Part shown: one piece after another, positions 1 to 64,000 of the stretch
Numbering within the stretch: position 1 is the stretch's first letter
How the letters are laid out: every line of letters starts with the position of its first letter
Assembly: GCA_039933635.1 (NCBI GenBank)
Contig: JBDTNQ010000001.1
Span: 27,967-91,966, forward strand
From: Acidobacteriota bacterium
GTDB taxonomy: Bacteria > Acidobacteriota > Vicinamibacteria > Vicinamibacterales > SCN-69-37
Reading direction: 5' to 3'
Length of the DNA: 64,000 nt
The notes under the pieces: generated by a model
What the model saw: the letters and a program-made list of their open reading frames with translations, nothing else
Told to the model about the DNA's origin: nothing
Database searches by the model: none
Position numbers and translations under genes: made by a program

Positions 1-329
1 GGCACGACGGCCCACGTCGAGCGCTCGATGGTGGCAGGAGACGAGACGTTGACCGCACGGAGGCTCGCGCCGGCTCCGGAGGAAGCCAACGTGAACGAGC
101 CGTCAGCCGCCCCGGTCGTGTCGCCCAGGCCATCGATGCGAATCGCGGCGCCTGGCACTGGCTGCCCCGTCACACCGTTGATGATCTGTCCCGAGATGGC
201 AGGGGCGCCGGCCGGCGTCGCCGACGGCGATATGGCCGCGCTCGACGAGCGGCTGCAGCCCATCGCCCAGAGACCCGCGAGCAGGAGGCAGCCGGGGATG
301 CGTCGCGAAGATCGCAGACCGCTCCTCAC
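1..329 (-). CDS. Secreted protein or lipoprotein with carboxypeptidase-regulatory-like domain; N-terminal part only, gene runs off the left edge
   Basis: Absent from the ORF track because it has no stop in the window. GTG at 329..327. Translation VRSGLRSSRRIPGCLLLAGLWAMGCS (signal peptide, possible lipobox) is followed by ISGQIINGVTGQPVPGAAIRIDG...DGSFTL and stays open to position 1. Its GTG overlaps the TGA of the upstream ORF (GTGA). Confidence 0.45.
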   Translation of the reverse strand, partial: MRSGLRSSRRIPGCLLLAGLWAMGCSRSSSAAISPSATPAGAPAISGQIINGVTGQPVPGAAIRIDGLGDTTGAADGSFTLASSGAGASLRAVNVSSPATIERSTWAVV

Positions 330-523
330 GTTCCCGTCTTCTTGCGAGGGCTCCGTCGACGACGAAGCACCGGGAGCAACGGCGCCTCCGCGGGCTCGAC
401 GGCGGCGCGCCGCTCCAGGAGCAGGTCCTCGGTGGCGGCGATCCGGCGATCGAGGTCGTCCACCCGGCTTTCGATCTTCTGTTTCAGCGAGTCGAGATGC
501 TGTTGCGGCGTCTTCTTCGCCAT
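326..523 (-). CDS. Small hypothetical coiled-coil protein (65 aa)
   Basis: ORF MAKKTPQQHLDSLKQKIESRVDDLDRRIAATEDLL... Its stop overlaps the GTG of the downstream lipoprotein gene, suggesting translational coupling. No family recognised. Confidence 0.4.
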   Translation of the reverse strand: MAKKTPQQHLDSLKQKIESRVDDLDRRIAATEDLLLERRAAVEPAEAPLLPVLRRRRSPRKKTGT

Positions 524-644
524 GAAAGGGGGCGGCGTCGGTCACATCATAGCCCCGAAATCAGACCGTCTCGTGTGGATGCGCGTCCGAATGGGCAGTC
601 CCCGCACCTGGGCCGCCAACCGGCAGGCGTTAGAATGGAGTTGC

Positions 645-1289
645 ATGCGAACCTTCCTCGTCTTGTCGCTCGCGGCGTTCTCCGCCGCGGCCGTCAGCGC
701 ACGGCAGGATGCGCCGCCGGACGCGGCCATGCTGGCCTCCCGGGTCCAGGCGCACTACACCACCGTTCGGGACTTCACCGCCGACTTCACCCTCACGCAG
801 ACGAGCGCCATGTTGCCGAAGCCCGTCGAGGAACGCGGGGACGTCAAGATCAAGAAGCCCAGCCGGATGCGCTGGACCTACTCGACATCCAATAAGCAAC
901 AGTTCGTCTCGGACGGCACCCGTCTGTATTCATACTTTCCGCAGGATCGGTACGCAACGACCACCGCGTTGCCCAAAGGCAATGAGGTGTCTACCGCCCT
1001 GCTGTTCCTCGCGGGGCGCGGCGATCTCACGCGCGACTTCGTGGCGAGCGTCCCGGACCAGCAGCCGTCGGGCGAATGGCGTCTGCTGCTCAAGCCCAAG
1101 GCGACGCAAGCCGATTTCAAGACCCTGACACTCGACGTCGATCGCGCCACGCTTGCGCTTCGCGGATTCACGGTGGTCGACGACCAGGGCGCGATTTCGA
1201 GATTCCGCTTCCTGAACCTGCGCGAAAACCGCGGGCTCACGGACAAGGAATTCGAATTCACGATTCCGAAGGGCGTGGATCTACGGTGA
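645..1289 (+). CDS. lolA: LolA-like outer-membrane lipoprotein carrier protein
   Basis: Internal ATG at 645 of ORF 342..1289 gives MRTFLVLSLAAFSAAAVSA (signal peptide). The rest is LolA-like: VQAHYTTVRDFTADF..., GDVKIKKPSRMRWTY, FVSDGTRLYSY. GGAG lies 4 nt upstream of the ATG. Confidence 0.75.
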   Translation: MRTFLVLSLAAFSAAAVSARQDAPPDAAMLASRVQAHYTTVRDFTADFTLTQTSAMLPKPVEERGDVKIKKPSRMRWTYSTSNKQQFVSDGTRLYSYFPQDRYATTTALPKGNEVSTALLFLAGRGDLTRDFVASVPDQQPSGEWRLLLKPKATQADFKTLTLDVDRATLALRGFTVVDDQGAISRFRFLNLRENRGLTDKEFEFTIPKGVDLR

Positions 1290-3064
1290 TTGGCCGCTTG
1301 TGCTGCGCCCTGATCGCGGCCGCGCTCCTGACCGCCTGCGCGTCGACCGGCCTCAAGCAGGCGCAAGCCGCCGACGACCTCCAGGACTACGACCTCGCCG
1401 TCGCGCGCTACGCCAAGGTCGCGCGTGAACATCCCGAGAATCGAGAGGCCACCTCCGGTCTCGAGCGCGCCAAGTTGCGCGCCTCGGACGCGCACTTCGT
1501 ACGAGGCCGGCGGCTGTTCGGGCAGGGCCGGTTCGACGACGCCGTCCTCGAGCTCCAGCTGGCCAGCGAATTGAATCCGAGCAACGGCGACGCGGCCAAT
1601 AGCCTGCGCGAAGTGCGCCTCGCGTTGCGCGCGCGGGTCAGCCGCTCCGAATCGGGGCAAACATCGCTCGAGACGCTCCTCGAGCGGACGCGTGACCTCG
1701 CACCGGCCGGCTACGAGCTGCCCGACGCCCCACTCACCGCACAGATCGCCACGGGCCAGCAGGCAACGGCGCGAACGGTGTTCCTGACCATCGCGCGCCT
1801 CGCCAGTCTCTCCGTCACGTTCGATCCCGCCTTCCGCGATGTGCCCGCCGTGGTCAACCTGCGCAGCGGGATGACGGTGAAGCAGGCGCTCGACGCGGTG
1901 TCCGGAGCGACCAACACCTTCTACCAGGTCACCGCGCCCTCCACGATCGTGGTCGTACCCGACACGCCGGCGCTGCGGCGCGAGTACGTCACCGAGGTCG
2001 TGCGGCAGTTCACGGTGCAGAACCTGGATATCAAAGAGGCGATGGACGCTCTGCGCGTGGTGGCCGACGCGCGCTACATCTCGCAGATTACCGGGACCAA
2101 CACCATCCTCATCCGCGACACCCCCGAGCGCATGCAGGTGATTGGCCGGTTCCTGAGCGCCTTCGACAAGGCCAAGCCCGAGCTCGTCGTCGACGTCGAG
2201 GTCCTCGAGGTCAATCGGACGCAGCTGCGGGAGTACGGCTTGCAGATCGCATCGGCCGGATCGACAGGCATCGACGGCGCGGCGGACGTGAACAAGGACG
2301 GTGGCGTCTCGCTGCAGTCCCTGCGCAACCTGAGCCAGACCGACGTCCTCATGACCGGCATTCCGGCGCTGTACTATCGGCTCCTGAAAACGGACACGCG
2401 CACGCGCACGCTGGCCAGCCCGCACATCCGGATGTCGGACGGCATCACGTCCACCGCGCGCTTCGGCCAGGAAGTGCCGGTGCCGACCCTCACGATTGCG
2501 CCCATCACCCAGGGCGGCGTCAACATCCAGCCGCAGACCCAGTTCTCCTACAAGACGATTGGCGTCAACATCGGTATCACGCCGCGCACGCATCCCAATG
2601 ACGACGTCACGCTGGCCCTCAACATCGAGCTGAGTACGCTGGGCACGGCGGGCTTCGACGGTCTGCCGACGTTCGGCACCCGCAACGTGCAGACGTCCAT
2701 CCGGTTGAAAGACGGCGAGACCAACATCCTCGCCGGGCTGATTCGCGAGGATGAGCGCGAGGAGCGCCAGACGATCCCCGGTCTGGGCTCGGTGCCCGTG
2801 CTCGGAAACCTGTTTGGCCGAAACCATCGCGACGCGCAGCAGACGGACGTGGTCATCATGCTGACGCCGCACATCATTCGCGTGCTCGATCTCGACGAGG
2901 ACGACCTCCGCCCGCTGCGCATGCCGCGCGAAGGCACAGGCAACGCGGGCATTTCGATCTTCAGCCCCGAGCCGCCAGTCCCCTCTCCGCCGCGTGCACC
3001 GCAGGTGCCGACCCAGACCGCGCCGCCCCCCGTGCCGGCACCACCTGGCATCGGGCGACCGTAA
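1286..3064 (+). CDS. Secretin family (GspD/PilQ-type) outer-membrane protein with N-terminal lipobox and TPR region
   Basis: GTG at 1286 overlaps the lolA-like TGA (GTGA). N-terminus VIGRLCCALIAAALLTACAS (lipobox). TPR-like AVARYAKVAREHPEN. C-terminal secretin signature TNILAGLIRE...IPGLGSVPVLGNLFG...DVVIMLTPHIIR. Confidence 0.8.
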   Translation: MIGRLCCALIAAALLTACASTGLKQAQAADDLQDYDLAVARYAKVAREHPENREATSGLERAKLRASDAHFVRGRRLFGQGRFDDAVLELQLASELNPSNGDAANSLREVRLALRARVSRSESGQTSLETLLERTRDLAPAGYELPDAPLTAQIATGQQATARTVFLTIARLASLSVTFDPAFRDVPAVVNLRSGMTVKQALDAVSGATNTFYQVTAPSTIVVVPDTPALRREYVTEVVRQFTVQNLDIKEAMDALRVVADARYISQITGTNTILIRDTPERMQVIGRFLSAFDKAKPELVVDVEVLEVNRTQLREYGLQIASAGSTGIDGAADVNKDGGVSLQSLRNLSQTDVLMTGIPALYYRLLKTDTRTRTLASPHIRMSDGITSTARFGQEVPVPTLTIAPITQGGVNIQPQTQFSYKTIGVNIGITPRTHPNDDVTLALNIELSTLGTAGFDGLPTFGTRNVQTSIRLKDGETNILAGLIREDEREERQTIPGLGSVPVLGNLFGRNHRDAQQTDVVIMLTPHIIRVLDLDEDDLRPLRMPREGTGNAGISIFSPEPPVPSPPRAPQVPTQTAPPPVPAPPGIGRP

Positions 3065-3110
3065 GAGCGGCCTGCCGCGGACCTGAAGTCCGCGGCTCCA
3101 CGGACAGGGC

Positions 3111-4367
3111 CTAGTCGATGCGCTGAACGTCGGCGCCGAGCGCGGTCAGCCGTGACACAAGCTGACCGTAGCCGCGCTCGACGGTTTCTATTTCGAGAAC
3201 GGTGCTCTGTCCGTCGGCCACGAGCGCAGCCGCAATGAGCGCCATGCCGGATCGAATGTCGCGGCTATCGAGTGTGCGCCCGCGAAGTCTGGTCGGGCCG
3301 CTGACGATGATGCGGTGCGGGTCGCAGAGAAACAGGTCGGCTCGCATCGAACTCAACTGCTCGAGCGCAAAGAGGCGCAGCTCGTACATCCAGTCGTGCA
3401 CCAGGGTTTGCCCCTGGGCCTGCGTCGCCAGCACGGTGACGAGGCTGACGATGTCGCTCGGGAAACCGGGCCAGAGGCCCGTGGTGATGCGGCGCGCGCC
3501 CACCAGCGAGGAACGTCCCACCGAGAAGCGACCGTCCTCCAGGGTGAAGCTGAGGTGCATCTCGGCGAGCACCGCGGCAATCGGCTCGAGGTCCTCGGCG
3601 TGGACGCCGGTCACTTCCACTTCCCCACCAGTCACCGCACCGACGACCGCCCAGGATGCCGCCTCAATGTAGTCCCCGCGCAACGTGTGGACGGCGCCGC
3701 TGAGGCGAGCGGGCGGTTCGACGCGAATCGTGGACATGCCGACGCCGGTGATCCCGGCACCCATCGACTGCAGAAACACGCACAGCTCCGCGACGTGCGG
3801 CTCGCAGGCGGCATTGCGGATTTCCGTAGCGCCGCGCGCCTGCGCCGCCGCGAGCAAGGCGGTCTCGGTGCCGGTCACCGACGCCTCGAGTAGGTACATG
3901 GACGCCCCATGCAGCCCATCGGGCGCTTCAAGCTGATGGCCGGCGGACACGTCGACGATGCGCGCGCCCATGGCCAGCATGGCGCGCAGGTGCGTCGCAA
4001 TCGTCCGCCGCGCCGGAAAATCGCCACCGGGAGGCGCGATCGCGGCGCGGCCCGTACGCCCGAGCAGCGCCCCGAGCAGCAGCACGGATCCACGCAGCCG
4101 GCCGACGAGCGACGGCTCGGGCTCGGACGTCAGGATGTCCTGGCACGTCACCTTGACCGTGGAGCCCGACCGCTCGACGCTGGCGCCCAGCGACCGCAGC
4201 AGGTCGATCATGACGGCGACATCGCGAATCGCCGGCACGTTCCGAACCTCGCAGGTCTCCGTGGTCAGCAAACAGGCCGCGAGGATCGGCAGCGCAGCGT
4301 TCTTGTTCCCTTCGACCTCAATCCGCCCCGAGAGACTGCGGCCACCCTGAATGACGAGCTGTGACAT
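3111..4367 (-). CDS. murA: UDP-N-acetylglucosamine 1-carboxyvinyltransferase
   Basis: MSQLVIQGGRSLSGRIEVEGNKNAALPILAACLLT..., full-length MurA-like, 418 aa. Confidence 0.95.
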   Translation of the reverse strand: MSQLVIQGGRSLSGRIEVEGNKNAALPILAACLLTTETCEVRNVPAIRDVAVMIDLLRSLGASVERSGSTVKVTCQDILTSEPEPSLVGRLRGSVLLLGALLGRTGRAAIAPPGGDFPARRTIATHLRAMLAMGARIVDVSAGHQLEAPDGLHGASMYLLEASVTGTETALLAAAQARGATEIRNAACEPHVAELCVFLQSMGAGITGVGMSTIRVEPPARLSGAVHTLRGDYIEAASWAVVGAVTGGEVEVTGVHAEDLEPIAAVLAEMHLSFTLEDGRFSVGRSSLVGARRITTGLWPGFPSDIVSLVTVLATQAQGQTLVHDWMYELRLFALEQLSSMRADLFLCDPHRIIVSGPTRLRGRTLDSRDIRSGMALIAAALVADGQSTVLEIETVERGYGQLVSRLTALGADVQRID

Positions 4368-4425
4368 ATTGCCCCTGCGAAACTGCGGCCCCTTGACTCA
4401 AGACACCGGAGCCACGCCAAACGTT

Positions 4426-5364
4426 CTAGAAACCCAAGCAGACGATCTCGTCACGCAAGGCGACGCCAAACTGCGTGCGCACGGCCGTGCGCGCCAACTC
4501 GATCAGCGCCCGAATGTCCGCGGCCGTGGCCCCACCATCATTCACGATGAAGTTCGCATGGTGGTCCGAAATCCGCGCGCCACCCACGCGGTGACCCTTG
4601 AGACCGGCCCGATCGACCAGGGCGCCGGCCGAGCGAGGGATACCCGCGGGGACGGCATCGCCCGCTCCGGGGTTCTGGAAGATGCACCCGGCACTGGGAG
4701 TCGCGAGCGGCTGGGTGGACTTGCGATAGTGCAGCGACTCGCGCGCCACGGCTCGCAGCTCGCCGGGCTCGGCCTTCGAAACCCTGAACTCGGCCCAGAT
4801 CAAGATCTCGCCCGTCCGCTGCAGCCGGCTCATGTCGTAGGCGAAGCCAAGTGCGGTCCCGGCGGCGACGGCTGAGTGCCCGTCCCTGGTCATGACCTGC
4901 GCGGTGGTCACCAGATCGCCAATGTTGCGGCCTCCCCAGTGTGCGTTCCCATAGATCGCCCCGCCGACGGTGCCTGGCGTGCCTGCCCACGCCTCGAGCG
5001 CCGCGAGTCCGCGCCCGATGGTCCACCGCACGAGGCCATTGATCGTCACGCCGGCATCCGCCCGCACCAGATCCGGTGCCGGCTGGTGGATGGACGTGAG
5101 GTGCAGGCGAACCACGAGGCCCACGACGCCCGCGTCGGCGACGAGCACGTTCGACCCGCCACCCAGCAACGAGACCGCCACGCCGGATCGCGTCGCATCA
5201 GCCACGATCGCTTCGAGCTCAGCCACCGAACGGATGTCGACAAGCCACTGGGCGGGTCCGCCCACACGAAACGTCGTGAGTGCCGCCAGCGGCGCGTTGG
5301 CGCGCCAGCGATCGGGACCGAGCCGGGCCGCCCACCGCCCCGCGAAGGTCGCGTCGGGCATCAC
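4426..5364 (-). CDS. murB: UDP-N-acetylenolpyruvoylglucosamine reductase
   Basis: FAD-binding MurB pattern (TTFRVGGPAQWLV, LLGGGSNVLV, SAGCIFQNP). Start overlaps the mpl stop. Confidence 0.9.
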   Translation of the reverse strand: MMPDATFAGRWAARLGPDRWRANAPLAALTTFRVGGPAQWLVDIRSVAELEAIVADATRSGVAVSLLGGGSNVLVADAGVVGLVVRLHLTSIHQPAPDLVRADAGVTINGLVRWTIGRGLAALEAWAGTPGTVGGAIYGNAHWGGRNIGDLVTTAQVMTRDGHSAVAAGTALGFAYDMSRLQRTGEILIWAEFRVSKAEPGELRAVARESLHYRKSTQPLATPSAGCIFQNPGAGDAVPAGIPRSAGALVDRAGLKGHRVGGARISDHHANFIVNDGGATAADIRALIELARTAVRTQFGVALRDEIVCLGF

Positions 5365-6761
5365 GCGCGGAGGGCCTGCAGCAGCTTGTCGTGAATGCCC
5401 TCGAAGCCGCCATTGGACATGACGACCACCAGATCGCCCTCCCTGGCCTCGGCCACGACGGTGCGCACGATGTCGTCGGCTTTAGGAATCAGCCTCGCGT
5501 GCATTCCGCCGCGGCGCAGGTCGTCCACCAGCTCCTCCACATTCAACCGCTCATCATCGGGCAGGGTGCTGCGAAACACCGCAGCGAAAATGACCTCGCT
5601 CGCGCCCGATTCGGCAAATGCGCGGGCGAAATCCTGCTGAAAGACGCGCCGGCAGGACGTGGCGGATCGGGGTTCGAAGATCGCCCAGATGCGGCGATCG
5701 GGATTGGACCAGCGGACGGCTCTCAGCGTTTCGAGAATCGCCGTGGGATGGTGGGCGAAGTCGTCGTACACCGACACGCCCCGCGCCGTCCCGCGCAGTT
5801 CGAGCCGACGGCGGACGCCTTCGAACCGTGAGAGCCCGTGCTGCAGTTCGGCGGCGCTGGCGCCCACGGCATGACCGGCGGCGATGGCGGCCAGGGCATT
5901 CCGCACGTTGTGCACCCCGTGCAGGGGCGTCACGAACTGGCCAAACGGCTCGCGGTGATAGGACACGTCGAAGGCCACGCGGCCCTGATCGGACCGGATA
6001 TCCGTCGCGCGCCAGTCCGCGTCCGGCGAATCGATCCCGAACGTTTCGACGGATCCGCGCGCCTGTGCCGCAAGCCGTAACGCCTCGGGGCTATCGGCGC
6101 CAATGATTGTGCGGCCGGTCCGCGGCACCAGCGCGAGCAATCGCCGAAAGGCAATGCGCAGCGATTCCATGTCCGGATAGATGTCCGCGTGGTCGTACTC
6201 GAGGTTGCCGACCACCGCGATATCAGGCAGGTACTTGAGAAACTTTGCGGTCTTGTCGAAGAAGGCGCTGTCGTACTCGTCTCCCTCGATCACGAAGTCG
6301 CGCCCCTGTCCGAGACGGTAGCTCCCACCGAAGTTCAGCGCGATGCCGCCGACGAGCACGCTCGGGTCGCGCCCCGCATCCGTCAGCAGCCAGCCCGTCA
6401 ACGCGGTCGTTGTCGTCTTGCCATGGGTTCCGGCAATGACGATCGATCGCGACTGCCACAGGAACTCATCGCGAATGGCCGCCGGCATCGAGACGAACCG
6501 GATCTTGCGATCGAGGACCTCCTCGAGCTCCGGGTTGCCACGCGAGATGGCGTTGCCGACGACGACCAGGTCGATCTCCGGTGTGATCTGCTCGGCACGA
6601 TAGCCGTCGAACACGCGGATGGACTCGCGCACGAGGAAGTCGCTCATCGGCGGATACACCGCGTGATCCGACCCCTGGACGTCGTGGCCGCGAGCCTTGA
6701 ACATCGCGGCGAGCGTCGCCATGGCGGTGCCACAGACTCCGATGAAATGAATACGCGCCAT
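5361..6761 (-). CDS. mpl: UDP-N-acetylmuramate:L-alanyl-gamma-D-glutamyl-meso-DAP ligase (murein peptide ligase)
   Basis: MARIHFIGVCGTAMATLAAMFKARGHDVQGSD..YPPMSDFL, Mur-ligase P-loop GTHGKTTTT, 466 aa. Lies next to ldcA and nagZ. Confidence 0.85.
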   Translation of the reverse strand: MARIHFIGVCGTAMATLAAMFKARGHDVQGSDHAVYPPMSDFLVRESIRVFDGYRAEQITPEIDLVVVGNAISRGNPELEEVLDRKIRFVSMPAAIRDEFLWQSRSIVIAGTHGKTTTTALTGWLLTDAGRDPSVLVGGIALNFGGSYRLGQGRDFVIEGDEYDSAFFDKTAKFLKYLPDIAVVGNLEYDHADIYPDMESLRIAFRRLLALVPRTGRTIIGADSPEALRLAAQARGSVETFGIDSPDADWRATDIRSDQGRVAFDVSYHREPFGQFVTPLHGVHNVRNALAAIAAGHAVGASAAELQHGLSRFEGVRRRLELRGTARGVSVYDDFAHHPTAILETLRAVRWSNPDRRIWAIFEPRSATSCRRVFQQDFARAFAESGASEVIFAAVFRSTLPDDERLNVEELVDDLRRGGMHARLIPKADDIVRTVVAEAREGDLVVVMSNGGFEGIHDKLLQALRA

Positions 6762-6763
6762 GG

Positions 6764-7714
6764 TCAGCCGGCGGCCGCCTCCTCAACGATGAGTCGCGGC
6801 TGCGACTCGCCGAGCACGCGAGTCTCGACGCCGAACGGCAGCGACACCATCGGCGTGGTTGTGTGCCCGGATGAAAAGCCGAACAGAACTGGCCCCGGAA
6901 AATCGGCGAAGAACTCCGCAATGACGGCCCGTGCCGTGACGCGGCCGCCCGGCTCGTCACAGCGGGACATCTGCCCGCACACGATGGCCGACAGGTGCGC
7001 CAGGCGCCCGCTCTGGCGAAGCTGCGTCAGCATGCGGCGAATCCGGAACGGCCGTTCCGCCACGTCCTCGATGAACAGCACCGCGCCTCGAGGCGGGACG
7101 AAACAGTAGGGCGTCCCCAGCGTGGCCACGAGTTGCGTCAGCGTGCCGCCGACCAGTGGACCGCTGGCGGCGCCGGGCCGGATGACCTCGAGCGTGGGGC
7201 CGGTCAGTTCTCCCAAAGGCTCTGTGCTCAGGCTCCCCAGCAAAGACGCGCGGTCGTACTCCGCCTCACCGACCGCGAGACGGCCTTCGAGCATGGCGCC
7301 GTGAACGGACGTGATGCCGACGTGGCCATTGAGCCAGGCGTGAAGCGAGGTGAGATCGCTGTAGCCGACGAAGGCCTTCGGCGATTCGCGGAAGGTTCGC
7401 GCGTCGAGGAGCGGCAGCACCTCGGCACTCCCGTAGCCCCCTCGCACCGCAATCAGCGCATCGACGTCGTCTCGCGTGACGGCCTCGACCAGGGCTCGAG
7501 CGCGCACGTCGGCCGGCCCAGCCACGATGTCGCCGCGCTCGAACACGGAGGACTCGAACACGGCGGCGAATCCAAGGCGCTTCAATTCAGCCACCCCAGC
7601 GTCGAACTGCTCCCACTTGAACGGGCTCGCCGGCGCAACGATGGCGATGGCCGCTCCTGGCCGCACCGGCCTGAACTTCGTGAGGCCGCCCCGCGTGCGA
7701 GCGGTCACACCCAC
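6764..7714 (-). CDS. ldcA: LD-carboxypeptidase (muramoyltetrapeptide carboxypeptidase)
   Basis: S66 peptidase pattern: IAIVAPASPF, GYSDLTSLH, C-terminal GHT. GTG start; 10-nt overlap with the nagZ stop. Confidence 0.8.
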   Translation of the reverse strand: MGVTARTRGGLTKFRPVRPGAAIAIVAPASPFKWEQFDAGVAELKRLGFAAVFESSVFERGDIVAGPADVRARALVEAVTRDDVDALIAVRGGYGSAEVLPLLDARTFRESPKAFVGYSDLTSLHAWLNGHVGITSVHGAMLEGRLAVGEAEYDRASLLGSLSTEPLGELTGPTLEVIRPGAASGPLVGGTLTQLVATLGTPYCFVPPRGAVLFIEDVAERPFRIRRMLTQLRQSGRLAHLSAIVCGQMSRCDEPGGRVTARAVIAEFFADFPGPVLFGFSSGHTTTPMVSLPFGVETRVLGESQPRLIVEEAAAG

Positions 7715-8787
7715 CTCGCCATTTCGGCGGCGACCAACTGATGCGCCGTGGAGCCGACGACATCGAGCCCGGCCGGGTGGAGGGGCGTGCGATCGCGCAT
7801 CCGCACCTTGACGTCGTGCTGCCGCGCCAGCGCGTCGTCGATGCGCTTTTGGGTTAGCAGCCCGGACTCGGCGGCGCGGATGAGCGCCTCGAGCGCCTCG
7901 ACCTGTTCATCCGCGGTCGAGTTGCAGAGCAGGACCGCGTCGCATCCCGCCTGCACGGCGAGGACCGCGGCCTCCGGCAGCGGCGTCTCAGTGCTCACGG
8001 CTTTCATGCCGAGGTCATCGCTCACGACCACGCCTCGATATCCCAGCTCGTTCTTCAGCATCTGTTGCACGACCACGGGCGAGAACGAGGCCAGGCGACG
8101 TTCATCGACAGCCGGCATCATGACGTGCGCCGTCATGATCATCGCCACGTCGGCGGCAATCGCGCGCCGAAACGGCACGAACTCGACGGCCTCGAGCCGC
8201 CGGCGATCGTGCTCGAGGACCGGCAGCGTCTCATGCGAGTCGACGCTGGTGTCGCCATGTCCGGGAAAGTGTTTGCCGCAGGCGGCCACACCGGCCTGCT
8301 GCATCGCGCGAATCACGACCTCGCCGAGCCGGGCGGCCTCCTCGGCTTTATCCGAGAGCGCGCGATCGCCAATGACGGGATTGGCCGGATTGGTGTGCAC
8401 GTCGAGCACCGGCGCGTAGTCGAGCGTGATGCCCACCGATCGGAGTTCGGCGGCCAGCGCCCTCGCAAAACGCTCGGCCAGTGCGGCATCGCCACTGCGG
8501 CCAAGGGTCGCCGCGGGAGGCCATTCCGTGAACGGCGCGCGCAGCCGCGCCACGCGGCCGCCCTCCTGATCCACGCTGATCCAGAAGGGCCATTCGCGCG
8601 CGAGGCTCGACGTTTCGCGAGACAACTCGGCCAGTTGCGCGGGCTCGATGACGTTGCGGGCGAAGTAGATCACGCCGCCCAGATCGAAGTCGGCAATAAG
8701 GCGCCGGAGGTCAGCGGGAACCGTGTAGCCAGAGAAACCGACGATGGCCAGCCGGCCAACATGGCGCCGAAGCTCCCGGAGCGACAT
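7705..8787 (-). CDS. nagZ: Beta-N-acetylhexosaminidase, GH3
   Basis: Internal ATG (M39 of the ORF) gives MSLRELRRHVGRLAIVGF... GH3 motifs DQEGGRVARL and KHFPGHGDTSVDSH. Confidence 0.85.
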   Translation of the reverse strand: MSLRELRRHVGRLAIVGFSGYTVPADLRRLIADFDLGGVIYFARNVIEPAQLAELSRETSSLAREWPFWISVDQEGGRVARLRAPFTEWPPAATLGRSGDAALAERFARALAAELRSVGITLDYAPVLDVHTNPANPVIGDRALSDKAEEAARLGEVVIRAMQQAGVAACGKHFPGHGDTSVDSHETLPVLEHDRRRLEAVEFVPFRRAIAADVAMIMTAHVMMPAVDERRLASFSPVVVQQMLKNELGYRGVVVSDDLGMKAVSTETPLPEAAVLAVQAGCDAVLLCNSTADEQVEALEALIRAAESGLLTQKRIDDALARQHDVKVRMRDRTPLHPAGLDVVGSTAHQLVAAEMARWV

Positions 8788-8796
8788 TCCGGGGCC

Positions 8797-8804
8797 ATTA
8801 TAAT
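8797..8804. promoter_or_regulatory. Palindromic ATTATAAT, a candidate shared -10 element for divergent nagZ and the GHMP kinase gene
   Basis: The 23-bp gap between the nagZ ATG (8787) and the GHMP GTG (8811) contains ATTATAAT. It reads TATAAT on both strands, 6 nt from the GTG and 9 nt from the ATG. Confidence 0.3.
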
Positions 8805-8810
8805 GCGCGA

Positions 8811-9803
8811 GTGCGAATCGACTCCTCGGCGCCGACCCGCATCGATCTGGCCGGCGGGACGTATGACATCTGGCCGCTCTACCTGTTTCACGATCGCGCA
8901 CAGACGCTGAACGTCGCGATCAGCCTCCGCGCCCACGTGACGCTGACCTCGCGGCGCGACTACCGCGTGGTGCTGTGCTCGGACGACACCGGCGAACAGG
9001 TCGAAGCGGCCGATCCGACCACACTCGGGACGGACCGGCTTCCACTGCTGGCGCGGCTCGTGAAGCACTTCGGCGCGCGGGGCCTCGAGGTGCGCACCCG
9101 CGCGGAGTCACCGGTCGGCGCCGGCATTGCCGGGTCGTCGGCCCTGAACATCGCGCTCACGGCCGCGCTGGCGGCCTGGACGGGCCGGACGCTCTCAGAC
9201 GACGCCCTGCTGACGACCGCGATGAATGTGGAAGCGCAAGTGATTGCTGTCCCGACCGGCGTGCAGGACTACCGTCCCGCCCTCTACGGTGGCGTGTCGG
9301 CCGTCGAACTCGGCGTGTCCGGCGTCCAACGCGTGCCCCTGGCCGTCGATCCGTTCGCCCTCGAGCGGCGCCTCGTGCTCGCCTACACGGGCGCGTCGCG
9401 AAATTCTGGGATCAACAACTGGGACGTGATGGTGCGGCGCATCAACGGCGACGCGGACGTCATTGCCGCCTTCGACGTGATTCGCGACTCGACGGTGTCG
9501 ATGCGCGAGTCGCTCGAGCAGCAGGACTGGACGGCGGTCGCGGCCTGCATGGCCTCCGAATGGCAGGCGCGCAAGCGCCTCGCCCCCGGCGTCACCACCC
9601 GCGAAATCGACACGCTACTCGAACGCGCGCGGTTCTCGGGCGCGCTCGCGGGCAAGGTCTGCGGCGCAGGGGGTGGCGGCTGCCTCGTGTGCCTCGTCGA
9701 TCCGGACCGCAAGACTGAAGTGGCCGCCACGCTCACCGCCGGCGGCGCCGCGGTGCTCCCGTTCAAGATCGAGCACGAAGGACTGGTCGTTCGACGGAGT
9801 TGA
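8811..9803 (+). CDS. GHMP-family sugar/metabolite kinase, substrate unknown
   Basis: GHMP motif PVGAGIAGSSALNIALTAALAAW; N-terminus APTRIDLAGGTYD; C-terminus GAGGGGCL. Confidence 0.75.
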   Translation: MRIDSSAPTRIDLAGGTYDIWPLYLFHDRAQTLNVAISLRAHVTLTSRRDYRVVLCSDDTGEQVEAADPTTLGTDRLPLLARLVKHFGARGLEVRTRAESPVGAGIAGSSALNIALTAALAAWTGRTLSDDALLTTAMNVEAQVIAVPTGVQDYRPALYGGVSAVELGVSGVQRVPLAVDPFALERRLVLAYTGASRNSGINNWDVMVRRINGDADVIAAFDVIRDSTVSMRESLEQQDWTAVAACMASEWQARKRLAPGVTTREIDTLLERARFSGALAGKVCGAGGGGCLVCLVDPDRKTEVAATLTAGGAAVLPFKIEHEGLVVRRS

Positions 9804-10051
9804 GTCCGGGCTCGATGGTGGGAGCGTTCGGTCCGGGAGCAGACTTCGAAGCTGGAAAGAGGTGCGCGTTGGATCCGGTCGAGACCATCAAGCAGCTGTA
9901 TTTCAACACCACCAAACAGACCATCTCGCGCGATCTCGCGAAGGCGGTGACGATTCTGAAGACGCTGCCGACCGAGGAAGAGCGCGAACGCGCGGCCGTC
10001 TACATGGACGGTCTGGCGCAGATGCGTTCCGAGTGGGGAGTGAAGAAGTAG
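9800..10051 (+). CDS. Hypothetical small protein
   Basis: ORF only (TTG start overlapping the GHMP stop). No family recognised. Confidence 0.3.
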   Translation: MSPGSMVGAFGPGADFEAGKRCALDPVETIKQLYFNTTKQTISRDLAKAVTILKTLPTEEERERAAVYMDGLAQMRSEWGVKK

Positions 10052-10054
10052 ACG

Positions 10055-10852
10055 CTAATCGAGAAACGCCGTCAGGTTATCGCGCGTGATGCGCGCGCGC
10101 TGGCGTTCGCCGCTCTTGCCCAGGGGTTTCGCCTGCCGTCCGTTGATGGCCATCCGAACGGCGCCCGCGTTCGCCAGGTCCATGACGATCTCCCGGTCCG
10201 CCTCCACGCGCTGATGCTCGCCGGGCTGGAACAGCCGCGCGAACACCGGCGGCCCGCTATCCACGCTGACGCTCAGCCACGACGCCGTGACGACTTCGAA
10301 ATCGAGCACCATGTGAGCCATGCCGCTCGGTGGCGCCGGCACGCTGGGTGCCACGGGTGCCGCGGCCAGCGCGGGTGCTGACGTTGTCACGTCCATGGAG
10401 TTCGGGACGGCCGACGCGGCCGACGCTTTCGCGGCTGCCCGGCGTTGCAGATAGGCTCGACCCTGCCAGATCGCCAGCGCGGCGAGCGCAATGACGACCC
10501 CGACCATGACAATGCGCAGGATCAGCATCGCGCGCTGCTGGCGCTGCAGGAACTGGCGGTCGTCGAGCGTGATCTCCGGCCGCATCGCGGCCTTGCGCTC
10601 GGCCTCGGCGCGTTCGGCCTGCTCGAGCAAGTCCGAAAACCGGCTGACCGCGGCGTCCGCCTCCATCCCCACCTCCGTGGCGTACGCCCGCACGAAGGCT
10701 CGGCCGAAAATGCCGCCGGGCAATCGGCTGAAGTCGTTGCGCTCGAGACATTCGAGGGCCGTGATCGAGATCTTCGTGCGCGTGGCCATCTCGTGAATGG
10801 AGATGCCGCTCGCCTCGCGCGCCTGCTTGAGTTCGGAACCGAGTTGCTCCAT
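10055..10852 (-). CDS. rodZ: RodZ-like HTH (XRE) membrane protein with C-terminal DUF4115-like domain
   Basis: ATG at 10852 gives MEQLGSELKQAREASGISIHEMATRTKISITALECLERNDFSRLPGGIFGRAFVRAYA. A TM segment (MLILRIVMVGVVIALAALAIW) and a C-terminal beta domain follow. Confidence 0.7.
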   Translation of the reverse strand: MEQLGSELKQAREASGISIHEMATRTKISITALECLERNDFSRLPGGIFGRAFVRAYATEVGMEADAAVSRFSDLLEQAERAEAERKAAMRPEITLDDRQFLQRQQRAMLILRIVMVGVVIALAALAIWQGRAYLQRRAAAKASAASAVPNSMDVTTSAPALAAAPVAPSVPAPPSGMAHMVLDFEVVTASWLSVSVDSGPPVFARLFQPGEHQRVEADREIVMDLANAGAVRMAINGRQAKPLGKSGERQRARITRDNLTAFLD

Positions 10853-10868
10853 GAAGGGAGTTCGTACT

Positions 10869-11537
10869 CTAACAGATGCGTGACAGCGCTTTACGAAAGG
10901 CCTGGACGGCCACTGCAACGCCCATGGCGTCCGGCGACCGTCCAGGCGGCAGAAACGCCCCGATTGCCGCCACGCCTGTCGCCCCGGCGTCCAGGCAGGC
11001 CCCGACCCGCGCGGGCGTGATGCCCCCAATCGCCAACACCGGGATCGAGCTTCGCGCCGAAACTTCGGCCAGCGCCTCGAGCCCGGCGGGTTTCAGGCCC
11101 GGTTTCGACCGACTGGCGAACACCGTTCCAAACAACAGGTAGTCGAGCCCGGTCTCGTCAGGGAGGTCATCCTTGTGCATCGACCGCCCCACGATCGCCT
11201 CAGGCATCAGGCTTCGCAACCGGACCGGCGGCAATCCCCTGGCAGGCAGGTGCACACCGTGCGCGCCAGACGCGAGGGCGACGTCCGCTCGATCATTGAC
11301 AACAATGCGCACGCCCGACGTGGACGCGCGGCGCACGAGTCCCTCGACCTGCTTGCACAACATGCCCGAGTCGACGTCCGGTTCGCGGATCTGAATCACA
11401 TCGACCCGTGCCTCGAGGGCATCGTCCAGAAACGCGTCGAGCGCCACCCACTCGTCGCGCATCGTGCGCGCGCCCGGGCTGAGCTGACGCCGGCTCGTCA
11501 CGAGGGCCAGGCACGCGGCCGGCAAACCGGGCCTCAC
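10869..11537 (-). CDS. thiE: Thiamine-phosphate synthase
   Basis: GTG at 11537 (V64 of the ORF) overlaps the upstream TGA (GTGA). Motifs VDVIQIRE, VVNDRADVALASGAHGVHL, VLAIGGI. Confidence 0.8.
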   Translation of the reverse strand: MRPGLPAACLALVTSRRQLSPGARTMRDEWVALDAFLDDALEARVDVIQIREPDVDSGMLCKQVEGLVRRASTSGVRIVVNDRADVALASGAHGVHLPARGLPPVRLRSLMPEAIVGRSMHKDDLPDETGLDYLLFGTVFASRSKPGLKPAGLEALAEVSARSSIPVLAIGGITPARVGACLDAGATGVAAIGAFLPPGRSPDAMGVAVAVQAFRKALSRIC

Positions 11538-11923
11538 AGGTCGCCAGGCCGCCCGGTGCCGCGGCCAAACCTCTGCGCCAGAGCCCGCCGCAGTTCCGTC
11601 ATGCCCGCGGCGACGGTGATCGCACCAGCCGCGGCGACCACGATGCGACACGTCGAGGTCGCCATCACCGAGTGAATCCAGGGCCAGGCGTCCGCGAAGT
11701 AGTTGCGCGCCCACCACGCGGTCCACGGCGCGTAGATCAGCAGAATGCCCGCTTCGATGAAGTACAGGCCGATCAGGAGACGGGAGTAGAAACGGATGGG
11801 AACTCCTACGACAAGCTGCAGGCTGCGACTTCGCGCTTCAGGCGTCGGGCTCGCGGGTGCCCGCCACGCCAGCGGGGATGGTATCAAACAGCGTCGGGGG
11901 TCTGAACGACTTGCGGTGCGCAT
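11534..11923 (-). CDS. Hypothetical small membrane protein; start uncertain
   Basis: Hydrophobic, Trp-rich segment FYSRLLIGLYFIEAGILLIYAPWTAWWARNYF. The annotated start would overlap rnhB by 86 nt, so the true start is probably internal. Confidence 0.3.
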   Translation of the reverse strand: MRTASRSDPRRCLIPSPLAWRAPASPTPEARSRSLQLVVGVPIRFYSRLLIGLYFIEAGILLIYAPWTAWWARNYFADAWPWIHSVMATSTCRIVVAAAGAITVAAGMTELRRALAQRFGRGTGRPGDL

Positions 11924-12494
11924 CGGAGTAGCCGAAGCGGCTCACCGCGTCCAGGTGATCGGCAGTGGCGTAGCCTTTGTGGCGGTCGAACCCGTAACGC
12001 GGGTCGCGATGGTGCAGGTCGCGCATCAACTGGTCGCGGGTGACCTTGGCGAGGATCGATGCGGCGGCGACCGCCGTGCAGCGGCGGTCGCCGCCGATGA
12101 CAGCCTTCTGGGCCATCACCAGCCCGGGCACGCGGAAACCGTCGACGAGGACGAAGCCCGGCAGCGGGACCAGGGCCAGGATGGCGCGGCGCATCGCCTC
12201 CAGCGAGGCGCGGTGAATGTTGATGCGATCGATTTCGGCCGCCTCGACGATGGACACGTGCCACGAAACGGCGGCGGCCACGATGCGATCGAAGAGACGC
12301 TCACGGTCGGCGGCGGTCAGCACCTTGGAGTCCGCGACCCCGGCCACGTAGTGGTCGGGGTCGAGGATAACCGCACCGGCAACCACCGGCCCCGCCAGAC
12401 ACCCTCGCCCGACTTCGTCGGCGCCCGCAACGTGCGTGAAGCCGTAGCGGCGCGCGACGTTTTCGAGCGTGCGGGAGGCGCGGGGCTTCGCCAT
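11838..12494 (-). CDS. rnhB: Ribonuclease HII
   Basis: VAGADEVGRGCLAGPVVAGAVIL, ...DSKVLT..., RNase HII fold signature. Confidence 0.9.
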   Translation of the reverse strand: MAKPRASRTLENVARRYGFTHVAGADEVGRGCLAGPVVAGAVILDPDHYVAGVADSKVLTAADRERLFDRIVAAAVSWHVSIVEAAEIDRINIHRASLEAMRRAILALVPLPGFVLVDGFRVPGLVMAQKAVIGGDRRCTAVAAASILAKVTRDQLMRDLHHRDPRYGFDRHKGYATADHLDAVSRFGYSDAHRKSFRPPTLFDTIPAGVAGTREPDA

Positions 12495-12531
12495 ACGGCA
12501 ACTTCGAAGTTCGAACTTCGAAGTTGGGCCG

Positions 12532-12885
12532 TCAGGCCGTGGTCCGCTTCGTTTCCTTCATACGCGCCGCCTTGCCTCGCAGGTCGCGCAGGAAGTAGAG
12601 CTTCGCGCGGCGCACCTTCGCGCCACGGATGACTTCAATCTTGTCGACCGTCGGCGAATGCAGCGGGAAGATGCGCTCGACGCCCTGACCGAACGAAACC
12701 TTGCGCACGGTGAAGGTCGCGCGTGCGCCACCGCGGTGCATGCCGATGACCATGCCCTCGAACACCTGGATGCGCTCCTTCTCGCCTTCGCGCACCTTCA
12801 CGTGGACCCGCACGGTGTCGCCCGAACGCATGGCCGGCCGCTCGGTTTTCAGGTGGCTCTGTTCAACGGTTTCAATCGCCTTCAT
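12532..12885 (-). CDS. rplS: 50S ribosomal protein L19
   Basis: [13 protein letters not shown]...[27 protein letters not shown]... Confidence 0.95.
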
Positions 12886-13619
12886 CGTCTGCTCCTTCGT
12901 AACTCGTCCAACTCGCGCCGCTCGTCATCGGACAGGGCCGCCGTCTCGAGAAGATCCGGCCTCCGCTCCAACGTGCGACGTACTCGCTCGGTCCGGCGCC
13001 ACCGCTCGATCGCGCCGTGGTGGCCGGAAACGAGCACGTCCGGCACCGCGTGCCCGCGAAAGATCGCGGGCCTCGTGTAGTGCGGGTGATCGAGCAATCC
13101 CCGCGCAAAAGAATCCGCCTCGACCGATGCCGCGTCCCCGACCACGCCGGGCACGAGCCGCGTCACCACGTCGAGCACGACCAGGGCCGGCAGCTCACCG
13201 CCGGTGAGCACGTAGTCCCCAATCGAGACTTCGTGGGTGACCACCATCTCGGTCACCCGTTCATCCACGCCTTCGTACCGGCCGCAGAGCAGAATCAGCC
13301 GATCCTGCTGGCTCAGCTCCTCCGCCAGCGCGTGCGTCAACATCCGTCCCTGCGGCGTCACCATCACCACCGCCGACGGCGCCCCACGCTCCGCGGCAAT
13401 CGCCTCGATGGCCCGCACGATCGGCTCAGGCTTCATGACCATGCCAGGCCCACCGCCGTACGGCACGTCATCCACGGTGCGGTGCCGATCGTCCGTGTAG
13501 TCCCGGAGGTTCCGGACCCGGATGTCCACCACGCCCCGCTCGCGCGCCCGGCCGACCACACCCGCCGCGAGCGCCGCCTCGACCAGCTCCGGGAAGATCG
13601 TGATGACGTCCGCGATCAT
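12882..13619 (-). CDS. trmD: tRNA (guanine37-N1)-methyltransferase
   Basis: [11 protein letters not shown]..., [31 protein letters not shown] overlap with rimM. Confidence 0.95.
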
Positions 13620-14137
13620 CGAGGGACTCGGCGATTCAGCTCCAGCAAGCCCGGCGGAGGCTCAATCTCGATCGTCCGCTCACCAATCGTCACGGTCCGG
13701 ATGATGGCGTCGGTGAACGGCACCAGCACTTCCTCACTGCCCTCGGTCACCACGAGCATCGGGATCCCGACGTCCAGATCCACGCGCCCGACCGTGCCCA
13801 CGGTCTGTCCGCCGGTCGTCCGCACCACACATCCCACGAGATCGTGTGTGTAGTACGCGCCGGGGCCGAGGGGCTTCATCGCATCGGCCGGGATACGCAG
13901 CTCGATGCCCCGCCACGTCTCGGCATCGTTCATCGTCCCGATGGCCTCGATCCCGATCACCCATCGTCCGTCGTGCGGACGAGATGCCGTGATCGTCACC
14001 GGTACCACGCGCCCATCCCGTTCGGCGAACAGCGTCGACCCCACGCCGAACCGCTCATCCCCGAAGTCGGTTTCGGAGAGGACGATGACATGTCCCTTGT
14101 TGCCGTGCGGCCGAATGATTCGACCGACGGTGACCAT
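13616..14137 (-). CDS. rimM: 16S rRNA processing protein RimM
   Basis: Internal ATG (M28) gives [19 protein letters not shown]..., with a PRC-barrel C-terminus. Confidence 0.85.
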
Positions 14138-14162
14138 CGAGCCCCAGTCCACGACGTCTGCG

Positions 14163-14405
14163 CTACTCGTCGCGGAAGTCCACGACCACGCGACGTTCGT
14201 CGAGCTCGCCCGCCGCAACCGCCAACGTGCGCAACGCGGTCGCCGTACGTCCCTGGCGGCCGATCACCCGGCCGAGTTCGCCCGGCGCCATCGAGAGTTC
14301 GATGACCGTCTGGCCGCGCCGGTCGGACTCGGTGACGTGCACCTCGTCCGGCCGTCCCGCCAGCGCTCGCGCCACGACCTCGACCACGTCCCGCGCGCGG
14401 CTCAC
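14163..14405 (-). CDS. KH-domain RNA-binding protein (UPF0109/YlqC-like)
   Basis: GRVIGRQGRTATALRTL KH motif. Sits between rpsP and rimM as in many bacteria. Confidence 0.85.
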   Translation of the reverse strand: MSRARDVVEVVARALAGRPDEVHVTESDRRGQTVIELSMAPGELGRVIGRQGRTATALRTLAVAAGELDERRVVVDFRDE

Positions 14406-14671
14406 GAAGCGGCCGTCGCCTCGGCTGCCGCCACCGGCGGCGGCATGCGGTCAATCAACGTGCGAACGGTATCGGACGGCTGCGCGCCCTTGCCGAGCCA
14501 GTGCGCGAGACGCTCCTGATTGATGTCGACCTGCTCGGGCTTCGTCCTCGGGTTGTAGTGCCCGAGCACTTCCGTGAACCGTCCCACCAATGCCGACTTG
14601 CCTTCCGTCACCACAATGCGGAAGAACGGCCGGCCCTTCGACCCCGCCCGCCGCAAACGAATCACCAACAT
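14402..14671 (-). CDS. rpsP: 30S ribosomal protein S16
   Basis: MLVIRLRRAGSKGRPFFRIVV...GHYNP. Confidence 0.95.
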   Translation of the reverse strand: MLVIRLRRAGSKGRPFFRIVVTEGKSALVGRFTEVLGHYNPRTKPEQVDINQERLAHWLGKGAQPSDTVRTLIDRMPPPVAAAEATAAS

Positions 14672-14710
14672 GCCACTACCTCCAGAAACCGTATCAACTT
14701 CGAACCGCCG

Positions 14711-16063
14711 TCATCGTCCCCTGAGCATTCCCATCAATCGCTGACGACCCTTGCGACCGCCGCCCATGCTCGTCATCGCCTTGAGCATCTTGCGCATTTC
14801 GACGAACTGCTTGAGCATGCGATTCACTTCTTCCACGCTCGTCCCGCTGCCGCGCGCAATCCGCTTGCGGCGGCTGCCGTTGATGAGCTGATGGTTCCGC
14901 CGCTCGGCGTTGGTCATCGAGCTGACGATCGCCTCGATGCGGCCGAGCTGCTTGTCGTCCACCTGCCCGCGGGCCTCGTTGAGCTGCTTCAGCCCGCCAA
15001 GCCCCGGAATCATGCCCAGCACCTGCTCGAGCGGTCCCATCTTCTTGATGGTCCGCAGCTGATCCCGAAAATCCTCGAGCGTGAAGTCGTCGAGCCGGGT
15101 CTTCTTCTCGAGCCGCTCCCGGCTTTCGTCGTCGAGCGCCTCTTCCGCGCGCTCGATGAGCGAGAGGACGTCGCCCATGCCGAGCATGCGCGACACGAGA
15201 CGATCCGGCTGAAACGCCTCGAGATCCTGCAACCGCTCGCCCGTGCCGGCAAACGCGATCGGCACGCCGACGACACCCACCACCGACAACGCCGCGCCCC
15301 CGCGTGCGTCGCCGTCCATCTTCGTCAGCACCACGCCCGTGACGCCCACGCGATGGTGAAATTCACCCGCGCTCTTGACCGCATCCTGCCCGGTCATCGC
15401 ATCCGCGACGTAGAGCAGGTCCGTCGGTTCGACCGCCGCCTTGATGGCCTCGAGCTCGCCCATCAGGTCGTCGTCGATGTGCAGACGACCGGCCGTGTCG
15501 ACAATGAGCGTGTCGAATCCCAGATTGCGGGTATCCGCCAGCGCACCCTTCGCACGGACGACGGGGTCCATCTCACCCGCGGGGTCGTGCACGCGCCCGC
15601 CGATCTGCTTCGCGAGCACTGACAACTGCTCGATGGCCGCCGGCCGCCGCACGTCGGTCGACACGAGCATCGCGTGCCGGCCCTGTTTCGCCAGCCACCG
15701 CGCCAGCTTCGCCGACGAGGTCGTCTTGCCCGATCCCTGCAAGCCCAGCATCAAGATGACGCGGGGCGTCTTCTGCACGGTGGGCAGCCCGCCCGTCGTG
15801 TCACCGAAGAGCGCCAGCATCTCGTCCCGCACGATCCGCACGACGTGCTGGTCCGGCGTGAGGCTCTTCAACACCTCGTCGCCGATGGCCTTGACCCGCA
15901 CGCGCTCGATGAACGCCTTGACGACGCGGAAGTTGACGTCGGCTTCGAGCAGCGCCAGACGAATCTCGCGCAACGCCGTGTCGACCGTCGCCTCGGTGAG
16001 GCGAGCCCCACCGCGAAGCGACTTGAAGACGTCCTGCAGCCGGGCGCTGAGCGATTCGAACAT
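14711..16063 (-). CDS. ffh: Signal recognition particle protein Ffh
   Basis: MFESLSARLQDVFKSLRG..., GLQGSGKTT, DTAGRL, Met-rich M domain. Confidence 0.95.
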   Translation of the reverse strand: MFESLSARLQDVFKSLRGGARLTEATVDTALREIRLALLEADVNFRVVKAFIERVRVKAIGDEVLKSLTPDQHVVRIVRDEMLALFGDTTGGLPTVQKTPRVILMLGLQGSGKTTSSAKLARWLAKQGRHAMLVSTDVRRPAAIEQLSVLAKQIGGRVHDPAGEMDPVVRAKGALADTRNLGFDTLIVDTAGRLHIDDDLMGELEAIKAAVEPTDLLYVADAMTGQDAVKSAGEFHHRVGVTGVVLTKMDGDARGGAALSVVGVVGVPIAFAGTGERLQDLEAFQPDRLVSRMLGMGDVLSLIERAEEALDDESRERLEKKTRLDDFTLEDFRDQLRTIKKMGPLEQVLGMIPGLGGLKQLNEARGQVDDKQLGRIEAIVSSMTNAERRNHQLINGSRRKRIARGSGTSVEEVNRMLKQFVEMRKMLKAMTSMGGGRKGRQRLMGMLRGR

Positions 16064-16358
16064 GCGAGTAAAGGTGCCCTTGGCCGCTAACCGGCTCTAG
16101 CGCAAACAGTTATGGTATACGAACTTGCCGGGGCTCTCAACAGGTTCGACGAGGACCCCGCGGGCGGGCCCACCACGATAACTGATCGCACGTTCAGCCG
16201 CATCCTGTTGAGTCTAGGCGCGTTGAGCGCCGGCTCGCTGGCGTGGTTCGCCCGGGCCGCCGGGTTCCCCGTGCCCTACCGGGATGGCTGGGACTGAAGT
16301 CGCGCAAGTCTTGCCCTGGACCTTCAGGTCCGGGGCATCGCGTCACCCCGTCCCACGC

Positions 16359-16934
16359 TCAGTGATTGAGCGTGCGCTCGATGCGCCGATCCGGCACCAG
16401 CCACATGATCGCCACCAGCACGTAGAAGCCGCAGGCGACGCCCGGCCACCGTGAGGAACAGGCGACCGCGATGATGTACCAGAGGATCGAGATCTTGCCC
16501 TTGAAGTCGTCGCCGAGCGCGACCGCGAGCTTCGAATCGTGCGGGTGCAGCGCGAGCAGCTGTCGCGTCAGAATGAAGTACGCAATCGACGCCATGAGCA
16601 GCACGATGCCGTAGACGGCCACCGGGGGCGACGAGAAGTGGGTCTCGCCCATCCACGCCGTGGCGAAGGGGACGAGAGACAGCCAGAACAGCAGGTGAAG
16701 ATTGGCCCAGAGCACGCGTCCGTCCACGTGCTGGACGATCTGCATCAGGTGGTGGTGATTGCTCCAGTAGATGCCGATGAACACGTAGCTGAGCACGTAG
16801 CTGAGCACGACCGGGGTGAGGTGACGAAGCGCTTCCCAGGTAGGCTCGTGCGGCGCCGCCAGCTCGAGCACCATGATCGTGATGATGACGGCCATCACGC
16901 CGTCGCTGAAGGCTTCGAGCCGGCCTTTCGTCAT
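16359..16934 (-). CDS. TMEM175/DUF1211-family membrane protein (putative K+ channel)
   Basis: RLEAFSDGVMAVIITIMVLEL signature, six TM segments. ATGA overlap with the ribBA stop. Confidence 0.8.
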   Translation of the reverse strand: MTKGRLEAFSDGVMAVIITIMVLELAAPHEPTWEALRHLTPVVLSYVLSYVFIGIYWSNHHHLMQIVQHVDGRVLWANLHLLFWLSLVPFATAWMGETHFSSPPVAVYGIVLLMASIAYFILTRQLLALHPHDSKLAVALGDDFKGKISILWYIIAVACSSRWPGVACGFYVLVAIMWLVPDRRIERTLNH

Positions 16935-18178
16935 ACCGACTTCAGGGTGTGCCCGAGCTTGTCCTTCTTCGTCTTCATGTACCGCCGCGTGAACTCCGTT
17001 GTCGGAGCGATCTCGAGCGGCAGCGTCTCGACGACGGACAGTCCGTAGCCTTCGAGGCCGACGAACTTACGCGGGTTGTTGGTGAGGAGGCGCATGCTGC
17101 GTACCTTCAGGTCGCGCAGGATCTGGGCGCCGATGCCGTAGTCGCGCTGGTCCGGCTTGAACCCCAGGCGCTCGTTCGCCTCGACGGTGTCGAGGCCCTG
17201 CTCCTGGAGCTCGTACGCGCGAATCTTGTTCGCGAGTCCAATGCCGCGCCCTTCCTGATGCAGATACAGGAGGACGCCCCGCCCTTCATCGGCGATGCGT
17301 TTCATCGCGGCATCCTTCTGCGGACCACAATCGCATCGGAGCGAGTGGAAGACGTCGCCGGTGAGGCACTTGGAGTGCACGCGCACCATCACGTCCGTGC
17401 CGGATCCGATGTCCCCGCGCACGAGCGCGACGTGCGAATCGCCATCGATCAGGCTCTCGTAGGCGTGAATCATGAAGGTGCCGTAGTGCGTGGGCAGCGT
17501 GGCCGACGCCAGCCGGCGCACCATCCCCTCGGTGCGCATCCGGTACCGGATGAGCTCCGCGATGGTGATCATCAGCAGACCGTGCTTGCGGGCGAACTTG
17601 GTCAACTCGGGCACGCGCGCCATCGAGCCGTTGTCGTTCATCACCTCGCAAATCACGCTCGCCGGATAGAGGCCCGCAATCCGCGCCAGATCGACGCCCG
17701 CCTCGGTGTGGCCCGAACGCACGAGCACGCCGCCGTTGCGGGCGCGCAGCGGAAAGATGTGACCAGGACGGGCCAGGTCGCGCGGCGTGGTGCCTGGCGT
17801 AATCGCCACCTCGACCGTGCGGGCGCGATCCGCCGCCGAGACGCCGGTGGACGTGCCGGAGGCGGCGTCGATCGACACGCAGAAGGCCGTCTCGCGCCGC
17901 GACGAGTTCGTGGCGACCTCGAGCGGCAGTTCCAACTCATCGAGACGCTCCGGCGTCATCGCCAGACACACGAGCCCGCGCCCGTGCTTCACCATGAAGT
18001 TGATGGATTCGGACGTCACCTTCGACGCGGCCATCGTGAGATCGCCTTCGTTCTCCCGATCCTCATCGTCGACAACGATGATCATCTTGCCGGCGCGGAT
18101 GGCGGCGATGGCATCTTCGACCGGCGCAAACGGGGCGGCGGTGCGTGCGGGCTTGGCGAGCTTCAGTTTCTTGGTCAT
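16931..18178 (-). CDS. ribBA: Bifunctional 3,4-dihydroxy-2-butanone-4-phosphate synthase / GTP cyclohydrolase II
   Basis: DDEDRENEGDL (RibB) and VRVHSKCLTGDVFHSLRCDCG (RibA). Confidence 0.95.
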   Translation of the reverse strand: MTKKLKLAKPARTAAPFAPVEDAIAAIRAGKMIIVVDDEDRENEGDLTMAASKVTSESINFMVKHGRGLVCLAMTPERLDELELPLEVATNSSRRETAFCVSIDAASGTSTGVSAADRARTVEVAITPGTTPRDLARPGHIFPLRARNGGVLVRSGHTEAGVDLARIAGLYPASVICEVMNDNGSMARVPELTKFARKHGLLMITIAELIRYRMRTEGMVRRLASATLPTHYGTFMIHAYESLIDGDSHVALVRGDIGSGTDVMVRVHSKCLTGDVFHSLRCDCGPQKDAAMKRIADEGRGVLLYLHQEGRGIGLANKIRAYELQEQGLDTVEANERLGFKPDQRDYGIGAQILRDLKVRSMRLLTNNPRKFVGLEGYGLSVVETLPLEIAPTTEFTRRYMKTKKDKLGHTLKSV

Positions 18179-18879
18179 CTGGGGAGCGGTTCCGGGGTTC
18201 CGGGGTTCTGAGGTTCTGGGGTCCGGTTCTGGGGTTCTGGGGTTCGGGTCTGGGGTTCCGGGCTCCGTCGCTGCAGATCCAAGGCGCCGGCCGACAAGAG
18301 ACGCGCGACGTACTTACCGAGTACGTCGACCTCGACGTTCACCGCATCGCCGGGCTCGGCCACGCCAAGCGATGTATGCGCGAACGTGAACGGGATGATC
18401 TGCACGGCAATCGTGCCCGGCGCCATCGCCGCGATGGTGAGGCTGATGCCGTCAATCGCAATAGAGCCCTTCAGCACGACCAGCGATTCCAGATCGGCGG
18501 GCAGATCGATGTCGATCCAGTGACTGTCCCCTTCCGGCCGAATCGAACGAATCACGCCGACACCGTCCACATGACCCAGCACGAAGTGGCCGCCCATTCG
18601 CGCGTCAGCGCGCAGCGGCCGTTCGAGGTTCACCACCTGTCCCACGCGCATGCCGCCGAGCGAGGTCGCCTGCAGCGTGGCCGGCCCGAGGTCCGCCGAA
18701 AAACCGTGTGCATCCGGATCGACGGCGGTGAGACACGTGCCGTTCACGGCGACGCTGTCGCCGGGGCGGATCTCGGCTGCCAGTGGCGTCGACACGCGCA
18801 GGCGGCCTCCCGCCGGTACCGCGTCGAGGGTCTCAATGCGCCCGATGGCTTCGATCAGTCCCGTGAACATCGAATTCAA
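18175..18879 (-). CDS. ribE: Riboflavin synthase alpha subunit with an unusual ~35-aa Pro/Glu/Gln-rich C-terminal tail
   Basis: MFTGLIEAIG..., duplicated lumazine-binding repeats. The tail RRSPEPQTRTPEPQNRTPEPQNPGTPEPLPR is encoded by the short-repeat tract at 18181..18258. Confidence 0.9.
   Translation of the reverse strand: MNSMFTGLIEAIGRIETLDAVPAGGRLRVSTPLAAEIRPGDSVAVNGTCLTAVDPDAHGFSADLGPATLQATSLGGMRVGQVVNLERPLRADARMGGHFVLGHVDGVGVIRSIRPEGDSHWIDIDLPADLESLVVLKGSIAIDGISLTIAAMAPGTIAVQIIPFTFAHTSLGVAEPGDAVNVEVDVLGKYVARLLSAGALDLQRRSPEPQTRTPEPQNRTPEPQNPGTPEPLPR
18181..18258. repeat. Degenerate G-rich short tandem repeat (GGGGTTCY / GGTTCTGR units)
   Basis: ggggagcggttccggggttccggggttctgaggttctggggtccggttctggggttctggggttcgggtctggggttccgggctc. 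The same unit family recurs at 21914..21950. Confidence 0.8.
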
Positions 18880-19942
18880 TCAGTAAGTCATCGCCGAGTT
18901 GCAGCGTGCGCGAGGGCCCGGCCGGCATGACACCGGGCCCGGAAGGCGTGAGAAGCGGCACACCGCTCCCCAACCGCTGCGGCGTCACGACCCATTGAGC
19001 CCGGTCGATCAACGCGGCCTCGGCGAACGCGGCGTGCAGCGCAGGGCCGCCCTCGACGAGCAACGACACAATCGGCCGCGCGCCAAGATAGGTCAGCACC
19101 TCGCGGAGGTCGCGCGTCTCGAACGCGGCAATCTCCACCCCCTGTCGCTGCAATTCATGGAAGTGCCCCGCCTGGCCGGCCAGCGTGCGAGCGGCTGTCA
19201 CCATTATGACTGGGCCCGCGGACTGCGTCGAGAACACGCGTGCCGTCGCAGGCACTCGCCCGCGCCAGTCGAAAATCACCCGTGTCAACGGCCTGAATCG
19301 ATAGGCCCCCCTCGCCGTCAGCAGCGGATCGTCCACGAGCACCGTGCCCGATCCGACCGCAATCGCGTCAATTTCGGCGCGTTGGCGGTGAAAATACCGG
19401 TCCGCCACCGGACCGGTGAGCCGGATACGGCCCGTGCGTTCGCCGACGAAACCGTCGAGCGACGTCGCGGCCTTCACCGTCACGAACGGGCGCTTGAGCG
19501 TGATCCACGTGAAGAACGCCGCGTGCTGCTCGCGCGCGGCTTCGCGCGCGACGTCCGAGGCAACATCGATGCCGCGCTCGCGGAGATAGGCGAAACCGCG
19601 GCCGGACACTTCGGGGTTCGGATCGCGCAGCGCCGCCACGACGCGAGCAATGCCCGCCGCAGCAATGCGCTCGACACACGGCCCGGTGCGCCCCGTGTGC
19701 GAGCACGGCTCGAGCGTGCAGTAGAGCGTGGCGCCATCGGCGAGCGCCCCGGCCGCGTCGAGCGCCATCACCTCGGCGTGCGCCCCGCCGGCTGGCTGCG
19801 TCGTGCCCTGGCCTACGACAATGCCGTCGCGCGTTACGACGACGGCGCCCACGTTGGGATTCGGACTCGTACGCCCCCGGCCACGCTCGCCCCAGAAGAG
19901 CGCGCGCTCCATGAACGCGTGATCGTCCGCGCGTGTCACCAC
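18833..19942 (-). CDS. ribD: Bifunctional riboflavin biosynthesis deaminase/reductase
   Basis: CMP/dCMP deaminase zinc motif HAEVMAL...TLEPCSHTGRTGPC, plus a C-terminal RibD reductase domain. Confidence 0.9.
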   Translation of the reverse strand: MVTRADDHAFMERALFWGERGRGRTSPNPNVGAVVVTRDGIVVGQGTTQPAGGAHAEVMALDAAGALADGATLYCTLEPCSHTGRTGPCVERIAAAGIARVVAALRDPNPEVSGRGFAYLRERGIDVASDVAREAAREQHAAFFTWITLKRPFVTVKAATSLDGFVGERTGRIRLTGPVADRYFHRQRAEIDAIAVGSGTVLVDDPLLTARGAYRFRPLTRVIFDWRGRVPATARVFSTQSAGPVIMVTAARTLAGQAGHFHELQRQGVEIAAFETRDLREVLTYLGARPIVSLLVEGGPALHAAFAEAALIDRAQWVVTPQRLGSGVPLLTPSGPGVMPAGPSRTLQLGDDLLIEFDVHGTDRSHRAH

Positions 19943-20871
19943 TTCTCGGTGAACAGGGCGTCGACGTAGGCGTCGGCGTCGAAGGGCAGCAGGTCGTCAA
20001 TGGCCTCGCCCACGCCAATGAAGCGAATCGGCAGCTTCAGGTCGTTGGCAATCGCCACCGCTACGCCACCCTTGGCGGTGCCGTCGAGCTTCGTGAGCAC
20101 GATGCCGTTGGCGCCGCTGGCGGCCATGAACTCGCGCGCCTGGACCAGGCCGTTCTGGCCCACGGTCGCGTCGAGCACCAGCAACACCTCGTGCGGGGCG
20201 CCCGGCACCTCGCGGCCAACGATGCGGCGGATCTTATCGAGCTCCGCCATCAGGTTCGCCCGCGTGTGCAGCCGTCCAGCCGTGTCCACCAACACCAAAT
20301 CCTTGCCGCGCGCCTTTGCGGCCGACACGGCATCAAAGGTAACCGCGGCCGGATCGGAGCCGGCTTGCGCCCGGATCAGATCGACGCCCGCTCGCGACGT
20401 CCACACCGCCAACTGCTCGACCGCCGCCGCGCGGAACGTATCGGCCGCGCAAACCATGACGGAACGGCCTTCCTGGCGGTACAAATTCGCCAGCTTCCCG
20501 ACCGTCGTCGTCTTACCCGTGCCGTTGACGCCGACGATGAGCACGACGTGCGGCGTGACCGTGACGGCGGGCGCCGGCTGCACGTCGGTCAGAATCTTCC
20601 GCATGATGCGCACGACACGGTCGCGCAGCGACCCGTCGCGATCGCGGCGAACGGCCTCGAGAATCCGCTCCGTCGCGCTGAGTCCGACGTCAGCTGTCAG
20701 CAGGGCGTCCTCGAGCGCGTCGAGCGTGTCGAGGTTGAGCGGCCGCCCGGCCACGGGAGGCGCCGCAACCGCCGTGGCGGATGGCGATCCGTCGGCGCCC
20801 GCCATTCGCTCACGAATCTGCGTGGCGGTCTTGGCGAGTCCAGCTTTGATGCGCGAAAAGAGCGACGCCAT
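19936..20871 (-). CDS. ftsY: Signal recognition particle receptor FtsY
   Basis: GVNGTGKTTTVGKLA, DTAGRLH, TKLDGTAKGG. Confidence 0.95.
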   Translation of the reverse strand: MASLFSRIKAGLAKTATQIRERMAGADGSPSATAVAAPPVAGRPLNLDTLDALEDALLTADVGLSATERILEAVRRDRDGSLRDRVVRIMRKILTDVQPAPAVTVTPHVVLIVGVNGTGKTTTVGKLANLYRQEGRSVMVCAADTFRAAAVEQLAVWTSRAGVDLIRAQAGSDPAAVTFDAVSAAKARGKDLVLVDTAGRLHTRANLMAELDKIRRIVGREVPGAPHEVLLVLDATVGQNGLVQAREFMAASGANGIVLTKLDGTAKGGVAVAIANDLKLPIRFIGVGEAIDDLLPFDADAYVDALFTEKW

Positions 20872-20873
20872 GC

Positions 20874-21890
20874 TTACTCGGTCTCCAGTTCGTCGCGCTG
20901 CGGACGCAGCATCAGGCAGCCCACGGCCTCGCGCGGTGTGCGGCGGCCGGCCAGGACTTCGGCCATCTGCGCGGCAATGGGCAACTCGACGCCGTGCGCG
21001 GCGCCAAGCGCGAGTGCGGCCGACGTCGTGCGCACGCCCTCCGCGACCATGCGCATGCTCGACAACACCGAATCGAGCGATCGGCCGTGCCCGAGTTCCA
21101 CACCCACATGCCGGTTGCGGCTCAGCGTGCCCGTGCAGGTCAGCACGAGATCACCGAGACCGCTGAGGCCCGCGAGCGTCTCACGTCGGCCGCCCATCGC
21201 ACAGGCCAGCCGCGACATCTCCGCCAGGCCGCGCGTGATCAGCGCCGCCAGAGCGTTGTGGCCGAGCTCCAGCGATTCGACCACACCCGCGGCAATCGCG
21301 ATGATGTTCTTGAGGGCCGCTCCCAGTTCCACGCCTGCCACATCGTCGGACGCGTAGAGGCGTACGGAAGCGCCGCGAAATTCTTCCTGGACAGCGCGGA
21401 CAGCGGTTTCGTCCGCCGAGGCCGCCACCAAGGCAGTGGGACAGCCACGGGCGACCTCCGACGCAAAGCTCGGCCCCGACAACACGACGACGGGATGACG
21501 ATGGCCGGTCTCCTGGCGGATGACGTCAGACATGCGCTCGAGCGTGTCGGTCTCGAGCCCTTTGGTCGCGCTGACGAAGACGGCGTCGGGCGATGCTCCA
21601 GGGGCCGCGGCGCGGACGACCTCACGTAGTCCGTGCGACGGGACGGCCACGATCACGTAGCGCGCCCCGCTGAGGGCGCACCCAAGATCGGCCACCGGGG
21701 TCACCAGATCGGGAAGAGAGATGCCCGGTAAGTAGGTGCGATTGGCGCGGTGAGCGGCCAACTCCGCGACGAGCGTCGCATCACGTCCCCACAACGAGAC
21801 TTCCCGTCCGACACCGCCCAGGTGGACCGCAAGGGCTGTGCCCCAACTCCCCGCGCCCAGTACCGCGGCACGATTGCTCGAAGAAGACAT
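20874..21890 (-). CDS. gpsA: NAD(P)H-dependent glycerol-3-phosphate dehydrogenase
   Basis: VLGAGSWGTALA..., ...NRTYLPG..., LKNIIAIAAG. Confidence 0.95.
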   Translation of the reverse strand: MSSSSNRAAVLGAGSWGTALAVHLGGVGREVSLWGRDATLVAELAAHRANRTYLPGISLPDLVTPVADLGCALSGARYVIVAVPSHGLREVVRAAAPGASPDAVFVSATKGLETDTLERMSDVIRQETGHRHPVVVLSGPSFASEVARGCPTALVAASADETAVRAVQEEFRGASVRLYASDDVAGVELGAALKNIIAIAAGVVESLELGHNALAALITRGLAEMSRLACAMGGRRETLAGLSGLGDLVLTCTGTLSRNRHVGVELGHGRSLDSVLSSMRMVAEGVRTTSAALALGAAHGVELPIAAQMAEVLAGRRTPREAVGCLMLRPQRDELETE

Positions 21891-21913
21891 TCGATGTTGA
21901 TTCTAGCGTTTCA

Positions 21914-21950
21914 GGGTTCTGAGGTTCTGAGGTTCGGTTCTGGGTTCTGA
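21914..21950. repeat. GGTTCTGR short tandem repeat, second locus
   Basis: gggttctgaggttctgaggttcggttctgggttctga, immediately upstream of the gpsA start codon. Confidence 0.75.
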
Positions 21951-22004
21951 AGCCGCACCACGGGACGAGGAGCCTCGGGACCAGGGACGACGGAACCGGG
22001 ATTC

Positions 22005-22066
22005 GTCCCCCGGTCCCCCCGTCCCCTGGTCCCCTGGTCCCCTGGTCCCCGGTCCCCTGGTCCCCT
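22005..22066. repeat. (GGTCCCCT)n tandem repeat, about 7 units, abutting the stop of the Spy-like gene
   Basis: gtcccccggtccccccgtcccctggtcccctggtcccctggtccccggtcccctggtcccct. The complementary segment gggaccagggacgacggaaccggg at 21977..22000 allows a long imperfect hairpin. Confidence 0.8.
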
Positions 22067-22622
22067 ATCCCGCCTTGGGCGGCGGCATCGCCCGTCGTCC
22101 GCGCGGCCCGGCGCCGATCGCCCCGCGAGGCGTGGCCCGCATCTGCATCCGCTGCTCGGGCGTCAGCAGGCCGGCGATCGATGTGCGAGCCTTCAGACGA
22201 ATTTCACTGACCTGCTTCTGCAGCGAGTCGACCTTGGCGGAGAGGTCCTTGATTTTGCCGCCGTCTCGATTGTCCGCGAAGATCTCGCGCCGCAGCTCCT
22301 TGCGGGCGAGCTGTAATTGATCGACAACGGGCGCCGCCTCGTCGCGCGACTTCAATAGAATGCCGCGGGCCTGCGTGCGCTGGTTGTCGCTCAGGTCGAG
22401 GCCGCCGAGCTGCCCGCCTCGGCCGAACCGCCCGCCCCTGGCGCCAGGTCCAGGTCTGCCGGGACGGCCGACTCTCCCGGGTCCGCCATCTCCGCCGGGC
22501 TGACCCGCTCGTGGAGCCCCGCTTCCTTCCGGCGGTCCCCCGCCCCGCTGGGCGAACCCCGTCCCAGCCGCCATCGCCACCGCCATCGTCGTGGCCAACA
22601 TCATCATGAGGAGCTTGCGCAT
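22065..22622 (-). CDS. Periplasmic Spy/CpxP-family (LTXXQ) protein
   Basis: ATG at 22622 gives MRKLLMMMLATTMAVAMAAGTGFA (signal peptide). A Gly/Pro-rich linker follows. LTXXQ-type motifs LDLSDNQ and LLTPEQRMQ. Confidence 0.7.
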   Translation of the reverse strand: MRKLLMMMLATTMAVAMAAGTGFAQRGGGPPEGSGAPRAGQPGGDGGPGRVGRPGRPGPGARGGRFGRGGQLGGLDLSDNQRTQARGILLKSRDEAAPVVDQLQLARKELRREIFADNRDGGKIKDLSAKVDSLQKQVSEIRLKARTSIAGLLTPEQRMQMRATPRGAIGAGPRGRRAMPPPKAG

Positions 22623-22879
22623 ATGAGCCTCCCTTTCCGTATAACCAGGCCGCACAAACGACCTGTTACTGAGTTAGACCGACCGGCTGATCGCGGGTTG
22701 CACACGGAGCTGTGACGAGACGGTGAAGTTCCCCTGTCCTTGCCTGTCACGGCCCCATTGCAGAATCGACCATACCGGCCGAAGCGGGTGGCAAAATTTG
22801 CAACGGTTATCGGCACGAGGCGAAAGTCCGATCGAACGCTAAGGTGTTGGTTCATAAAAGGATACAGACACATGACGAG

Positions 22880-22908
22880 CCATTTTCGCTTGACAGAAAC
22901 CTGGCACG
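22880..22908 (+). promoter_or_regulatory. Sigma-70-type promoter upstream of recA
   Basis: TTGACA (22880..22885), a 17-nt spacer, then TAGAAT (22903..22908). It lies about 65 nt upstream of the recA ATG, which has an AAGGAG Shine-Dalgarno sequence. Confidence 0.5.
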
Positions 22909-22973
22909 CTCCTAGAATCGCGTTCGGTCCGGCGAGCGTTGCCCCTTTCGGCGGCGCGGCATCAAGGAGTCAC

Positions 22974-24017
22974 ATGGCAGCACCAGCAGAACGCACCGAA
23001 CGGGAAGACCGGACAGACAAGGAACGCCTCAAGGCCGTCGAGATCGCCTTCGGACAAATCGAGAAGCAGTTCGGCAAGGGCTCGATCATGCGGCTCGGCG
23101 GCAAGGACATTCAGCCGATTCCGGCGATCTCCACGGGGTCGATCAGCATCGACTGGGCCCTGGGCGTGGGCGGCCTGCCACGCGGGCGGGTGATTGAGAT
23201 TTTCGGACCCGAGTCGTCGGGCAAGACGACGCTCGCGCTTCAGGCCATCGCGCAGGCGCAGAAACTCGGGGGGGTGGCGGCGTTCATCGACGCTGAACAC
23301 GCGCTCGACGCGCAGTACGCGCAGAAGCTCGGCGTCGACCTCGACAACCTGCTCGTGTCGCAGCCGGACAATGGCGAACAGGCGCTCGAGATTACCGAAG
23401 TCCTCATCCGCTCCAATGGTGTGGACGTCGTGGTCGTCGACTCGGTGGCCGCGCTTGTGCCGCGCGCGGAAATCGAAGGCGAGATGGGTGAAGCGCAGAT
23501 GGGTCTGCAGGCGCGCCTGATGTCGCAGGCGCTTCGGAAACTCACCGGTGTGGTGGCGAAGTCGAAGACGTGCCTCATCTTCATCAACCAGTTACGCGAG
23601 AAGATTGGCGTGATGTTCGGCAATCCGGAGACGACCACCGGCGGCCGCGCGCTCAAGTTCTACTCGTCGGTGCGCGTCGACATCCGGCGGATTGGCGCCA
23701 TCAAGGATGGCGAGACGATGGTCGGAGGCCGCACGCGGGTGAAGATCGTCAAGAACAAGGTGGCGCCCCCGTTCCGCGAGGCCGAGTTCGACATCATGTA
23801 CGGCGAGGGGGTCTCGCGCGAGGGAGACCTGCTGGATCAGGGCGTGGAGCATAAGATCGTCGAGAAGAGCGGGACTTGGTTCTCCTACGGCGGCGAGCGG
23901 CTCGGGCAAGGACGCGAAAACTCCAAGACGTTCCTCAAGCAGAACCCCGCGATGGCGGCCGACATCGAGCAGAAGTTGCGCAAGGAAATGGGCCTGCCCC
24001 CCGCGAACCAGGAATAG
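22974..24017 (+). CDS. recA: Recombinase RecA
   Basis: ATG at 22974 (M79 of the ORF). [57 protein letters not shown]. Confidence 0.95.
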
Positions 24018-24038
24018 GACGCGTGCCGGCGCGCGTCC
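24017..24038. terminator. GC-rich hairpin between convergent recA and a small gene
   Basis: GGACGCG tgccggcg CGCGTCC, starting at the recA stop. No U-tract. Confidence 0.3.
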
Positions 24039-24063
24039 ACCCGGGACGCGCGCCGCGAGCACG

Positions 24064-24216
24064 TCAACCGTGCTGCTTGAAGTACTGCACTTCCCGTTCG
24101 TGCTTTTCCGCCGCCTCGCGCGTCTGGAACGTCCCGAGATTCCGCCGGCGTTTCGTAATCGGGTTCACCTTGCGCGAGTACAGCCGATACCGCCCGGTTG
24201 AGAGCTTGCGGATCAT
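24064..24216 (-). CDS. Small basic conserved hypothetical protein (50 aa)
   Basis: ATG at 24216 is preceded by GGAGGAG at 5 nt. Sequence MIRKLSTGRYRLYSRKVNPITKRRRNLGTFQTREAAEKHEREVQYFKQHG. Confidence 0.55.
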   Translation of the reverse strand: MIRKLSTGRYRLYSRKVNPITKRRRNLGTFQTREAAEKHEREVQYFKQHG

Positions 24217-24302
24217 TGCCACTCCTCCTGTTGTCCGCCGGGCAGTGCAAACACGATGCCTGCGCGGCGGATCAGCGCGGCGTGCCATGATTCGGCCTGT
24301 CC

Positions 24303-25307
24303 ATGGCCCTGCGGCACACTTTCACACCTCCGTTCGCCATCCCGGCCAGCCGACGCGCCTGGGCGACGCGACGCCTGCAGATCAAGCGGCAGCTGTGGGA
24401 CCTGCTCGGCGATCTGCCGCCACGCCCCGTCACGCCCCGCGTCAGAACCCAGTCCCGACAGCGGCATGACGGCTACACACTCGAGCGCTTCACCCTCGAG
24501 AACGGTTCGGGTGTGGCCGTGCCGGGCTGCCTCCTGCTGCCGGAGGGCGCCACCGCCCGCCGGCCCGTGCCGGCCATCCTGTATCACCACTGGCATGGCG
24601 GCGAGTACGCGATCGGCAAAGAGGCGCTGTTCCAGCGAACGCACACACCCGTGGCCCCCGGTCCGGCCCTGGCGAGGCGAGGCTACGCGGTGCTCTGTAT
24701 CGATGCGTACGGATTCGGCGAGCGCCAGGGACGAGGCCCGGGCGGGACGAGGGAACGCGGCCTGGCGGAGGAACTCAGCGCGAGCAAGCTGCAGCTCTGG
24801 CTGGGACGATCGCTGTGGGGAATGATTGTCCGAGATGACGTGATCGCGCTCGACTACCTGGCGTCACGAGGAGATATCGACGCCCGCCGCATCGGCGCCG
24901 CCGGCATCAGCATGGGGGCCACGCGCACGTGGTGGTTGATGGCCCTCGACGAACGCGTCGCCGCGGGCGTCTCCATCGCGTGCCTCACGCGTTACCAGAA
25001 CCTCATCGCGCACGAGGCCCTCTCCGCGCACGGCATCTACTACTACGTGCCTGGCATGCTCCGGCACTTCGACACCGAGGCCGTGGTGTCCACGATTGCG
25101 CCGCGGCCGGCGCTCTTCCTGAACGGCGATCGCGACGCCGGCTCTCCTGCCGATGGCATTCGCGCGATCGCATCCGTCGCGCGCCGCGTCTACCGGCTCT
25201 ACGACCGGCCTCGCCATTTTCACAGTCGCATCTATCCGGGCGTCGGACATGCTTGCACCAATGACATGTGGGCACGGACGATGAGCTGGTTGGAGAGATT
25301 TGTGTGA
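24303..25307 (+). CDS. Alpha/beta hydrolase (dienelactone hydrolase / acetyl-xylan-esterase-like)
   Basis: Nucleophile elbow GISMG; overall alpha/beta hydrolase layout with a C-terminal GVGH. Confidence 0.65.
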   Translation: MALRHTFTPPFAIPASRRAWATRRLQIKRQLWDLLGDLPPRPVTPRVRTQSRQRHDGYTLERFTLENGSGVAVPGCLLLPEGATARRPVPAILYHHWHGGEYAIGKEALFQRTHTPVAPGPALARRGYAVLCIDAYGFGERQGRGPGGTRERGLAEELSASKLQLWLGRSLWGMIVRDDVIALDYLASRGDIDARRIGAAGISMGATRTWWLMALDERVAAGVSIACLTRYQNLIAHEALSAHGIYYYVPGMLRHFDTEAVVSTIAPRPALFLNGDRDAGSPADGIRAIASVARRVYRLYDRPRHFHSRIYPGVGHACTNDMWARTMSWLERFV

Positions 25308-25329
25308 GCCCGGACTGTCGTTCGGAGTT

Positions 25330-26748
25330 CTAGCTTCCGACGACCGGCAGCCAATCGGCTGGCTGCTCCAATGACGATTCGAACCAGTCGGCCAGCGCGG
25401 AATAGGTCGCGGCCTTTGATGGCGCGGAAGGCAGCGTCACCCCGAACAGCTCCTGACATACCGCGGGGCTTTCCAGCGCTCCATGAAGATAGGTGCCGTA
25501 CACGCGACCGTACCGTGCACCATCCACCGAGCCATCATCGAACCGCGCGAATGGCAACGTGGGCTCTCGTGACGTCGTCACGCCCAGGTGAATCTCGTAG
25601 GCGTCGAACTCGGCGCCCCGTGGTGTCACGGCGCGACGCACGCGCGTCACCTTGTCGGGCGCGAGCGTTGTCTCCACGGGCAGCAGACCGAGCCCGGCAG
25701 CCTCGCCGCCTGAGGATTCCACGCCATCGGGGTCACGCACCCTCTCGCCCAGAATCTGGAATCCCCCGCAGATGCCGATGATGGTCGCACCGCGTCTGTG
25801 TTGCGCACGGACCCATTCGTCCAGACCTTGAACGCGCAACCACGCCAGCGCGCCCATCGTGTCCTTCGTCCCCGGGAGGATGACGAAGTCGTACTGTCTC
25901 GCGACGGCCGCCGTGACCCAGTCAGCCCACGACAGGCGCGAGAAGTCGGTCCCATTGGACAAGGACGGAAGCTGCACGATCGCGATCGACGCGCCGGCAG
26001 GCACCTCACCGAGGCGCGTGGTCGAGGTCGCCAGGCTGTCCTCGGCGTCAAGGGCCAGTCCGTCCGCGTACGGCCACACACCGAGGCACCGTGCCCCGCA
26101 GCGTTCCTGCAACAACAACTGGCCCTCATCGAAGAGCGACCGATCGCCGCGGAACTTGTTGACCATGACGCCGCGAAAGAGTCGGCGTTCGTCGGCATCG
26201 CACAAGGCCAGCGTGCCCGCGACAGACGCAAACACACCGCCGCGTTCGATATCCGCCACGAGCACCCACGGCGCCTCGAGCGCCTTGACGAGTTCGAGGT
26301 TCACCACATCGTGCGCCCGCAGGTTCAACTCACTAACGCTGCCCGCACCTTCGATGACCACGACGTCGAAACGTGAGGCCAACGAGTGATACGCCTCCAG
26401 CACCCTCTGCCGAAGCACGGACGTTTCTCGGTAGTAGCCACGCGCACGGAGCGTCTTCCAGACCCTGCCGCGAACAATCACCTGGCTCGTGCCGTCAGTG
26501 TTGGGCTTTAGCAGAATCGGGTTCATCGCCGATTCGGGCATCAACCCGCACGCCTCCGCTTGCGCCACCTGCGCGCGACCGATCTCTCCCCCATCCGCAC
26601 ACGGATACGAATGGTTCGACATCGTCTGCGCCTTGAACGGCGCGACTCGAATCCCCTTGCGGCGCAACGAGGCGCAAATGGCGGTCGCCACCCAGCTCTT
26701 GCCCGCGTTGGAGCTCGTGCCACCGATGAACAGAGGCTGCGCGCTCAT
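25330..26748 (-). CDS. cobQ: Cobyric acid synthase
   Basis: ATG at 26748 (M27 of the ORF), ATGA overlap with the upstream ABC ATPase. LFIGGTSSNAGKSWVATAIC, plus a C-terminal GATase domain (IGICGGFQILG). Confidence 0.9.
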   Translation of the reverse strand: MSAQPLFIGGTSSNAGKSWVATAICASLRRKGIRVAPFKAQTMSNHSYPCADGGEIGRAQVAQAEACGLMPESAMNPILLKPNTDGTSQVIVRGRVWKTLRARGYYRETSVLRQRVLEAYHSLASRFDVVVIEGAGSVSELNLRAHDVVNLELVKALEAPWVLVADIERGGVFASVAGTLALCDADERRLFRGVMVNKFRGDRSLFDEGQLLLQERCGARCLGVWPYADGLALDAEDSLATSTTRLGEVPAGASIAIVQLPSLSNGTDFSRLSWADWVTAAVARQYDFVILPGTKDTMGALAWLRVQGLDEWVRAQHRRGATIIGICGGFQILGERVRDPDGVESSGGEAAGLGLLPVETTLAPDKVTRVRRAVTPRGAEFDAYEIHLGVTTSREPTLPFARFDDGSVDGARYGRVYGTYLHGALESPAVCQELFGVTLPSAPSKAATYSALADWFESSLEQPADWLPVVGS

Positions 26749-27521
26749 GGACGATCGAAGATCAGCGTCGACTGACCGGAGGCGGCGCGCACGACCTCGG
26801 CCTGGACGGCAAACGTCGCCAGGCACGCCTTCGGGGTGAGCACGGATAACGGCGTGCCGCTGCCGACGACCTCGCCACGATGCAACAAGACCGCGTGTGT
26901 GGCGAACCTGAGGACCGCGGCGAGATCGTGCGTCGCCAACGCGACGGTCCGGCCGGTCTCGCTGAGCCTGCGACAGAGCACGAGCACGTTCAACGCGTGC
27001 TCCAGATCGAGGTGGGCCGTCGGCTCGTCGAGCAGGATGACGTCCGGTTCAGTCGCCAGGCACCGTGCAACCGCCACGCGCTGGCGCTCTCCGCCGGACA
27101 AGCAGTCGACAGTGCGTCCGCGAAGGTGATGAAGGTCACAAAGGGTAATGGCCGTTTCGACCGCTTCGCGATCGCGCGCGGCCGCCGGCGAGAATCGGCC
27201 TCGATGCGGATGTCTCCCCATCTCGACCACCTCCTCGACCGTGAAGGCGAAATCGCAGCGGGTGTCCTGCGGCAGGAACGACACACGCCGCGCGATGTCC
27301 CGGCGCGACATCTCGACAATCGGCGCGCCGTTGAGCCGCACCTCACCACCGTCGGCGCTCTTGAGGCCGCAGAGGGCACGAAGGAGCGTGCTCTTGCCGC
27401 TGCCGTTTGGGCCCACGATCGCGGTGAACCCTCCGCGAGCCAGGGACACGCTCACGTCGCGGAGTACCGTTCGTCCGCCCAGCGCCACGTGCAGATGGCG
27501 GCCTTCGAGGACGGCATTCAT
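26745..27521 (-). CDS. ABC transporter ATP-binding protein, FecE/BtuD type
   Basis: Walker A GPNGSGKST, signature LSGGERQR, Walker B ILLDEPT. Confidence 0.85.
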   Translation of the reverse strand: MNAVLEGRHLHVALGGRTVLRDVSVSLARGGFTAIVGPNGSGKSTLLRALCGLKSADGGEVRLNGAPIVEMSRRDIARRVSFLPQDTRCDFAFTVEEVVEMGRHPHRGRFSPAAARDREAVETAITLCDLHHLRGRTVDCLSGGERQRVAVARCLATEPDVILLDEPTAHLDLEHALNVLVLCRRLSETGRTVALATHDLAAVLRFATHAVLLHRGEVVGSGTPLSVLTPKACLATFAVQAEVVRAASGQSTLIFDRP

Positions 27522-28573
27522 TCGCGCGCCTCTTTCAGCCGGCGAAGCAGCAACATCAGGAAGAACGGCGCACCGCACAGCGCCGTCACCACGCCAAGCC
27601 GGATTTCGGCGGGTGGACGCACGGTGCGTGCGAGCAGATCGCAGGCCACCAGAAACGTGGCGCCACCGATCGCACTCGCCGGAATCAACGTGCGGTGCCC
27701 GGGCCCGAGCAGCAGGCGAGTGGCGTGCGGAACGACGAGCCCCACGAATCCGACGAGGCCGGCCACGGCCACCGATGCGCCCGTCAGCAACGCCGCCGTG
27801 AACACCAGCAGGCGCTTCGCCAACTCCACGTCGACTCCGAGCGCCGCCGCGCCGTCCTCACCCAGCAGCAGGAGATCGAGCGTGCGTGACTGCATCATCG
27901 CCGCGACGAGACCCAACGCAACGAACGGTCCCGACAGCCACACGTGCGCCCAGGTCCGCGAATCGAGTCCACCCATCATCCAGAACACGATGTCCTGTGC
28001 GACCTGCCAGGTCACGATGTTGAGCGAAATGAGGAGACTCGAGATGGCGGTGAGGAACGAGCCGACGGCGATCCCTGCGAGCAGGAGCGTGGTGATCGGC
28101 GTCGCACCGCCGCGTGTGGCAATGGCGTAGACGAGGAACAACGCCGCCATCGCCGAGCCAATCGCGGCCAGGGGCAGCGCGACGACCGACACCGTGCCTA
28201 AGCCCGTTACGAAGACGATCACCGCGCCAAGGACGGCGCCCGGCCCCACACCGGTCAGGCTCGGCTCCGCGAGTGGATTCCGGAAAAGCCCCTGCATCAT
28301 CGCCCCGGCGGTCGCGAGCCCGGCGCCGACAATGGCGGCGACCAGCACGCGTGGGAGTCGGATCAGCCAGACGATCGCGACGTCCGCGGGCACGACATCG
28401 CCGGCGCTGACGAAACCAGCCGGCAGCAGCTTCATCGCCAGCACGCGTGTGACGGTATGCCACGCCAGCGGCGTGCTTCCGATCACGATGCCGGCCACCA
28501 TGGCCACGGCCAGGAGCGGCAGCATCGCACCGTAGAACGCGGCGACACCCAGTCGCCGCGGCTCAGTCGCCAT
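27518..28573 (-). CDS. FecCD/BtuC-family ABC permease
   Basis: About 10 TM segments. RLPRVLVAAIVGAGLATAGAMMQ is typical of the FecCD family. Confidence 0.85.
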   Translation of the reverse strand: MATEPRRLGVAAFYGAMLPLLAVAMVAGIVIGSTPLAWHTVTRVLAMKLLPAGFVSAGDVVPADVAIVWLIRLPRVLVAAIVGAGLATAGAMMQGLFRNPLAEPSLTGVGPGAVLGAVIVFVTGLGTVSVVALPLAAIGSAMAALFLVYAIATRGGATPITTLLLAGIAVGSFLTAISSLLISLNIVTWQVAQDIVFWMMGGLDSRTWAHVWLSGPFVALGLVAAMMQSRTLDLLLLGEDGAAALGVDVELAKRLLVFTAALLTGASVAVAGLVGFVGLVVPHATRLLLGPGHRTLIPASAIGGATFLVACDLLARTVRPPAEIRLGVVTALCGAPFFLMLLLRRLKEARE

Positions 28574-29561
28574 GCGCGTTTCCATAGAACGTGGTGGCCA
28601 GCAGGTCGACCAGCCGAGCCGTGTATGGCGACATCGGAAGGAACACGCTGTTCTCGATGACAACAACGTGCCCGGTCCGCGCCGCCGCCGTCGCGGCAAT
28701 CGCCGGCCGGGCCAGTAGCGCCGCACGCACCGAGCCCGCCTGACCGCGATCGGCGCCGGCGACGATCCAATCGGGGTCCCATCGCACGATGTGTTCGTCG
28801 GTCACACGGTCGTAGCCGGTGAATCCGTGCGTCCCGGCGACGTTCTCGGCTCCGAGCACGCGGAGGATGTCGTGAAACAGCGTCTGCGTGCCGTAGCTGT
28901 AGCTGCCGCCCATGCCCAGCACTCGCGGCGGCCGCGTTCCGGCTGGCCTCCGCGCGGCCGCCCGTGCGATCACCGCGTGAAACCTCTCCCGTTCCGCTTC
29001 AGCCTCGGCATCGGTCCCGGTCAGATAACCGACGAGCCGGATGTGATCCTCGATGGACTGCAATGTCTCGAACCGCGTATCGATGCGATACACCGGCACA
29101 CCGGCCTGCCGGATCAGACCGCCGATCTCCCATCGCGTGGACTCAGGCGTGATCACGAGGTCGGGACGCGCCCTCAGCACGTGTTCGGGCTCGATCGCGA
29201 TCACGGGCCTGTAGTGCTCGACCAACGGCAGCACGTTGCTGCTCGCCTGAAGGTAGGCCGTCTCGCTGACCCCAACGACACGCTCGGGCTCGACCAGCGA
29301 ATACAGGTACTCGTCGACCGACCAGAACTGGGAGACGATGCGCATCGGCGCGCCGTCCATACGCACCCGCACGCGGTCCGCACCCGTGGCATATCGCGGA
29401 TATGCGGCCCCCTCAATCCCGACGACGTCGACGCCGCGTGACAGATCCGGCCAATGCGGTCGCGCCAGTAGCGACGCCGGCGTGCCGACCTGCACCCACA
29501 CCGCCACGCCGCCAACGGCTGCCAAGAGCCCGGCGAGAAGTGAACGCTCGTTCATGCCCAC
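28563..29561 (-). CDS. Periplasmic substrate-binding protein, BtuF/FecB class (cluster A)
   Basis: Signal peptide; RIVSQFWSVDEYLYSL...DLVI pattern. Sits between the TonB receptor and the permease. Confidence 0.75.
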   Translation of the reverse strand: MGMNERSLLAGLLAAVGGVAVWVQVGTPASLLARPHWPDLSRGVDVVGIEGAAYPRYATGADRVRVRMDGAPMRIVSQFWSVDEYLYSLVEPERVVGVSETAYLQASSNVLPLVEHYRPVIAIEPEHVLRARPDLVITPESTRWEIGGLIRQAGVPVYRIDTRFETLQSIEDHIRLVGYLTGTDAEAEAERERFHAVIARAAARRPAGTRPPRVLGMGGSYSYGTQTLFHDILRVLGAENVAGTHGFTGYDRVTDEHIVRWDPDWIVAGADRGQAGSVRAALLARPAIAATAAARTGHVVVIENSVFLPMSPYTARLVDLLATTFYGNAHGD

Positions 29562-29600
29562 CTGCCGACGACTGATCGTCGTTCCGCGAATGATCGCAGC

Positions 29601-32063
29601 CTACCTGCCGCCAACGGTGACCGTGATCCCGGTTCGCAGCGTGGCGGGCAGCGCCGGGAAGCCCGCGCCGGCCTGATAGTCCTGGTTGAGCAGGTTCTCG
29701 ACGCTGAGGTACCACTTCGCGCGGGGATGAATCGTGTACGCCGCACTGAGATCGACCTTCTGAAATCCCGCGTCGAGGTTGTGGTTCGGCAGCAGCATCG
29801 ATGAACCGAAGAACTCGTCGCTCAGGAACGTGCTGTCGTCCTGTTTGCCGGAGAAGTATCCGGCGAGCACCACCTGAAACGGGCCCTGTACGAACCTGGC
29901 CATCAAACTGCCGGAATTGATGGGCCGCCGGAACGGTCGCGCGCCGACGAGCGGGGCGTACTGGCCGATCTGAATATTCGGGAACGCCGGGTTCACGGCC
30001 GGTGCGAGCACACCACCTGAAAGAGACTTCGTGACCTTTGCGTCGAGGAACGTGTACGACGCCATGAAGTTCACGTGCGACACCGATGCGTCGGCGGACA
30101 CTTCCACGCCCTGCGCGCGATATGACGATGAGTTGACATAGGCGCCGAAGCCGCTGGCATCAGCCGCCTGCTGAGAGATCGCCAGCTTCGTGAGCGCGCT
30201 GGCGCTGACGTACTCGATGAGATCCGAGAAGTTGTTGTGGAAGTAGGAGGCGCGTGCGCGCACGCGGCCACGCCACACCCCCTGTTCGACCCCGACATCA
30301 AATCCCGTGTTGCGTTCGGGGCCGATTGGATCCACACCCGCGACCGTGCCCTTGACGACGGTGAAGAGCGACGACAACTCCTGCGAGAGCGTCGGCGCCT
30401 TGATGCCCGTCCCGGCGTTGAACATCAGCTTCGTCTCACCAAGGCCGCTCGTGGCAGACGGCTTGCGCAGGTAAGCTGTCCCGGACAGACGGGGCGTGAC
30501 CGCCACACCGTACGTTTCGTTGTGGTCGACTGCAAGCCCCGCGGTCAACGCCAGGGAACGGCGGCCCACCTGAGCCTCGACAAATGCGCCGGCGTTGTTG
30601 CGCGTGGTCTTCGGCGGTGCCGTTGGATCGTCGTAGGAGGACTGCGACACACCGTACTCGTGCTCGATGCGGGCTCCTGCGGCGACGTTGAAGGCGGGCC
30701 TCAGGCGGTAGTTCGCCTGTCCAGACACGACGTGCCGTGTGGTGGTGGCATCGAACGGCTGCGGGTACACACCGCCGTAATCCAGAATCGCCCGGCCGGA
30801 CACTGAGTAGCCATTCGCGCCGGTGATCGTGACCTGGTCGCCGAGGTAGTTGCCACCGAACCCGAACGGGTCCGAATACTGGCCGGTCGGGGCCGGATTG
30901 GTCAGGTGATAGTCGCTGTGCAGCACGGCATAGCGGAGGCTCGTCTTCAACCGCGGCGAGACGCGTGTGTCCGCCTCGAGACTGAACATCTGGGCGTCCG
31001 CCTTCTTCGTGCTGTCATCCGCGACGCCGTAGAACGACGTCGCGTTCGGCAAACCGATGTGCGACGAACCGGCTCGGACCACCGCGCTGATGTCCGTCGA
31101 CGACCCGGCCGCAAATCCCAATCGGCTCGCGAACGTCCGTCGCTGATAGGCGTTGTTCGCGACGTCGTTGTCCGTGTCGAAATGCGAGAACGCGGCGAAG
31201 TAGTCCACCCGATTCGTCGCGCCGCCGACCGACAGGTCGTGGCGCTGCGTCCCCAGTGTCCCGCCGTCAATCGAGTAGGTTGCCTCCGGCACGCGCGTCC
31301 GTCCGCGCTGCGTGGTCAGGGCGACAACACCGGTCAGCGCATCGTTGCCGTAGAGCACGCTGTTCGCGTTCCGCAGGACCTCGATCCGCTCGACGCCGGT
31401 CGTGTCCACGTCGCCGAAATCAAAGACGCCGCCGATGTCGTTGGCCGGCACGCCGTCGATGAGGACCTTGTTGAACGCCGACGTGCCGCCACGGACGAAC
31501 AGCGATGCTGCGGTTCCGCGTCCGCCGACCTGCACCACGTTCACGCCGGGCACGAGCCGCAACGCTTCGGCGACGTCTGGCTTCGCGAGATCCGACAGCA
31601 GGCGTCGATCCAGCACGGTCACTGATGCCGCCACCTGTGACGCAGGCTGCGCTTCGGCCGTCGCGGTGACGACCACGACTTGAGCGACACCGATCGACAG
31701 CGTGACGTTCACCGGAACCTTCGCGCCGGTCGCAACGAAGAACGGATCGACGTGCGCCACCACGAATCCGGCGGCGTCCACTTGTAGCGCGTAGCGGCCA
31801 GCGTCGGCAGTGGCCATCGAGAAGTGTCCCTGGCCGTCGGTCCGGCCCTCCGCCACCGTCTGTCCGTCGCGCATCAGCGCGACGGTGGCGCCGGTCACCG
31901 CACCGCCAAGTTGATCGGTGACCGTGCCGGTCACCGTGCCGCTGCCATCTGCGGCCGCGTTCGCGGCGCCGACCATCGACGCGATGAAACTGAACAGGAC
32001 GACGAACGCGCGCATCGTCAGGCGACGAGCGGCGACACTACGGACGGGTGCGAACCAGGTCAT
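29601..32063 (-). CDS. TonB-dependent receptor with N-terminal CarboxypepD_reg domain, riboswitch-controlled (BtuB-like role inferred)
   Basis: ATG at 32063 with GGAGA 9 nt upstream, then a signal peptide ...MVGAANA. Plug motifs VTVLDRR..., IEVLRNANSVLYGNDALTGVV. Large beta-barrel. Confidence 0.85.
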   Translation of the reverse strand: MTWFAPVRSVAARRLTMRAFVVLFSFIASMVGAANAAADGSGTVTGTVTDQLGGAVTGATVALMRDGQTVAEGRTDGQGHFSMATADAGRYALQVDAAGFVVAHVDPFFVATGAKVPVNVTLSIGVAQVVVVTATAEAQPASQVAASVTVLDRRLLSDLAKPDVAEALRLVPGVNVVQVGGRGTAASLFVRGGTSAFNKVLIDGVPANDIGGVFDFGDVDTTGVERIEVLRNANSVLYGNDALTGVVALTTQRGRTRVPEATYSIDGGTLGTQRHDLSVGGATNRVDYFAAFSHFDTDNDVANNAYQRRTFASRLGFAAGSSTDISAVVRAGSSHIGLPNATSFYGVADDSTKKADAQMFSLEADTRVSPRLKTSLRYAVLHSDYHLTNPAPTGQYSDPFGFGGNYLGDQVTITGANGYSVSGRAILDYGGVYPQPFDATTTRHVVSGQANYRLRPAFNVAAGARIEHEYGVSQSSYDDPTAPPKTTRNNAGAFVEAQVGRRSLALTAGLAVDHNETYGVAVTPRLSGTAYLRKPSATSGLGETKLMFNAGTGIKAPTLSQELSSLFTVVKGTVAGVDPIGPERNTGFDVGVEQGVWRGRVRARASYFHNNFSDLIEYVSASALTKLAISQQAADASGFGAYVNSSSYRAQGVEVSADASVSHVNFMASYTFLDAKVTKSLSGGVLAPAVNPAFPNIQIGQYAPLVGARPFRRPINSGSLMARFVQGPFQVVLAGYFSGKQDDSTFLSDEFFGSSMLLPNHNLDAGFQKVDLSAAYTIHPRAKWYLSVENLLNQDYQAGAGFPALPATLRTGITVTVGGR

Positions 32064-32184
32064 GGGCGTCTGTCTCCACGCAGGAGCGGAAGACAAACCG
32101 CGGGAATGGGCGTACTGACGAGGCCTGGGACGGACGTCCCGACTCGCAGTCCGCTTTCTGATCGCCGCAGAAAGTCGTCCGCAG

Positions 32185-32360
32185 AACGTTCAGGTAGGTC
32201 TCCTGGCTTGGAAGGAGCGAGCGCATCTCTGCGTCGCTGGCGGCTTCACCTTCCCCGGTTTCACACCGAGTGGTTAGTTCGAAGCTGCCCCTTCACTTAC
32301 AGTGGCGGGACCGCGCCGGCTTTGCACCGGACTTCCCTGTTATGCCCTCGTGGGCACCTG
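32185..32360 (-). promoter_or_regulatory. Cobalamin (B12) riboswitch
   Basis: Minus strand reads ...AACAGGGAAGTCCGGTGCAAAGCCGGCGCGGTCCCGCCACTGT...GGTGTGAAACCGGGGAAGGTGAAGCC...AAGCCAGGAGACCTACCTG. The B12 box corresponds to plus-strand 32193..32208. It lies directly 5' of the TonB receptor gene. Confidence 0.85.
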
Positions 32361-32440
32361 AACACACAAAGCCTAGCACAGCGCCAGGCCGCGGAGCCCG
32401 GGTCTCTCGCGAAGGCGCCGGCTCCATGAGGTGCATCCGC

Positions 32441-33427
32441 TCAGAGAGCCAGCCAAAGAAGGACAACGCCTGCCGCGACAAGCCCCGAGGCAACGACCAC
32501 ACGGAGAGCGCGAAGGACGTCTGCGTGATCGCCTGCTGGTGGATCGAGCGGATCGCCAATCCAGACGGCCGTCACTTGCGCGCCCTTCATCCAGATCGGC
32601 CCGACGAGCCGACGTTGAATGGCTCCGGCCGTCGCGGCTTCGCTCCAGCCGGAGTTGGGCCCAGGCAGGACGGAGTGCTGGCGGAGGCCGCACGCGAACG
32701 CCTTGCGCGCGGATGCACCAGGAACGACGGCCGCGATGGCGGCAATCAGCAGCCATGTCAGTCGCGCGGGCACGAAGTTCAGTACGTCATCGAGACGCGC
32801 ACCGCACCATCCGAAGTCCAAGTAGCGCGGTGTCTTGTAGCCGACCATCGAGTCCATCGTGCTCACGATCTTGAACAGCAACAGGCCGGGCAGGCCGCCA
32901 AGGGCGTAGAAGAACAGCGGGCTCGTGAATCCGTCGGTCAGGTTTTCACTGAGGCTTTCGATCGAAGCGCGCCGGCATGCGGCCACGTCCATACGGTCCG
33001 TGTCACGTCCGACGAGCTGTGCGATCGCCACGCGCGCGCCGGCCTCGTTGCCTCGTGATGCCGCCGCGTCAACCCGTCTCACATGAAGAACGAGATCGCC
33101 CAGCGCCAGAAGGCTGTAGACCAGGGCCGCGTGAACGATCCACGCGGGCCACGCTCCGATCGATGTGACGGCCCAGCCAAGAATCGCCAGGACCCCGCCC
33201 CACGTGACGACGAGCAGCAGGAACAGTGCGATCCCGCCGCCCCGCCCGTCGAGTCCCCACGCGCGGAGCCGCGTCTCGAATGCCGTGAGCGTGGCGCCAA
33301 CGAGGCGTACCGGATGCCAGCGATATTCGGGGTCGCCAAAGACGAAGTCGAGCGCCACAGCCAGCGCAAGGGCGGACGCGCTGCCGGCCAGCCAGGCGAT
33401 CAGTTCGCGCGCCACTTCTCGCGCCAC
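32441..33427 (-). CDS. cbiB: Adenosylcobinamide-phosphate synthase
   Basis: LALAVALDFVFGDPEYRWHPVRLVG is the CobD/CbiB signature. GTG at 33427 is chosen as the start, with low certainty. Confidence 0.85.
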   Translation of the reverse strand: MAREVARELIAWLAGSASALALAVALDFVFGDPEYRWHPVRLVGATLTAFETRLRAWGLDGRGGGIALFLLLVVTWGGVLAILGWAVTSIGAWPAWIVHAALVYSLLALGDLVLHVRRVDAAASRGNEAGARVAIAQLVGRDTDRMDVAACRRASIESLSENLTDGFTSPLFFYALGGLPGLLLFKIVSTMDSMVGYKTPRYLDFGWCGARLDDVLNFVPARLTWLLIAAIAAVVPGASARKAFACGLRQHSVLPGPNSGWSEAATAGAIQRRLVGPIWMKGAQVTAVWIGDPLDPPAGDHADVLRALRVVVASGLVAAGVVLLWLAL

Positions 33428-34533
33428 CCAAGAGCGACGGCCGCAAGCACCAGCGTGCGTGGATCGGAGGCGCCGACCTCGTGCAATCGCGCGCGGAACT
33501 CGGGCCACCGCTCGGGCTGGGCCGCGAGGGCTACCGCGAGCGTCGCGGCCTGTCCGACGACCGCGTCGGGAATGACGGACGCCGGCAGTGTTTCATGCCG
33601 CGCGCGATCGAGCACCGCCGCCATCGCGTGGGCCGCAGCGCCAACGAGCGGCTCGTAGAAGGCGCTCTTGCTATTGCGCCGGAGCAGTTGCAGCGGCTCG
33701 GCTTCAAGGTGGGCACCGAGGTCGTCGAAGATCGACGCCTCCTTCACGCCGTACCGCCCGAGCGCGTGGAACAAGCCCCTCGTGTAGCTTGGCTCGAGGC
33801 CATTCTGCCACCGCAACGCTTCCATGGTCGCTCGTCTCACCGCGAGCCCGACGATCTCGCCGAACTTCATGTGAGGACTGGCCGACGTCAGGGGAAAATC
33901 ACCACTGAGGGGCGCGGCCAGGCAGAACTGATCCGTGCCGGTGCCGGTTGCGAGATCCTTGGAGGCGCAGCTTGGAACGGCCAGGCGTTGCAGCGCCGCC
34001 GACTTCCCTTCCGTCATGGTCACAATCGTGCGGGTCAGCGCGGACACTGTCACGGGCACGTCGACCAGGACCATGGTGTTGATGGTGCCCACGATCGGCG
34101 GCACCTTGACCACACCGTCGCGTGTCTCGCGCCATGACGCCGGATCGCCGGCACACGTCGCGTTGGTCTGCACGCCGCCCGTCACGACGGCGGTGACGAT
34201 GACGTCGCCGTCCTGCTCGGACGCGAGGGCGGTGTAGTTCATGTTGGCCGCCGTTCCCATGACGGCCGCTTCGTCTGGCGGCACGTCGACCTCGGCGCAG
34301 ACCTCATCGTGGTAGGCGTCCTGCCCTCCCGCCGTCACCGCGTGCGCACGCGCCTCGTGTCCCGATCCCTCGCAACTCTGATGATTGATGAGGTAGCGGA
34401 CGCGATCGGTTTGCCCGCCGTTCTTCGTGGAGGTGCTGAACACGGTGTGCGGCCCGTGCAGTTCGGCGACCACGAACCGTCCCCGGCGCCGGACGATGGC
34501 CGATGCGAGGCGCGCGAGGACTTCCCAGTGCAT
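33400..34533 (-). CDS. cbiZ: Adenosylcobinamide amidohydrolase (CbiZ-like) with a ~130-aa C-terminal extension
   Basis: ATG at 34533 (M94 of the ORF; the upstream part of the ORF runs through the tRNA gene). The CbiZ-like core includes TAVVTGGV...GTINTMVLVD...TMTEGKSAAL...ATGTGTDQ. Confidence 0.7.
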   Translation of the reverse strand: MHWEVLARLASAIVRRRGRFVVAELHGPHTVFSTSTKNGGQTDRVRYLINHQSCEGSGHEARAHAVTAGGQDAYHDEVCAEVDVPPDEAAVMGTAANMNYTALASEQDGDVIVTAVVTGGVQTNATCAGDPASWRETRDGVVKVPPIVGTINTMVLVDVPVTVSALTRTIVTMTEGKSAALQRLAVPSCASKDLATGTGTDQFCLAAPLSGDFPLTSASPHMKFGEIVGLAVRRATMEALRWQNGLEPSYTRGLFHALGRYGVKEASIFDDLGAHLEAEPLQLLRRNSKSAFYEPLVGAAAHAMAAVLDRARHETLPASVIPDAVVGQAATLAVALAAQPERWPEFRARLHEVGASDPRTLVLAAVALGWREKWRAN

Positions 34534-34653
34534 GCCGGCGATTATGCCCCAGGGGTTCAGAGCCCGGAGCTCGAGTCGCGGCTCTCGCTTCGGATTGCGA
34601 GCCGGTTGCGATATGCTTTTGCGGTTGCGCTCAGCGCCACACGGCCTGCCAGT

Positions 34654-34729
34654 GCCGAGGTAGCTCAGTTGGTAGAGCATACGACTGAAAATCGTAGTGT
34701 CGCCAGTTCGATTCTGGCCCTCGGCACCA
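34654..34729 (+). tRNA. tRNA-Phe (GAA)
   Basis: GCCGAGGTAGCTCAGTTGGTAGAGCATACGACTGAAAATCGTAGTGTCGCCAGTTCGATTCTGGCCCTCGGCACCA. Folds as a cloverleaf with anticodon loop CTGAAAA and encoded CCA. Confidence 0.95.
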
Positions 34730-34739
34730 CTCACTAAAC
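34684..34739 (+). repeat. attL: 56-bp direct repeat within and after tRNA-Phe
   Basis: actgaaaatcgtagtgtcgccagttcgattctggccctcggcaccactcactaaac, identical to 52367..52422. Confidence 0.9.
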
Positions 34740-35145
34740 AATTCAGCGACAATAAGTTGCAGGCCATCAGCGGATGCAGCGCCGCGAGCTCACGATCTCG
34801 ACGGGGTAGCACGCGGGTAACGACCCAAACGCAGTTCGTGATTTCCTTGAGCAGTGCCGCTCGGCAAGCGTCGCGCGCTTGCGCTCAGCGGCCACTGACC
34901 ATCGCTGCTCAGTGGCAACTGACCAAGGTTGGGAGCCGGCGGGGTGCCCGATAGCGCTGAGGGACTCTCGCGTATATCGCCATGGTCTGCAAATCGGGCC
35001 CGACAGCCCCTGAAGGGAAGGTCGGAACCTCTGGTCACGTTCCCGTGAGCAGAACGTCCTTCCCTGGTCGGGTTTCAAACGAGCGGCAACAGCCCCGGAC
35101 CGAGAGCGGCTGGAACAGGCGGCGCCTCGTGCACGGGTCACTACC

Positions 35146-35406
35146 TTACGACGGCATCGCGACGAGCCGCCACGCGTCGAGTTGTCGGATGAACTCAAGG
35201 ACGTCCTTTTCTAGTTCGTCCCTCGCCATATCGGGATACCTGGCCTGAACCGCCGCCGTGGCTTCGGCGGTCGATCGCCCGACGGCAATGGCTTCACAGA
35301 TCAGCGACCCGACCCTGTCGAGACCGTACATCTCTCCGGTGTCTGTATTCAGCAGCACACCGCCGTCTTCACGTCCCGCAAACTTGATGTTGGCTGAGAA
35401 GGTCAT
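35146..35406 (-). CDS. PqqD-family RiPP recognition element (lasso peptide B1)
   Basis: ATG at 35406 (ATGA overlap with the methyltransferase stop). GGVLLNTDTGEMYGLDRVGSLICEAI...EKDVLEFIRQL is PqqD-like. Confidence 0.8.
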   Translation of the reverse strand: MTFSANIKFAGREDGGVLLNTDTGEMYGLDRVGSLICEAIAVGRSTAEATAAVQARYPDMARDELEKDVLEFIRQLDAWRLVAMPS

Positions 35407-36182
35407 CGCGTACTCCTCGTCTTCGTAGCGTCTGTCTGCGCCCACATGATGGTGACGTCCTCGATCGTGTAGAGGTCGCTGGCGCCGAGCGGCCGCAGGC
35501 CATGACGCAGCGCGGCCGCGAACTGGCGCACACGCTCACCTAGTGTGTCAGCGGCGCAGTCCGGCATCGCTAGCCATAGCCCGACCGCCTGGCTGATCGT
35601 CAGTTGACGTCGCACGCGGAGCCGGCGGCAGCGCACGCGGCCGACCATGGCCGCCAGTAACTCGGCGGTGGTCCGCCGATCCGCATCCGGTGCCGGCGCA
35701 AATTCCGGAGACGGCGTCACGTACGGCCGGCTAATCTCCCGCGCCACGCGCATCCACGCCGACCATGTAATCATGCTGTCGAGGACGACGAGGCGGCCCT
35801 GGGCTCCGAGCAAAGACCGTGCTTCGGCAATCGACATCGGCCGATTCGTCCAGTGTACCGACTTCGGGAAGACGACAGCCGCGCAGGACCCGCCGATGAT
35901 CTCGCGTGCCCGCTCGGCGTGACCGACCTCGAATCTCGCCTTGACGCCTGCCCGCGCCCCCGTTCGACGCGCTTCCTCGACGAAGCTCCGCGCCGGATCG
36001 AGGCCGATGACTTCGTGGCCGCGGCGCGCCATCGCGAGGCTGCACTGCCCGGCGCCGCAGCCGATGTCGGCAATCCGGCTTCCTCCGGGAAGGTCGCCGA
36101 CGACCCAGTCGATGACGTCAGTCGTGTAGGGGTTGCTACACCTCGCCGCGTGCCACGCTGCCGGTCGTCCGGGCCTGGTCAT
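35403..36182 (-). CDS. Class I SAM-dependent methyltransferase
   Basis: Motif I IADIGCGAGQCSLAMARRGHEVIGLD. ATGA overlaps at both ends. Confidence 0.8.
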   Translation of the reverse strand: MTRPGRPAAWHAARCSNPYTTDVIDWVVGDLPGGSRIADIGCGAGQCSLAMARRGHEVIGLDPARSFVEEARRTGARAGVKARFEVGHAERAREIIGGSCAAVVFPKSVHWTNRPMSIAEARSLLGAQGRLVVLDSMITWSAWMRVAREISRPYVTPSPEFAPAPDADRRTTAELLAAMVGRVRCRRLRVRRQLTISQAVGLWLAMPDCAADTLGERVRQFAAALRHGLRPLGASDLYTIEDVTIMWAQTDATKTRSTR

Positions 36183-37681
36183 CGCTGAGGGGGCGGGAGA
36201 GGGCCAATGTCCGGCACTGGATCGGTGCCCCGCTTTTCAGCGGTCACGGCACAGTCAGACGCGAGTGGGCTCGCAACTTCTTGGTGTCCCCGCCCTCCGT
36301 TAGCGCATTCGAGCCGTGCCCGCGTCGGGAAGTGTGCAAAGGCCCTGGCGAGATCGATTCGTGTCGGCTCAGCGCGCTGCCCGGACGCGAGCTGCTCCCA
36401 TTGCCAGCGCCACACCTCCTCAAACTTGGGAACGATCACGTTCCAATCGAAATGCGCGATCGCACGGGAACGGCCGGCCTCGCCCATGCGGCGGCGGCAC
36501 TGTTCGTCTAGGAGCAACTGTCGTGTGGCAGCCATGAACGCCTCAAAATCGACGGAAGTCGCCTGGCTTAGCGCGCGTCTCGTCACCGCCTTGCTCTGCC
36601 ACGCCGCCCGTCGAGAGACGTCCGCCACGTGCGGCTGGCACCAGTGTGTTGGAATCAGCAAGCCCGTCTGTCCGTGCGAAACAATGTCGCGATATCCGCT
36701 CCAGTCCGACGCGACGACGGGCAGGCCGCAGGACATGGCCTCGAGCAGTGCGATGCCGAACGTCTCCTGGATGTTGTCCGAGGGCGAGACGCACACATCC
36801 CCGGCCGAGTAGATGTAGGTCTTCAAGTAGGGCGGGAAGTTCGGGACGATCGTGCAGGCAGTGCCCACGCCGGCCGTTGCAGCGGCCGTGCGCAACCGGT
36901 CCGCCCAGATGTTGTCGCAGTCCTGCCCGGCCACGAGCAGGTGGACGTCAATGCCGTCCTGTCGCAGCCTGCTGACGAGGCGGATCAAGACCGACAGGTC
37001 CGCCTTGTCGTCCCACGTCAACCGGCCGACATACACGAGGACGATCGCGTCGTCTGGGACCCGCAGCAACTGACGGGAGTGGCGCCGATCACGCGGGATC
37101 AACGCCTGCGTGTCGATGCCGATCGGGATTGTGTGAATAGCGGGTCCGTCCCCAGCTTGGCGGCGTCGGCCGAATCCGCGCGCCGCCAGACTGTCGGTGA
37201 CATCAGCCAGCAAGGTCTCGACCGTCGTCCGCCCGGCGACGCTGCTGATCACGATGGCGTCAAAAGCGTGGCCGAAGAGCAGCGTGTCAAGATACACGTC
37301 GAGGGACAGGTCGACGGTCGTAACGCACGCGCAGATCGAGAGACGGGCCCCGGTGCTCGCACGCAGCCGCCCTAACCCGCCGAACGCCAAGTGCTGATGA
37401 CAGAAGAGATAGTCGTGTCTAAGGATCTCAGCCGGCAGATCAGCGGCCGACCGTCGTCGCACGGTGGAGGGAATGCCTGTCGTCGTTCGATGCTGGCCGT
37501 CTTCGAAGTGGAACACGGCATAGCCGTCGGAACGCCGGGCGACCTGCTCGAGCAGGTCGTGTGCGAAGACCCATGTCCCGTTGCGATCGGCGGTCGACGT
37601 GGCGTGATGGTGGCGGACGTAAGGATCGATCCACCCGAGTCGCCGGCGCGGTTCCGTATCCCGACTAGTGACGTCGTTCAT
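36179..37681 (-). CDS. GT-B glycosyltransferase (Glycos_transf_1, GT4-like), 500 aa
   Basis: C-terminal E-x7-E region ETFGIALLEAMSCGLPVVASDWSGYRDIV..GQTGLL. 17-nt overlap with the cyclase gene. Confidence 0.8.
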   Translation of the reverse strand: MNDVTSRDTEPRRRLGWIDPYVRHHHATSTADRNGTWVFAHDLLEQVARRSDGYAVFHFEDGQHRTTTGIPSTVRRRSAADLPAEILRHDYLFCHQHLAFGGLGRLRASTGARLSICACVTTVDLSLDVYLDTLLFGHAFDAIVISSVAGRTTVETLLADVTDSLAARGFGRRRQAGDGPAIHTIPIGIDTQALIPRDRRHSRQLLRVPDDAIVLVYVGRLTWDDKADLSVLIRLVSRLRQDGIDVHLLVAGQDCDNIWADRLRTAAATAGVGTACTIVPNFPPYLKTYIYSAGDVCVSPSDNIQETFGIALLEAMSCGLPVVASDWSGYRDIVSHGQTGLLIPTHWCQPHVADVSRRAAWQSKAVTRRALSQATSVDFEAFMAATRQLLLDEQCRRRMGEAGRSRAIAHFDWNVIVPKFEEVWRWQWEQLASGQRAEPTRIDLARAFAHFPTRARLECANGGRGHQEVASPLASDCAVTAEKRGTDPVPDIGPLPPPQR

Positions 37682-39452
37682 GGCGCCACGGGTGCCGTTG
37701 CAAGTCTTTCAGCCAGCGCTCGACCGCGATCAGACGCAGCACAGAGAATGCGTCCGTTCCGATTCCCATCCGCACCTGCTCAAGGGCGTCGCGCGTCCTG
37801 CGATAGTCGACGTAACCTTCCCTCACGACGTTCGCGCGCGGAGAAATTAGCTGCAGCAGTGGCGTCCACTCCCGAGTCAGGGCGCGACAGACGTACCCGT
37901 CACCGCTTACTTTCGTGGTGCGCGTGGCGACAGCGGACGGCAGCAGTCGGCCGATACTAGCCCGCTGCAACGTGCGTGTCTGGCCGGCCGTGACCTTCCT
38001 GTCAAACGGCATCGCGAGCATGAACTGAACGACGCGGCGATCCAGGAAAGGGCTACAAACGTCTATGTCAGCGGTCGTACGGAACGAGTGATAAGCGCTC
38101 ACCCGCATGGCCTGCGCGATGTGCCGTCTGGACACGCGCCAGGCGTTGCTGGCATGTCGATCGGCCTCGCCGTCACGGACGGACTGGCGCGAAGTGTGCG
38201 AATCGGGCGTCAGCCAGCCTGGCAGCGGAAGACGGACCCGCTTCCACGATTTCACCAGGTCCCGATGCAGCACCTGCCAGTACGTTAGGCCTGTCGCAGC
38301 GGCTATGGCCCGGGCCGTTCGATGGCAGACGCTCAGTTGGCCGCGCCGGAGCTCGTCGACAAGGTGTGGGGCCGTGGACAGACTCCACATGACGGCATCC
38401 CCGCCATGACCTCGCAGCAGACAAGCGCCGCCTTCGCCCTTTAATAGTCGGGACACATGAAGTGTGCGGCCGAGGTTCGGAATGGGACGCGGAAAGGGCG
38501 CGGTCTCGTCAAACCCGAAGGCCGTATAGTCTCGCTCGCCGATCTGCTTATTCACGACCGATGTCGCGCGGACAACGGCCTCCATGTAAGGGCGTTCATC
38601 GTCGGGATGTCCGGCATCGTGCACATACGAAAGCGTCTTCGGCGTACCGAGGGCCTGTTCTTGGGCAATGCGAGCGGCAATGCAGACGACTGAGGAGGAA
38701 TCGAGGCCGCCGCTCAGTTCCGCCCAAGTGCCGGGACGAAGACGGCATCGCACAGCCTCACGGAGCCGGTCCCACAGAGCCTCTTCGTAGTCGGCGCCTC
38801 GTCGAAACTCGACGCGATCCTCGGGAGAGGGCAACCATCCGATCGAGCGGCGAATTCCCGATGAGGTGAATTGCAGAACGTACCCGGGCGGCACGACGGA
38901 CACGTCGAGATACGGCGATTGATCCTGGGCGGGATCGTCGGCGATGAAGCGATAGACGTAGGCGCGGTCCACCGCGGGCGCCGCCTCCGTCGTGAAGAAC
39001 GAGCGCAGATCGGAAGACCACTCGATGGTGTCGCCGCGCCGCTTGAAGTAAAGGGGGCGCGCCCCGGCGAAGTCTCTGGCAAGGATCATGGTCCGGGCGT
39101 CCCGGTGCCACAGCGCGACGGCCCAGTCACCAATCAAGCGCTCGAAGGCCTCCGCCCCCCAGGTGACGTAAGCGGCAGTCACGACCGCTTCGTCGTCGCA
39201 TTGCCGCGAGTCGAGCCCCAAGCGGGCGACCAGTGACTCCTTGTTGTCTAGCCGTCCGTCCCACATGATCGATGGCATCCCGGTGCCATCGACGGGTGCG
39301 CTCCACCCCGAAACGGCAGACGCTGTCGGACGTGGAGGCTGACCCGCGCCAAGCCGGATTCTGGCATCGGTGGCCCGGCCATTGCTGAAATCGGCCCAGC
39401 CAGCCACACGCGGGCTCCATGCGTCGAACACCGAGCGCGACACGGCGTTCAT
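37665..39452 (-). CDS. Asparagine-synthetase-like lasso peptide cyclase (C protein)
   Basis: 595 aa. PP-loop ELSGGLDSSSV; N-terminal AsnB-like domain (IGDWAVALW...ILARDFAGARPLYF). ATGA overlap with B2. Confidence 0.85.
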   Translation of the reverse strand: MNAVSRSVFDAWSPRVAGWADFSNGRATDARIRLGAGQPPRPTASAVSGWSAPVDGTGMPSIMWDGRLDNKESLVARLGLDSRQCDDEAVVTAAYVTWGAEAFERLIGDWAVALWHRDARTMILARDFAGARPLYFKRRGDTIEWSSDLRSFFTTEAAPAVDRAYVYRFIADDPAQDQSPYLDVSVVPPGYVLQFTSSGIRRSIGWLPSPEDRVEFRRGADYEEALWDRLREAVRCRLRPGTWAELSGGLDSSSVVCIAARIAQEQALGTPKTLSYVHDAGHPDDERPYMEAVVRATSVVNKQIGERDYTAFGFDETAPFPRPIPNLGRTLHVSRLLKGEGGACLLRGHGGDAVMWSLSTAPHLVDELRRGQLSVCHRTARAIAAATGLTYWQVLHRDLVKSWKRVRLPLPGWLTPDSHTSRQSVRDGEADRHASNAWRVSRRHIAQAMRVSAYHSFRTTADIDVCSPFLDRRVVQFMLAMPFDRKVTAGQTRTLQRASIGRLLPSAVATRTTKVSGDGYVCRALTREWTPLLQLISPRANVVREGYVDYRRTRDALEQVRMGIGTDAFSVLRLIAVERWLKDLQRHPWRHERRH

Positions 39453-39868
39453 ACCTGATCTATGACGGTGAACTGCGTCAGGTCCTCAGCGAAACCAAAG
39501 ACCTGCCGATCGCTCACTACCCAGGCATGCGCAAAGAAAGGCGCCACTCTGACGCCGATCTTCATCTGCGCAGGCACCGAGTGCCGCCGGAGAATCCTGG
39601 TGAAGACGGCGGCGCGACCCAGACAGCGGACGTTCCGCGGCAGGCAGTCCAGAGTCCGCTCAATGACGGCCACGTGGATCTTGAGATCTCGCTGGGGTGC
39701 CCCCGACGCAACTGCCGTGTCCCGCACCCACGCGCGAACGCCTCCGAATCCCCGGAACCGCAGGATCGCCAAGTACGCGCAGGCCTCGCCCACGGCAAGC
39801 ACGACATATTGCAGTTTGGAGGCGGTCGACACCACGTGTTTCCCCTGCGTTCCCGAAGTGACAGCCAT
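39449..39868 (-). CDS. Transglutaminase-like leader peptidase (lasso peptide B2)
   Basis: ATG at 39868 (M82 of the ORF). CLPRNVRCLGRAAVFTRILRRHSVPAQMKIGV....FFAHAWVVSD matches the Cys/His/Asp core of the PF13471-type B2 family. Confidence 0.8.
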   Translation of the reverse strand: MAVTSGTQGKHVVSTASKLQYVVLAVGEACAYLAILRFRGFGGVRAWVRDTAVASGAPQRDLKIHVAVIERTLDCLPRNVRCLGRAAVFTRILRRHSVPAQMKIGVRVAPFFAHAWVVSDRQVFGFAEDLTQFTVIDQV

Positions 39869-39900
39869 CCTGGCGAGCGGGTCGCCAGGATGGCTGGCGT

Positions 39901-40008
39901 CTACACCATGCGCGTCTCGTTGTCCGCGTCGAGGATGCTCGAACCTCCGCCGAGGACGAGTACAGCCGCATTGCCCAGACGAACGATCGTTGGCTTCACG
40001 TAAACCAT
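39901..40008 (-). CDS. Candidate lasso peptide precursor (35 aa)
   Basis: ATG at 40008 is preceded by GGGAGGTGG at 6 nt. The sequence is MVYVKPTIVRLGNAAVLVLGGGSSILDADNETRMV. The leader fits Y-x2-P-x-(L/I)-x3-G-x5-(T)-x. The core starts with Gly and has Asp at core position 8. The gene lies 32 nt upstream of B2. Confidence 0.65.
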   Translation of the reverse strand: MVYVKPTIVRLGNAAVLVLGGGSSILDADNETRMV

Positions 40009-40493
40009 AGCGTGCCACCTCCCTTCGAATCGCAATATGCCCGATACCATCGCTCCGCCTGTCACCGCGCCGGCTGCGCCAGGACGGTCGCGTTCGCGCG
40101 CGTGAGAACAAAGTCGGCAGAGATGATTGGCTCGCACAGTGTCTGGCTGCTTTTGAACAATGTCAAGACCAAAATCGACTCAGATCACATTACTACTGTG
40201 TACGACTAAGTATGAATATGCGACTCTATACGACAGTATGCGACGGGCAACGACACGAGCGACAGGAAGTACTTAGACTCCGGTTGACGGATTGCCAGAA
40301 GCCTATTGGCGAGGCACCCGAAGGCATGGCAGAACAAGTTCGCCGGCCGTTGCGAACGTAAAGAACCAGAAAGATTCTATCTACAAACTGCTACTGCTCG
40401 AAGAATCCGCTTGACACACAATGGATGACGCAAGACCATCGCCAGAAGAACAAAGCTCTTCGTGCTAGCTGGAACGCAAGCGGTTCGCCGTTC

Positions 40494-42392
40494 ATGACTA
40501 CACATCGTCTCGACGTGCCGGCGCTCGTCGCCACTCTTCTTGCCCTCGCGGCGCCCCTTGGCCTCCGCGCCTCCGTGGCCCCATCGGACCGTCCACAGGA
40601 CGCTCCCACCTTTCGCACCACAACCAACATCCTCCAGCTCGACGTCACCGTACTCGGCAAGGATAATCGTCCCATCTCCAATCTGACGGCGGCCGATTTC
40701 GTTGTCACCGAAGACCGCACGCCACGGTCCGTCGTTGCCGTCAACTGGGTCGACGTTCCGCGACCCGATCCGGCTCGCGCGTCCTGGGTGCGCGATGTGG
40801 CGCCCGACACCATGTCCAGCCTCGCCCCATTTGGCCGCCTCCTCGTGTTCGTGATCGACGATGGCACGACCGGCTGGAATCCGGCTGTCGGCAGAGATCC
40901 GTGGATCCTGCAGACTGGCAAGAGGATTGTCCGCGATGTAATCGACGGCCTGGGGCCTGCAGATCTGGGGGCGGTGGTGTTCACGTATCTCGGGCGCAAC
41001 CAGGAATTCACAAGGGATCACGGTAAGCTGCTCAAGGCCGTTGACTCCTACGTCCCGCAGGCGGGCGCGGGCAATGCGCTCAATGTGCCACTGGGATGCT
41101 CGTTCACCGGCCGGTACGGCTGCACCTTCGAGACGCTCCAACACGTTGTCGACGCGCTGCCGTCGTCTCCGCCCGCGCGCAAGCTGATCGTCTTCATCAG
41201 TCAGGGCTTCAACCTCGTGCCGGATTTTTCGAACGACGCATTGGCGCGGTTGACGCCCGAGGGCCTGGGCCAACCGAGTGCACCGGCCGCAGCCGCCTTC
41301 TACCGGCAGCTCCAGGCAACGAACACAACGATCTACGCATTCAGTCCCGGAGGCCTTCAAACGATCGGCGGTGAGAACGAGCACGCGCTGCGGGACCTGG
41401 CCGAGAGCACGGGCGGCCGGGCGTTCTCCGGCAACGAGCCGTGGACCGGCGTACCCGCCATGCTCGAGGAAGAGAGCGGGTACTACGTCATTGGCGTGCA
41501 GACGGACGCACGCGACGGCAAGTTCCATCTTCTGCACGTGGAGGTGACCCAGCCCGATGCCGTCGTCAGAGCGCGCAGAGGCTACGTGGCGCCCGCCCCC
41601 GCGGAATCTTCGCGTGCGACGACCCAGGTGGCCGATCTGGACGGGGCGGTGAGTGGGAGCCTGCCAGTGGGCGGCCGCGAGGTCGTCGCCGCAGCCGTGA
41701 CCTTCGCCGACCCGGTGTCCGCCGATGGCATCGTCCGGCTGCTTGCGCTGGCCCGTACCGATCCTGGCGTACGGGGGCCGCTTCGCGTGAAGATCGCGGC
41801 ATTCGATTCCACCTGGGAGCCACGTGCGGGCCAGACGGCGACGATCGCGGTGCCGGAGGGCGCCGCCCGGCAGCTTGTGACGACGGAGGTCCGCCTGCGC
41901 CCGGGCCGGTACCAGCTCCGGCTCGCTGCCGAACAGAACGGACGCCTCGGCGCAGTCTTCGTCGACGCCGAGATTCCGGACTTCTCACGGAACGCGCTCT
42001 CGACATCCACGCTGATTCTTCTGCCTGAGCTTCCCGGCGGATCGTCACCGGCGGCATCGTTCGGCGCGATCGTCCGACGGGCCGAACTCGGGCGGACATT
42101 CAGACGGACGGACGCTGTTGTCCCGTTTCTCGAGATTTATCAGAAGGGTCGGCCGGCCACCGTGAACGTCGACTTCGTCATTGTTGACGACGCCGGTCGG
42201 GTGCGGGTGACAGCGCGCGAGACCATTGCGCCAGACGCGTTCACGTCCGCTCCTCGATGGCGACTGAGCCGCGCGCGAGTCGGGCATCCGCTCGACCTTC
42301 GTGGTCTGCCCGCCGGCGAATACCTGCTCACCGCGGCAGTAACATCTGGGCCTTCAACATCCGAGCAGAAGATTCGTCTTCAGGTGCAATAA
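40494..42392 (+). CDS. VWA-domain protein, 'VWFA-related acidobacterial domain' type
   Basis: ATG at 40494 gives a signal peptide. FRTTTNILQLDVTVLGKDNRPISNLTAADFVVTEDRTPRSV resembles the TIGR03436-type N-terminus, followed by a VWA region. Confidence 0.75.
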   Translation: MTTHRLDVPALVATLLALAAPLGLRASVAPSDRPQDAPTFRTTTNILQLDVTVLGKDNRPISNLTAADFVVTEDRTPRSVVAVNWVDVPRPDPARASWVRDVAPDTMSSLAPFGRLLVFVIDDGTTGWNPAVGRDPWILQTGKRIVRDVIDGLGPADLGAVVFTYLGRNQEFTRDHGKLLKAVDSYVPQAGAGNALNVPLGCSFTGRYGCTFETLQHVVDALPSSPPARKLIVFISQGFNLVPDFSNDALARLTPEGLGQPSAPAAAAFYRQLQATNTTIYAFSPGGLQTIGGENEHALRDLAESTGGRAFSGNEPWTGVPAMLEEESGYYVIGVQTDARDGKFHLLHVEVTQPDAVVRARRGYVAPAPAESSRATTQVADLDGAVSGSLPVGGREVVAAAVTFADPVSADGIVRLLALARTDPGVRGPLRVKIAAFDSTWEPRAGQTATIAVPEGAARQLVTTEVRLRPGRYQLRLAAEQNGRLGAVFVDAEIPDFSRNALSTSTLILLPELPGGSSPAASFGAIVRRAELGRTFRRTDAVVPFLEIYQKGRPATVNVDFVIVDDAGRVRVTARETIAPDAFTSAPRWRLSRARVGHPLDLRGLPAGEYLLTAAVTSGPSTSEQKIRLQVQ

Positions 42393-43288
42393 TGACGTTT
42401 GTCACGATCGCGACGAGACGCTATCTACCGATGGCGCTGCAGCTCGCGGCTACCATTCGTGCCGCCGACCGTTCGGCTGAGATCTGGCTGTGGCTGGCCG
42501 AACCGCCCCAGGCTTGTTGCGTGGTGCCGGAAGGGCTCTTCGACCGGGTCCTCGTGGCGGAGGAATGGATCGGCACGGCGATGCGGGAGTTCGTCCGGTC
42601 CCATGACGAACTGGAAGCGTGTTGCGGGTTGAAGCCCACCGTGCTGCTAACGACCATGGACCTCAAGCGTGAGGAGCGCCAGTTCGTCCTCATCGATGGC
42701 GATGCCTGGGTCTTTGGCCCCTTCGACGAGGTCGCGCGGGCCCTCCAGACGTCAGACGTCGTCCTGACGCCGCACCTGCTCGAGGCCGAGGCGACACGGG
42801 CGGCAAGCGATGATCTAAGAAAGAGCCTGCGATGGGGCGTCTGTAATCTTGGCTTCATCGCGGTCCGGCAGGGAGCGCGCGGCCGCGAAGTCCTGGAGTG
42901 GTGGCGTGAGCGCTGCCTGGATGCGTGTACGGTCGATCCGGCGTCGGGCCTCTTTCTGGATCAGAAGTGGATGGACCTCGCGCTGGCGTTCGACGGTGTC
43001 GCCGCCTTGCGCCATCCTGGCTACAACGTCAATCCGACGAACGCGGCGGCCCGGGGCGTGTCGAGTGCGGGGGGCAGACTGGTCGCTGGAGCAGATCGCC
43101 TGCCCGTTCGGTTCGTCCACTTCTGCGGATTTGGTCGAAGCGTACGTCCGACGACAATCTTCGACGCGTGCAACGAAGGCTCGCCTCTCAGGCGCCTCGT
43201 CGAGGAGTACGACGCCGTGCTGCAGAAGATGGATTTCGCGGTGACTAGGACACGGCCGTGGGGCTACGCGAGTGCCCTCAACGGGTGA
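42392..43288 (+). CDS. Putative GT-A-fold nucleotide-sugar transferase
   Basis: The ATG overlaps the TAA of the VWA gene. DxD-like FVLIDGDAWVF; FLDQKWMDL motif. The family assignment is tentative. Confidence 0.45.
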   Translation: MTFVTIATRRYLPMALQLAATIRAADRSAEIWLWLAEPPQACCVVPEGLFDRVLVAEEWIGTAMREFVRSHDELEACCGLKPTVLLTTMDLKREERQFVLIDGDAWVFGPFDEVARALQTSDVVLTPHLLEAEATRAASDDLRKSLRWGVCNLGFIAVRQGARGREVLEWWRERCLDACTVDPASGLFLDQKWMDLALAFDGVAALRHPGYNVNPTNAAARGVSSAGGRLVAGADRLPVRFVHFCGFGRSVRPTTIFDACNEGSPLRRLVEEYDAVLQKMDFAVTRTRPWGYASALNG

Positions 43289-45317
43289 GTACGTGAGCTC
43301 GCGACGTCGCGCCCGGGATGCTCGACCGCCGCGCCGACGCCGGCGCCTCGCCGTCGTGACCCGCGAATGGCCGGGCGTCACGCCGGTGTCGACGATTGGA
43401 TACGTTCAGGCCGCGCTGGCGCATGATCGCGCCCGACGCGGCGCGGATGTCACGGTCCTGCTCGTGTCCGAGGGCACCGTGCTACAGCAGCCAGCCACTG
43501 TCCACCTGAACGACCGGTTGCATTTGGTTCATTTTTCGATCCCCAATCGCCCGTCCTTCAGCGGCCCATCCGGTGCCCATCACATCTACCAGCGGCTGAT
43601 CGGTGACCCGTGGGATGAGCTGTTCTTCGTCGAGCGGGGTGGTGATGCATATTGTGTCGTTCAGGCGAAATACCTCGGATTGGGATTTCGAAACTCGCGC
43701 GTCACGGTGGCTGTTCATGGTCCGACGGTCTGGTCCGAACTGAGTGCGGGCCGCCCCATCGCCGACAACACGCTGCTCGAGCGCGATTGGCTCGAGCGAC
43801 AGAGCGTTGCGCTGGCCGATCGCGTCGTGCTTCCATCCACCGAACATCGCCGCTGGTTGAGACAGTGGGAATGGACGTCGAAAGGCACTGTAGAGATCGA
43901 CGCCGGCTGGCTGGAATCCGCAGGAAGCCATAGCTCCGCTGAACACCGGCCCCATGTGCATCCTGTGTTCGGCATCGCGTTCATCGTGTCGGCCGGGCAT
44001 TGGGCGTCGGCTGTCGCTTTGCGACGTGCCCTGATTCAGGTGACGCGCTCAGGAGTGATCACGCCCGATCGACTCGCGATCGAGTTTCGACAGACGGAAT
44101 TCTCGGCTCCGGTGGCGAACGAGTGGATGCGGTTGGTCCGGCAGTCGTGTCCTGATATCCAGCAGGTCGATGCCCAGAGCTCGGCGGGTGGCGATCCGGC
44201 ATGGCTTCCGTGTGTCATGCCGTCGTCGACGTTCTATCCTCACGAGACCCTACAGCTTCTCAGAACCGGCCGACCGTTCGTCGTCGTCTCGCCAGAGCCA
44301 ATGCGGTCTATCCGCCCGTCTGATCGGGCAGCCGCCGCGGCCGCGTTCGATGCGGATTCAATCGCGAGCCTGTGTTGCAGAGTGCTGGCGGGAGGGGTTC
44401 GTAGTCCGTATCCGGCGACGCCGAACCTGCATACCGCCAGGCTCCGGGGTAGGGTGACGACGAGGCCGCGGGCGCTCGAACGCAACGATCCGCGCTGGAC
44501 GCCGAAGGTGTCCGTGATCATCGGAACGCTCAACCGACCGCGCGCGCTTCTTCAAGCCGTCGACTCGATTCGCGCGCAGACTTACCCCGAGATCGAGCTG
44601 ATCGTGATCGACGACGGCAGCGACGCGGGCGATGCCATGGCCGTACTCGATGCGCTGGCCGGTGATTTCGAGGCGCGTACGTGGAAGATCCTGCGACGTC
44701 AGCCCGGTGCCTCCGGGCTTGCGCGCAACATGGCGGCCGCCCTCGCAACCGGCGAATGGCTGTTGTTCATGGACGATGATAACGTCGCGAAGCCTGAGGA
44801 GGTGGACGTGTTCGTGCGCGCCGCAGTTCACTCAGGAGCTGACATCCTGGTTTGTGGCTACGACGCCTTCGAGGGGCAGGGATCCGCTCCGCCGGCGGTG
44901 CCCATTGTGCAGCGGTGGATGCCCTTCGGCGCCGCGCTACCGATCGCTCTCCTTGAGAACCGGGTCGGCGATGCCAACATGTGCGTGCGGCGCGCGGTGT
45001 TCACGAAGCTCGGCGGCTTTGCCCACCCGCCAGGGTCCGGCATGCTCGAGGATTGGGGCTTTCTGCTGAAAGCCATGGCCGCTGGCGTATCGGTTGAAGT
45101 CGTGCCTGAGTGTCTCTACTTCTACCGCCGGGTAGCTCGACCTGAACGCTCGCTAGTACGCGACAACGTGGGACTGCTGGCAGCGATCGGTCCCCTGATC
45201 TCGACGCTTCGGCCCGCAGAGAGGCTGCTGGCCATCTACGCCGCCGCGCTGCCTCGCGCGGTTCAGCGCAGGCTCGAAGCGTCGACGCAACAGCGTCCGC
45301 CCGACTTCCAGGGGTGA
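43272..45317 (+). CDS. Two-domain glycosyltransferase: N-terminal GT-B-like, C-terminal GT2
   Basis: GT2 motifs VSVIIGTLNRP...IELIVIDDGSD...LLFMDDDN. The N-terminal half is GT4-like (RLAVVTREWPGVTPVSTIGY). Confidence 0.7.
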   Translation: MPSTGEYVSSRRRARDARPPRRRRRLAVVTREWPGVTPVSTIGYVQAALAHDRARRGADVTVLLVSEGTVLQQPATVHLNDRLHLVHFSIPNRPSFSGPSGAHHIYQRLIGDPWDELFFVERGGDAYCVVQAKYLGLGFRNSRVTVAVHGPTVWSELSAGRPIADNTLLERDWLERQSVALADRVVLPSTEHRRWLRQWEWTSKGTVEIDAGWLESAGSHSSAEHRPHVHPVFGIAFIVSAGHWASAVALRRALIQVTRSGVITPDRLAIEFRQTEFSAPVANEWMRLVRQSCPDIQQVDAQSSAGGDPAWLPCVMPSSTFYPHETLQLLRTGRPFVVVSPEPMRSIRPSDRAAAAAAFDADSIASLCCRVLAGGVRSPYPATPNLHTARLRGRVTTRPRALERNDPRWTPKVSVIIGTLNRPRALLQAVDSIRAQTYPEIELIVIDDGSDAGDAMAVLDALAGDFEARTWKILRRQPGASGLARNMAAALATGEWLLFMDDDNVAKPEEVDVFVRAAVHSGADILVCGYDAFEGQGSAPPAVPIVQRWMPFGAALPIALLENRVGDANMCVRRAVFTKLGGFAHPPGSGMLEDWGFLLKAMAAGVSVEVVPECLYFYRRVARPERSLVRDNVGLLAAIGPLISTLRPAERLLAIYAAALPRAVQRRLEASTQQRPPDFQG

Positions 45318-45320
45318 CCC

Positions 45321-46841
45321 GTGGCTCGCCAGCGATTCGACGCTGTCGTCGTTGGAACCGGTCTCGTCGGAGGATGGACGGCGCTGCGCCTCACACAGGC
45401 GGGAATGCACGTGCTGGTTCTCGAAGCCGGACCGGCACTGGCGGCGCGGCCGGAGCCCCTCCCTGATCATGCCCAAAATCGGCAGCCGATTCAGTCCCGG
45501 CACGGTGACTGGGGACGGCATCCCCATTGGTATGTCGACGACGTCAGCCACCCGTATCGATCCGAGTCCACGCCACCGTTCCTGTGGATTCGCGGACGTC
45601 AACCTGGCGGCCGCAGCCTGATGTGGGGCGGGACTGCTCTCCGATTCTCGGACTGCGAGTTTAGCGATCCTGAACGCGATGGCGTCGGATTCGCATGGCC
45701 TCTCACGCACGCGGATCTCTCGTCGCACTACGGCGTCGTGGAACGCACGTTGGGTGTCTGCGGGTCGGCCGCAGGACTCCTACAACTGCCAGACGGCGCC
45801 TTCGTCGGCCCCAGCCATCAGACCGACGCCGAACGGCGGTTGATCCAAATGTCGTCCGAGCGCGCCCTCGGCCTGCGCGTACTGCCGGCCCGCGGCATCC
45901 CGGCAGACGCAGCCTCCGCCGTGCCAGCGCGATCCTCGATGGCGCGTCTCATCCCCGCGGCACTCGCGACCGGCCGGCTGACGATGAAGACCGGCGCGAT
46001 CGTCGCGCGAATAGTGGCAGACGATATCCCGCAGGGTGTCCGCGGCGTCGAATATGTCGATCGTGACAGTGGTGCCAGCGACCTCGCTCTCGGTGCGCGC
46101 GTCTTCCTGTGTGCGTCGACCATCGAAAGCGTAAGGATTCTCTTGAACTCGAGATCGCCAGTCTTCCCCGATGGCTTGGGCAACAGCGCCGGTCTTCTCG
46201 GTTCTAACCTGACCGAGCACTGGGCGATCAGATGTTCAGGCCGTCTGCCGGACGGATGGCCCCGTACAGGGCATGCTGAGCCCCCCGGAGGTGCGGCGGG
46301 CGTCTGCATTCCAAGGTTCGTGAACCTCGGCGACCACTGGTGCGACTTTCATCGCGGCTACGGCGTCATCGGCTATGCGGGCCGGCGGCTCGGGACCGAC
46401 CCGTCCGAGCCGTTAACCTGGGCATTCACAGCGATCATGGAAGTGGCTTATCAGGCGGGCAACCGGATTAGTCTGGCCGACGGCCTCGTCGACGACTGGG
46501 GCATCGGCACGGTGGCGATTGCGTTGAGCCGCGGCGAGAACGACAGGCGGATGGTGGCGCACGCGCAGACATCACTCGAGAAGTTGGCGTCGGCGCTGGA
46601 CCTGCCGATCGAGCACTGGTCCCGATCGCAGCCAGGCCAGTTCGTCCACGAGTTGGGCGGCGCGCACATGGGACGTTCGCCGGCGACGTCCGTGCTCGAT
46701 ACGGAGAACCGCTGCTGGGACGCGCCGAACGTGTGGGTTCTGGACGGTGCGTGTTTCCCGACGGCCGGGTGGCAGAATCCAACATTGACGATGCTCGCAC
46801 TGGCCGAGCGTGCGCTCAGCCGCGTCGTCCGATCCGAGTGA
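45321..46841 (+). CDS. GMC-family FAD-dependent oxidoreductase
   Basis: FDAVVVGTGLVGGWTALRLTQAGMHVLVLEAGP and a C-terminal GMC signature (HELGGAHMG...NVWVLDGACFPT). Confidence 0.8.
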   Translation: MARQRFDAVVVGTGLVGGWTALRLTQAGMHVLVLEAGPALAARPEPLPDHAQNRQPIQSRHGDWGRHPHWYVDDVSHPYRSESTPPFLWIRGRQPGGRSLMWGGTALRFSDCEFSDPERDGVGFAWPLTHADLSSHYGVVERTLGVCGSAAGLLQLPDGAFVGPSHQTDAERRLIQMSSERALGLRVLPARGIPADAASAVPARSSMARLIPAALATGRLTMKTGAIVARIVADDIPQGVRGVEYVDRDSGASDLALGARVFLCASTIESVRILLNSRSPVFPDGLGNSAGLLGSNLTEHWAIRCSGRLPDGWPRTGHAEPPGGAAGVCIPRFVNLGDHWCDFHRGYGVIGYAGRRLGTDPSEPLTWAFTAIMEVAYQAGNRISLADGLVDDWGIGTVAIALSRGENDRRMVAHAQTSLEKLASALDLPIEHWSRSQPGQFVHELGGAHMGRSPATSVLDTENRCWDAPNVWVLDGACFPTAGWQNPTLTMLALAERALSRVVRSE

Positions 46842-46847
46842 ACTCCG

Positions 46848-49472
46848 TCAGAACCCGACGGTGAGTCCGAAATCGACCCGTCGTGGGTTCATCACGAACG
46901 TCGGGTGTTGGAAATACGGCGACTGCATGTTGCCGCTGTAACCGCCGAAGTTCATGTGGTTGGTGATGTTGGTTGCGTTCAACGTCAGACCCAGCCGGTA
47001 TCGTCGGGCCCCGGGGTCTGGGGACGCACCGACGGGTGTGCCGCCGCCCGAAACGAGTGTGTAGGCCAGGCGCAGATTCGCGGAGGCTTGTCCTGATGTG
47101 CGGAGCGAACGCAGCGCGACGCCCTTGGGTCGGTCGTTGATGATCCCATCCATGTTGTCATCGACGCCTGTGGTCAGCGTGTACGGCGAACCCGCGTTGG
47201 CTGTCCAGGAGACGTTCACGTTTAGGTTACGAAGTTGCGTCGACGTCAGCGACAGGGCGACGCGGTAGGGCGAATCGGCGGGCTGAGGGCCCCACTCCGC
47301 GCCGAGGTCGCCCGTCGGTGGCACGAAGAACGGGCCGTCGCTGTTCTGGCGCCCATGCACGAGTCCGTACGTGGCGGTGAGCGACAGTCGTCTCCAGTTG
47401 AACGGGGACTGGCTGTTGGCGGCGCCTGAACCAAGAAGACTCATGGTGAGACCGGCGGTCAAGTCGTGCCGCCGTAGCGCGGCGTCGGTTACGGCGACCA
47501 GCACGTTCGCAAACTCCGGATCCGGTCGGATCCCATCGATTGGCGCGTTCAGATTCTCGGCACGCCACAACTGGAACTGATGCCAGTAGGCGTAGAGTAC
47601 GTTCGCCCGCAGGTGAGGTAAGAATCTATGATCGATCCCTGCGCTGTAGCGAAGATTGCGCTGAAGCCGGAAATCTCCAAGAAGATACTGGCTCGACGGC
47701 AGCGAATTGACCGGTCCCAGATTCGGAAAGGTAGGATTGACGATGACGACCTGCCGCTGATGACGGCCGTCATAGCGCAGCGTCTGTTCGTAGAGGCGGC
47801 CCATTTCCATCGGCCAATAGAACAGCCCGGCGCTCACGCGAAGGGTCGTCGCGCCGCTCTTGAAGGGTGACCACGTGAGCCCGATTCGTGGGGCGACTCC
47901 TGACTTGTCTTTGACGTGCGTCTGCACCAAGTACCGGACGCCCGGACTTACGGTCAGCGCTTTGCTCACCCGCAGGTCGTCCTGCAGATAGACGGCGGTC
48001 TGGACGTTCAGATACTTGAGGGTCGGATCCCCCACGGATTGGGTGAACAGCAACGGCGTCCCCTTGCTGAACGCCTCCTCGTTGGCGAAGGTGTAGGTCC
48101 CCAGATAGTTGGCGTTGGCGTCCGAGTCGAACCAGCTCCCGTCCACCTGGACGCCCGCGCGCCAGGAGTGGATGCCGCGAATGTAGTCCACGTCGGATGC
48201 GAAGCCCAGGGAACGCTGGGTCGTACCGCCGGTCACTTGCGCGCCGCCCGTCGTGCGGCTGTCCTGGATCACAATCGTCGGCGCCTCGAGCGCGGACCGT
48301 GAGGTCTGATCGATTGACGTAAGCTGTAGCCGCGTGTTTTGAAACGTGCGGCGGCCAACCGGTCCGGCCTCCTGGAGGCGAATCTGATACACGGTGAAAT
48401 CGGACGTCGACGAGCGCTCAGGGCTGTCGTAGGCGCCGACCCCCTGGTTGCGCAACCTCTGGCGGGCGCCCGTCAGCCCGATCCGAACAGTCTGGTCTCG
48501 GGTCAAAGCATAGTTGACCAGTCCATTCGCCTGCCACACCGACAGGCCCTGTCTGACGGGCAGAATTCTGGCGGGCGATCCAGGCTGATTAAGGATCGGA
48601 CTGGAGTACTGATCCTGACCGTACAAGGCCACCGAGAAGTCGCTCCTGTTTGGGATCAGCGTGCCGCCAATCGTGCCGCTGAGGTTTCGGCTCTGATCCG
48701 GTTGCTTGACGCTGACGAACGGCCGGCTGATGCCCTGGAGCATGGTGCCGCGGTAGCCCGCGTTGACGACGCCGGACCACCCGCCGGTGCCTGGCTGCGT
48801 AATGACGTCCACGAACGTCGACCCAGGCACCGCAGCTTCCGCGGCGAACTGGTCGCGTGTCACGTGCACCGACTTGATTTGCGACTTGGCCGGCAGTTCT
48901 CCGCCTTCGAAGCTGTCGATCCGAATCGTGGCATCGGGCCCCGCCAGGTCCAGCAACTGCTTCCGCAGTTCGGCAGGATCGTCCGACAGCGTCTGAATCT
49001 CCTCGTCGGACATCGCATGGCCGAACGACGAGGCGGTCCGGCTCGCCGCGAGGTCCTGGCCCCCGCCAACGGTCACGTTTTCAACGACGGTCTTAAGGGC
49101 AAGCATCAGGACGTGACGGTTGTCTCCCCGGCGGAGCGTGACGTCCCGGAGCAGTCCCGAGTCAAATCCCGGAAACGCGGCTTGAAGAGAGTAGCGCCCG
49201 AGCGTCATCCCGTCGATCGTAGCCACGCCTTTCTCGTCCGAGACTACGGGCGCGACGGTGGTCCTTCGTGTCGTGTCGTCTATGCCGACAACGGTCACCG
49301 TCGCGCCAGCGACGGCGACGCGCGTCGGATCGACGACCGTGATCTGGAGGCGCGCACTCTCCAGGGTCTGGGCCGAGACCGATGGCGCCGACACAAGGAC
49401 TAGGACAACCCAGAGCCGCACGCCGGGGCGAACGTAGGTGCAGGTTACCAAGAGACGGGCGAGACTCCACAT
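46848..49472 (-). CDS. TonB-dependent-receptor-like outer-membrane beta-barrel with CarboxypepD_reg N-terminus
   Basis: ATG at 49472 gives a signal peptide ...VSAQT. ITVVDPTRVAVAGATVTV...GVATIDG domain, long beta-barrel, C-terminal ...DFGLTVGF. Confidence 0.75.
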   Translation of the reverse strand: MWSLARLLVTCTYVRPGVRLWVVLVLVSAPSVSAQTLESARLQITVVDPTRVAVAGATVTVVGIDDTTRRTTVAPVVSDEKGVATIDGMTLGRYSLQAAFPGFDSGLLRDVTLRRGDNRHVLMLALKTVVENVTVGGGQDLAASRTASSFGHAMSDEEIQTLSDDPAELRKQLLDLAGPDATIRIDSFEGGELPAKSQIKSVHVTRDQFAAEAAVPGSTFVDVITQPGTGGWSGVVNAGYRGTMLQGISRPFVSVKQPDQSRNLSGTIGGTLIPNRSDFSVALYGQDQYSSPILNQPGSPARILPVRQGLSVWQANGLVNYALTRDQTVRIGLTGARQRLRNQGVGAYDSPERSSTSDFTVYQIRLQEAGPVGRRTFQNTRLQLTSIDQTSRSALEAPTIVIQDSRTTGGAQVTGGTTQRSLGFASDVDYIRGIHSWRAGVQVDGSWFDSDANANYLGTYTFANEEAFSKGTPLLFTQSVGDPTLKYLNVQTAVYLQDDLRVSKALTVSPGVRYLVQTHVKDKSGVAPRIGLTWSPFKSGATTLRVSAGLFYWPMEMGRLYEQTLRYDGRHQRQVVIVNPTFPNLGPVNSLPSSQYLLGDFRLQRNLRYSAGIDHRFLPHLRANVLYAYWHQFQLWRAENLNAPIDGIRPDPEFANVLVAVTDAALRRHDLTAGLTMSLLGSGAANSQSPFNWRRLSLTATYGLVHGRQNSDGPFFVPPTGDLGAEWGPQPADSPYRVALSLTSTQLRNLNVNVSWTANAGSPYTLTTGVDDNMDGIINDRPKGVALRSLRTSGQASANLRLAYTLVSGGGTPVGASPDPGARRYRLGLTLNATNITNHMNFGGYSGNMQSPYFQHPTFVMNPRRVDFGLTVGF

Positions 49473-49744
49473 AGACGATGTAATCTCTTCCCTCGACGAG
49501 AACAACTGACGTACTGCGTTGAAGCTGGCAGTATCGGCGTCGTAAATCACACTGTCAAGGTGTCACTTGCGTTTCACGGCGTCTTCTGTGCCCGAAGCGA
49601 ACAAAGAGTCCTACTATGCGCGCAAGAGTCTCTTGCCTGGCCGCCCTATTAGGACGTTGTCAGATCCGCAGGGTAACTTGCAGGCGTTCTTGGATGCGCT
49701 CGAAATAGGGCGGTTGTCAAGCAAACGGGATCGCCGCGAAGCGT

Positions 49745-50506
49745 TCATTGGCGATCGTGCGAATGCCTGGGACTGGTCTGGACCGCGTCGCGGTCCCGTT
49801 GAAGGCAGGCGCAGGCGATGGCGGTGAGAACGACAGGAGGCAGCCGGGCTGGGGTATGAGCGCCCTTCAGCGTAGTCGAGGCCGAGTTTGGTTCTGAGTT
49901 CTTGATACTGCTGCTCGATGGCCCAGCGTTTGTGCGCACCTCGGACCAATGGCTTCACCAACGCCGTCACCGGCAAGTTGACGAAGAGGTCATTCATGCC
50001 GGATTTGCCCGAATTTCGTTCGCACACGAGGCAGACCTTGGCGCTAGGCTAGGTGTCGCGACTAATCCCGCAGTATTGACCTCCCTGTCCTTCGGGCTGG
50101 CGCTCCCACCACAGCGCCCGCCAGGCGTGTGTGTTGGTGACATTTCTCAGCGTTCCCCGGCGAAGCGCCGAGCGCGTCGACCACGGCCCTGCGCGCGAGG
50201 CTCAGGGCGACCGTTGCCCCGACGCAGTCCGCATCAATATGCCTTCATCCCTGGGCGCGCCGACGGCACGTGATCGATAGGGTATTGACCGGCGGCACGG
50301 TGATGCTGCGCGCTCATCGGAGTGCTCTTGCGCGTCAGGCCAGACACTCGCAGTCTCCCGTCAATCCGGGTGTCAGTGAGTTGATTCGCGCCGCGGTCTG
50401 CCGTGTCGGCAATGAAACGCACGTAGAACACGAGCGCGGCGCGATGCGGTTCCAACGGCCGGCAGATGTGAACGCACGATCCGGACGCGATTCGTGTGAG
50501 CTTCAT
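49745..50506 (-). pseudogene. Decayed DDE transposase (IS701/IS4-like) fragments
   Basis: KRWAIEQQYQELRTKLGLDYAEGRSY lies in one frame (about 49854..49994). A ...VVLTAIACA.L-like continuation lies in another frame. Possible N-terminal remnants (FIADTADRG) lie further upstream. No intact ORF. Confidence 0.45.
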
Positions 50507-50630
50507 TAAGACGTATCGGATGTCTCGCGTGCTCGGTCGACGATCTCGGACGGGGCGTCCACCGTGCGGCGCTCGTGGCGCTTCACGTGCCGCCAGCGTG
50601 TCACAACGTCACTGGACGCAGCGCAGGCCA

Positions 50631-50713
50631 GGGGGGAGCGACCCCGAAGGGCCGGCCCGACGCCGACAGGCGTTGGGTCAAGGCCCTGACCCAACGGAGG
50701 GGTCGCTCCCCCC
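50631..50713. repeat. Nested inverted repeat: perfect 15-bp arms with an inner 9-bp hairpin
   Basis: ggggggagcgacccc (50631..50645) pairs with ggggtcgctcccccc (50699..50713). The inner pair is gttgggtca/tgacccaac (50672..50695). CACTGGAC occurs at 50610 and 50718. Confidence 0.6.
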
Positions 50714-51001
50714 TCGCCACTGGACAGGGCATGGACTGGCAGTGGACAGGATCGATTCAGATCGCACGTCGAAGACATTGGCGCATCGGCTCTAATTACG
50801 GTGCGCACTGGAGTTCTGGTCCTCTGTCGTTTGGCAGCCAGCACGAGTGGCGGGGCCGCACCCCGGGCCGCACCCGGGGCCGAGGGGCGGGCCAGCAGTC
50901 CCCCGCGCCACTGGCCCCACTAACCAGCCTCCTGCGGTCCCTTCAAACGCTGGTTCCTGTCTGGTGGCGGGTCGCGCGCCGATCGGTGAGCAGTCGACAG
51001 C

Positions 51002-52180
51002 CTATCGCGCCCCGACGAACGGGAGCACCTTCCCTCGTTCGTCATCGCTCAACGTCGCGAGCAATCGCACACTCCACCATTCCAGTGCCGAGCGCTTCTC
51101 GGGGTCGTAGGAGTGCCGGTCGTACACGGCCGTCACACTCCGTTCGACATGGTTCAGGATCTTCGCAATCGTCAGGCGAGGAATGCCGCCGCTGGCCATA
51201 TACGAGGCGGCGGTGCGTCGGAGATCGTGCCCGCGGAAGTCATCAACCTTGAACAACGCACACGCCTCGGCCTGCTGCCGTTTACCGCGCGCGCCGGCCA
51301 GGACGAAGGTCTCGGCGGCATCCGCCTCCGCAAGCATCGCAGCAAGAAGCGACACCGCCGGTCCCGACAGCGGGACGCGATGCGCCAGCTTGTTCTTGGT
51401 GCCTGAAGATGGAATCGTCCACCAACCGTGCACCAAATCGACATCACGCCAGCACATCGAGGCCACCTCGCCGCCACGTTGGGCAGTCAGCAACCTTAGT
51501 TTGTAGAACGCCGCCATCGCGGCCGGCATGGCCTCGAACGTGACCCACACCGCTCGGATCTCCTCTTCCGTGAGAACACGATCGCGGGCCTTCTCCACGC
51601 CAGGCCGTGCGATCCGGACCGCCGGACTGAACTGGACAAGGTCGCGGTCTAGGGCGAACGAGAATAGCTTCGAGAGGAGCGCGGCGACGCGATTGGCGAC
51701 GATGGGCGCACCGGCCTCGGCCACGGCCTCGACCAGCTGCCGCACGTCCTGCCTCGTGATATCGATGATGGCGCGACGGCGCCATCTGGGCAGAATCTTC
51801 CTGCGGAGCAGGTTGTCGTCAGCCTTCCACGAGCGCTTGCGCGGCTTAGCCCACTTCTCGAGATAGAGCGTCGCCAGGTCCTCGATGGTCTCGGCCCGTC
51901 GGCCAGCTTGCTTCTCCGCGGCCGGGTCCGAGCCTTTGCTGGCATCGTGCAACAGGTCGCGTGCCCTCTCCCGGGCACTTGCCAGAGTGATGACGCGTTC
52001 GCTGCCCAGGGTCATCCTGCGGAGACGACCACGGTGTCGATACAGGACGCTCCAGCTCTTCGCACCGGTCGGCGTCACGCGCAGGGCAAGGCCGGTGACG
52101 TCCTCGTCGAAATACTCTGTGCGAGTGGCTGTGGGCTTGACGCTCTGCACGAAGCGGGCGGTCAACATCAGCGTAGGCAT
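51002..52180 (-). CDS. int: Tyrosine-type site-specific integrase, P4-like, with N-terminal DUF4102-type arm-binding domain
   Basis: LTARFVQSVKPTATRTEYFDEDVTGLALRVTPTGAKSW..., catalytic region ...HDLRRTAAS...LNHV....Y. Lies 187 nt from attR. Confidence 0.9.
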   Translation of the reverse strand: MPTLMLTARFVQSVKPTATRTEYFDEDVTGLALRVTPTGAKSWSVLYRHRGRLRRMTLGSERVITLASARERARDLLHDASKGSDPAAEKQAGRRAETIEDLATLYLEKWAKPRKRSWKADDNLLRRKILPRWRRRAIIDITRQDVRQLVEAVAEAGAPIVANRVAALLSKLFSFALDRDLVQFSPAVRIARPGVEKARDRVLTEEEIRAVWVTFEAMPAAMAAFYKLRLLTAQRGGEVASMCWRDVDLVHGWWTIPSSGTKNKLAHRVPLSGPAVSLLAAMLAEADAAETFVLAGARGKRQQAEACALFKVDDFRGHDLRRTAASYMASGGIPRLTIAKILNHVERSVTAVYDRHSYDPEKRSALEWWSVRLLATLSDDERGKVLPFVGAR

Positions 52181-52366
52181 TTCTCACCTCGCTCCATGTC
52201 GTAGTACTTGTCGTAGTGTCCGCTCGGGGTAACACGGGGGTATCACTACGACGACGCTTGGAGAAAAACGATGCTACGCCAAGACACCAGCTAAATTCCA
52301 GGCACAATTGACCTTATGCGCATCAACCGATGTCATCGCGTTTCAGACGTTTTCGGCCTAGGACGC

Positions 52367-52422
52367 ACTGAAAATCGTAGTGTCGCCAGTTCGATTCTGG
52401 CCCTCGGCACCACTCACTAAAC
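52367..52422 (+). repeat. attR: 56-bp copy of the tRNA-Phe 3' portion
   Basis: Identical to 34684..34739. It lacks the 5' half of the tRNA, so it is not a functional tRNA. Confidence 0.9.
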
Positions 52423-52516
52423 CTTCTCCCGTCAACGAGTTTCACTCCCTCGGCCCCCCGCGGTATGTCGTGTCCTCCGACATGCCTTGTCGCGCTATAT
52501 TGCCTCAGGACAAACC

Positions 52517-52738
52517 ATGACGAACGATGACGCCAGGATTGCGATGGATTTCACCGCGGCGGAACTGCGACGTCTTCATCAGGCGCTCGAGGCGGCGCGG
52601 GATGTTGCGGCCAGTGACGTAGGCGAAGAGCACTCCGCCCAACACCCCTCGTCAGTCGTGGCCTACGAGAGCCTGAAGAACCGATTGGAAGAAGTACTGC
52701 AAGGACTCCCCGGCGGCATCTACGGGGAACACGACTGA
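52517..52738 (+). CDS. Hypothetical small protein
   Basis: ORF only. TATATT lies 15 nt upstream of the ATG. No family recognised. Confidence 0.3.
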   Translation: MTNDDARIAMDFTAAELRRLHQALEAARDVAASDVGEEHSAQHPSSVVAYESLKNRLEEVLQGLPGGIYGEHD

Positions 52739-52754
52739 CCCGGCGCCACAGCCC

Positions 52755-53177
52755 TTATGCGCGCCGGACGAACATGGCCTGCGCGGCGTCCGCGTTAATG
52801 TGATGCTGCATGGTGACCGCGATGCGAGAAGCCCGATCCTTGGCGTCTTCGGCGGTCGGACCAGCAAAGAACGCGTCGACCGTCAGGCGAAACACCGCCA
52901 GCCAACGTTCGAACTCGTCGCCCGTCAACGACACACGCTGCGCGAGCGCGCGGTGCACGGCCATGGGGTTGCCCTTGAAGCCGGCGGTGCCGAACAGGAT
53001 GGATTCCCAGAATGCGTACATCTTCGGCAGGTGCGCGGCCCAGTCCACCTGCGCCACGTCATTGAAGATCGGCCCGATCACGTCGTCGTGGCGCACGCGC
53101 TCGTAAAACCCATCGACAAGCCTGATGATGTCGGCTCGGGAACTGATGTCTTTGGCTTCGGAGGGCATTGGCGTCAC
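52755..53177 (-). CDS. Group III truncated hemoglobin-like protein
   Basis: LVDGFYERVRHDDVIGPIFNDV...W..HLPKMYAFWESILFG matches the trHb group III pattern (Ctb-like). Confidence 0.75.
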   Translation of the reverse strand: MTPMPSEAKDISSRADIIRLVDGFYERVRHDDVIGPIFNDVAQVDWAAHLPKMYAFWESILFGTAGFKGNPMAVHRALAQRVSLTGDEFERWLAVFRLTVDAFFAGPTAEDAKDRASRIAVTMQHHINADAAQAMFVRRA

Positions 53178-53249
53178 AGACGACGGCCTGCCGGGTCGGC
53201 AGGTTCGAAGTACTCACGTCCAACTTCAACGTTCTGACGTCGACGCTCC

Positions 53250-54755
53250 CTAGATCGGCGCCGTCAGCTCGGGCATCGGCCGCGCGGTGAAGAGACGCCG
53301 GCAGGGATTGGCAATCCACCGCGCCCACTGCGCCGAGCGCCCGACGCGCGCACTATCCGTCGCAATCCCGGTGTTGGCGTACATCTGTCGATAGAGCTTG
53401 GAGATCAGCACGAACGCCAACCGCGACTTGAGGGACTGCACGCACTGCGAACGATTCCAGATGCTCCCCAGGCTGTAGAACTGATCCCAGGCCCGCTGCG
53501 TTCCGCGGCGGATGTCGTCGGCCGACATCGTCGGATGCGGCGTGTAGACCTTGGGCCGCTGCCCCTGCGGAATCAGCCAGTGCCGGGTCAGCGGCACGCC
53601 CGCGATGCGCGTGGGATCGTCGGCCATCGATTTTTCCCACACGGCGAAGTCGTTGGTGCCCGGAAACGGCGTGAGCATCACGAACTGGGCGAAGGTCACA
53701 CCCGCCTGTTTCGCCACGGCCACCGTCGCGTCGAACGTCAAGTCGTGATCGCTCGGCAGACCGAAGATGAATGACCCCAGCACGTGCACGCCGTGCTCCT
53801 TGAACCCACGCAGGCGCTCGACGAGCTGCTCCCCCGCGACGTTGAACCCCTTGTGCACGTCCTTGAGCCCCTCGGCGGACACCGACTCGATGCCTACGAG
53901 CGCGCCCTTGATGCGCGCCTTGCGCATCGCCTCGAGGAACTCGGGATCCTCGGCTGATTCCATCGTGATTTGCGTGAAGAAGACCATGTCCGACGGCAGC
54001 GCCGCCAGCCGTCGCATCAGATCGAAGCGATCGGCGCGGATGGTGCTGAGCGTATTGAACGAAGTTTGATCGACCTTCCGAGCCGCCATCTTCAGATCGG
54101 TGAGGGTGACGGGATAGAAGTTGTCGTCCGCGAGCGCAATGAAGCGGAAGCCCTTGCGTCGCAACGCGACGATTTCCCCAATCACGCGATCGTTCGGACG
54201 TTGACGTGGGCGCTGACCATCGGTCTTCCAGACCGAACAGAACGAGCAGTGCTTCGGACACCCGCGGACCGTCTGCACCGACGCCCACATGTACCGGTTT
54301 TCCGGCATCAGATCCCACCGCGCCGGGAGCAGGTCCTCAGGTTCGACGCGTCCGCCTTCGTACACTCGCTGGAGTCGCCCCGCAGCGGCGTCGTCGAGCG
54401 CCTGGGCCCAGGCCAGATCTCCGTCCCCTTTGACCACCGCGTGCGCGCCGCCGATCTCGTGGACTTCCTCGGGATACAGCGTGGCGTGGATGCCGCCGTA
54501 GATCACGGTCGCGCCGGCATTGCGCGCCAGCCGCCCGATCTCGTACCCACGTAACGCGTTCCCGGTGTGAATACCGATGCCGACGATGTCGCCCGGGACG
54601 ATGACGGTCGGGTCCAGCGGTTCGAGCGTCTCGTCGGTGATGACTGGGTCGCCGAAGTGGCGCGGCGTGGCTTCCGCCAGCACGTACAGCCAGCGAGGGG
54701 TAATGACGCCAATGCCAAATGACACGTGGCTGGGATTGATCAGATGAATGCTCAC
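53250..54755 (-). CDS. B12-binding-domain radical SAM protein (class B)
   Basis: N-terminal B12-binding Rossmann-like domain (DIVGIGIHTGNALRGYEI). Radical SAM cluster motif VRGCPKHCSFCSVW. GTG start overlaps the Rrf2 TGA. Confidence 0.85.
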   Translation of the reverse strand: MSIHLINPSHVSFGIGVITPRWLYVLAEATPRHFGDPVITDETLEPLDPTVIVPGDIVGIGIHTGNALRGYEIGRLARNAGATVIYGGIHATLYPEEVHEIGGAHAVVKGDGDLAWAQALDDAAAGRLQRVYEGGRVEPEDLLPARWDLMPENRYMWASVQTVRGCPKHCSFCSVWKTDGQRPRQRPNDRVIGEIVALRRKGFRFIALADDNFYPVTLTDLKMAARKVDQTSFNTLSTIRADRFDLMRRLAALPSDMVFFTQITMESAEDPEFLEAMRKARIKGALVGIESVSAEGLKDVHKGFNVAGEQLVERLRGFKEHGVHVLGSFIFGLPSDHDLTFDATVAVAKQAGVTFAQFVMLTPFPGTNDFAVWEKSMADDPTRIAGVPLTRHWLIPQGQRPKVYTPHPTMSADDIRRGTQRAWDQFYSLGSIWNRSQCVQSLKSRLAFVLISKLYRQMYANTGIATDSARVGRSAQWARWIANPCRRLFTARPMPELTAPI

Positions 54756-55207
54756 GTGTTCATACTCCGCTCCAGAGACAGTCGCAGCAACCGCTTGACC
54801 GTTGGTGCCCGTGGCAGGAAATCCGCCAGGGTGTAGTCATCGAGCACGCCGAGAAACGCGCGCTGCGCTCGCGTGAGCGCCCCCTTCAGGCCGCAGACAG
54901 GCTCGATGGGGCAGGTGTTGGCTTCACGGTTGAAGCACTCGACCACGTCCCAGTTCGATTCCGTGTGCCGCACAATCGCTCCGACATTGATCGCGGCGGG
55001 CGTCTTGTTCAGCCGCAGGCCGCCTCGTCGTCCCCGCACACTGACGACCGAACCGTCGTCGATCAGGCGTTGGACGACCTTGGCGACGACGTGTGGCGAC
55101 ACGTTGTACGAGCGGCTGATCTCACCGATCGAGGCCGGGCGATCCGAGTGGACGCCCAGATAGATCAAAACGCGGAGGGAATAGTCGGAAGATTTCGTCA
55201 ACCGCAT
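54752..55207 (-). CDS. Rrf2-family transcriptional regulator (NsrR/IscR-like, Fe-S type)
   Basis: MRLTKSSDYSLRVLIYL... wHTH. Three Cys in CFNREANTCPIEPVC. Confidence 0.85.
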   Translation of the reverse strand: MRLTKSSDYSLRVLIYLGVHSDRPASIGEISRSYNVSPHVVAKVVQRLIDDGSVVSVRGRRGGLRLNKTPAAINVGAIVRHTESNWDVVECFNREANTCPIEPVCGLKGALTRAQRAFLGVLDDYTLADFLPRAPTVKRLLRLSLERSMNT

Positions 55208-55335
55208 CGAGGTAACGACCGGCGCAAGTGTAGCATATACAAGCATTTGAAATACTTGATTACGACCCGAGTGCGCGCATGCGGCGCACGCGCCGGCGGC
55301 ACGCGCTTTGCCCCTCTCGGCTCAAGAGGTGCAAC

Positions 55336-55578
55336 ATGACAACGTCTCACCCAGAATCAGTCTCCGGCGATCCAGACGTGGAAGCGGCGCGACCGGAGCC
55401 CACGCCGATGCCCAGACGTGACCCTCAGACGCGCGAACGCACCCGTCGCGAGCCGCCTTCTGAAAAGCCAGGTCGGGTCGATCCGCCGGCCACTCGTGAG
55501 CCTGGCGAACCGGCGGTGCCGAGCGATCCGGAAACCGAACCACCCGATCCCAACGATCCGATGCGCTCCGGAACGTGA
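55336..55578 (+). CDS. Small Pro/Glu/Arg-rich disordered protein
   Basis: AAGAGGTG SD 5 nt upstream of the ATG. MTTSHPESVSGDPDVEAARPEPTP... Confidence 0.4.
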   Translation: MTTSHPESVSGDPDVEAARPEPTPMPRRDPQTRERTRREPPSEKPGRVDPPATREPGEPAVPSDPETEPPDPNDPMRSGT

Positions 55579-55631
55579 CCGGATCGAGTCGGGCACGAGG
55601 CTTGCTCCATTACCAGTCAACCGGAGGCAGG

Positions 55632-55850
55632 ATGACCACGCACAACCCAAAGATGCCCCTGCAGCGACCACATGATGGCGCTGGCACACCACACCCGTCT
55701 CCAAAATCAGGATCGGTCAGCGACGCGCCAACTGCGCCGCCGGCCGAACACGAAGGCGCTGACGAGAGCGAAGTGGGAGATCGCACCGGCCCCGGCGCCG
55801 GGTACGACGATGAGCCCAAGCAGGAAAAGGATCGCGGCGGCGTGTCCTGA
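55632..55850 (+). CDS. Small acidic disordered protein
   Basis: GGAGG SD upstream of the ATG. MTTHNPKMPLQRPHDGAGTPHP...DDEPKQEKDRGG. Confidence 0.4.
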   Translation: MTTHNPKMPLQRPHDGAGTPHPSPKSGSVSDAPTAPPAEHEGADESEVGDRTGPGAGYDDEPKQEKDRGGVS

Positions 55851-55885
55851 CGCAGGCCGCGCACCGTGGGCGCTGGAGGCAACAC

Positions 55886-56455
55886 GTGACGCAGTCCATC
55901 GATTCGTTTCGCACGCTGCTGATCGATCAGGTCCGTGAGCTCTACGACGCGGAGCGCCTGTTGGTGGGCGCGCTCGCGGATCTCGCCGGATGCGCGAGCG
56001 CGCCGTCGCTCGCGGCCTTCCTGCAAACACGACTCACGGATACGAGTGCGCATCTGGCGCGACTCGAAGAGGTTTTCGCATCGCTCGATGTGCCGGCAGG
56101 CGCTTCGGCATCCTCTGGCGTGCGCGGATTGATTCGTGACAGTGAGCGCCACATGGCGGAGATCTTCGTTTCCGGACCGCTCCGGGATGCGTCCATCGCC
56201 GGCTTGGCCCTGCAGTTCGTCCATCACGGCATCGCCGCGTACCACACGGCGCTGTCGCACGCCGAAGTGCTGGGCGTTGATGAGGTGATCCAGCGCCTCG
56301 ACGCGATGCTCGTCGACGAGCTATCCGCCGACCGCGTCCTCAAACACCTGACCGAACACATCGCCACGCCTCGTCGCAATGAGGACTTCTGGGACGCCGA
56401 CACCACCACGGATTGGCCTTCTTCAGCGGGCGCGACGAGCCGCCGGCTGCACTGA
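55886..56455 (+). CDS. DUF892 (YciE/YciF-like) ferritin-like protein
   Basis: FRTLLIDQVRELYDAERLLVGAL... GGAGG lies 6 nt upstream of the GTG. Confidence 0.8.
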   Translation: MTQSIDSFRTLLIDQVRELYDAERLLVGALADLAGCASAPSLAAFLQTRLTDTSAHLARLEEVFASLDVPAGASASSGVRGLIRDSERHMAEIFVSGPLRDASIAGLALQFVHHGIAAYHTALSHAEVLGVDEVIQRLDAMLVDELSADRVLKHLTEHIATPRRNEDFWDADTTTDWPSSAGATSRRLH

Positions 56456-56502
56456 TTTTCGCATTTTGCCCCGCATGCCCCTGGCGTAGAATTCGCTCAC
56501 GG

Positions 56503-59106
56503 ATGGATTCGGACTTCACCTCTTCCGCGCAGCGCCTTGCCGCGATTGTTGAATCCTCCGACGATGCGATCGTCAGCAAGGACTTGAACGGCACGATCGT
56601 CACCTGGAATCCGGCGGCCGAGCGGATGTTCGGCTACACGCCTGAGGAAGCCATTGGCCGGTCGATTCGCATGATCATCCCGCCGGATCGCCAGCAGGAG
56701 GAGGACCTCGTCCTCCGGCGAATTCGCGCTGGACAAAATGTTGCACATTTCGAAACGGTTCGCTTACGGAAGGACGGCGCCGAGGTGCAAGTGTCCGTGA
56801 CGGTCTCGCCCGTTCACGATCCGGACGGACGCGTGGTTGGCGCCTCGAAGATCGCACGCGACGTCTCCGAGCGGGTACGCTCAGCAGCGGCGTTGGCGGC
56901 GGCCGAATCAGCCCGCACGGATCTCCAGCGGCGACTGTTGACACTGGTGGCGGCGTCAGGTTCCCTGCTGGGCGCCCCCACAATCGACGAGGTCCTCGCG
57001 GCCATCCTCGCCGTGGCAGGACAACTCGTGAACACCGATGGCTATGCCGTATGGCAGCGCGATCCGGAATCCGACGCCTGGCGCATCGAGTCGTCGCACG
57101 GCATGTCGGAGGTGTTCTGCCAGACGACGATCGCATCGCTCCCGGCCGCCCGCGAGCGAGCCCTGCTCGATCAGCCGATCATGATTTCGGACGTCCGGAC
57201 CGATCCGCGCGTCAAGGACCGCCGCCTTGCCTATGAGCACGAGGGCATCCGCTCCATGCTCGCCGTCCCGCTGAGCCTGCAGGCGCAGACGTCCGGCACG
57301 CTCACCTTCTACAGCCGGACACGGCGTTCGTTCAGTGACGTCGACGTCCAGGCCGCCACGGCGCTCGCTAACCTCGCGTCGGCCGCCATGACCAGCGTCA
57401 GACTCTACGACGCCCAGCGCCGCAGCCGCCTGGAGTCGGACTTTCTCGCCGAGTCCGGCAAGGCGCTTTCGGCCTCACTCAACTACCAGAACGCGCTCAA
57501 GGATGTGGCCAGGCTTGCCGTGCCGTATTTCGCGGACTGGTGTTCGATCGAACTGGTCGATGACGCGGGCACCATCCGCCGGCTGGCCCTGGAGCATGTG
57601 GATCCAGAAAAGGTCGAGCTGGCGAAACGCTTCGCCGATCGCTTTCCGGAGGAGGACTCGTCGCCCTTCAGTGTCGGGCATGTCGTGCGGACAGGCGAAC
57701 CCGTCGTCATCGAACAGATGCCGCCGGACGATGTGCTTGCCACCCTCGCGCGCAGCGCGGAACATCTCGCCGCGATTCGCGAGCTGCAGGTGACGTCGTT
57801 CATGCGCGTGCCGGTGCGCGCACGGGATGCGCTATTCGGCGTCATCACGTTCGTGTCAGCCGAGTCGGGACGCCGGTACACGGCAAACGATCTGCGACTC
57901 GCACAGGAAATTGCATTCCGCGCAGGCCTGGCCGTGGACAACGCCCAGGCGTATGCCGAGGTTGATGGCGCCAACCGCATGAAGGACGAGTTCCTGGCGA
58001 CCCTCTCGCACGAACTCCGGACGCCGCTCAACGCGCTGCTGGGATACGCCCGGATGTTGAAGTGGCAGATGGTCCCGCCGGAACACCACGCACGAGCCTT
58101 CGAGGTCATCGAACGCAACGGCACCGTGCTGGCGCGGTTGGTCGAGGACATCCTCGACATCTCTCGCGTCGTGTCCGGCAAGGTGCGCCTCAACCTTGAG
58201 CCCACCGACCTGGTCCTCCTCGTCGGTCAGAGTCTCGACACCGTGGCCGCGGCAGCCGTCGCGAAAGGCGTCGCCCTGCGCACGAACCTGCCGGATACCC
58301 TGCCGCCCGCCACCGTCGATCCCGATCGACTCCAACAGGCGCTCTGGAACCTGCTCTCGAACGCCGTGAAATTCACACCCTCTGGTGGCCGCGTGGATGT
58401 GGCGGTTCAGAAGTCGGCCGATCAATTCGACATCGTCATCAGCGACACTGGGATCGGCATCGCACCGGAGTTCCTGCCACGGGTGTTCGAGCGATTCAGG
58501 CAGGCCGACAGCCGCTACACACGCGAACACGGAGGCCTTGGACTCGGCCTGGCGATCGCCCGGCACCTGATCGAGATGCACGGCGGCACCCTGACGGCGC
58601 AATCGGGTGGCCTGGGTCAAGGCGCAACATTCACGGCGCGGCTCCCGGCCTCGGGGATGAGCGCGGCCGCCATCCTGCACGAGGAGACCGTGCACGTGAC
58701 GTCCGCGCAAGAGACACCGACCGCCATGCGGCTCGATGGCCTGCGCGTCCTGGCCGTCGACGACGACCCGGACGAGTCGTCGATGATTCGCGACGTGCTG
58801 GAATCAGCCGGTGCGCGCGTGTGGACCGCAGGATCGGGCGCTGAGGCCCTCGCGTTATTGAACCGGGAGACCGTCGACGTCCTCCTGGCCGACATCGGCA
58901 TGCCGGAGATGGATGGCTTCGATCTCATCCAGCAGGTCCGCGCGCTCACCGGGGCCAACGCGACGATTCCGGCAACCGCGATTACGGCGTACACACGATC
59001 CGCCGACCGGGAGCGGGCCATCGCCTGCGGGTTCGACCGGCACGTATCCAAGCCCATCGATCCCGCCGATCTGATCGCGGCGATTCAGCAACTCACCACG
59101 CCCTGA
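56503..59106 (+). CDS. Hybrid sensor histidine kinase (PAS - 2x GAF - HisKA - HATPase - REC)
   Basis: PAS: IVSKDLNGTIVTWNPAAERMFGY. H-box: LATLSHELRTPLNALLGY. HATPase: DTGIGI...GGLGLGLAI. REC: VLAVDDDPD...LLADIGMPEMDG...K. Confidence 0.9.
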   Translation: MDSDFTSSAQRLAAIVESSDDAIVSKDLNGTIVTWNPAAERMFGYTPEEAIGRSIRMIIPPDRQQEEDLVLRRIRAGQNVAHFETVRLRKDGAEVQVSVTVSPVHDPDGRVVGASKIARDVSERVRSAAALAAAESARTDLQRRLLTLVAASGSLLGAPTIDEVLAAILAVAGQLVNTDGYAVWQRDPESDAWRIESSHGMSEVFCQTTIASLPAARERALLDQPIMISDVRTDPRVKDRRLAYEHEGIRSMLAVPLSLQAQTSGTLTFYSRTRRSFSDVDVQAATALANLASAAMTSVRLYDAQRRSRLESDFLAESGKALSASLNYQNALKDVARLAVPYFADWCSIELVDDAGTIRRLALEHVDPEKVELAKRFADRFPEEDSSPFSVGHVVRTGEPVVIEQMPPDDVLATLARSAEHLAAIRELQVTSFMRVPVRARDALFGVITFVSAESGRRYTANDLRLAQEIAFRAGLAVDNAQAYAEVDGANRMKDEFLATLSHELRTPLNALLGYARMLKWQMVPPEHHARAFEVIERNGTVLARLVEDILDISRVVSGKVRLNLEPTDLVLLVGQSLDTVAAAAVAKGVALRTNLPDTLPPATVDPDRLQQALWNLLSNAVKFTPSGGRVDVAVQKSADQFDIVISDTGIGIAPEFLPRVFERFRQADSRYTREHGGLGLGLAIARHLIEMHGGTLTAQSGGLGQGATFTARLPASGMSAAAILHEETVHVTSAQETPTAMRLDGLRVLAVDDDPDESSMIRDVLESAGARVWTAGSGAEALALLNRETVDVLLADIGMPEMDGFDLIQQVRALTGANATIPATAITAYTRSADRERAIACGFDRHVSKPIDPADLIAAIQQLTTP

Positions 59107-59225
59107 AGGCGCGCACTTCCCACCATTGGGCTGCGCACCGCCCACCTCGGTCCCCGTCCAGCCCGGAAGTGACGAGTTCGCCACGGGCCGACTTGGCCCC
59201 CCTCTTGCTGCCTTGACACGGCAAG

Positions 59226-60152
59226 ATGGCTCTTGCGGCCCACACCCCCCCGGTTCGTCGTGCGGCCCCGCCGCTCACCGTGCACGGGTTCGCAAGATTG
59301 ATCAAGGATGCGGCCGTCGCCTGGGTCGATGACGCCGGCTCCAGCATGGGTGCGGCCCTCGCCTACTACACGCTGTTCTCCATCGCCCCGCTGATCCTCA
59401 TCGTCGTCTCCGTCGCGGGGCTGGTCTTCGGCGAAGAGGCAAGCCGCGGCGCCCTTGTCACACAGTTGTCGGGATTCATCGGTCCGGACAGCGCCAAGGG
59501 CGTGGAGGGATTGCTGCAGCACAGCAGTCGGCCGGCGACGGGCCTCATCGCGTCGACGGTCGGCGTGGTGACACTCCTGATCGGCGCGACGTCAGTCGTC
59601 ACGGAGTTGCAGGCCGATCTGGATCGCGTGTGGCGCGCGGAGCCGACCGGCAAGACATCGAACATTGTGCTGTTCCTGCAGTCGCGCCTGCTGTCCTTTG
59701 GTTTGATCCTCGCGCTCGGTTTTCTGTTGCTGGTGTCACTGGTGATGGGTGCGGCACTGACGGCCGTCGGCGCGTGGTGGGCATCCGTTCTGCACGGCTG
59801 GGGCTTCGTCCTGCAGATCGCAAACGTGTTACTGAGTTTCGCACTCAGCACCGTCCTCTTCGCGTTGATCTACAAGATCCTGCCTCGGGCGCGCATCGCC
59901 TGGTCGGACGTCTGGATCGGCGCCGCGGTCACATCAGCATTGTTCAGCGTGGGCAAATGGCTCATCAGCCTCTACGTGGGATACGCCGGCATCGCCTCGC
60001 CGTTTGGAGCCGCGGGCTCGGTCGTCCTCGTCATGGTCTGGGTCTACTACTCGGCGCAGATTTTTGTCCTCGGGGCGGAGTTCACGTGGTTGTACGCCCA
60101 CGCCTACGGAACGCGTGTGGGCGTCGACATCCCCCAGGCGCAGGTTCGATAA
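59226..60152 (+). CDS. YihY/BrkB-family membrane protein
   Basis: GAALAYYTLFSIAPLILIVVSVAG..., multiple TM segments, ...YYSAQIFVLGAEF. Confidence 0.85.
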   Translation: MALAAHTPPVRRAAPPLTVHGFARLIKDAAVAWVDDAGSSMGAALAYYTLFSIAPLILIVVSVAGLVFGEEASRGALVTQLSGFIGPDSAKGVEGLLQHSSRPATGLIASTVGVVTLLIGATSVVTELQADLDRVWRAEPTGKTSNIVLFLQSRLLSFGLILALGFLLLVSLVMGAALTAVGAWWASVLHGWGFVLQIANVLLSFALSTVLFALIYKILPRARIAWSDVWIGAAVTSALFSVGKWLISLYVGYAGIASPFGAAGSVVLVMVWVYYSAQIFVLGAEFTWLYAHAYGTRVGVDIPQAQVR

Positions 60153-60181
60153 GCCACGTCAGGCCCACCCGCTTGCGTCCC

Positions 60182-61537
60182 ATGAATGCCGTGGTGGACA
60201 ATCCGCGGATGCTGCACTACGTCGGCCGCGTCGTCGACCTGCTCGACCCCGCCCTGAATCGCCTGTCGTCCATGAGCGCGGACGAAGCCCGTCACCGGGT
60301 CATGAGCGGTGACGCGTCAGCGGTGCGCGGGATCGACGGCTCGTTTGCCATCGTCGCCGCCGAGGGCATCACCGTTCGGATGGCGCGCTCGATGGATCGA
60401 CCCATGCGTTACTTCCTCGCGAAGCGCCAGGAAGGTCCGGCGCTCTACGTGGCAGATCGGATCGACACGATCCACCAGGCCCTAGAGCGTGACGGCCTGT
60501 TCGGCCAGTTTCACCCGAGCTATACGCGGATGGTGCCCGCCCACTATCTCGTCGAGATCGCGCTCGTCGGCTGTCCCGATCCGGATCCAATCTACTCGCG
60601 GTTCTTCACACCCGAGACCGACGCGCTGCCGGCCTCATCCGATGAGATCGGCCGGCGTTACGTCGGCGCCATGGCTCGGGAGGTCGAGACGTGGCTCCGG
60701 CAGATCCACGCGACATCGCCGACGGCGCCTGTCGGCGTGGCGTTTTCTGGCGGGATCGATAGCGGCGCCGTGTTTCTGGTGACCTATCACACGATGCTGA
60801 AACTCGGCATGTCGCCCGCCAGGCTGAAGGCCTTCGTGCTGAACCTCGGCAACGGTCCCGACGTCGATCAGGCGCGCACCTTTCTTGCGGCGCTCGATCT
60901 GTCGTTGTTTCTCGAGGAGATCGACGCCTCGCCAACCGGTCTCGACATCAACGAGACGCTGCAGGTGCTCGAGGACTACAAGCCGCTCGACGTCGAGTGC
61001 GCCGCCATGGGCCTGGAACTCTGTCGCGGCATCCGCGCGCGCTACCCGGAGTGGCGGCACCTGGCCGATGGTGACGGCGGGGACGAGAATCTCAAGGACT
61101 ATCCCATCGAAGAGAACGCTGAACTCACCATCCACAGCGTCGTCAACAACCTGATGCTCTATCAGGAGGGCTGGGGCGTGGGGCGCATCAAGCACTCGCT
61201 CACGTACAGCGGTGGGCTCAGCCGCAGTTACGTACGCACCTACGCGCCCGCGCGCCGGTTCGGGTTCGAGGGGTTCAGTCCCTACACGCGGCCGTCCGTG
61301 ATCGAAGTCGCGGAGGGCATTCCGTTTCGCGAGTTGACCAGCTACGACGTGCCTACGCTGTACGCATTGAAGGGTGACATCGTGTCGCGCGGCATCAGGG
61401 CCGTGACCGGGTTCGAGATGCCAGTGTTTCCGAAGCGACGCTTCCAGCACGGCGCGGTGTCTGCCGAAACCATGCGACAACGTCTTGGCGGTTCGGAGCA
61501 AACCTACCGCAAGACCTTCAACGCGCTCTACTCCTGA
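60182..61537 (+). CDS. Asparagine-synthetase-related ATP pyrophosphatase without a recognisable glutaminase nucleophile
   Basis: ATG at 60182 within ORF 59630..61537. PP-loop VGVAFSGGIDSGAV. N-terminus MNAVVD lacks the Cys2 of class II amidotransferases. Confidence 0.75.
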   Translation: MNAVVDNPRMLHYVGRVVDLLDPALNRLSSMSADEARHRVMSGDASAVRGIDGSFAIVAAEGITVRMARSMDRPMRYFLAKRQEGPALYVADRIDTIHQALERDGLFGQFHPSYTRMVPAHYLVEIALVGCPDPDPIYSRFFTPETDALPASSDEIGRRYVGAMAREVETWLRQIHATSPTAPVGVAFSGGIDSGAVFLVTYHTMLKLGMSPARLKAFVLNLGNGPDVDQARTFLAALDLSLFLEEIDASPTGLDINETLQVLEDYKPLDVECAAMGLELCRGIRARYPEWRHLADGDGGDENLKDYPIEENAELTIHSVVNNLMLYQEGWGVGRIKHSLTYSGGLSRSYVRTYAPARRFGFEGFSPYTRPSVIEVAEGIPFRELTSYDVPTLYALKGDIVSRGIRAVTGFEMPVFPKRRFQHGAVSAETMRQRLGGSEQTYRKTFNALYS

Positions 61538-61546
61538 CAGTCCGAC

Positions 61547-62554
61547 ATGAGTCCCCTTCCGGAGGACGCGCCGGGACGCGACCAGTTCATCCTTGCGCGG
61601 CGGGGTCCTCGGACGCCTCCCGATCCCTGGGCTGCACCGCGCATGGTCATCGAAGACGAACGGGCGGCTGATGGGTCCATCACATCGGTCGCAGCCATCT
61701 TTCTGGCGGGCAAGGAATGCCCGTGGCGCTGCACGATGTGTGATCTTTGGCGGGACACGCTGGAGACGGACACACCACATGGGGCGATTCCGCGGCAGCT
61801 CGAAGGCACGTGGCCGCACCGGCCGGACAGCTGCACCACCGTCAAGCTCTACAACGCCGGCAGCTTCTTCGATCCGCATGCCGTGCCCGACGATGACTAC
61901 GTGGGGATCGTGGATGCGTTGCGCGGCGTCAGACACGTCATCGTGGAGTCTCATCCGTCGTTGATTGGCCTGCGCACGATGCGGCTTCGGGACCTGCTGC
62001 GGACCCGGGCCGTCACTGAGTCCGGCCCACCCACGCTCGAGGTCGCCATGGGGCTCGAGACGTGCCATCCGTCCGCCCTGGAGCGGCTGAACAAGCGGAT
62101 GACCACCGCAGATTTCGCCCGCGCCGCTGAACGCCTGAAAGAGAACGACGTCACGCTCCGCGTCTTCCTGCTTATCTCGCCGCCGTTCGTGCCGGCGGCC
62201 GAGCAGGACGAGTGGCTGACCCGGTCGATCGATTTCGCGATCACCTGCGGCGCCACGGCGATTTCGATGATCCCAACCCGGGCCGGGAACGGTGCGCTCG
62301 AGGCGCTCGCCGACGAGCACGCGTTCGCGGAACCTCAACTCGCGGACGTGGAGCGCAGCCTCGCCCTGGCGCTGGCGCGTGTTGAAGGATCGAGAACCCG
62401 CGTGTTCGCGGATCTGTGGGATCTGGCACGCTTCGCGCCATGCGGCTCGTGCGCCGGACCACGTCAGGCGCGGCTGACCATCATGAACCGCACGCAGGTC
62501 AGTGGCGTGCCGATCACGCCGTGCCAGGATTGCGGCGCCGGGGGCGCCGTGTGA
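61547..62554 (+). CDS. Radical SAM protein
   Basis: CPWRCTMC (Cx3Cx2C), TIM-barrel-like remainder (VKLYNAGSFFD..., LEVAMGLET). Confidence 0.8.
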   Translation: MSPLPEDAPGRDQFILARRGPRTPPDPWAAPRMVIEDERAADGSITSVAAIFLAGKECPWRCTMCDLWRDTLETDTPHGAIPRQLEGTWPHRPDSCTTVKLYNAGSFFDPHAVPDDDYVGIVDALRGVRHVIVESHPSLIGLRTMRLRDLLRTRAVTESGPPTLEVAMGLETCHPSALERLNKRMTTADFARAAERLKENDVTLRVFLLISPPFVPAAEQDEWLTRSIDFAITCGATAISMIPTRAGNGALEALADEHAFAEPQLADVERSLALALARVEGSRTRVFADLWDLARFAPCGSCAGPRQARLTIMNRTQVSGVPITPCQDCGAGGAV

Positions 62555-64000
62555 CCTTGCTGCCGCACCACCGCATCGACGCGGACGTGGCGGTTATCGG
62601 CGCTGGGTTCTCCGGGGCCCTCGCGGCGATCGCGCTCAGCGCGCGCGGCCAGCGCGTCGTGCTGATCGAGCGTGGCCGGCACCCACGGTTCGCGATCGGC
62701 GAGTCCACGACCCCGCTGACCAACCTCCTGCTCGAGGAGTTCGCTACGAAATACGAGTTGCCGCAGCTTTCCTCGTTCTCCAAGTGGGGCACCTGGCAGC
62801 GCGACCACGCCGACATCGCGTGCGGCCTCAAGCGTGGCTTCACGTTCCTCTTCCATCGTCCTGGCGAGGTCTTTGCCGATACAGCGTCCCACGACAGGCA
62901 ACTGCTGGTCGCGGCCAGTCCGCACGACCACGTCGCGGACACGCATTGGTACCGGCCGGAGTTCGATCAGGCCCTCGTCGAAGAGGCGACGCGTGCGGGG
63001 GCCATCTACATCGACGAGACCGCCATCGCCGAGGTGCGGTACGAGGCCGGCCGGATGCGTCTCGAGGGCGGGCGCCACGGACGGTCGGTCGTCATCGATG
63101 CCGGCTTCGTCATCGATGCCGGGGGAGCACGCGGCCTGATGAGCTCCACACTGGGCGGCGGTAGCGCGCCTCTGCGATGGCTGCCACCGACGCAGGGCCT
63201 CTACTCACATTTCACGGACGTGGCCGAGTGGGCGAGCGTCGCGCCGACCGATGGCACACCGCCCTATCCACCCGACGCGGCGGCGCTGCACCACGTGTTT
63301 CCCGGCGGCTGGATCTGGATGCTCCGCTTCAACAACGGCATCACGAGCGCCGGCGCGGCGCTGACCGACGCCGTGGCGGCCGAGATCGGCGCGTCAGATG
63401 GCGAGCCGGCCTGGAATCGCCTGCTCGAACGGCTGCCGTCGGTGCGCGAGCAGTTTCGTGACGCTCGGCCTACTCTGCCGTTCATTCACGCGCCACGAGT
63501 GGCCTACCGCAGTCGCCAGGTCGCAGGACCTGGCTGGGCCATGCTGCCATCGGCCGCCGGCGTGATCGATCCATTGCTGTCGACTGGATTTCCGTTGACG
63601 TTGCTGGGACTCATGCGCCTGCTCAACATCCTCGAGTCCTCGTCGCCGGGCGCCGCCCGCAACGCGGCGCTCGCCGACTACACGAACCACACCCAGGACG
63701 AGCTCGACATCACCGAGCAGTTGGTCGCCGCGCTCTACGCGAACATGGATACACCGGCGATCTTCACGCGGCTCAGTCTGCTCTACTTCGCGGCCGCGAG
63801 CTTCAGCGAGGCCGCCCGTCGACTCGGGCGGCCGCACCTCGCGCCGGGATTTCTCCTGCACGCGCATCCCCGATTCGGCGACGAACTGCGTGCCTGTGCT
63901 CGTGAGGCCACGAAGCGGCCCACCGGTGATGCCCGGCAGGACCTCTTTCATCGCATCGATCGCGCAATCATCCCGTTCGACGTGGCGGGGTTCGCCGATC
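62551..64000 (+). CDS. FAD-dependent oxidoreductase of the flavin-halogenase/monooxygenase type; partial, runs off the right edge
   Basis: Not in the ORF track (no stop in window). The GTG overlaps the radical SAM TGA (GTGA). VAVIGAGFSGALAAIAL...ERG, GGWIWMLRF (WxWxIP-like), VIDPLLSTGF. I translated the frame by eye to 64000 without a stop. Confidence 0.7.
   Translation, partial: MTLLPHHRIDADVAVIGAGFSGALAAIALSARGQRVVLIERGRHPRFAIGESTTPLTNLLLEEFATKYELPQLSSFSKWGTWQRDHADIACGLKRGFTFLFHRPGEVFADTASHDRQLLVAASPHDHVADTHWYRPEFDQALVEEATRAGAIYIDETAIAEVRYEAGRMRLEGGRHGRSVVIDAGFVIDAGGARGLMSSTLGGGSAPLRWLPPTQGLYSHFTDVAEWASVAPTDGTPPYPPDAAALHHVFPGGWIWMLRFNNGITSAGAALTDAVAAEIGASDGEPAWNRLLERLPSVREQFRDARPTLPFIHAPRVAYRSRQVAGPGWAMLPSAAGVIDPLLSTGFPLTLLGLMRLLNILESSSPGAARNAALADYTNHTQDELDITEQLVAALYANMDTPAIFTRLSLLYFAAASFSEAARRLGRPHLAPGFLLHAHPRFGDELRACAREATKRPTGDARQDLFHRIDRAIIPFDVAGFAD

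Follow-up and report, generated by a model that had tools for sequence, protein, structure and literature searches.

Does the lasso-peptide operon of this acidobacterial locus, which carries a glycosyltransferase gene (GT) and a methyltransferase gene (MT) in its midst, encode a single peptide decorated by both enzymes? The DNA comes from an uncultured Vicinamibacterales bacterium, a soil acidobacterium, and the whole stretch of 64,000 nucleotides that was analysed is referred to here as the window. Judged from its sequence, the operon probably gives rise to a new lasso peptide with decorations; that it is functional, was acquired horizontally and serves for the production of a doubly tailored lasso peptide is the interpretation that we favour, with fair confidence. 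The operon and the region upstream of it comprise the following features.

39901..40008, minus strand: precursor gene, 35 aa, MVYVKPTIVRLGNAAVLVLGGGSSILDADNETRMV, assigned from its sequence and ribosome-binding site
39449..39868, minus strand: B2 leader peptidase, a transglutaminase-like Cys protease of 139 aa, from an ATG start (MAVTSG...)
37665..39452, minus strand: lasso cyclase C, Asn-synthetase-like, 595 aa (PF00733, PF13537, PF13522), with an SGGLDSS PP-loop
36179..37681, minus strand: GT4-family GT-B glycosyltransferase of the retaining type, 500 aa (PF00534), with an intact EX7E motif
35403..36182, minus strand: class I SAM-dependent methyltransferase, 259 aa (PF13649, PF08241, PF13847)
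35146..35406, minus strand: B1 or RRE, a PqqD-like leader-binding protein of 86 aa (PF05402), with its ATG at 35406
40009..40424, no strand assigned: presumed promoter region, the 416-bp divergent intergenic stretch upstream of the precursor gene, designated by position only

The earlier note had described six lasso genes on the minus strand between 35146 and 40008, and all six open reading frames, with the products listed, were read there from the sequence. The ATGA overlaps that it placed at B2/C, GT/MT and MT/RRE are likewise read directly, as is the 17-nt overlap of C and GT (C stop at 37665-37667, GT ATG at 37679-37681), and no alternative GT start downstream of this ATG was found in the operon sequence. 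Since the essential RRE gene lies downstream of both tailoring genes, GT and MT, and is tied to them through ATGA overlaps, these two cannot be a separate transcription unit. The last place of the RRE in the operon, also pointed out before, is true but a minor matter, because gene order varies freely among homologous clusters.

The components by which a lasso cluster is recognized, namely a B2 protease, a lactam cyclase, a PqqD-like RRE and a short precursor with a leader motif, are all present, and the assignments of B2, C and RRE hold in HMM searches against Pfam and NCBIfam. B2 scored 61.8 bits with PF13471 (cut-off 26) and 61.2 bits with NF033537 (cut-off 33), and its catalytic residues Cys82 and His114 are invariant in the alignment with five homologues. 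The longest B2 frame begins at a TTG at 40111 and would overlap the precursor gene; this start was rejected in favour of the ATG. The cyclase scored 89.7 bits with PF00733 (cut-off 21), and its best NCBIfam model was the lasso isopeptide cyclase NF033535, at 207.7 bits and under the curated cut-off of 525. Its closest homologues, at 36-40% identity, are found in PqqD-B2-C contexts; residues 1-58 align to no homologue, and one database gene call begins at Met59. The RRE, whose ATG at 35406 is preceded by a GAGGAG ribosome-binding site, scored 53.3 bits with PF05402 (cut-off 23.4), and its best NCBIfam models were lasso PqqD chaperones, below their cut-offs (NF033530, 44.8 bits against a cut-off of 70).

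The precursor gene has a GGGAGG ribosome-binding site 7 nt upstream of its ATG and encodes the leader MVYVKPTIVRLGNAAVLVL, with Tyr -17, Pro -14, Ile -12 and Val -2, followed by the predicted core GGGSSILDADNETRMV, whose last residue is Val. Lasso precursors are short and marked by a YxxPxL leader motif, Gly, Ala, Ser or Cys at core position 1 and Asp or Glu at core positions 7-9, and the peptide of the window displays a YxxPxL-type leader, Gly1 and Asp8. Placed relative to Gly1, the residues Tyr -17, Pro -14 and Ile -12 are conserved in register in nine related precursors, and Gly1, Asp8 and Asp10 do not vary among the nine precursors that align in register, that of the window and eight others; identity to the L087 precursor reaches 60%. 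Position -2 of the leader is occupied by Val instead of the usual Thr, and by Val or Ile in all relatives of the precursor family. Thr at this position is common among lasso precursors without being universal, and for this reason its lack was not taken as excluding lasso membership. The family signature reads G-x-G-x3-[LMH]-D-[AG]-D-x-[EQ]-[TG] in the core and YxxPx[IL]...G.A..L[IV]L in the leader. The stretch LDADN[EQ]T is common to three of the four precursors of the GT group to which the window belongs, while that of L001 keeps only G1, D8, D10 and Q12.

By sequence and by structural model, the glycosyltransferase is a GT4-type GT-B enzyme. It matched PF00534 (Glycos_transf_1) with 95.9 bits and, weakly, TIGR02918 (E 0.0014), and both Glu residues of its E306-x7-E314 motif are invariant in 13 homologues, while a C-terminal motif of these homologues is missing from it. 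The AlphaFold model, a confident one (pLDDT 79.6, pTM 0.79), has the two Rossmann domains of a GT-B fold, and its best PDB matches were MshA, SPS, GlgM and BshA, with PimA also among those that Foldseek gave (E 1e-20 to 1e-15 for the five); no GT2 or deacetylase domain was matched in Pfam. In average-linkage clustering with a distance cut-off of 0.62, corresponding to about 38% identity, the enzyme groups with those of L001, L089 and L169 in a clade of four, all lasso-linked, its identity to these relatives being 38-44%. A second clade has 11 lasso-linked enzymes among its 15, and none of its negative members has full flanks. The nearest neighbour was itself lasso-linked for 14 of the 17 lasso-linked glycosyltransferases, a figure reached in 0 of 2000 label permutations.

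The methyltransferase scored 49.7 bits with PF13649, and its motif I is DIGCGAG. It matched only the generic Methyltransf_25, 11, 31, 12 and 23 models and the MTS model; neither PCMT (PIMT) nor O-MT family 2 gave a Pfam match at E<=0.01, and NCBIfam was also free of a PIMT match. Only two matches, both weak, were retrieved in a word-indexed search of 5.8 billion entries, and among 1.84 billion representative proteins the best non-self match (P0244, E 2e-22) belongs to one of the lasso clusters of the GT group of four, where it lies on a 19-kb contig together with a 60%-identical precursor, B2, C and a 39%-identical GT. A third relative directly follows the cyclase gene in L252. With identities of 27-29% to its relatives, the enzyme belongs, as far as sequences tell, to a very sparse family of its own.

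Five uncharacterized metagenomic Acidobacteriota clusters (L087 with L169, L089, L086, L001 and L252) share with the window the precursor family, the cyclase clade (36-39% identity), the GT clade and the MT family. They differ from it in gene order and accessory genes, and most of them carry ABC or MacB exporters. The orders C-A-GT-MacB and C-A-GT-ABC occur, as does a GT convergent with MT, and another related cluster reads A-RRE-B2-C followed by an ORF that is cut by the contig end and weakly resembles the GT N-terminus. The L087 and L169 cluster has, in addition, a B12-radical SAM enzyme and two more glycosyltransferases, while L252 has the MT and lacks the GT. Among these related clusters only the window and L087 with L169 combine GT and MT, and only in the window do the six genes form a single coupled chain within a tRNA island. 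For both GT and MT, the small clade to which the enzyme belongs turns up again in related lasso clusters; therefore, on sequence grounds, they are dedicated tailoring genes and not passengers. An improbable alternative would be that the lasso core is functional but GT and MT serve some other target, for instance a small molecule or a glycan of the envelope, and came into the operon by an accident of island assembly. The wider GT family, in which many members have no lasso link, does occur mostly at a distance from lasso genes, next to MacB permeases, TPR proteins or NRPS/PKS genes; the GT4 enzymes that match the GT best in structure have small molecules or glycans as acceptors, and the island holds other glycan-type genes (a GT2 and a GMC oxidoreductase among them). 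Such an accident is, however, at odds with the translational coupling of the RRE downstream of both genes, with the recurrence of their clades in lasso clusters of differing gene order and with the near absence of MT relatives outside lasso clusters.

The operon had also been placed on a tRNA-Phe island, and the features that bear on this are listed below.

34654..34729, plus strand: tRNA-Phe(GAA), the integration target (ARAGORN, Rfam)
34684..34739, plus strand: attL, the left 56-nt direct repeat, made of the tRNA 3' half and 10 nt (repeat search)
40425..42392, plus strand: secreted acidobacterial protein with a VWFA domain, next to the precursor gene in divergent orientation (TIGR03436, 105.5 bits)
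42257..49550, no strand assigned: other island cargo (Pfam, NCBIfam)
51002..52180, minus strand: P4-type tyrosine integrase, beside the second repeat copy (PF00589, PF13356, PF22022)
52367..52422, plus strand: attR, the right 56-nt direct repeat (repeat search)

The placement was borne out, since a 17.7-kb island is delimited by a perfect 56-nt repeat at both ends and contains an integrase. The two copies lie 17,683 bp apart, and in a 24-mer search 2 occurrences turned up where 0.00 were expected. GC3 is 0.73-0.80 in the operon genes; for the core genes at the flanks it ranges from 0.74 to 0.90, with most values at 0.80-0.90. In relatives the CbiZ-CobD arrangement is kept, and their contigs either are without the tRNA or end at it. 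The cargo between 42257 and 49550 consists of the GMC oxidoreductase and three further proteins: one of 343 aa without family, one of 681 aa whose C-terminal domain is GT2, and one of 900 aa of the CarboxypepD_reg/OMP beta-barrel kind. A transposase remnant was also observed on the island. Participation of the VWFA protein in the lasso pathway is doubtful: a protein of the same family occurs in the L169 cluster with an identity of only 23%, and the TIGR03436 family is common in Acidobacteria.

The operon also stands out by its lack of an ABC exporter or isopeptidase, as the earlier note had remarked; ABC_tran, ABC_membrane, FtsX and peptidase S9 gave no match in the island ORFs scanned with Pfam and NCBIfam. 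An ABC exporter (McjD-like) or a lasso isopeptidase is frequent in lasso clusters without defining them, and exporter genes of the ABC or MacB type are present in most homologous clusters, unlike in the window. Hence, export must rely on a transporter encoded elsewhere. No immunity gene was found in the operon or in the island ORFs scanned. Glycosylation could then be a self-protection or pro-drug step and not a trait of the end product: the GT would mask the peptide within the producing cell, and outside the sugar would be lost or cease to matter. Masking would compensate for the missing exporter or immunity gene, and inactivating glycosylation is an established resistance strategy against other antibiotics such as macrolides, through the macrolide glycosyltransferases. 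Nevertheless, homologous clusters with ABC or MacB exporters also keep the GT, and no glycosidase is encoded near the operon; we consider such a role unlikely.

A similarly low probability is given to the operon being a passenger of the island, silent or in decay, that yields no product in its host. The island is mobile and bears the transposase remnant, the operon has no exporter, both the cyclase, at its N-terminus, and the GT, at its C-terminus, are atypical, and a sigma-70 consensus scan of 40009..40424 gave no site. That scan, however, was not tuned to Acidobacteria, and the six frames are open, with their catalytic motifs intact and their overlaps and ribosome-binding sites preserved.

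In a functional operon, the PqqD-like RRE would bind the 35-aa precursor through the YxxPxI motif of its leader, and the B2 cysteine protease would cleave between Leu19 and Gly20. The Asn-synthetase-like cyclase would adenylate the Asp8 side chain and join it to the Gly1 amine, giving a macrolactam of 8 residues through which the tail ADNETRMV is threaded; the dehydrated core GGGSSILDADNETRMV has a calculated mass of 1602.73 Da. The dedicated GT4 retaining glycosyltransferase would then transfer a sugar from an NDP-sugar donor to the peptide, the dedicated class I SAM methyltransferase would add one methyl, and a transporter from outside the operon would carry out the export. The predicted product is thus the core with a G1-D8 ring, a sugar and a methyl. 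That the product is threaded, where its ring closes and how the steps follow one another are inferred, as is the role of the peptide as substrate of both GT and MT. A cyclized product other than a classical threaded Gly1-Asp8 lasso, closed at Asp10 or unthreaded as a branched-cyclic peptide, is very improbable: Asp10 is as invariant as Asp8, and the related L016-type GT-linked clusters, with two cyclases, lack an acidic residue at core positions 7-9, so that the clade departs from the textbook pattern, but a ring closed at position 8 agrees with the known sizes of 7-9 residues and the window has one cyclase only.

Regarding the sites at which the peptide may be decorated, the precursor alignment offers no hydroxyl acceptor residue conserved across all GT-linked precursors, and leads were drawn from weak covariation in seven clusters, with L001 and L253 as exceptions. 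Asn11 occurs in four of the five GT-linked clusters of the precursor family and in neither of the two without GT. The candidate sugar sites lie in the N-E-T motif, at Asn11 or Thr13. Glu is found at position 12 in all three MT-linked clusters; the residue there is Gln in L089 and L001, where no MT is seen, and in L086, where the contig is cut, and L253 has Glu12 with no MT nearby. The Glu12 carboxylate is accordingly a candidate for methylation, or else the methyl may go to the C-terminus or to the sugar. It is conceivable, with a probability that we rate as low, that the GT is an Asn N-glycosyltransferase acting on Asn11 of the conserved D-N-[EQ]-T sequon in the tail and that the MT esterifies the adjacent Glu12 into a Gln-like residue. 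If true, lasso peptides would have their first N-glycosylated member, and GT4 its first enzyme for Asn glycosylation.

Tailoring of lasso peptides has been described in several systems, which differ from the window in their enzymes. The clusters of the lassomycin type (LasF, StspM), known for C-terminal methyl esterification, resemble it in having a SAM-dependent methyltransferase inside the lasso cluster. StspM was modelled on mitomycin 7-O-methyltransferase and its target is the C-terminal carboxylate of the precursor (PMC9266682); the window enzyme, with matches to generic models only and a sparse family of its own, differs from StspM as described. The PIMT-type O-methyltransferases of cellulonodin-2 and lihuanodin, peptides with a conserved Asp6 (PMC9266682), act on an acidic side chain of the mature lasso, with aspartimide formation. 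The tail of the window core has conserved Asp and Glu residues, but the window MT is without a PIMT match. Pseudomycoidin of Bacillus pseudomycoides, a glycosylated lasso peptide made with the PsmK kinase and the PsmN nucleotidyltransferase, carries hexoses on the phosphate of the C-terminal Ser, in a manner dependent on a nucleotidyltransferase homologue and without a GT gene (PMC11912497; PMC9266682). Neither an HPr-kinase-like kinase nor a nucleotidyltransferase was found by Pfam and NCBIfam among the six window genes, and the core ends in Val. The davasin cluster, like that of the window, has one GT, and its IgtG is the only genuine glycosyltransferase shown in a lasso pathway. IgtG, from Streptomyces davaonensis, is described as a bifunctional polysaccharide deacetylase/GT2-family protein, assayed in microsomes, that adds hexose iteratively at one Ser of the mature lasso (PMC11912497). 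By its description it is set apart from the window GT, which is a GT4-type GT-B enzyme from another phylum with an MT partner and has no match to GT2 or polysaccharide deacetylase, the domains fused in the membrane-associated IgtG. The GtfA-type GT4 O-GlcNAc transferases of serine-rich repeat adhesins illustrate that GT4 enzymes can glycosylate Ser/Thr of polypeptides. The similarity between GtfA and the window GT, seen in the weak TIGR02918 match, is distant, and GtfA-type enzymes differ in their partner protein and in what they modify; they serve only as a lead on how the enzyme may work. No characterized GT4-type lasso glycosyltransferase was found in the literature, and the GT and MT families are not yet tied by experiment to lasso peptides. 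The earlier proposal that a GT4-like glycosylation is new to lasso peptides therefore stands for the enzyme family and its context, but not for glycosylation as such, already known from pseudomycoidin (PsmN) and the davasins (IgtG) (PMC11912497; PMC9266682).

The six minus-strand open reading frames that the earlier note had read as a lasso-peptide cluster are all present, and the junctions it described hold on direct reading: an ATGA sequence is common to the B2/C, GT/MT and MT/RRE boundaries, and the cyclase gene runs 17 nt into the GT gene. The genes of the operon are as follows.

35146-35406, minus: PqqD-like leader-binding protein (RRE, B1), PF05402 53.3 bits; ATG start at 35406 with GAGGAG in front
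35403-36182, minus: class I SAM methyltransferase (MT), with profile matches
36179-37681, minus: glycosyltransferase (GT), 500-aa Glycos_transf_1 protein, 95.9 bits
37665-39452, minus: Asn-synthetase-like cyclase (C) with SGGLDSS; best NCBIfam model, lasso isopeptide cyclase
39449-39868, minus: transglutaminase-like leader protease (B2), PF13471 61.8 bits and NF033537 61.2 bits, both above cut-off
39901-40008, minus: precursor gene, encoding MVYVKPTIVRLGNAAVLVLGGGSSILDADNETRMV; GGGAGG ribosome-binding site in front

Profile searches supported the assignments of B2, with both models, of the RRE and of the cyclase, although the lasso isopeptide cyclase model, the best NCBIfam match of the cyclase, scored under its curated cut-off. 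An alignment of B2 with five homologues shows no change at Cys82 or His114. The first 58 codons of the cyclase (37665-39452, minus) align with no homologue, and a database gene call starts at Met59, giving 537 aa, while it is from the upstream ATG that the ATGA junction with B2 arises; both are candidate starts. No alternative GT start was found in the junction sequence downstream of the annotated ATG. GT and MT do stand in one translational chain with the RRE last, and since this essential RRE is coupled to the MT, and the MT to the GT, the tailoring genes cannot form a unit of their own. Neither an ABC/MacB exporter nor an isopeptidase was found among the island ORFs scanned, as had been claimed, and the absence of an exporter limits the claim. 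A sigma-70 promoter scan, not tuned to Acidobacteria, gave no site, and terminator-like hairpins occur at chance level only.

The closest cyclases share only 36-40% identity with that of the window and are found in soil metagenomes, in PqqD-B2-C(-ABC) clusters of the ordinary kind. The precursor aligns with those of fetched relative loci (L-numbers), which are mostly uncharacterised metagenomic clusters.

Gap-free alignment of the precursors
window: GGGSSILDADNETRMV
L087: GSGSWELDADNETRLV
L086: GGGEYQLDADNQTHLD
L089: GNQKIQLDADNQTPLS
L252: GTGAWKHDADEETFLE
L253: GNMSKCCDADGETPLH
L001: GSGFLSMDGDGQGHVEGGE

In every aligned precursor Tyr, Pro and a hydrophobic residue are placed 17, 14 and 12 positions before Gly1, the first residue after the leader, the spacing of the leader motif recognised by lasso RREs. 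Gly1, Asp8 and Asp10 are invariant, and position -2 is Val or Ile, not the usual Thr. The leader spacing together with the invariant Gly1, Asp8 and Asp10 points to a Gly1-Asp8 macrolactam with an eight-residue tail as the most likely predicted product; the chemistry of this product is inferred throughout. The calculated monoisotopic masses are 1620.741 for the linear core and 1602.731 for the dehydrated lasso ([M+2H]2+ 802.373); the decorated forms would have 1616.746 (+Me), 1764.784 (+Hex), 1805.810 (+HexNAc), 1778.799 (+Hex+Me) and 1819.826 (+HexNAc+Me).

Relatives of the GT are spread over many phyla, the closest ones being lasso-linked. The relative P0002 (44% identity) lies in the context C-precursor-GT-MacB and that of L089 in the context C-precursor-GT-ABC; L169 carries a relative at 39% identity, and in L086 the ORF straight after the cyclase, cut by the contig end, weakly matches the N-terminal part of the GT (28% over 92 aa, E 2e-4). 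In a clustering of 149 GTs drawn from the loci fetched, every GT in the group formed by the window, L001, L089 and L169 was lasso-linked; in a second clade 11 of 15 were, with no negative member having full flanks, and the Phenylobacterium, cyanobacteria and Planctomycetes clades held zero lasso-linked members. The nearest neighbour was lasso-linked for 14 of the 17 lasso-linked GTs, a figure matched in none of 2000 label permutations. Of the 80 genome loci whose cyclases are closest, none carries the long GT and one carries the MT. Hence, the tailored variant is rare in species-representative genomes and comes mostly from contigs of metagenomes.

The GT has retained the EX7E motif of GT4 enzymes (E306, E314) plus other invariant residues. 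Its predicted fold is GT-B (pLDDT 79.6, pTM 0.79), and the structural matches include the retaining GT4 enzymes MshA, sucrose-phosphate synthase, GlgM, BshA and PimA. The last ~50 residues (~450-500; 36179-36330, minus) form a tail predicted to be disordered, and the protein lacks the C-terminal 'W..L.K.G' motif conserved in the L001, L169, L016 and P0003 homologues. Some non-lasso relatives lie beside other natural-product genes, among them a C39-peptidase ABC bacteriocin exporter in L098, PKS/NRPS genes in L007 and L106, and TldD/PmbA with methyltransferases and an ABC transporter in L003. The family at large may serve as a general GT of peptides and natural products, and its roles outside lasso pathways limit the claim. 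A defence function was rejected for both enzymes: PADLOC gave no defence match for the GT, despite its Pfam match to PF20706 ('GT4-conflict'), and the mad2 match of the MT spans the generic methyltransferase core only.

The MT belongs to a sparse family. A word-indexed search of 5.8 billion proteins gave two weak matches, and an exhaustive search of 1.84 billion representatives returned below 1e-30 the protein itself only; judged by these searches, the MT is nearly an orphan. Its best non-self match, P0244 (30% identity, E 2e-22), shares a 19-kb contig with L087, and this contig also holds the most similar precursor, B2 and C and the 39%-identity GT, and in L252 an MT relative comes directly after the cyclase. 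Motif I of the MT reads DIGCGAG; His110 is invariant in the MT and its few relatives, and Arg114 nearly so. JGI sample 3300050821 contains the second-closest GT (P0003, 40%) and the second-closest MT (P0245, 31%) on 2.6-kb and 1.3-kb contigs, which hints at another GT+MT cluster, fragmented in assembly. Because both co-occur with one precursor family in differing gene orders, the GT and MT are best explained as putative dedicated lasso tailoring enzymes.

Candidate modification sites were sought by covariation across seven clusters of this precursor family, which are related to one another. Asn11, within an N-[EQ]-T motif, is found in four of the five GT-bearing clusters and in neither of the two that lack a GT; Glu12 occurs in all three clusters with an MT. 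Gln12 is found in L089 and L001, where no MT was seen, and in L086, where the contig is cut before MT status can be read, and Thr13 occurs with and without a GT. Neither association is a rule: L001 breaks the one between Asn11 and the GT, and L253, with Glu12 and no MT within 9 kb, that between Glu12 and the MT. As the sample is small and the clusters mutually related, the Asn11-GT and Glu12-MT associations serve as leads, a hypothesis for mutagenesis.

Related clusters differ in make-up. The 19.3-kb contig of L087 and L169 (logan SRR15359034_24550) has the DADNETR core of the window in a far more elaborate cluster, with an ABC exporter, a B12-binding radical SAM enzyme, a GT2-like protein, a small GT1, a MacB permease and a VWFA protein in addition to its relatives of MT and GT; no RRE was detected on it. 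L001 (JGI 3300019360) and L089 share the gene order C-precursor-GT-exporter, and neither B2 nor RRE was found within the 17.5 kb of L001; the leader peptidase and RRE must be encoded elsewhere or be dispensable. A separate GT-linked family of Terriglobales and soil metagenomes (L016, 5800-14200; also L137, L141, L150, L152, L156, L158 and L168) comprises an ABC exporter, RRE, B2, GT, another PqqD-like gene and a tandem pair of Asn-synthetase-like cyclases. The precursors of this family begin MKYE[TN]PELTALTPAI[ND]AIQ and end GY[QAE]DWE(S), with no acidic residue at core positions 7-9, and the product may be other than a standard lasso.

The genomic setting of the operon, including the tRNA-Phe island, comprises the following features.

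29601-32096, minus: TonB-dependent receptor of the B12 locus
32176-32376, minus: cobalamin riboswitch (106 bits), upstream of the receptor
32441-33508: CobD, between tRNA-Phe and the riboswitch, on the upstream side of the latter
33400-34500: CbiZ, likewise placed
34654-34729: tRNA-Phe gene at the left island end
34684-34739 and 52367-52422: 56-nt perfect repeat (tRNA 3' half plus 10 bases)
40425-42392: acidobacterial VWFA protein, island cargo
42257-46841, plus: second cargo module, with a 343-aa protein without family match, a 681-aa GT2-domain protein and a GMC oxidoreductase
46848-49550: CarboxypepD_reg/beta-barrel outer-membrane protein (TonB-like), island cargo
49614-50027, minus: 137-aa ORF, by eye resembling a C-terminal fragment of an IS-type transposase
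51002-52180: tyrosine integrase with Arm-DNA-binding domain, adjoining the second repeat copy

A 24-mer search for the repeat gave 2 matches against 0.00 expected. The perfect tRNA repeat and the adjoining integrase bear out the island, a 17.7-kb integrative element, and thus make the operon its cargo. The tRNA island with its integrase shows that clusters of this sort pass between soil Acidobacteriota as preassembled units. GC3 is 0.73-0.80 in the operon genes, mostly 0.80-0.90 in flanking core genes, 0.74 in CobD and 0.79 in the integrase; Ffh of the host reaches 82% identity to Vicinamibacterales MAGs, which places the host as an uncultured member of that order of Acidobacteriota. With CbiZ as anchor, no contig of the relatives spans the tRNA-Phe site to reveal it empty, and CbiZ-CobD synteny is kept. 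The contigs of two Vicinamibacterales relatives (L333, L335) stop exactly at a tRNA-Phe 96% identical to that of the window, ~3 kb from CbiZ, consistent with a variable or repeated region there in related genomes. Directly left of the island, the core genes and riboswitch at 29601-34500 together are a B12 uptake and salvage locus. Within the island, the GT2 domain of the 681-aa protein spans residues 411-620 only, the first 400 having no assignment, and the 137-aa ORF has the outer-membrane protein gene on one side and the integrase on the other. The VWFA and outer-membrane proteins were considered as pathway members, the same families occurring near L169 and L086, yet they were left out of the cluster because the identity is only 23-24%.

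Lasso peptides are valued scaffolds, very stable and active as antibiotics and in receptor binding, and their chemical diversity arises largely via tailoring enzymes. The operon is a compact, mobile 4.9-kb six-gene unit that could be expressed unaltered, and the comparative data define a small family of related clusters in which a core motif is conserved, and two clades, GT and MT, apparently dedicated to lasso peptides. If these enzymes act on the peptide, they would be new tools for lasso diversification and would raise the question of how a sugar is attached to, or ahead of, the threaded structure. To our knowledge, no lasso peptide from Acidobacteriota has been characterised. According to papers that cite the RODEO study (Tietz 2017), GTs co-occur with lasso clusters. 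The literature yielded no report on acidobacterial lasso clusters of this kind and, in keeping with the earlier note, none in which a lasso peptide is the substrate of a GT4-type enzyme, two glycosylation routes only being described. In Firmicutes, GT genes close to lasso clusters have been observed in silico (PMC7533575). The hexoses of pseudomycoidin sit on a C-terminal phospho-Ser, and the nucleotidyltransferase PsmN is required for this (PMC11912497, PMC9266682); in the davasins IgtG, a protein of the deacetylase/GT2 type, adds as many as four sugars to a single Ser of the mature lasso (PMC11912497). Neither route uses a GT4-type enzyme, whereas the GT of the window is of that type. Known lasso methyltransferases are of the lassomycin/StspM and PIMT types (PMC9266682), and the MT matches neither family model. 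The earlier finding is thus real and was correctly interpreted, its GT and MT recurring in related lasso clusters; what is new beside these known systems is a predicted lasso cluster with an uncharacterised GT clade and an uncharacterised MT family.

Follow-up and report, generated by a model that had tools for sequence, protein, structure and literature searches.

The value of lasso peptides lies in their use as hyper-stable scaffolds and as antibiotics; secondary tailoring is rare in the class. Those of the sungsanpin/chaxapeptin type are actinomycete peptides of 15 aa without Cys, in which an 8-membered Gly1-Asp8 ring precedes a tail of 7-8 residues with aromatic plugs; their leaders carry Thr(-2) and their clusters no tailoring genes. 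A review names peptides of the sungsanpin and chaxapeptin type, describes huascopeptin as the shortest lasso peptide and also names mycetohabin-15/-16 (PMC7549694). In the literature that we found, lasso glycosylation has been demonstrated in only two systems, which use different enzyme types: the davasins of Streptomyces davaonensis, where IgtG adds sugars to Ser (Sun et al. 2025, PMC11912497), and pseudomycoidin from Bacillus pseudomycoides, where hexoses are carried on the phosphate of the C-terminal Ser and their attachment needs a kinase and the nucleotidyltransferase PsmN (PMC9266682). In a review of June 2026, Ser glycosylation is the only kind that the text mentions, and the pseudomycoidin paper is among the references (PMC13352647). 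Methylation is represented by the C-terminal methyl ester of the lassomycin type and by the PIMT-driven aspartimide of lihuanodin and cellulonodin-2 (PMC9266682, PMC11912497). With respect to the leader, Ile/Val(-2) sequences have been validated for BsfA of Bradymonas and predicted in Acidobacteriaceae and Sphingomonadales (Duan 2023, PMC10368454), which cites earlier predictions of this kind in Tietz 2017 and Kretsch 2023. The spacing of the BsfA leader (Tyr-17, Pro-14, Leu-12, Ile-2) was validated there by cleavage assays, and BsfB1/B2 require the natural Ile(-2) of BsfA (PMC10368454).

The window, which is the whole 64-kb stretch of DNA analysed here, holds on its minus strand an operon with the gene order A-B2-C-GT4-MT-B1. 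Ffh of the window shares 88-97% identity with proteins from MAGs of Vicinamibacterales and Acidobacteriota, and the genome is a Vicinamibacterales-like one. From its sequence and its gene neighbourhood, we consider it likely that the short ORF at the head of this operon encodes precursor A of a class II-type lasso peptide, which would be processed and tailored by the operon enzymes. This one overlapping operon encodes an RRE, B1, as well as a leader peptidase, B2, and the lasso cyclase C. B2 (39449..39835, minus strand) is a transglutaminase-like Cys protease of ~128 aa with a provisional GTG start. It matches PF13471 (1.5e-17), reaches 63 bits against NF033537 lasso_biosyn_B2, above the cut-off of 33, and shares an invariant Cys (CLxR) and an invariant His (HAWV) with its family alignment. 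C (37665..39452, minus strand) is an Asn-synthetase-like lasso cyclase of 595 aa (PF00733/GATase_7), which matches the lasso cyclase model NF033535 at 3.4e-61, under that model's exception-level cut-off. The database form of this protein is shorter, with 537 aa and a start at M59. B1 (35146..35406, minus strand), the last gene of the operon, encodes a PqqD-like RRE of 86 aa (PF05402, 2.5e-14), and the profile of the B1 family matches the solved lasso RREs TbiB1 (5V1U, 9.2e-16) and TfuB1 (6JX3, 1.9e-12).

Between C and B1 lie two further genes. The first (36179..37681, minus strand) encodes a glycosyltransferase of 500 aa of the GT4 family (GT-B, Glycos_transf_1), with matches to PF00534 (2.5e-27) and PF20706 GT4-conflict (5.4e-07). 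Its similarity to solved GT4 enzymes (Tll1590, GlgM, MshA, PimA), and also to SPS-like ones, is limited to the donor domain, and its N-terminal ~175 aa matched no Pfam family. The second (35403..36182, minus strand) encodes a class I SAM-dependent methyltransferase of 259 aa (PF13649, 6.1e-13; PF08241, 9.7e-11), which matches Methyltransf_25/11/31 and generic class I enzymes and has small-molecule methyltransferases as its closest structures. ATGA start-stop overlaps occur at the B2/C, GT/MT and MT/B1 junctions, and C and GT overlap by 17 nt. Consequently, GT and MT are locked between C and the essential B1 and are translationally coupled. A tRNA-Phe gene (34654-34729, plus strand) bounds the operon. 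We do not count the adjacent cobalamin salvage genes as members of the cluster, given the intervening tRNA gene and a riboswitch of their own. The window operon contains no transporter gene; most relatives carry MacB/FtsX or ABC genes.

Similarly to bsf of Bradymonas sediminis and to the predicted Ile/Val(-2) precursors, the locus combines split B1/B2 with the same leader spacing and with a beta-branched aliphatic residue in place of Thr at -2, and the Ile/Val(-2) set of Duan 2023 includes Acidobacteriota, the phylum of the window (PMC10368454). The Ile/Val(-2) clusters described there, however, encode an HPr-kinase-like kinase, accompanied in bsf by a nucleotidyltransferase, and lead to phosphorylated peptides (PMC10368454), whereas the window operon carries the GT4 and the class I MT instead of a kinase, and the cores are unrelated. 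In fact, no kinase domain was found in the six operon genes or their immediate neighbours. The davasin cluster is like the window in that its lasso genes are accompanied by the gene of a dedicated glycosyltransferase; IgtG, however, is a polysaccharide-deacetylase/GT2 fusion from an actinomycete that was assayed in microsomes (PMC11912497). The window enzyme is a GT-B-fold GT4 without a GT2 or deacetylase domain, belongs to a soil Acidobacterium and is paired with an MT, and again the cores are unrelated. Pseudomycoidin, as a hexose-bearing lasso peptide, resembles the product proposed for the window, whose sugar is only predicted, but the window has neither the kinase nor the nucleotidyltransferase and its peptide has no C-terminal Ser. 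The clusters of methylated lasso peptides, like the window, encode a SAM-dependent methyltransferase and an Asp-rich substrate. The enzymes of lassomycin, lihuanodin and cellulonodin-2 are PIMT homologues, whereas the window MT is of the Methyltransf_25/11 type and gave no PIMT match in Pfam, NCBIfam or structure comparisons. Compared with the sungsanpin/chaxapeptin type, the window peptide is of similar size, is also free of Cys and has the same predicted ring, but its tail, ADNETRMV, is acidic/polar with Arg and Met as the only bulky residues. A literature search for lasso peptides with Acidobacteria and a glycosyltransferase, or for the DADN core motif described below, found nothing relevant, and there is no DADN core among the precursors listed in the supplement of Duan 2023 (PMC10368454).

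Gene A (39901..40008, minus strand) has 35 codons and is translated as MVYVKPTIVRLGNAAVLVLGGGSSILDADNETRMV, a product of 35 aa that consists of a 19-aa leader, MVYVKPTIVRLGNAAVLVL, and a 16-aa core, GGGSSILDADNETRMV. The strong Shine-Dalgarno sequence noted in the preliminary description, GGGAGGTGG, is indeed present upstream (40015..40023, minus strand), with a GGAGG core that ends 9 nt upstream of the ATG, and most of the homologous precursors likewise have a purine-rich, SD-like stretch upstream (AGGAG, GGAG or GAGG type). A perfect 15-bp stem-loop without a U-tract (39862..39896, minus strand) begins 5 nt past the stop codon. Its MFE is -33.8 kcal/mol (z -4.0), and 0/200 shuffles were equally stable. 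Strong stem-loops also lie 3' of the stop codon at nearly all homologous precursors, with unrelated sequences. The hairpin is probably a partial terminator or an mRNA-stabilising element that sets the ratio of A to the enzymes. No sigma-70-like promoter was found upstream of gene A by a scan that is not calibrated for Acidobacteria.

Relatives of the locus were collected by way of the cyclase and of the precursor itself. In a search of 5.8 billion proteins, the closest relatives of C are 36-40% identical and lie in lasso clusters. On the contigs of these cyclase relatives, next to B1, B2 or C, we found small ORFs that have both leader and core in common with the window peptide. An exhaustive profile search of 1.84 billion representative proteins added further precursors, which brought the set to 22 homologues, or 23 related precursors in all, of which 19 form a DADN-type subset. 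Lasso genes (PqqD, Transglut_core3 or Asn_synthase) adjoin 12/12 homologues with readable context. A word-indexed protein search yielded three called precursors only, and ~20 were reached only through the exhaustive profile search. In 185,579 representative genomes, neither back-translated patterns of the single cyclase sequence nor the precursor alignment gave a match, and in the JGI metagenome collection the alignment found a single locus, L007. Either the precursor family is rare, or tiny genes and short contigs are under-sampled. We note that the locus is unchanged in four rhizosphere metagenomes, whose DNA contigs do not differ from the window and so carry no variant information, and that it was found in no RNA run.

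An ORF alone proves nothing here, because the window has a GC content of 66% and is crowded with spurious mechanical ORFs, two of which, of 220 aa and 78 aa, overlap the gene A region. We therefore rely on a leave-one-out HMM, trained on 16 homologous precursors from elsewhere with the window peptide left out. Across the 1408 six-frame segments of the window, gene A is its sole match (60.6 bits, E 7.6e-18), and the next-best segment has an E of 2.3. Between gene A and its homologues, pN/pS is 0.12-0.48, with pN of 0.10-0.33 and pS of 0.69-0.86, synonymous sites being near saturation, and these ratios indicate that gene A is under purifying selection. The NCBIfam model NF033521 lasso_leader_L3 matches the window peptide at 17.1 bits (E 0.0041), just below its cut-off of 19; at E <= 0.1, it matches 19/23 family members, with a best value of 1.2e-5. 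The preliminary description had proposed this small ORF as a lasso precursor and had allowed that a different small ORF might be the true one. Its translation, given with no strand, proved exact for the minus strand, and the profile revealed no other candidate in the window. Taken together, the profile match, the substitution pattern and the recurring SD-like sequences and hairpins identify gene A as a real gene that codes for a peptide under selection, and as the sole precursor in the 64-kb window.

Comparison of the related precursors also bears on where the leader ends. Given cleavage at L19|G20, the leader residues Y3, P6, I8, G12 and V18 become Y(-17), P(-14), I(-12), G(-8) and V(-2), so that the RRE-recognition motif Y-x-x-P-x-[LIV]-x3-G is present with the cleavage site 17 residues past the Tyr. 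Tyr at -17, Pro at -14 and Gly at -8 occur in 23/23 precursors and Ala at -6 in 21/23; position -2 is aliphatic in 23/23 (Ile in 16, Val in 7), while -1 is variable (Leu in 16, Gln in 4). The canonical recognition spacing recognised earlier in the single leader is thus borne out by positions that are invariant or conservative throughout the family. Core position 1 is Gly in 23/23 of the full alignment and in 19/19 of the DADN-type precursors, to which the remaining core counts refer. Position 2 varies (G/S/T/A/M/N), and position 3 is Gly in 17/19, with Thr in P0127 and Met in L010. Asp8 is present in 19/19, Ala9 in 16/19, Asp10 in 18/19 (Ser in P0126), Asn11 in 16/19 and Thr13 in 15/19. Position 14 is His, Arg or Lys in 14/19 and Pro in three relatives, and position 15 is Leu or Met in 18/19. 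The DADN-type core pattern is G-x-G-x4-D-A-D-N-x-T-[HRK]-[LM]-x, and core length is exactly 16 aa in 17/19.

A core that begins with Gly1 and has Asp at position 8 agrees with the lasso rule (Gly/Ala/Ser/Cys first; Asp/Glu at 7-9). Since G1 and D8 are invariant, core length is constant and leader spacing is as in the cleavage-validated BsfA, cleavage at L19|G20 with a predicted Gly1-Asp8 macrolactam is the best-supported register. This is the assignment preferred in the preliminary description, which had placed Gly20 at core position 1, and the family comparison favours it, with G2 variable and G3 less constant than G1; the other Gly registers considered there are weakened by the invariance of G1 and D8. 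The only plug candidates in the tail are Arg14 and Met15, and three relatives have Pro at position 14, so that stable threading cannot be taken for granted.

Two features that had appeared unusual in the single peptide look different at the level of the family. The Val in place of Thr at -2 is real and a family trait, with Thr(-2) absent and Ile or Val in all 23 precursors, but it is neither surprising nor new: a residue other than Thr at -2 is a published exception class and does not disqualify a lasso precursor. We note that Val(-2) is natural in 7/23 precursors, whereas the I(-2)V variant of BsfA is barely cleaved by BsfB2 (PMC10368454). Similarly, the 16-aa core is short, as had been pointed out, but not outside the published range (PMC7549694). 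Both Val(-2) and the core length are therefore within published knowledge, and the novelty lies at the family level. The post-stop hairpin, the constancy of D10 across the family and the position of B1 as the distal gene of the operon had gone unremarked in the preliminary description. The predicted DADN-type lasso family, with its LDADNxT tail, its G1/D8/D10 core and its link to glycosyltransferases, is undescribed, apparently rare and of Acidobacteriota type.

This link rests on gene neighbourhoods. Among the DADN-type loci that extend far enough downstream of C, 6/8 contain a Pfam-significant GT, namely the window, L001/L002, L003, L006, L009 and L011. L006 and L011 each carry a GT4 and a class I MT, and these MTs lie after the GT and are weak homologues of the window MT. 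L009 carries a GT4, and L003 a B12-radical SAM enzyme with a GT2 and a GT4. In L001/L002 the GT4 is fused to a probable MT-like C-terminal domain with four sub-threshold MT matches; since the evidence consists of these four matches only, we do not regard the L002 extension as a proven methyltransferase. The GT4 orthologues that follow C are 44% identical to the window enzyme in L009 (452 aa; the best) and 37% in L002. In L014 the GT2 match is sub-threshold only, and L010, with insertion sequences throughout, is without GT and also without B1 and B2. L004, which has the same leader type and a different core, carries an ABC transporter and no GT. A methylating enzyme or a candidate for one is encoded as a class I MT (window, L006, L011), an MT-like domain (L002) or a B12-radical SAM enzyme (L003). 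From these contexts, DADN-type clusters appear to be recurrently linked to glycosyltransferases, usually together with a methylating enzyme, and the linkage is robust for the GT.

The core itself is less informative about what the GT would modify. The triplet N11-E12-T13 is present in the window core, and N-x-[ST] in 14/19 DADN-type cores, embedded in the longer conserved block L7-D8-A9-D10-N11-x-T13-[HRK]14-[LM]15. P0124, the peptide most similar to that of the window, has N-E-N and Pro14; P0126 has N-Q-E; and L009 has G-Q-G at this position, despite having the best GT4 orthologue. The glycosylation sequon seen in N-E-T by the preliminary description is thus not specifically supported, and Ser4 and Ser5, also listed there as possible sugar sites, are not conserved in the family. 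The methyl acceptors proposed there, the C-terminal carboxylate or the Asp/Glu side chains, are guesses. In fact, the cores that accompany orthologous GT4s (window, GGGSSILDADNETRMV; L001, GGGEYQLDADNQTHLD; L009, GSGFLSMDGDGQGHVEGGE) have no Ser, Thr or Asn position in common, so the acceptor is not assignable from conservation, and the peptide may not even be a substrate of the GT.

Several other readings of the locus have to be weighed against these data. That gene A is a fortuitous open frame in DNA of high GC content, with the true precursor elsewhere, would accord with the base composition and with the overlapping mechanical ORFs. The unique and highly significant leave-one-out match, the absence of any other candidate in the window, the 22 homologues with lasso genes beside all 12 readable ones, the purifying selection and the conserved SD and hairpin all argue against it, and it is refuted by the HMM together with pN/pS; we give it practically no credence. 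If the precursor is genuine, B2 could still cut two residues further on, after Gly21, which would leave a 14-aa core, GSSILDADNETRMV, with an 8-membered Gly3-Asp10 ring and a 6-residue tail. G3 (17/19) and D10 (18/19) are strongly conserved and also eight residues apart, but less conserved than G1 and D8 (19/19), with exceptions in P0127, L010 and P0126. Moreover, this register would move Pro to -16 and Tyr to -19, as against the validated -14 and -17, would place an invariant Gly at -2, for which we know of no precedent in a lasso leader, and would leave a tail very short for threading. We regard it as quite improbable.

With the Gly1-Asp8 register retained, two further readings concern the tailoring genes. 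N-glycosylation of Asn11 within N-E-T by the co-encoded GT, as had been suggested, draws on the conservation of N11 (16/19) and of N-x-[ST] (14/19), which is above expectation for a random 16-mer. Triplet conservation need not reflect a sequon, however, because the triplet sits inside a longer conserved motif, and it is lost in P0124, P0126 and L009. To our knowledge, the bacterial N-glycosyltransferases that read N-x-S/T are HMW1C-like NGTs (GT41) and PglB (GT66), not GT4, whereas all Pfam and NCBIfam matches of the window GT are to GT4 and none to GT41 or GT66; this chemistry therefore seems improbable to us. Weightier is the reading in which the precursor is genuine but is not modified by GT4 and MT, which would instead serve a cell-envelope glycan or lipid for immunity or export, with a plain class II product. 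The products of the nearest characterised GT4s (MshA, PimA, GlgM, SPS-like) are small molecules, lipids or glycans, the MT is of a generic class I kind with small-molecule MTs as its closest structures, and the cores with orthologous GTs share no universal hydroxyl or amide acceptor. Against this stand the translational coupling of GT and MT between C and the essential RRE, the recurrence of GTs of two families in 6/8 adequately covered DADN-type loci, and the lack of a GT in L004, the sole sequenced cluster with the same leader and a different core. The N-terminal, acceptor-side domain of the GT, unlike any Pfam family, also fits an unusual acceptor. On balance, we think a role on another substrate rather unlikely, though a serious contender.

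We therefore return to the reading in which gene A encodes a lasso precursor that is tailored within its own operon. Sequence and conservation show gene A to be translated from its own strong SD, and the conserved hairpin probably keeps A above the enzymes. By canonical spacing and homology, the B1 RRE would bind Y(-17), P(-14) and I(-12), and B2 would cut L19|G20, tolerating Val(-2), as the B2 enzymes of relatives presumably take Ile or Val. C would then join the amine of Gly1 to the side chain of Asp8, giving an 8-residue ring and the 8-residue tail ADNETRMV. Finally, GT4 and MT may modify the tail motif D10-N11-x-T13, a step suggested by gene linkage only. The likeliest chemistry, which is speculative, would be O-glycosylation of Thr13 together with methylation of the sugar or of a carboxylate; Thr13 is the most economical guess for the acceptor, and conservation does not settle it. 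Ring, threading, sugar and methyl group are thus features that we infer for DADN-type peptides. Our most far-reaching proposal, which we put forward tentatively and as possible rather than probable, is that DADN-type peptides are a new lasso subclass in which D10-N11-x-T13 is glycosylated by a GT4 with a novel peptide-binding N-terminus, after which the sugar or a carboxylate is methylated, and in which the sugar would serve as the missing plug of a tail whose residues are otherwise small.

The locus is a compact six-gene operon of ~4.9 kb that is directly testable, with ~20 natural core variants for comparison. Through it, a new GT4/methyltransferase pair for peptide glycosylation could become accessible in a phylum that has been little explored. 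[quoted passage not shown] If the tailoring proposed here is true, the product would be the first RiPP of the lasso class tailored by a GT4, and the first lasso peptide to be characterised from Vicinamibacteria.

The lasso operon reads A-B2-C-GT-MT-B1 on the minus strand, with the PqqD-like RRE gene B1 (35146-35406, minus strand) as its final gene, whereas the order in relatives is A-B1-B2-C. The rearranged order in the window thus leaves the glycosyltransferase and methyltransferase genes flanked by two essential maturation genes. The start of the cyclase gene (37665-39452, minus strand) is ambiguous between a 595-aa and a 537-aa form. The longer form gives an ATGA overlap with the stop codon of the leader peptidase gene B2, and its initial ~60 residues do not align to homologues; the public gene call begins at M59 and yields the 537-aa protein.

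The 3′ boundary of the operon is a tRNA-Phe(GAA) gene (34654-34729, plus strand). This gene lies inside the mechanically called 470-aa ORF at 33400-34812 and, therefore, the true start of CbiZ must be further in. CbiZ, together with CbiB (32441-33508), adjoins a cobalamin riboswitch (32176-32376, minus strand; RF00174, 106 bits) and the BtuB-like TonB-dependent receptor downstream of it (29601-32096). These elements form a B12 salvage unit that directly abuts the lasso operon and is probably unrelated to it. Elsewhere in the window, a 681-aa GT2 protein with a weakly GT4-like N-terminus (43272-45317, plus strand) adjoins a GMC oxidoreductase, and a distinct gene beyond that pair (53250-54755, minus strand) encodes a radical SAM protein of 501 aa.

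Among related loci with precursors of the same leader type, the precursor gene is found downstream of the cyclase and not at the cluster head in L009 (9074-9190), L010 (~8870-8993) and L004 (7933-8169). The L010 copy has IS elements on all sides, and no B1 or B2 was found within 7 kb of it. In L003, a cluster whose core is of the type sharing the LDADNxT tail, the ABC transporter is followed by a B12-binding radical SAM enzyme (6001-7455), a GT2 and a GT4; this radical SAM enzyme may stand in place of the window's class I methyltransferase.

The profile search also returned variant precursors of this leader family. P0134 (86 aa) carries two tandem leader-plus-core cassettes in a single ORF, the first MTYENPNVLEIGKAEDVILG-FMQTVTNVDGTASDKRRP... 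and the second EYEAPAALEVGNAEEVILG-AIHTVTNIDGNASDKRRP..., and would be either a lasso precursor with an unusual two-copy layout or a pair of genes fused into one frame. P0127, P0133 and P0139 pair the same Ile/Val(-2) leader with cores rich in Cys, such as GGGCCPGDCCCCGQHCGGDLEGFDEDE and ...DADNESCLSCCCGSPGGCDCE. These peptides may represent multi-disulfide or metal-binding lasso variants.
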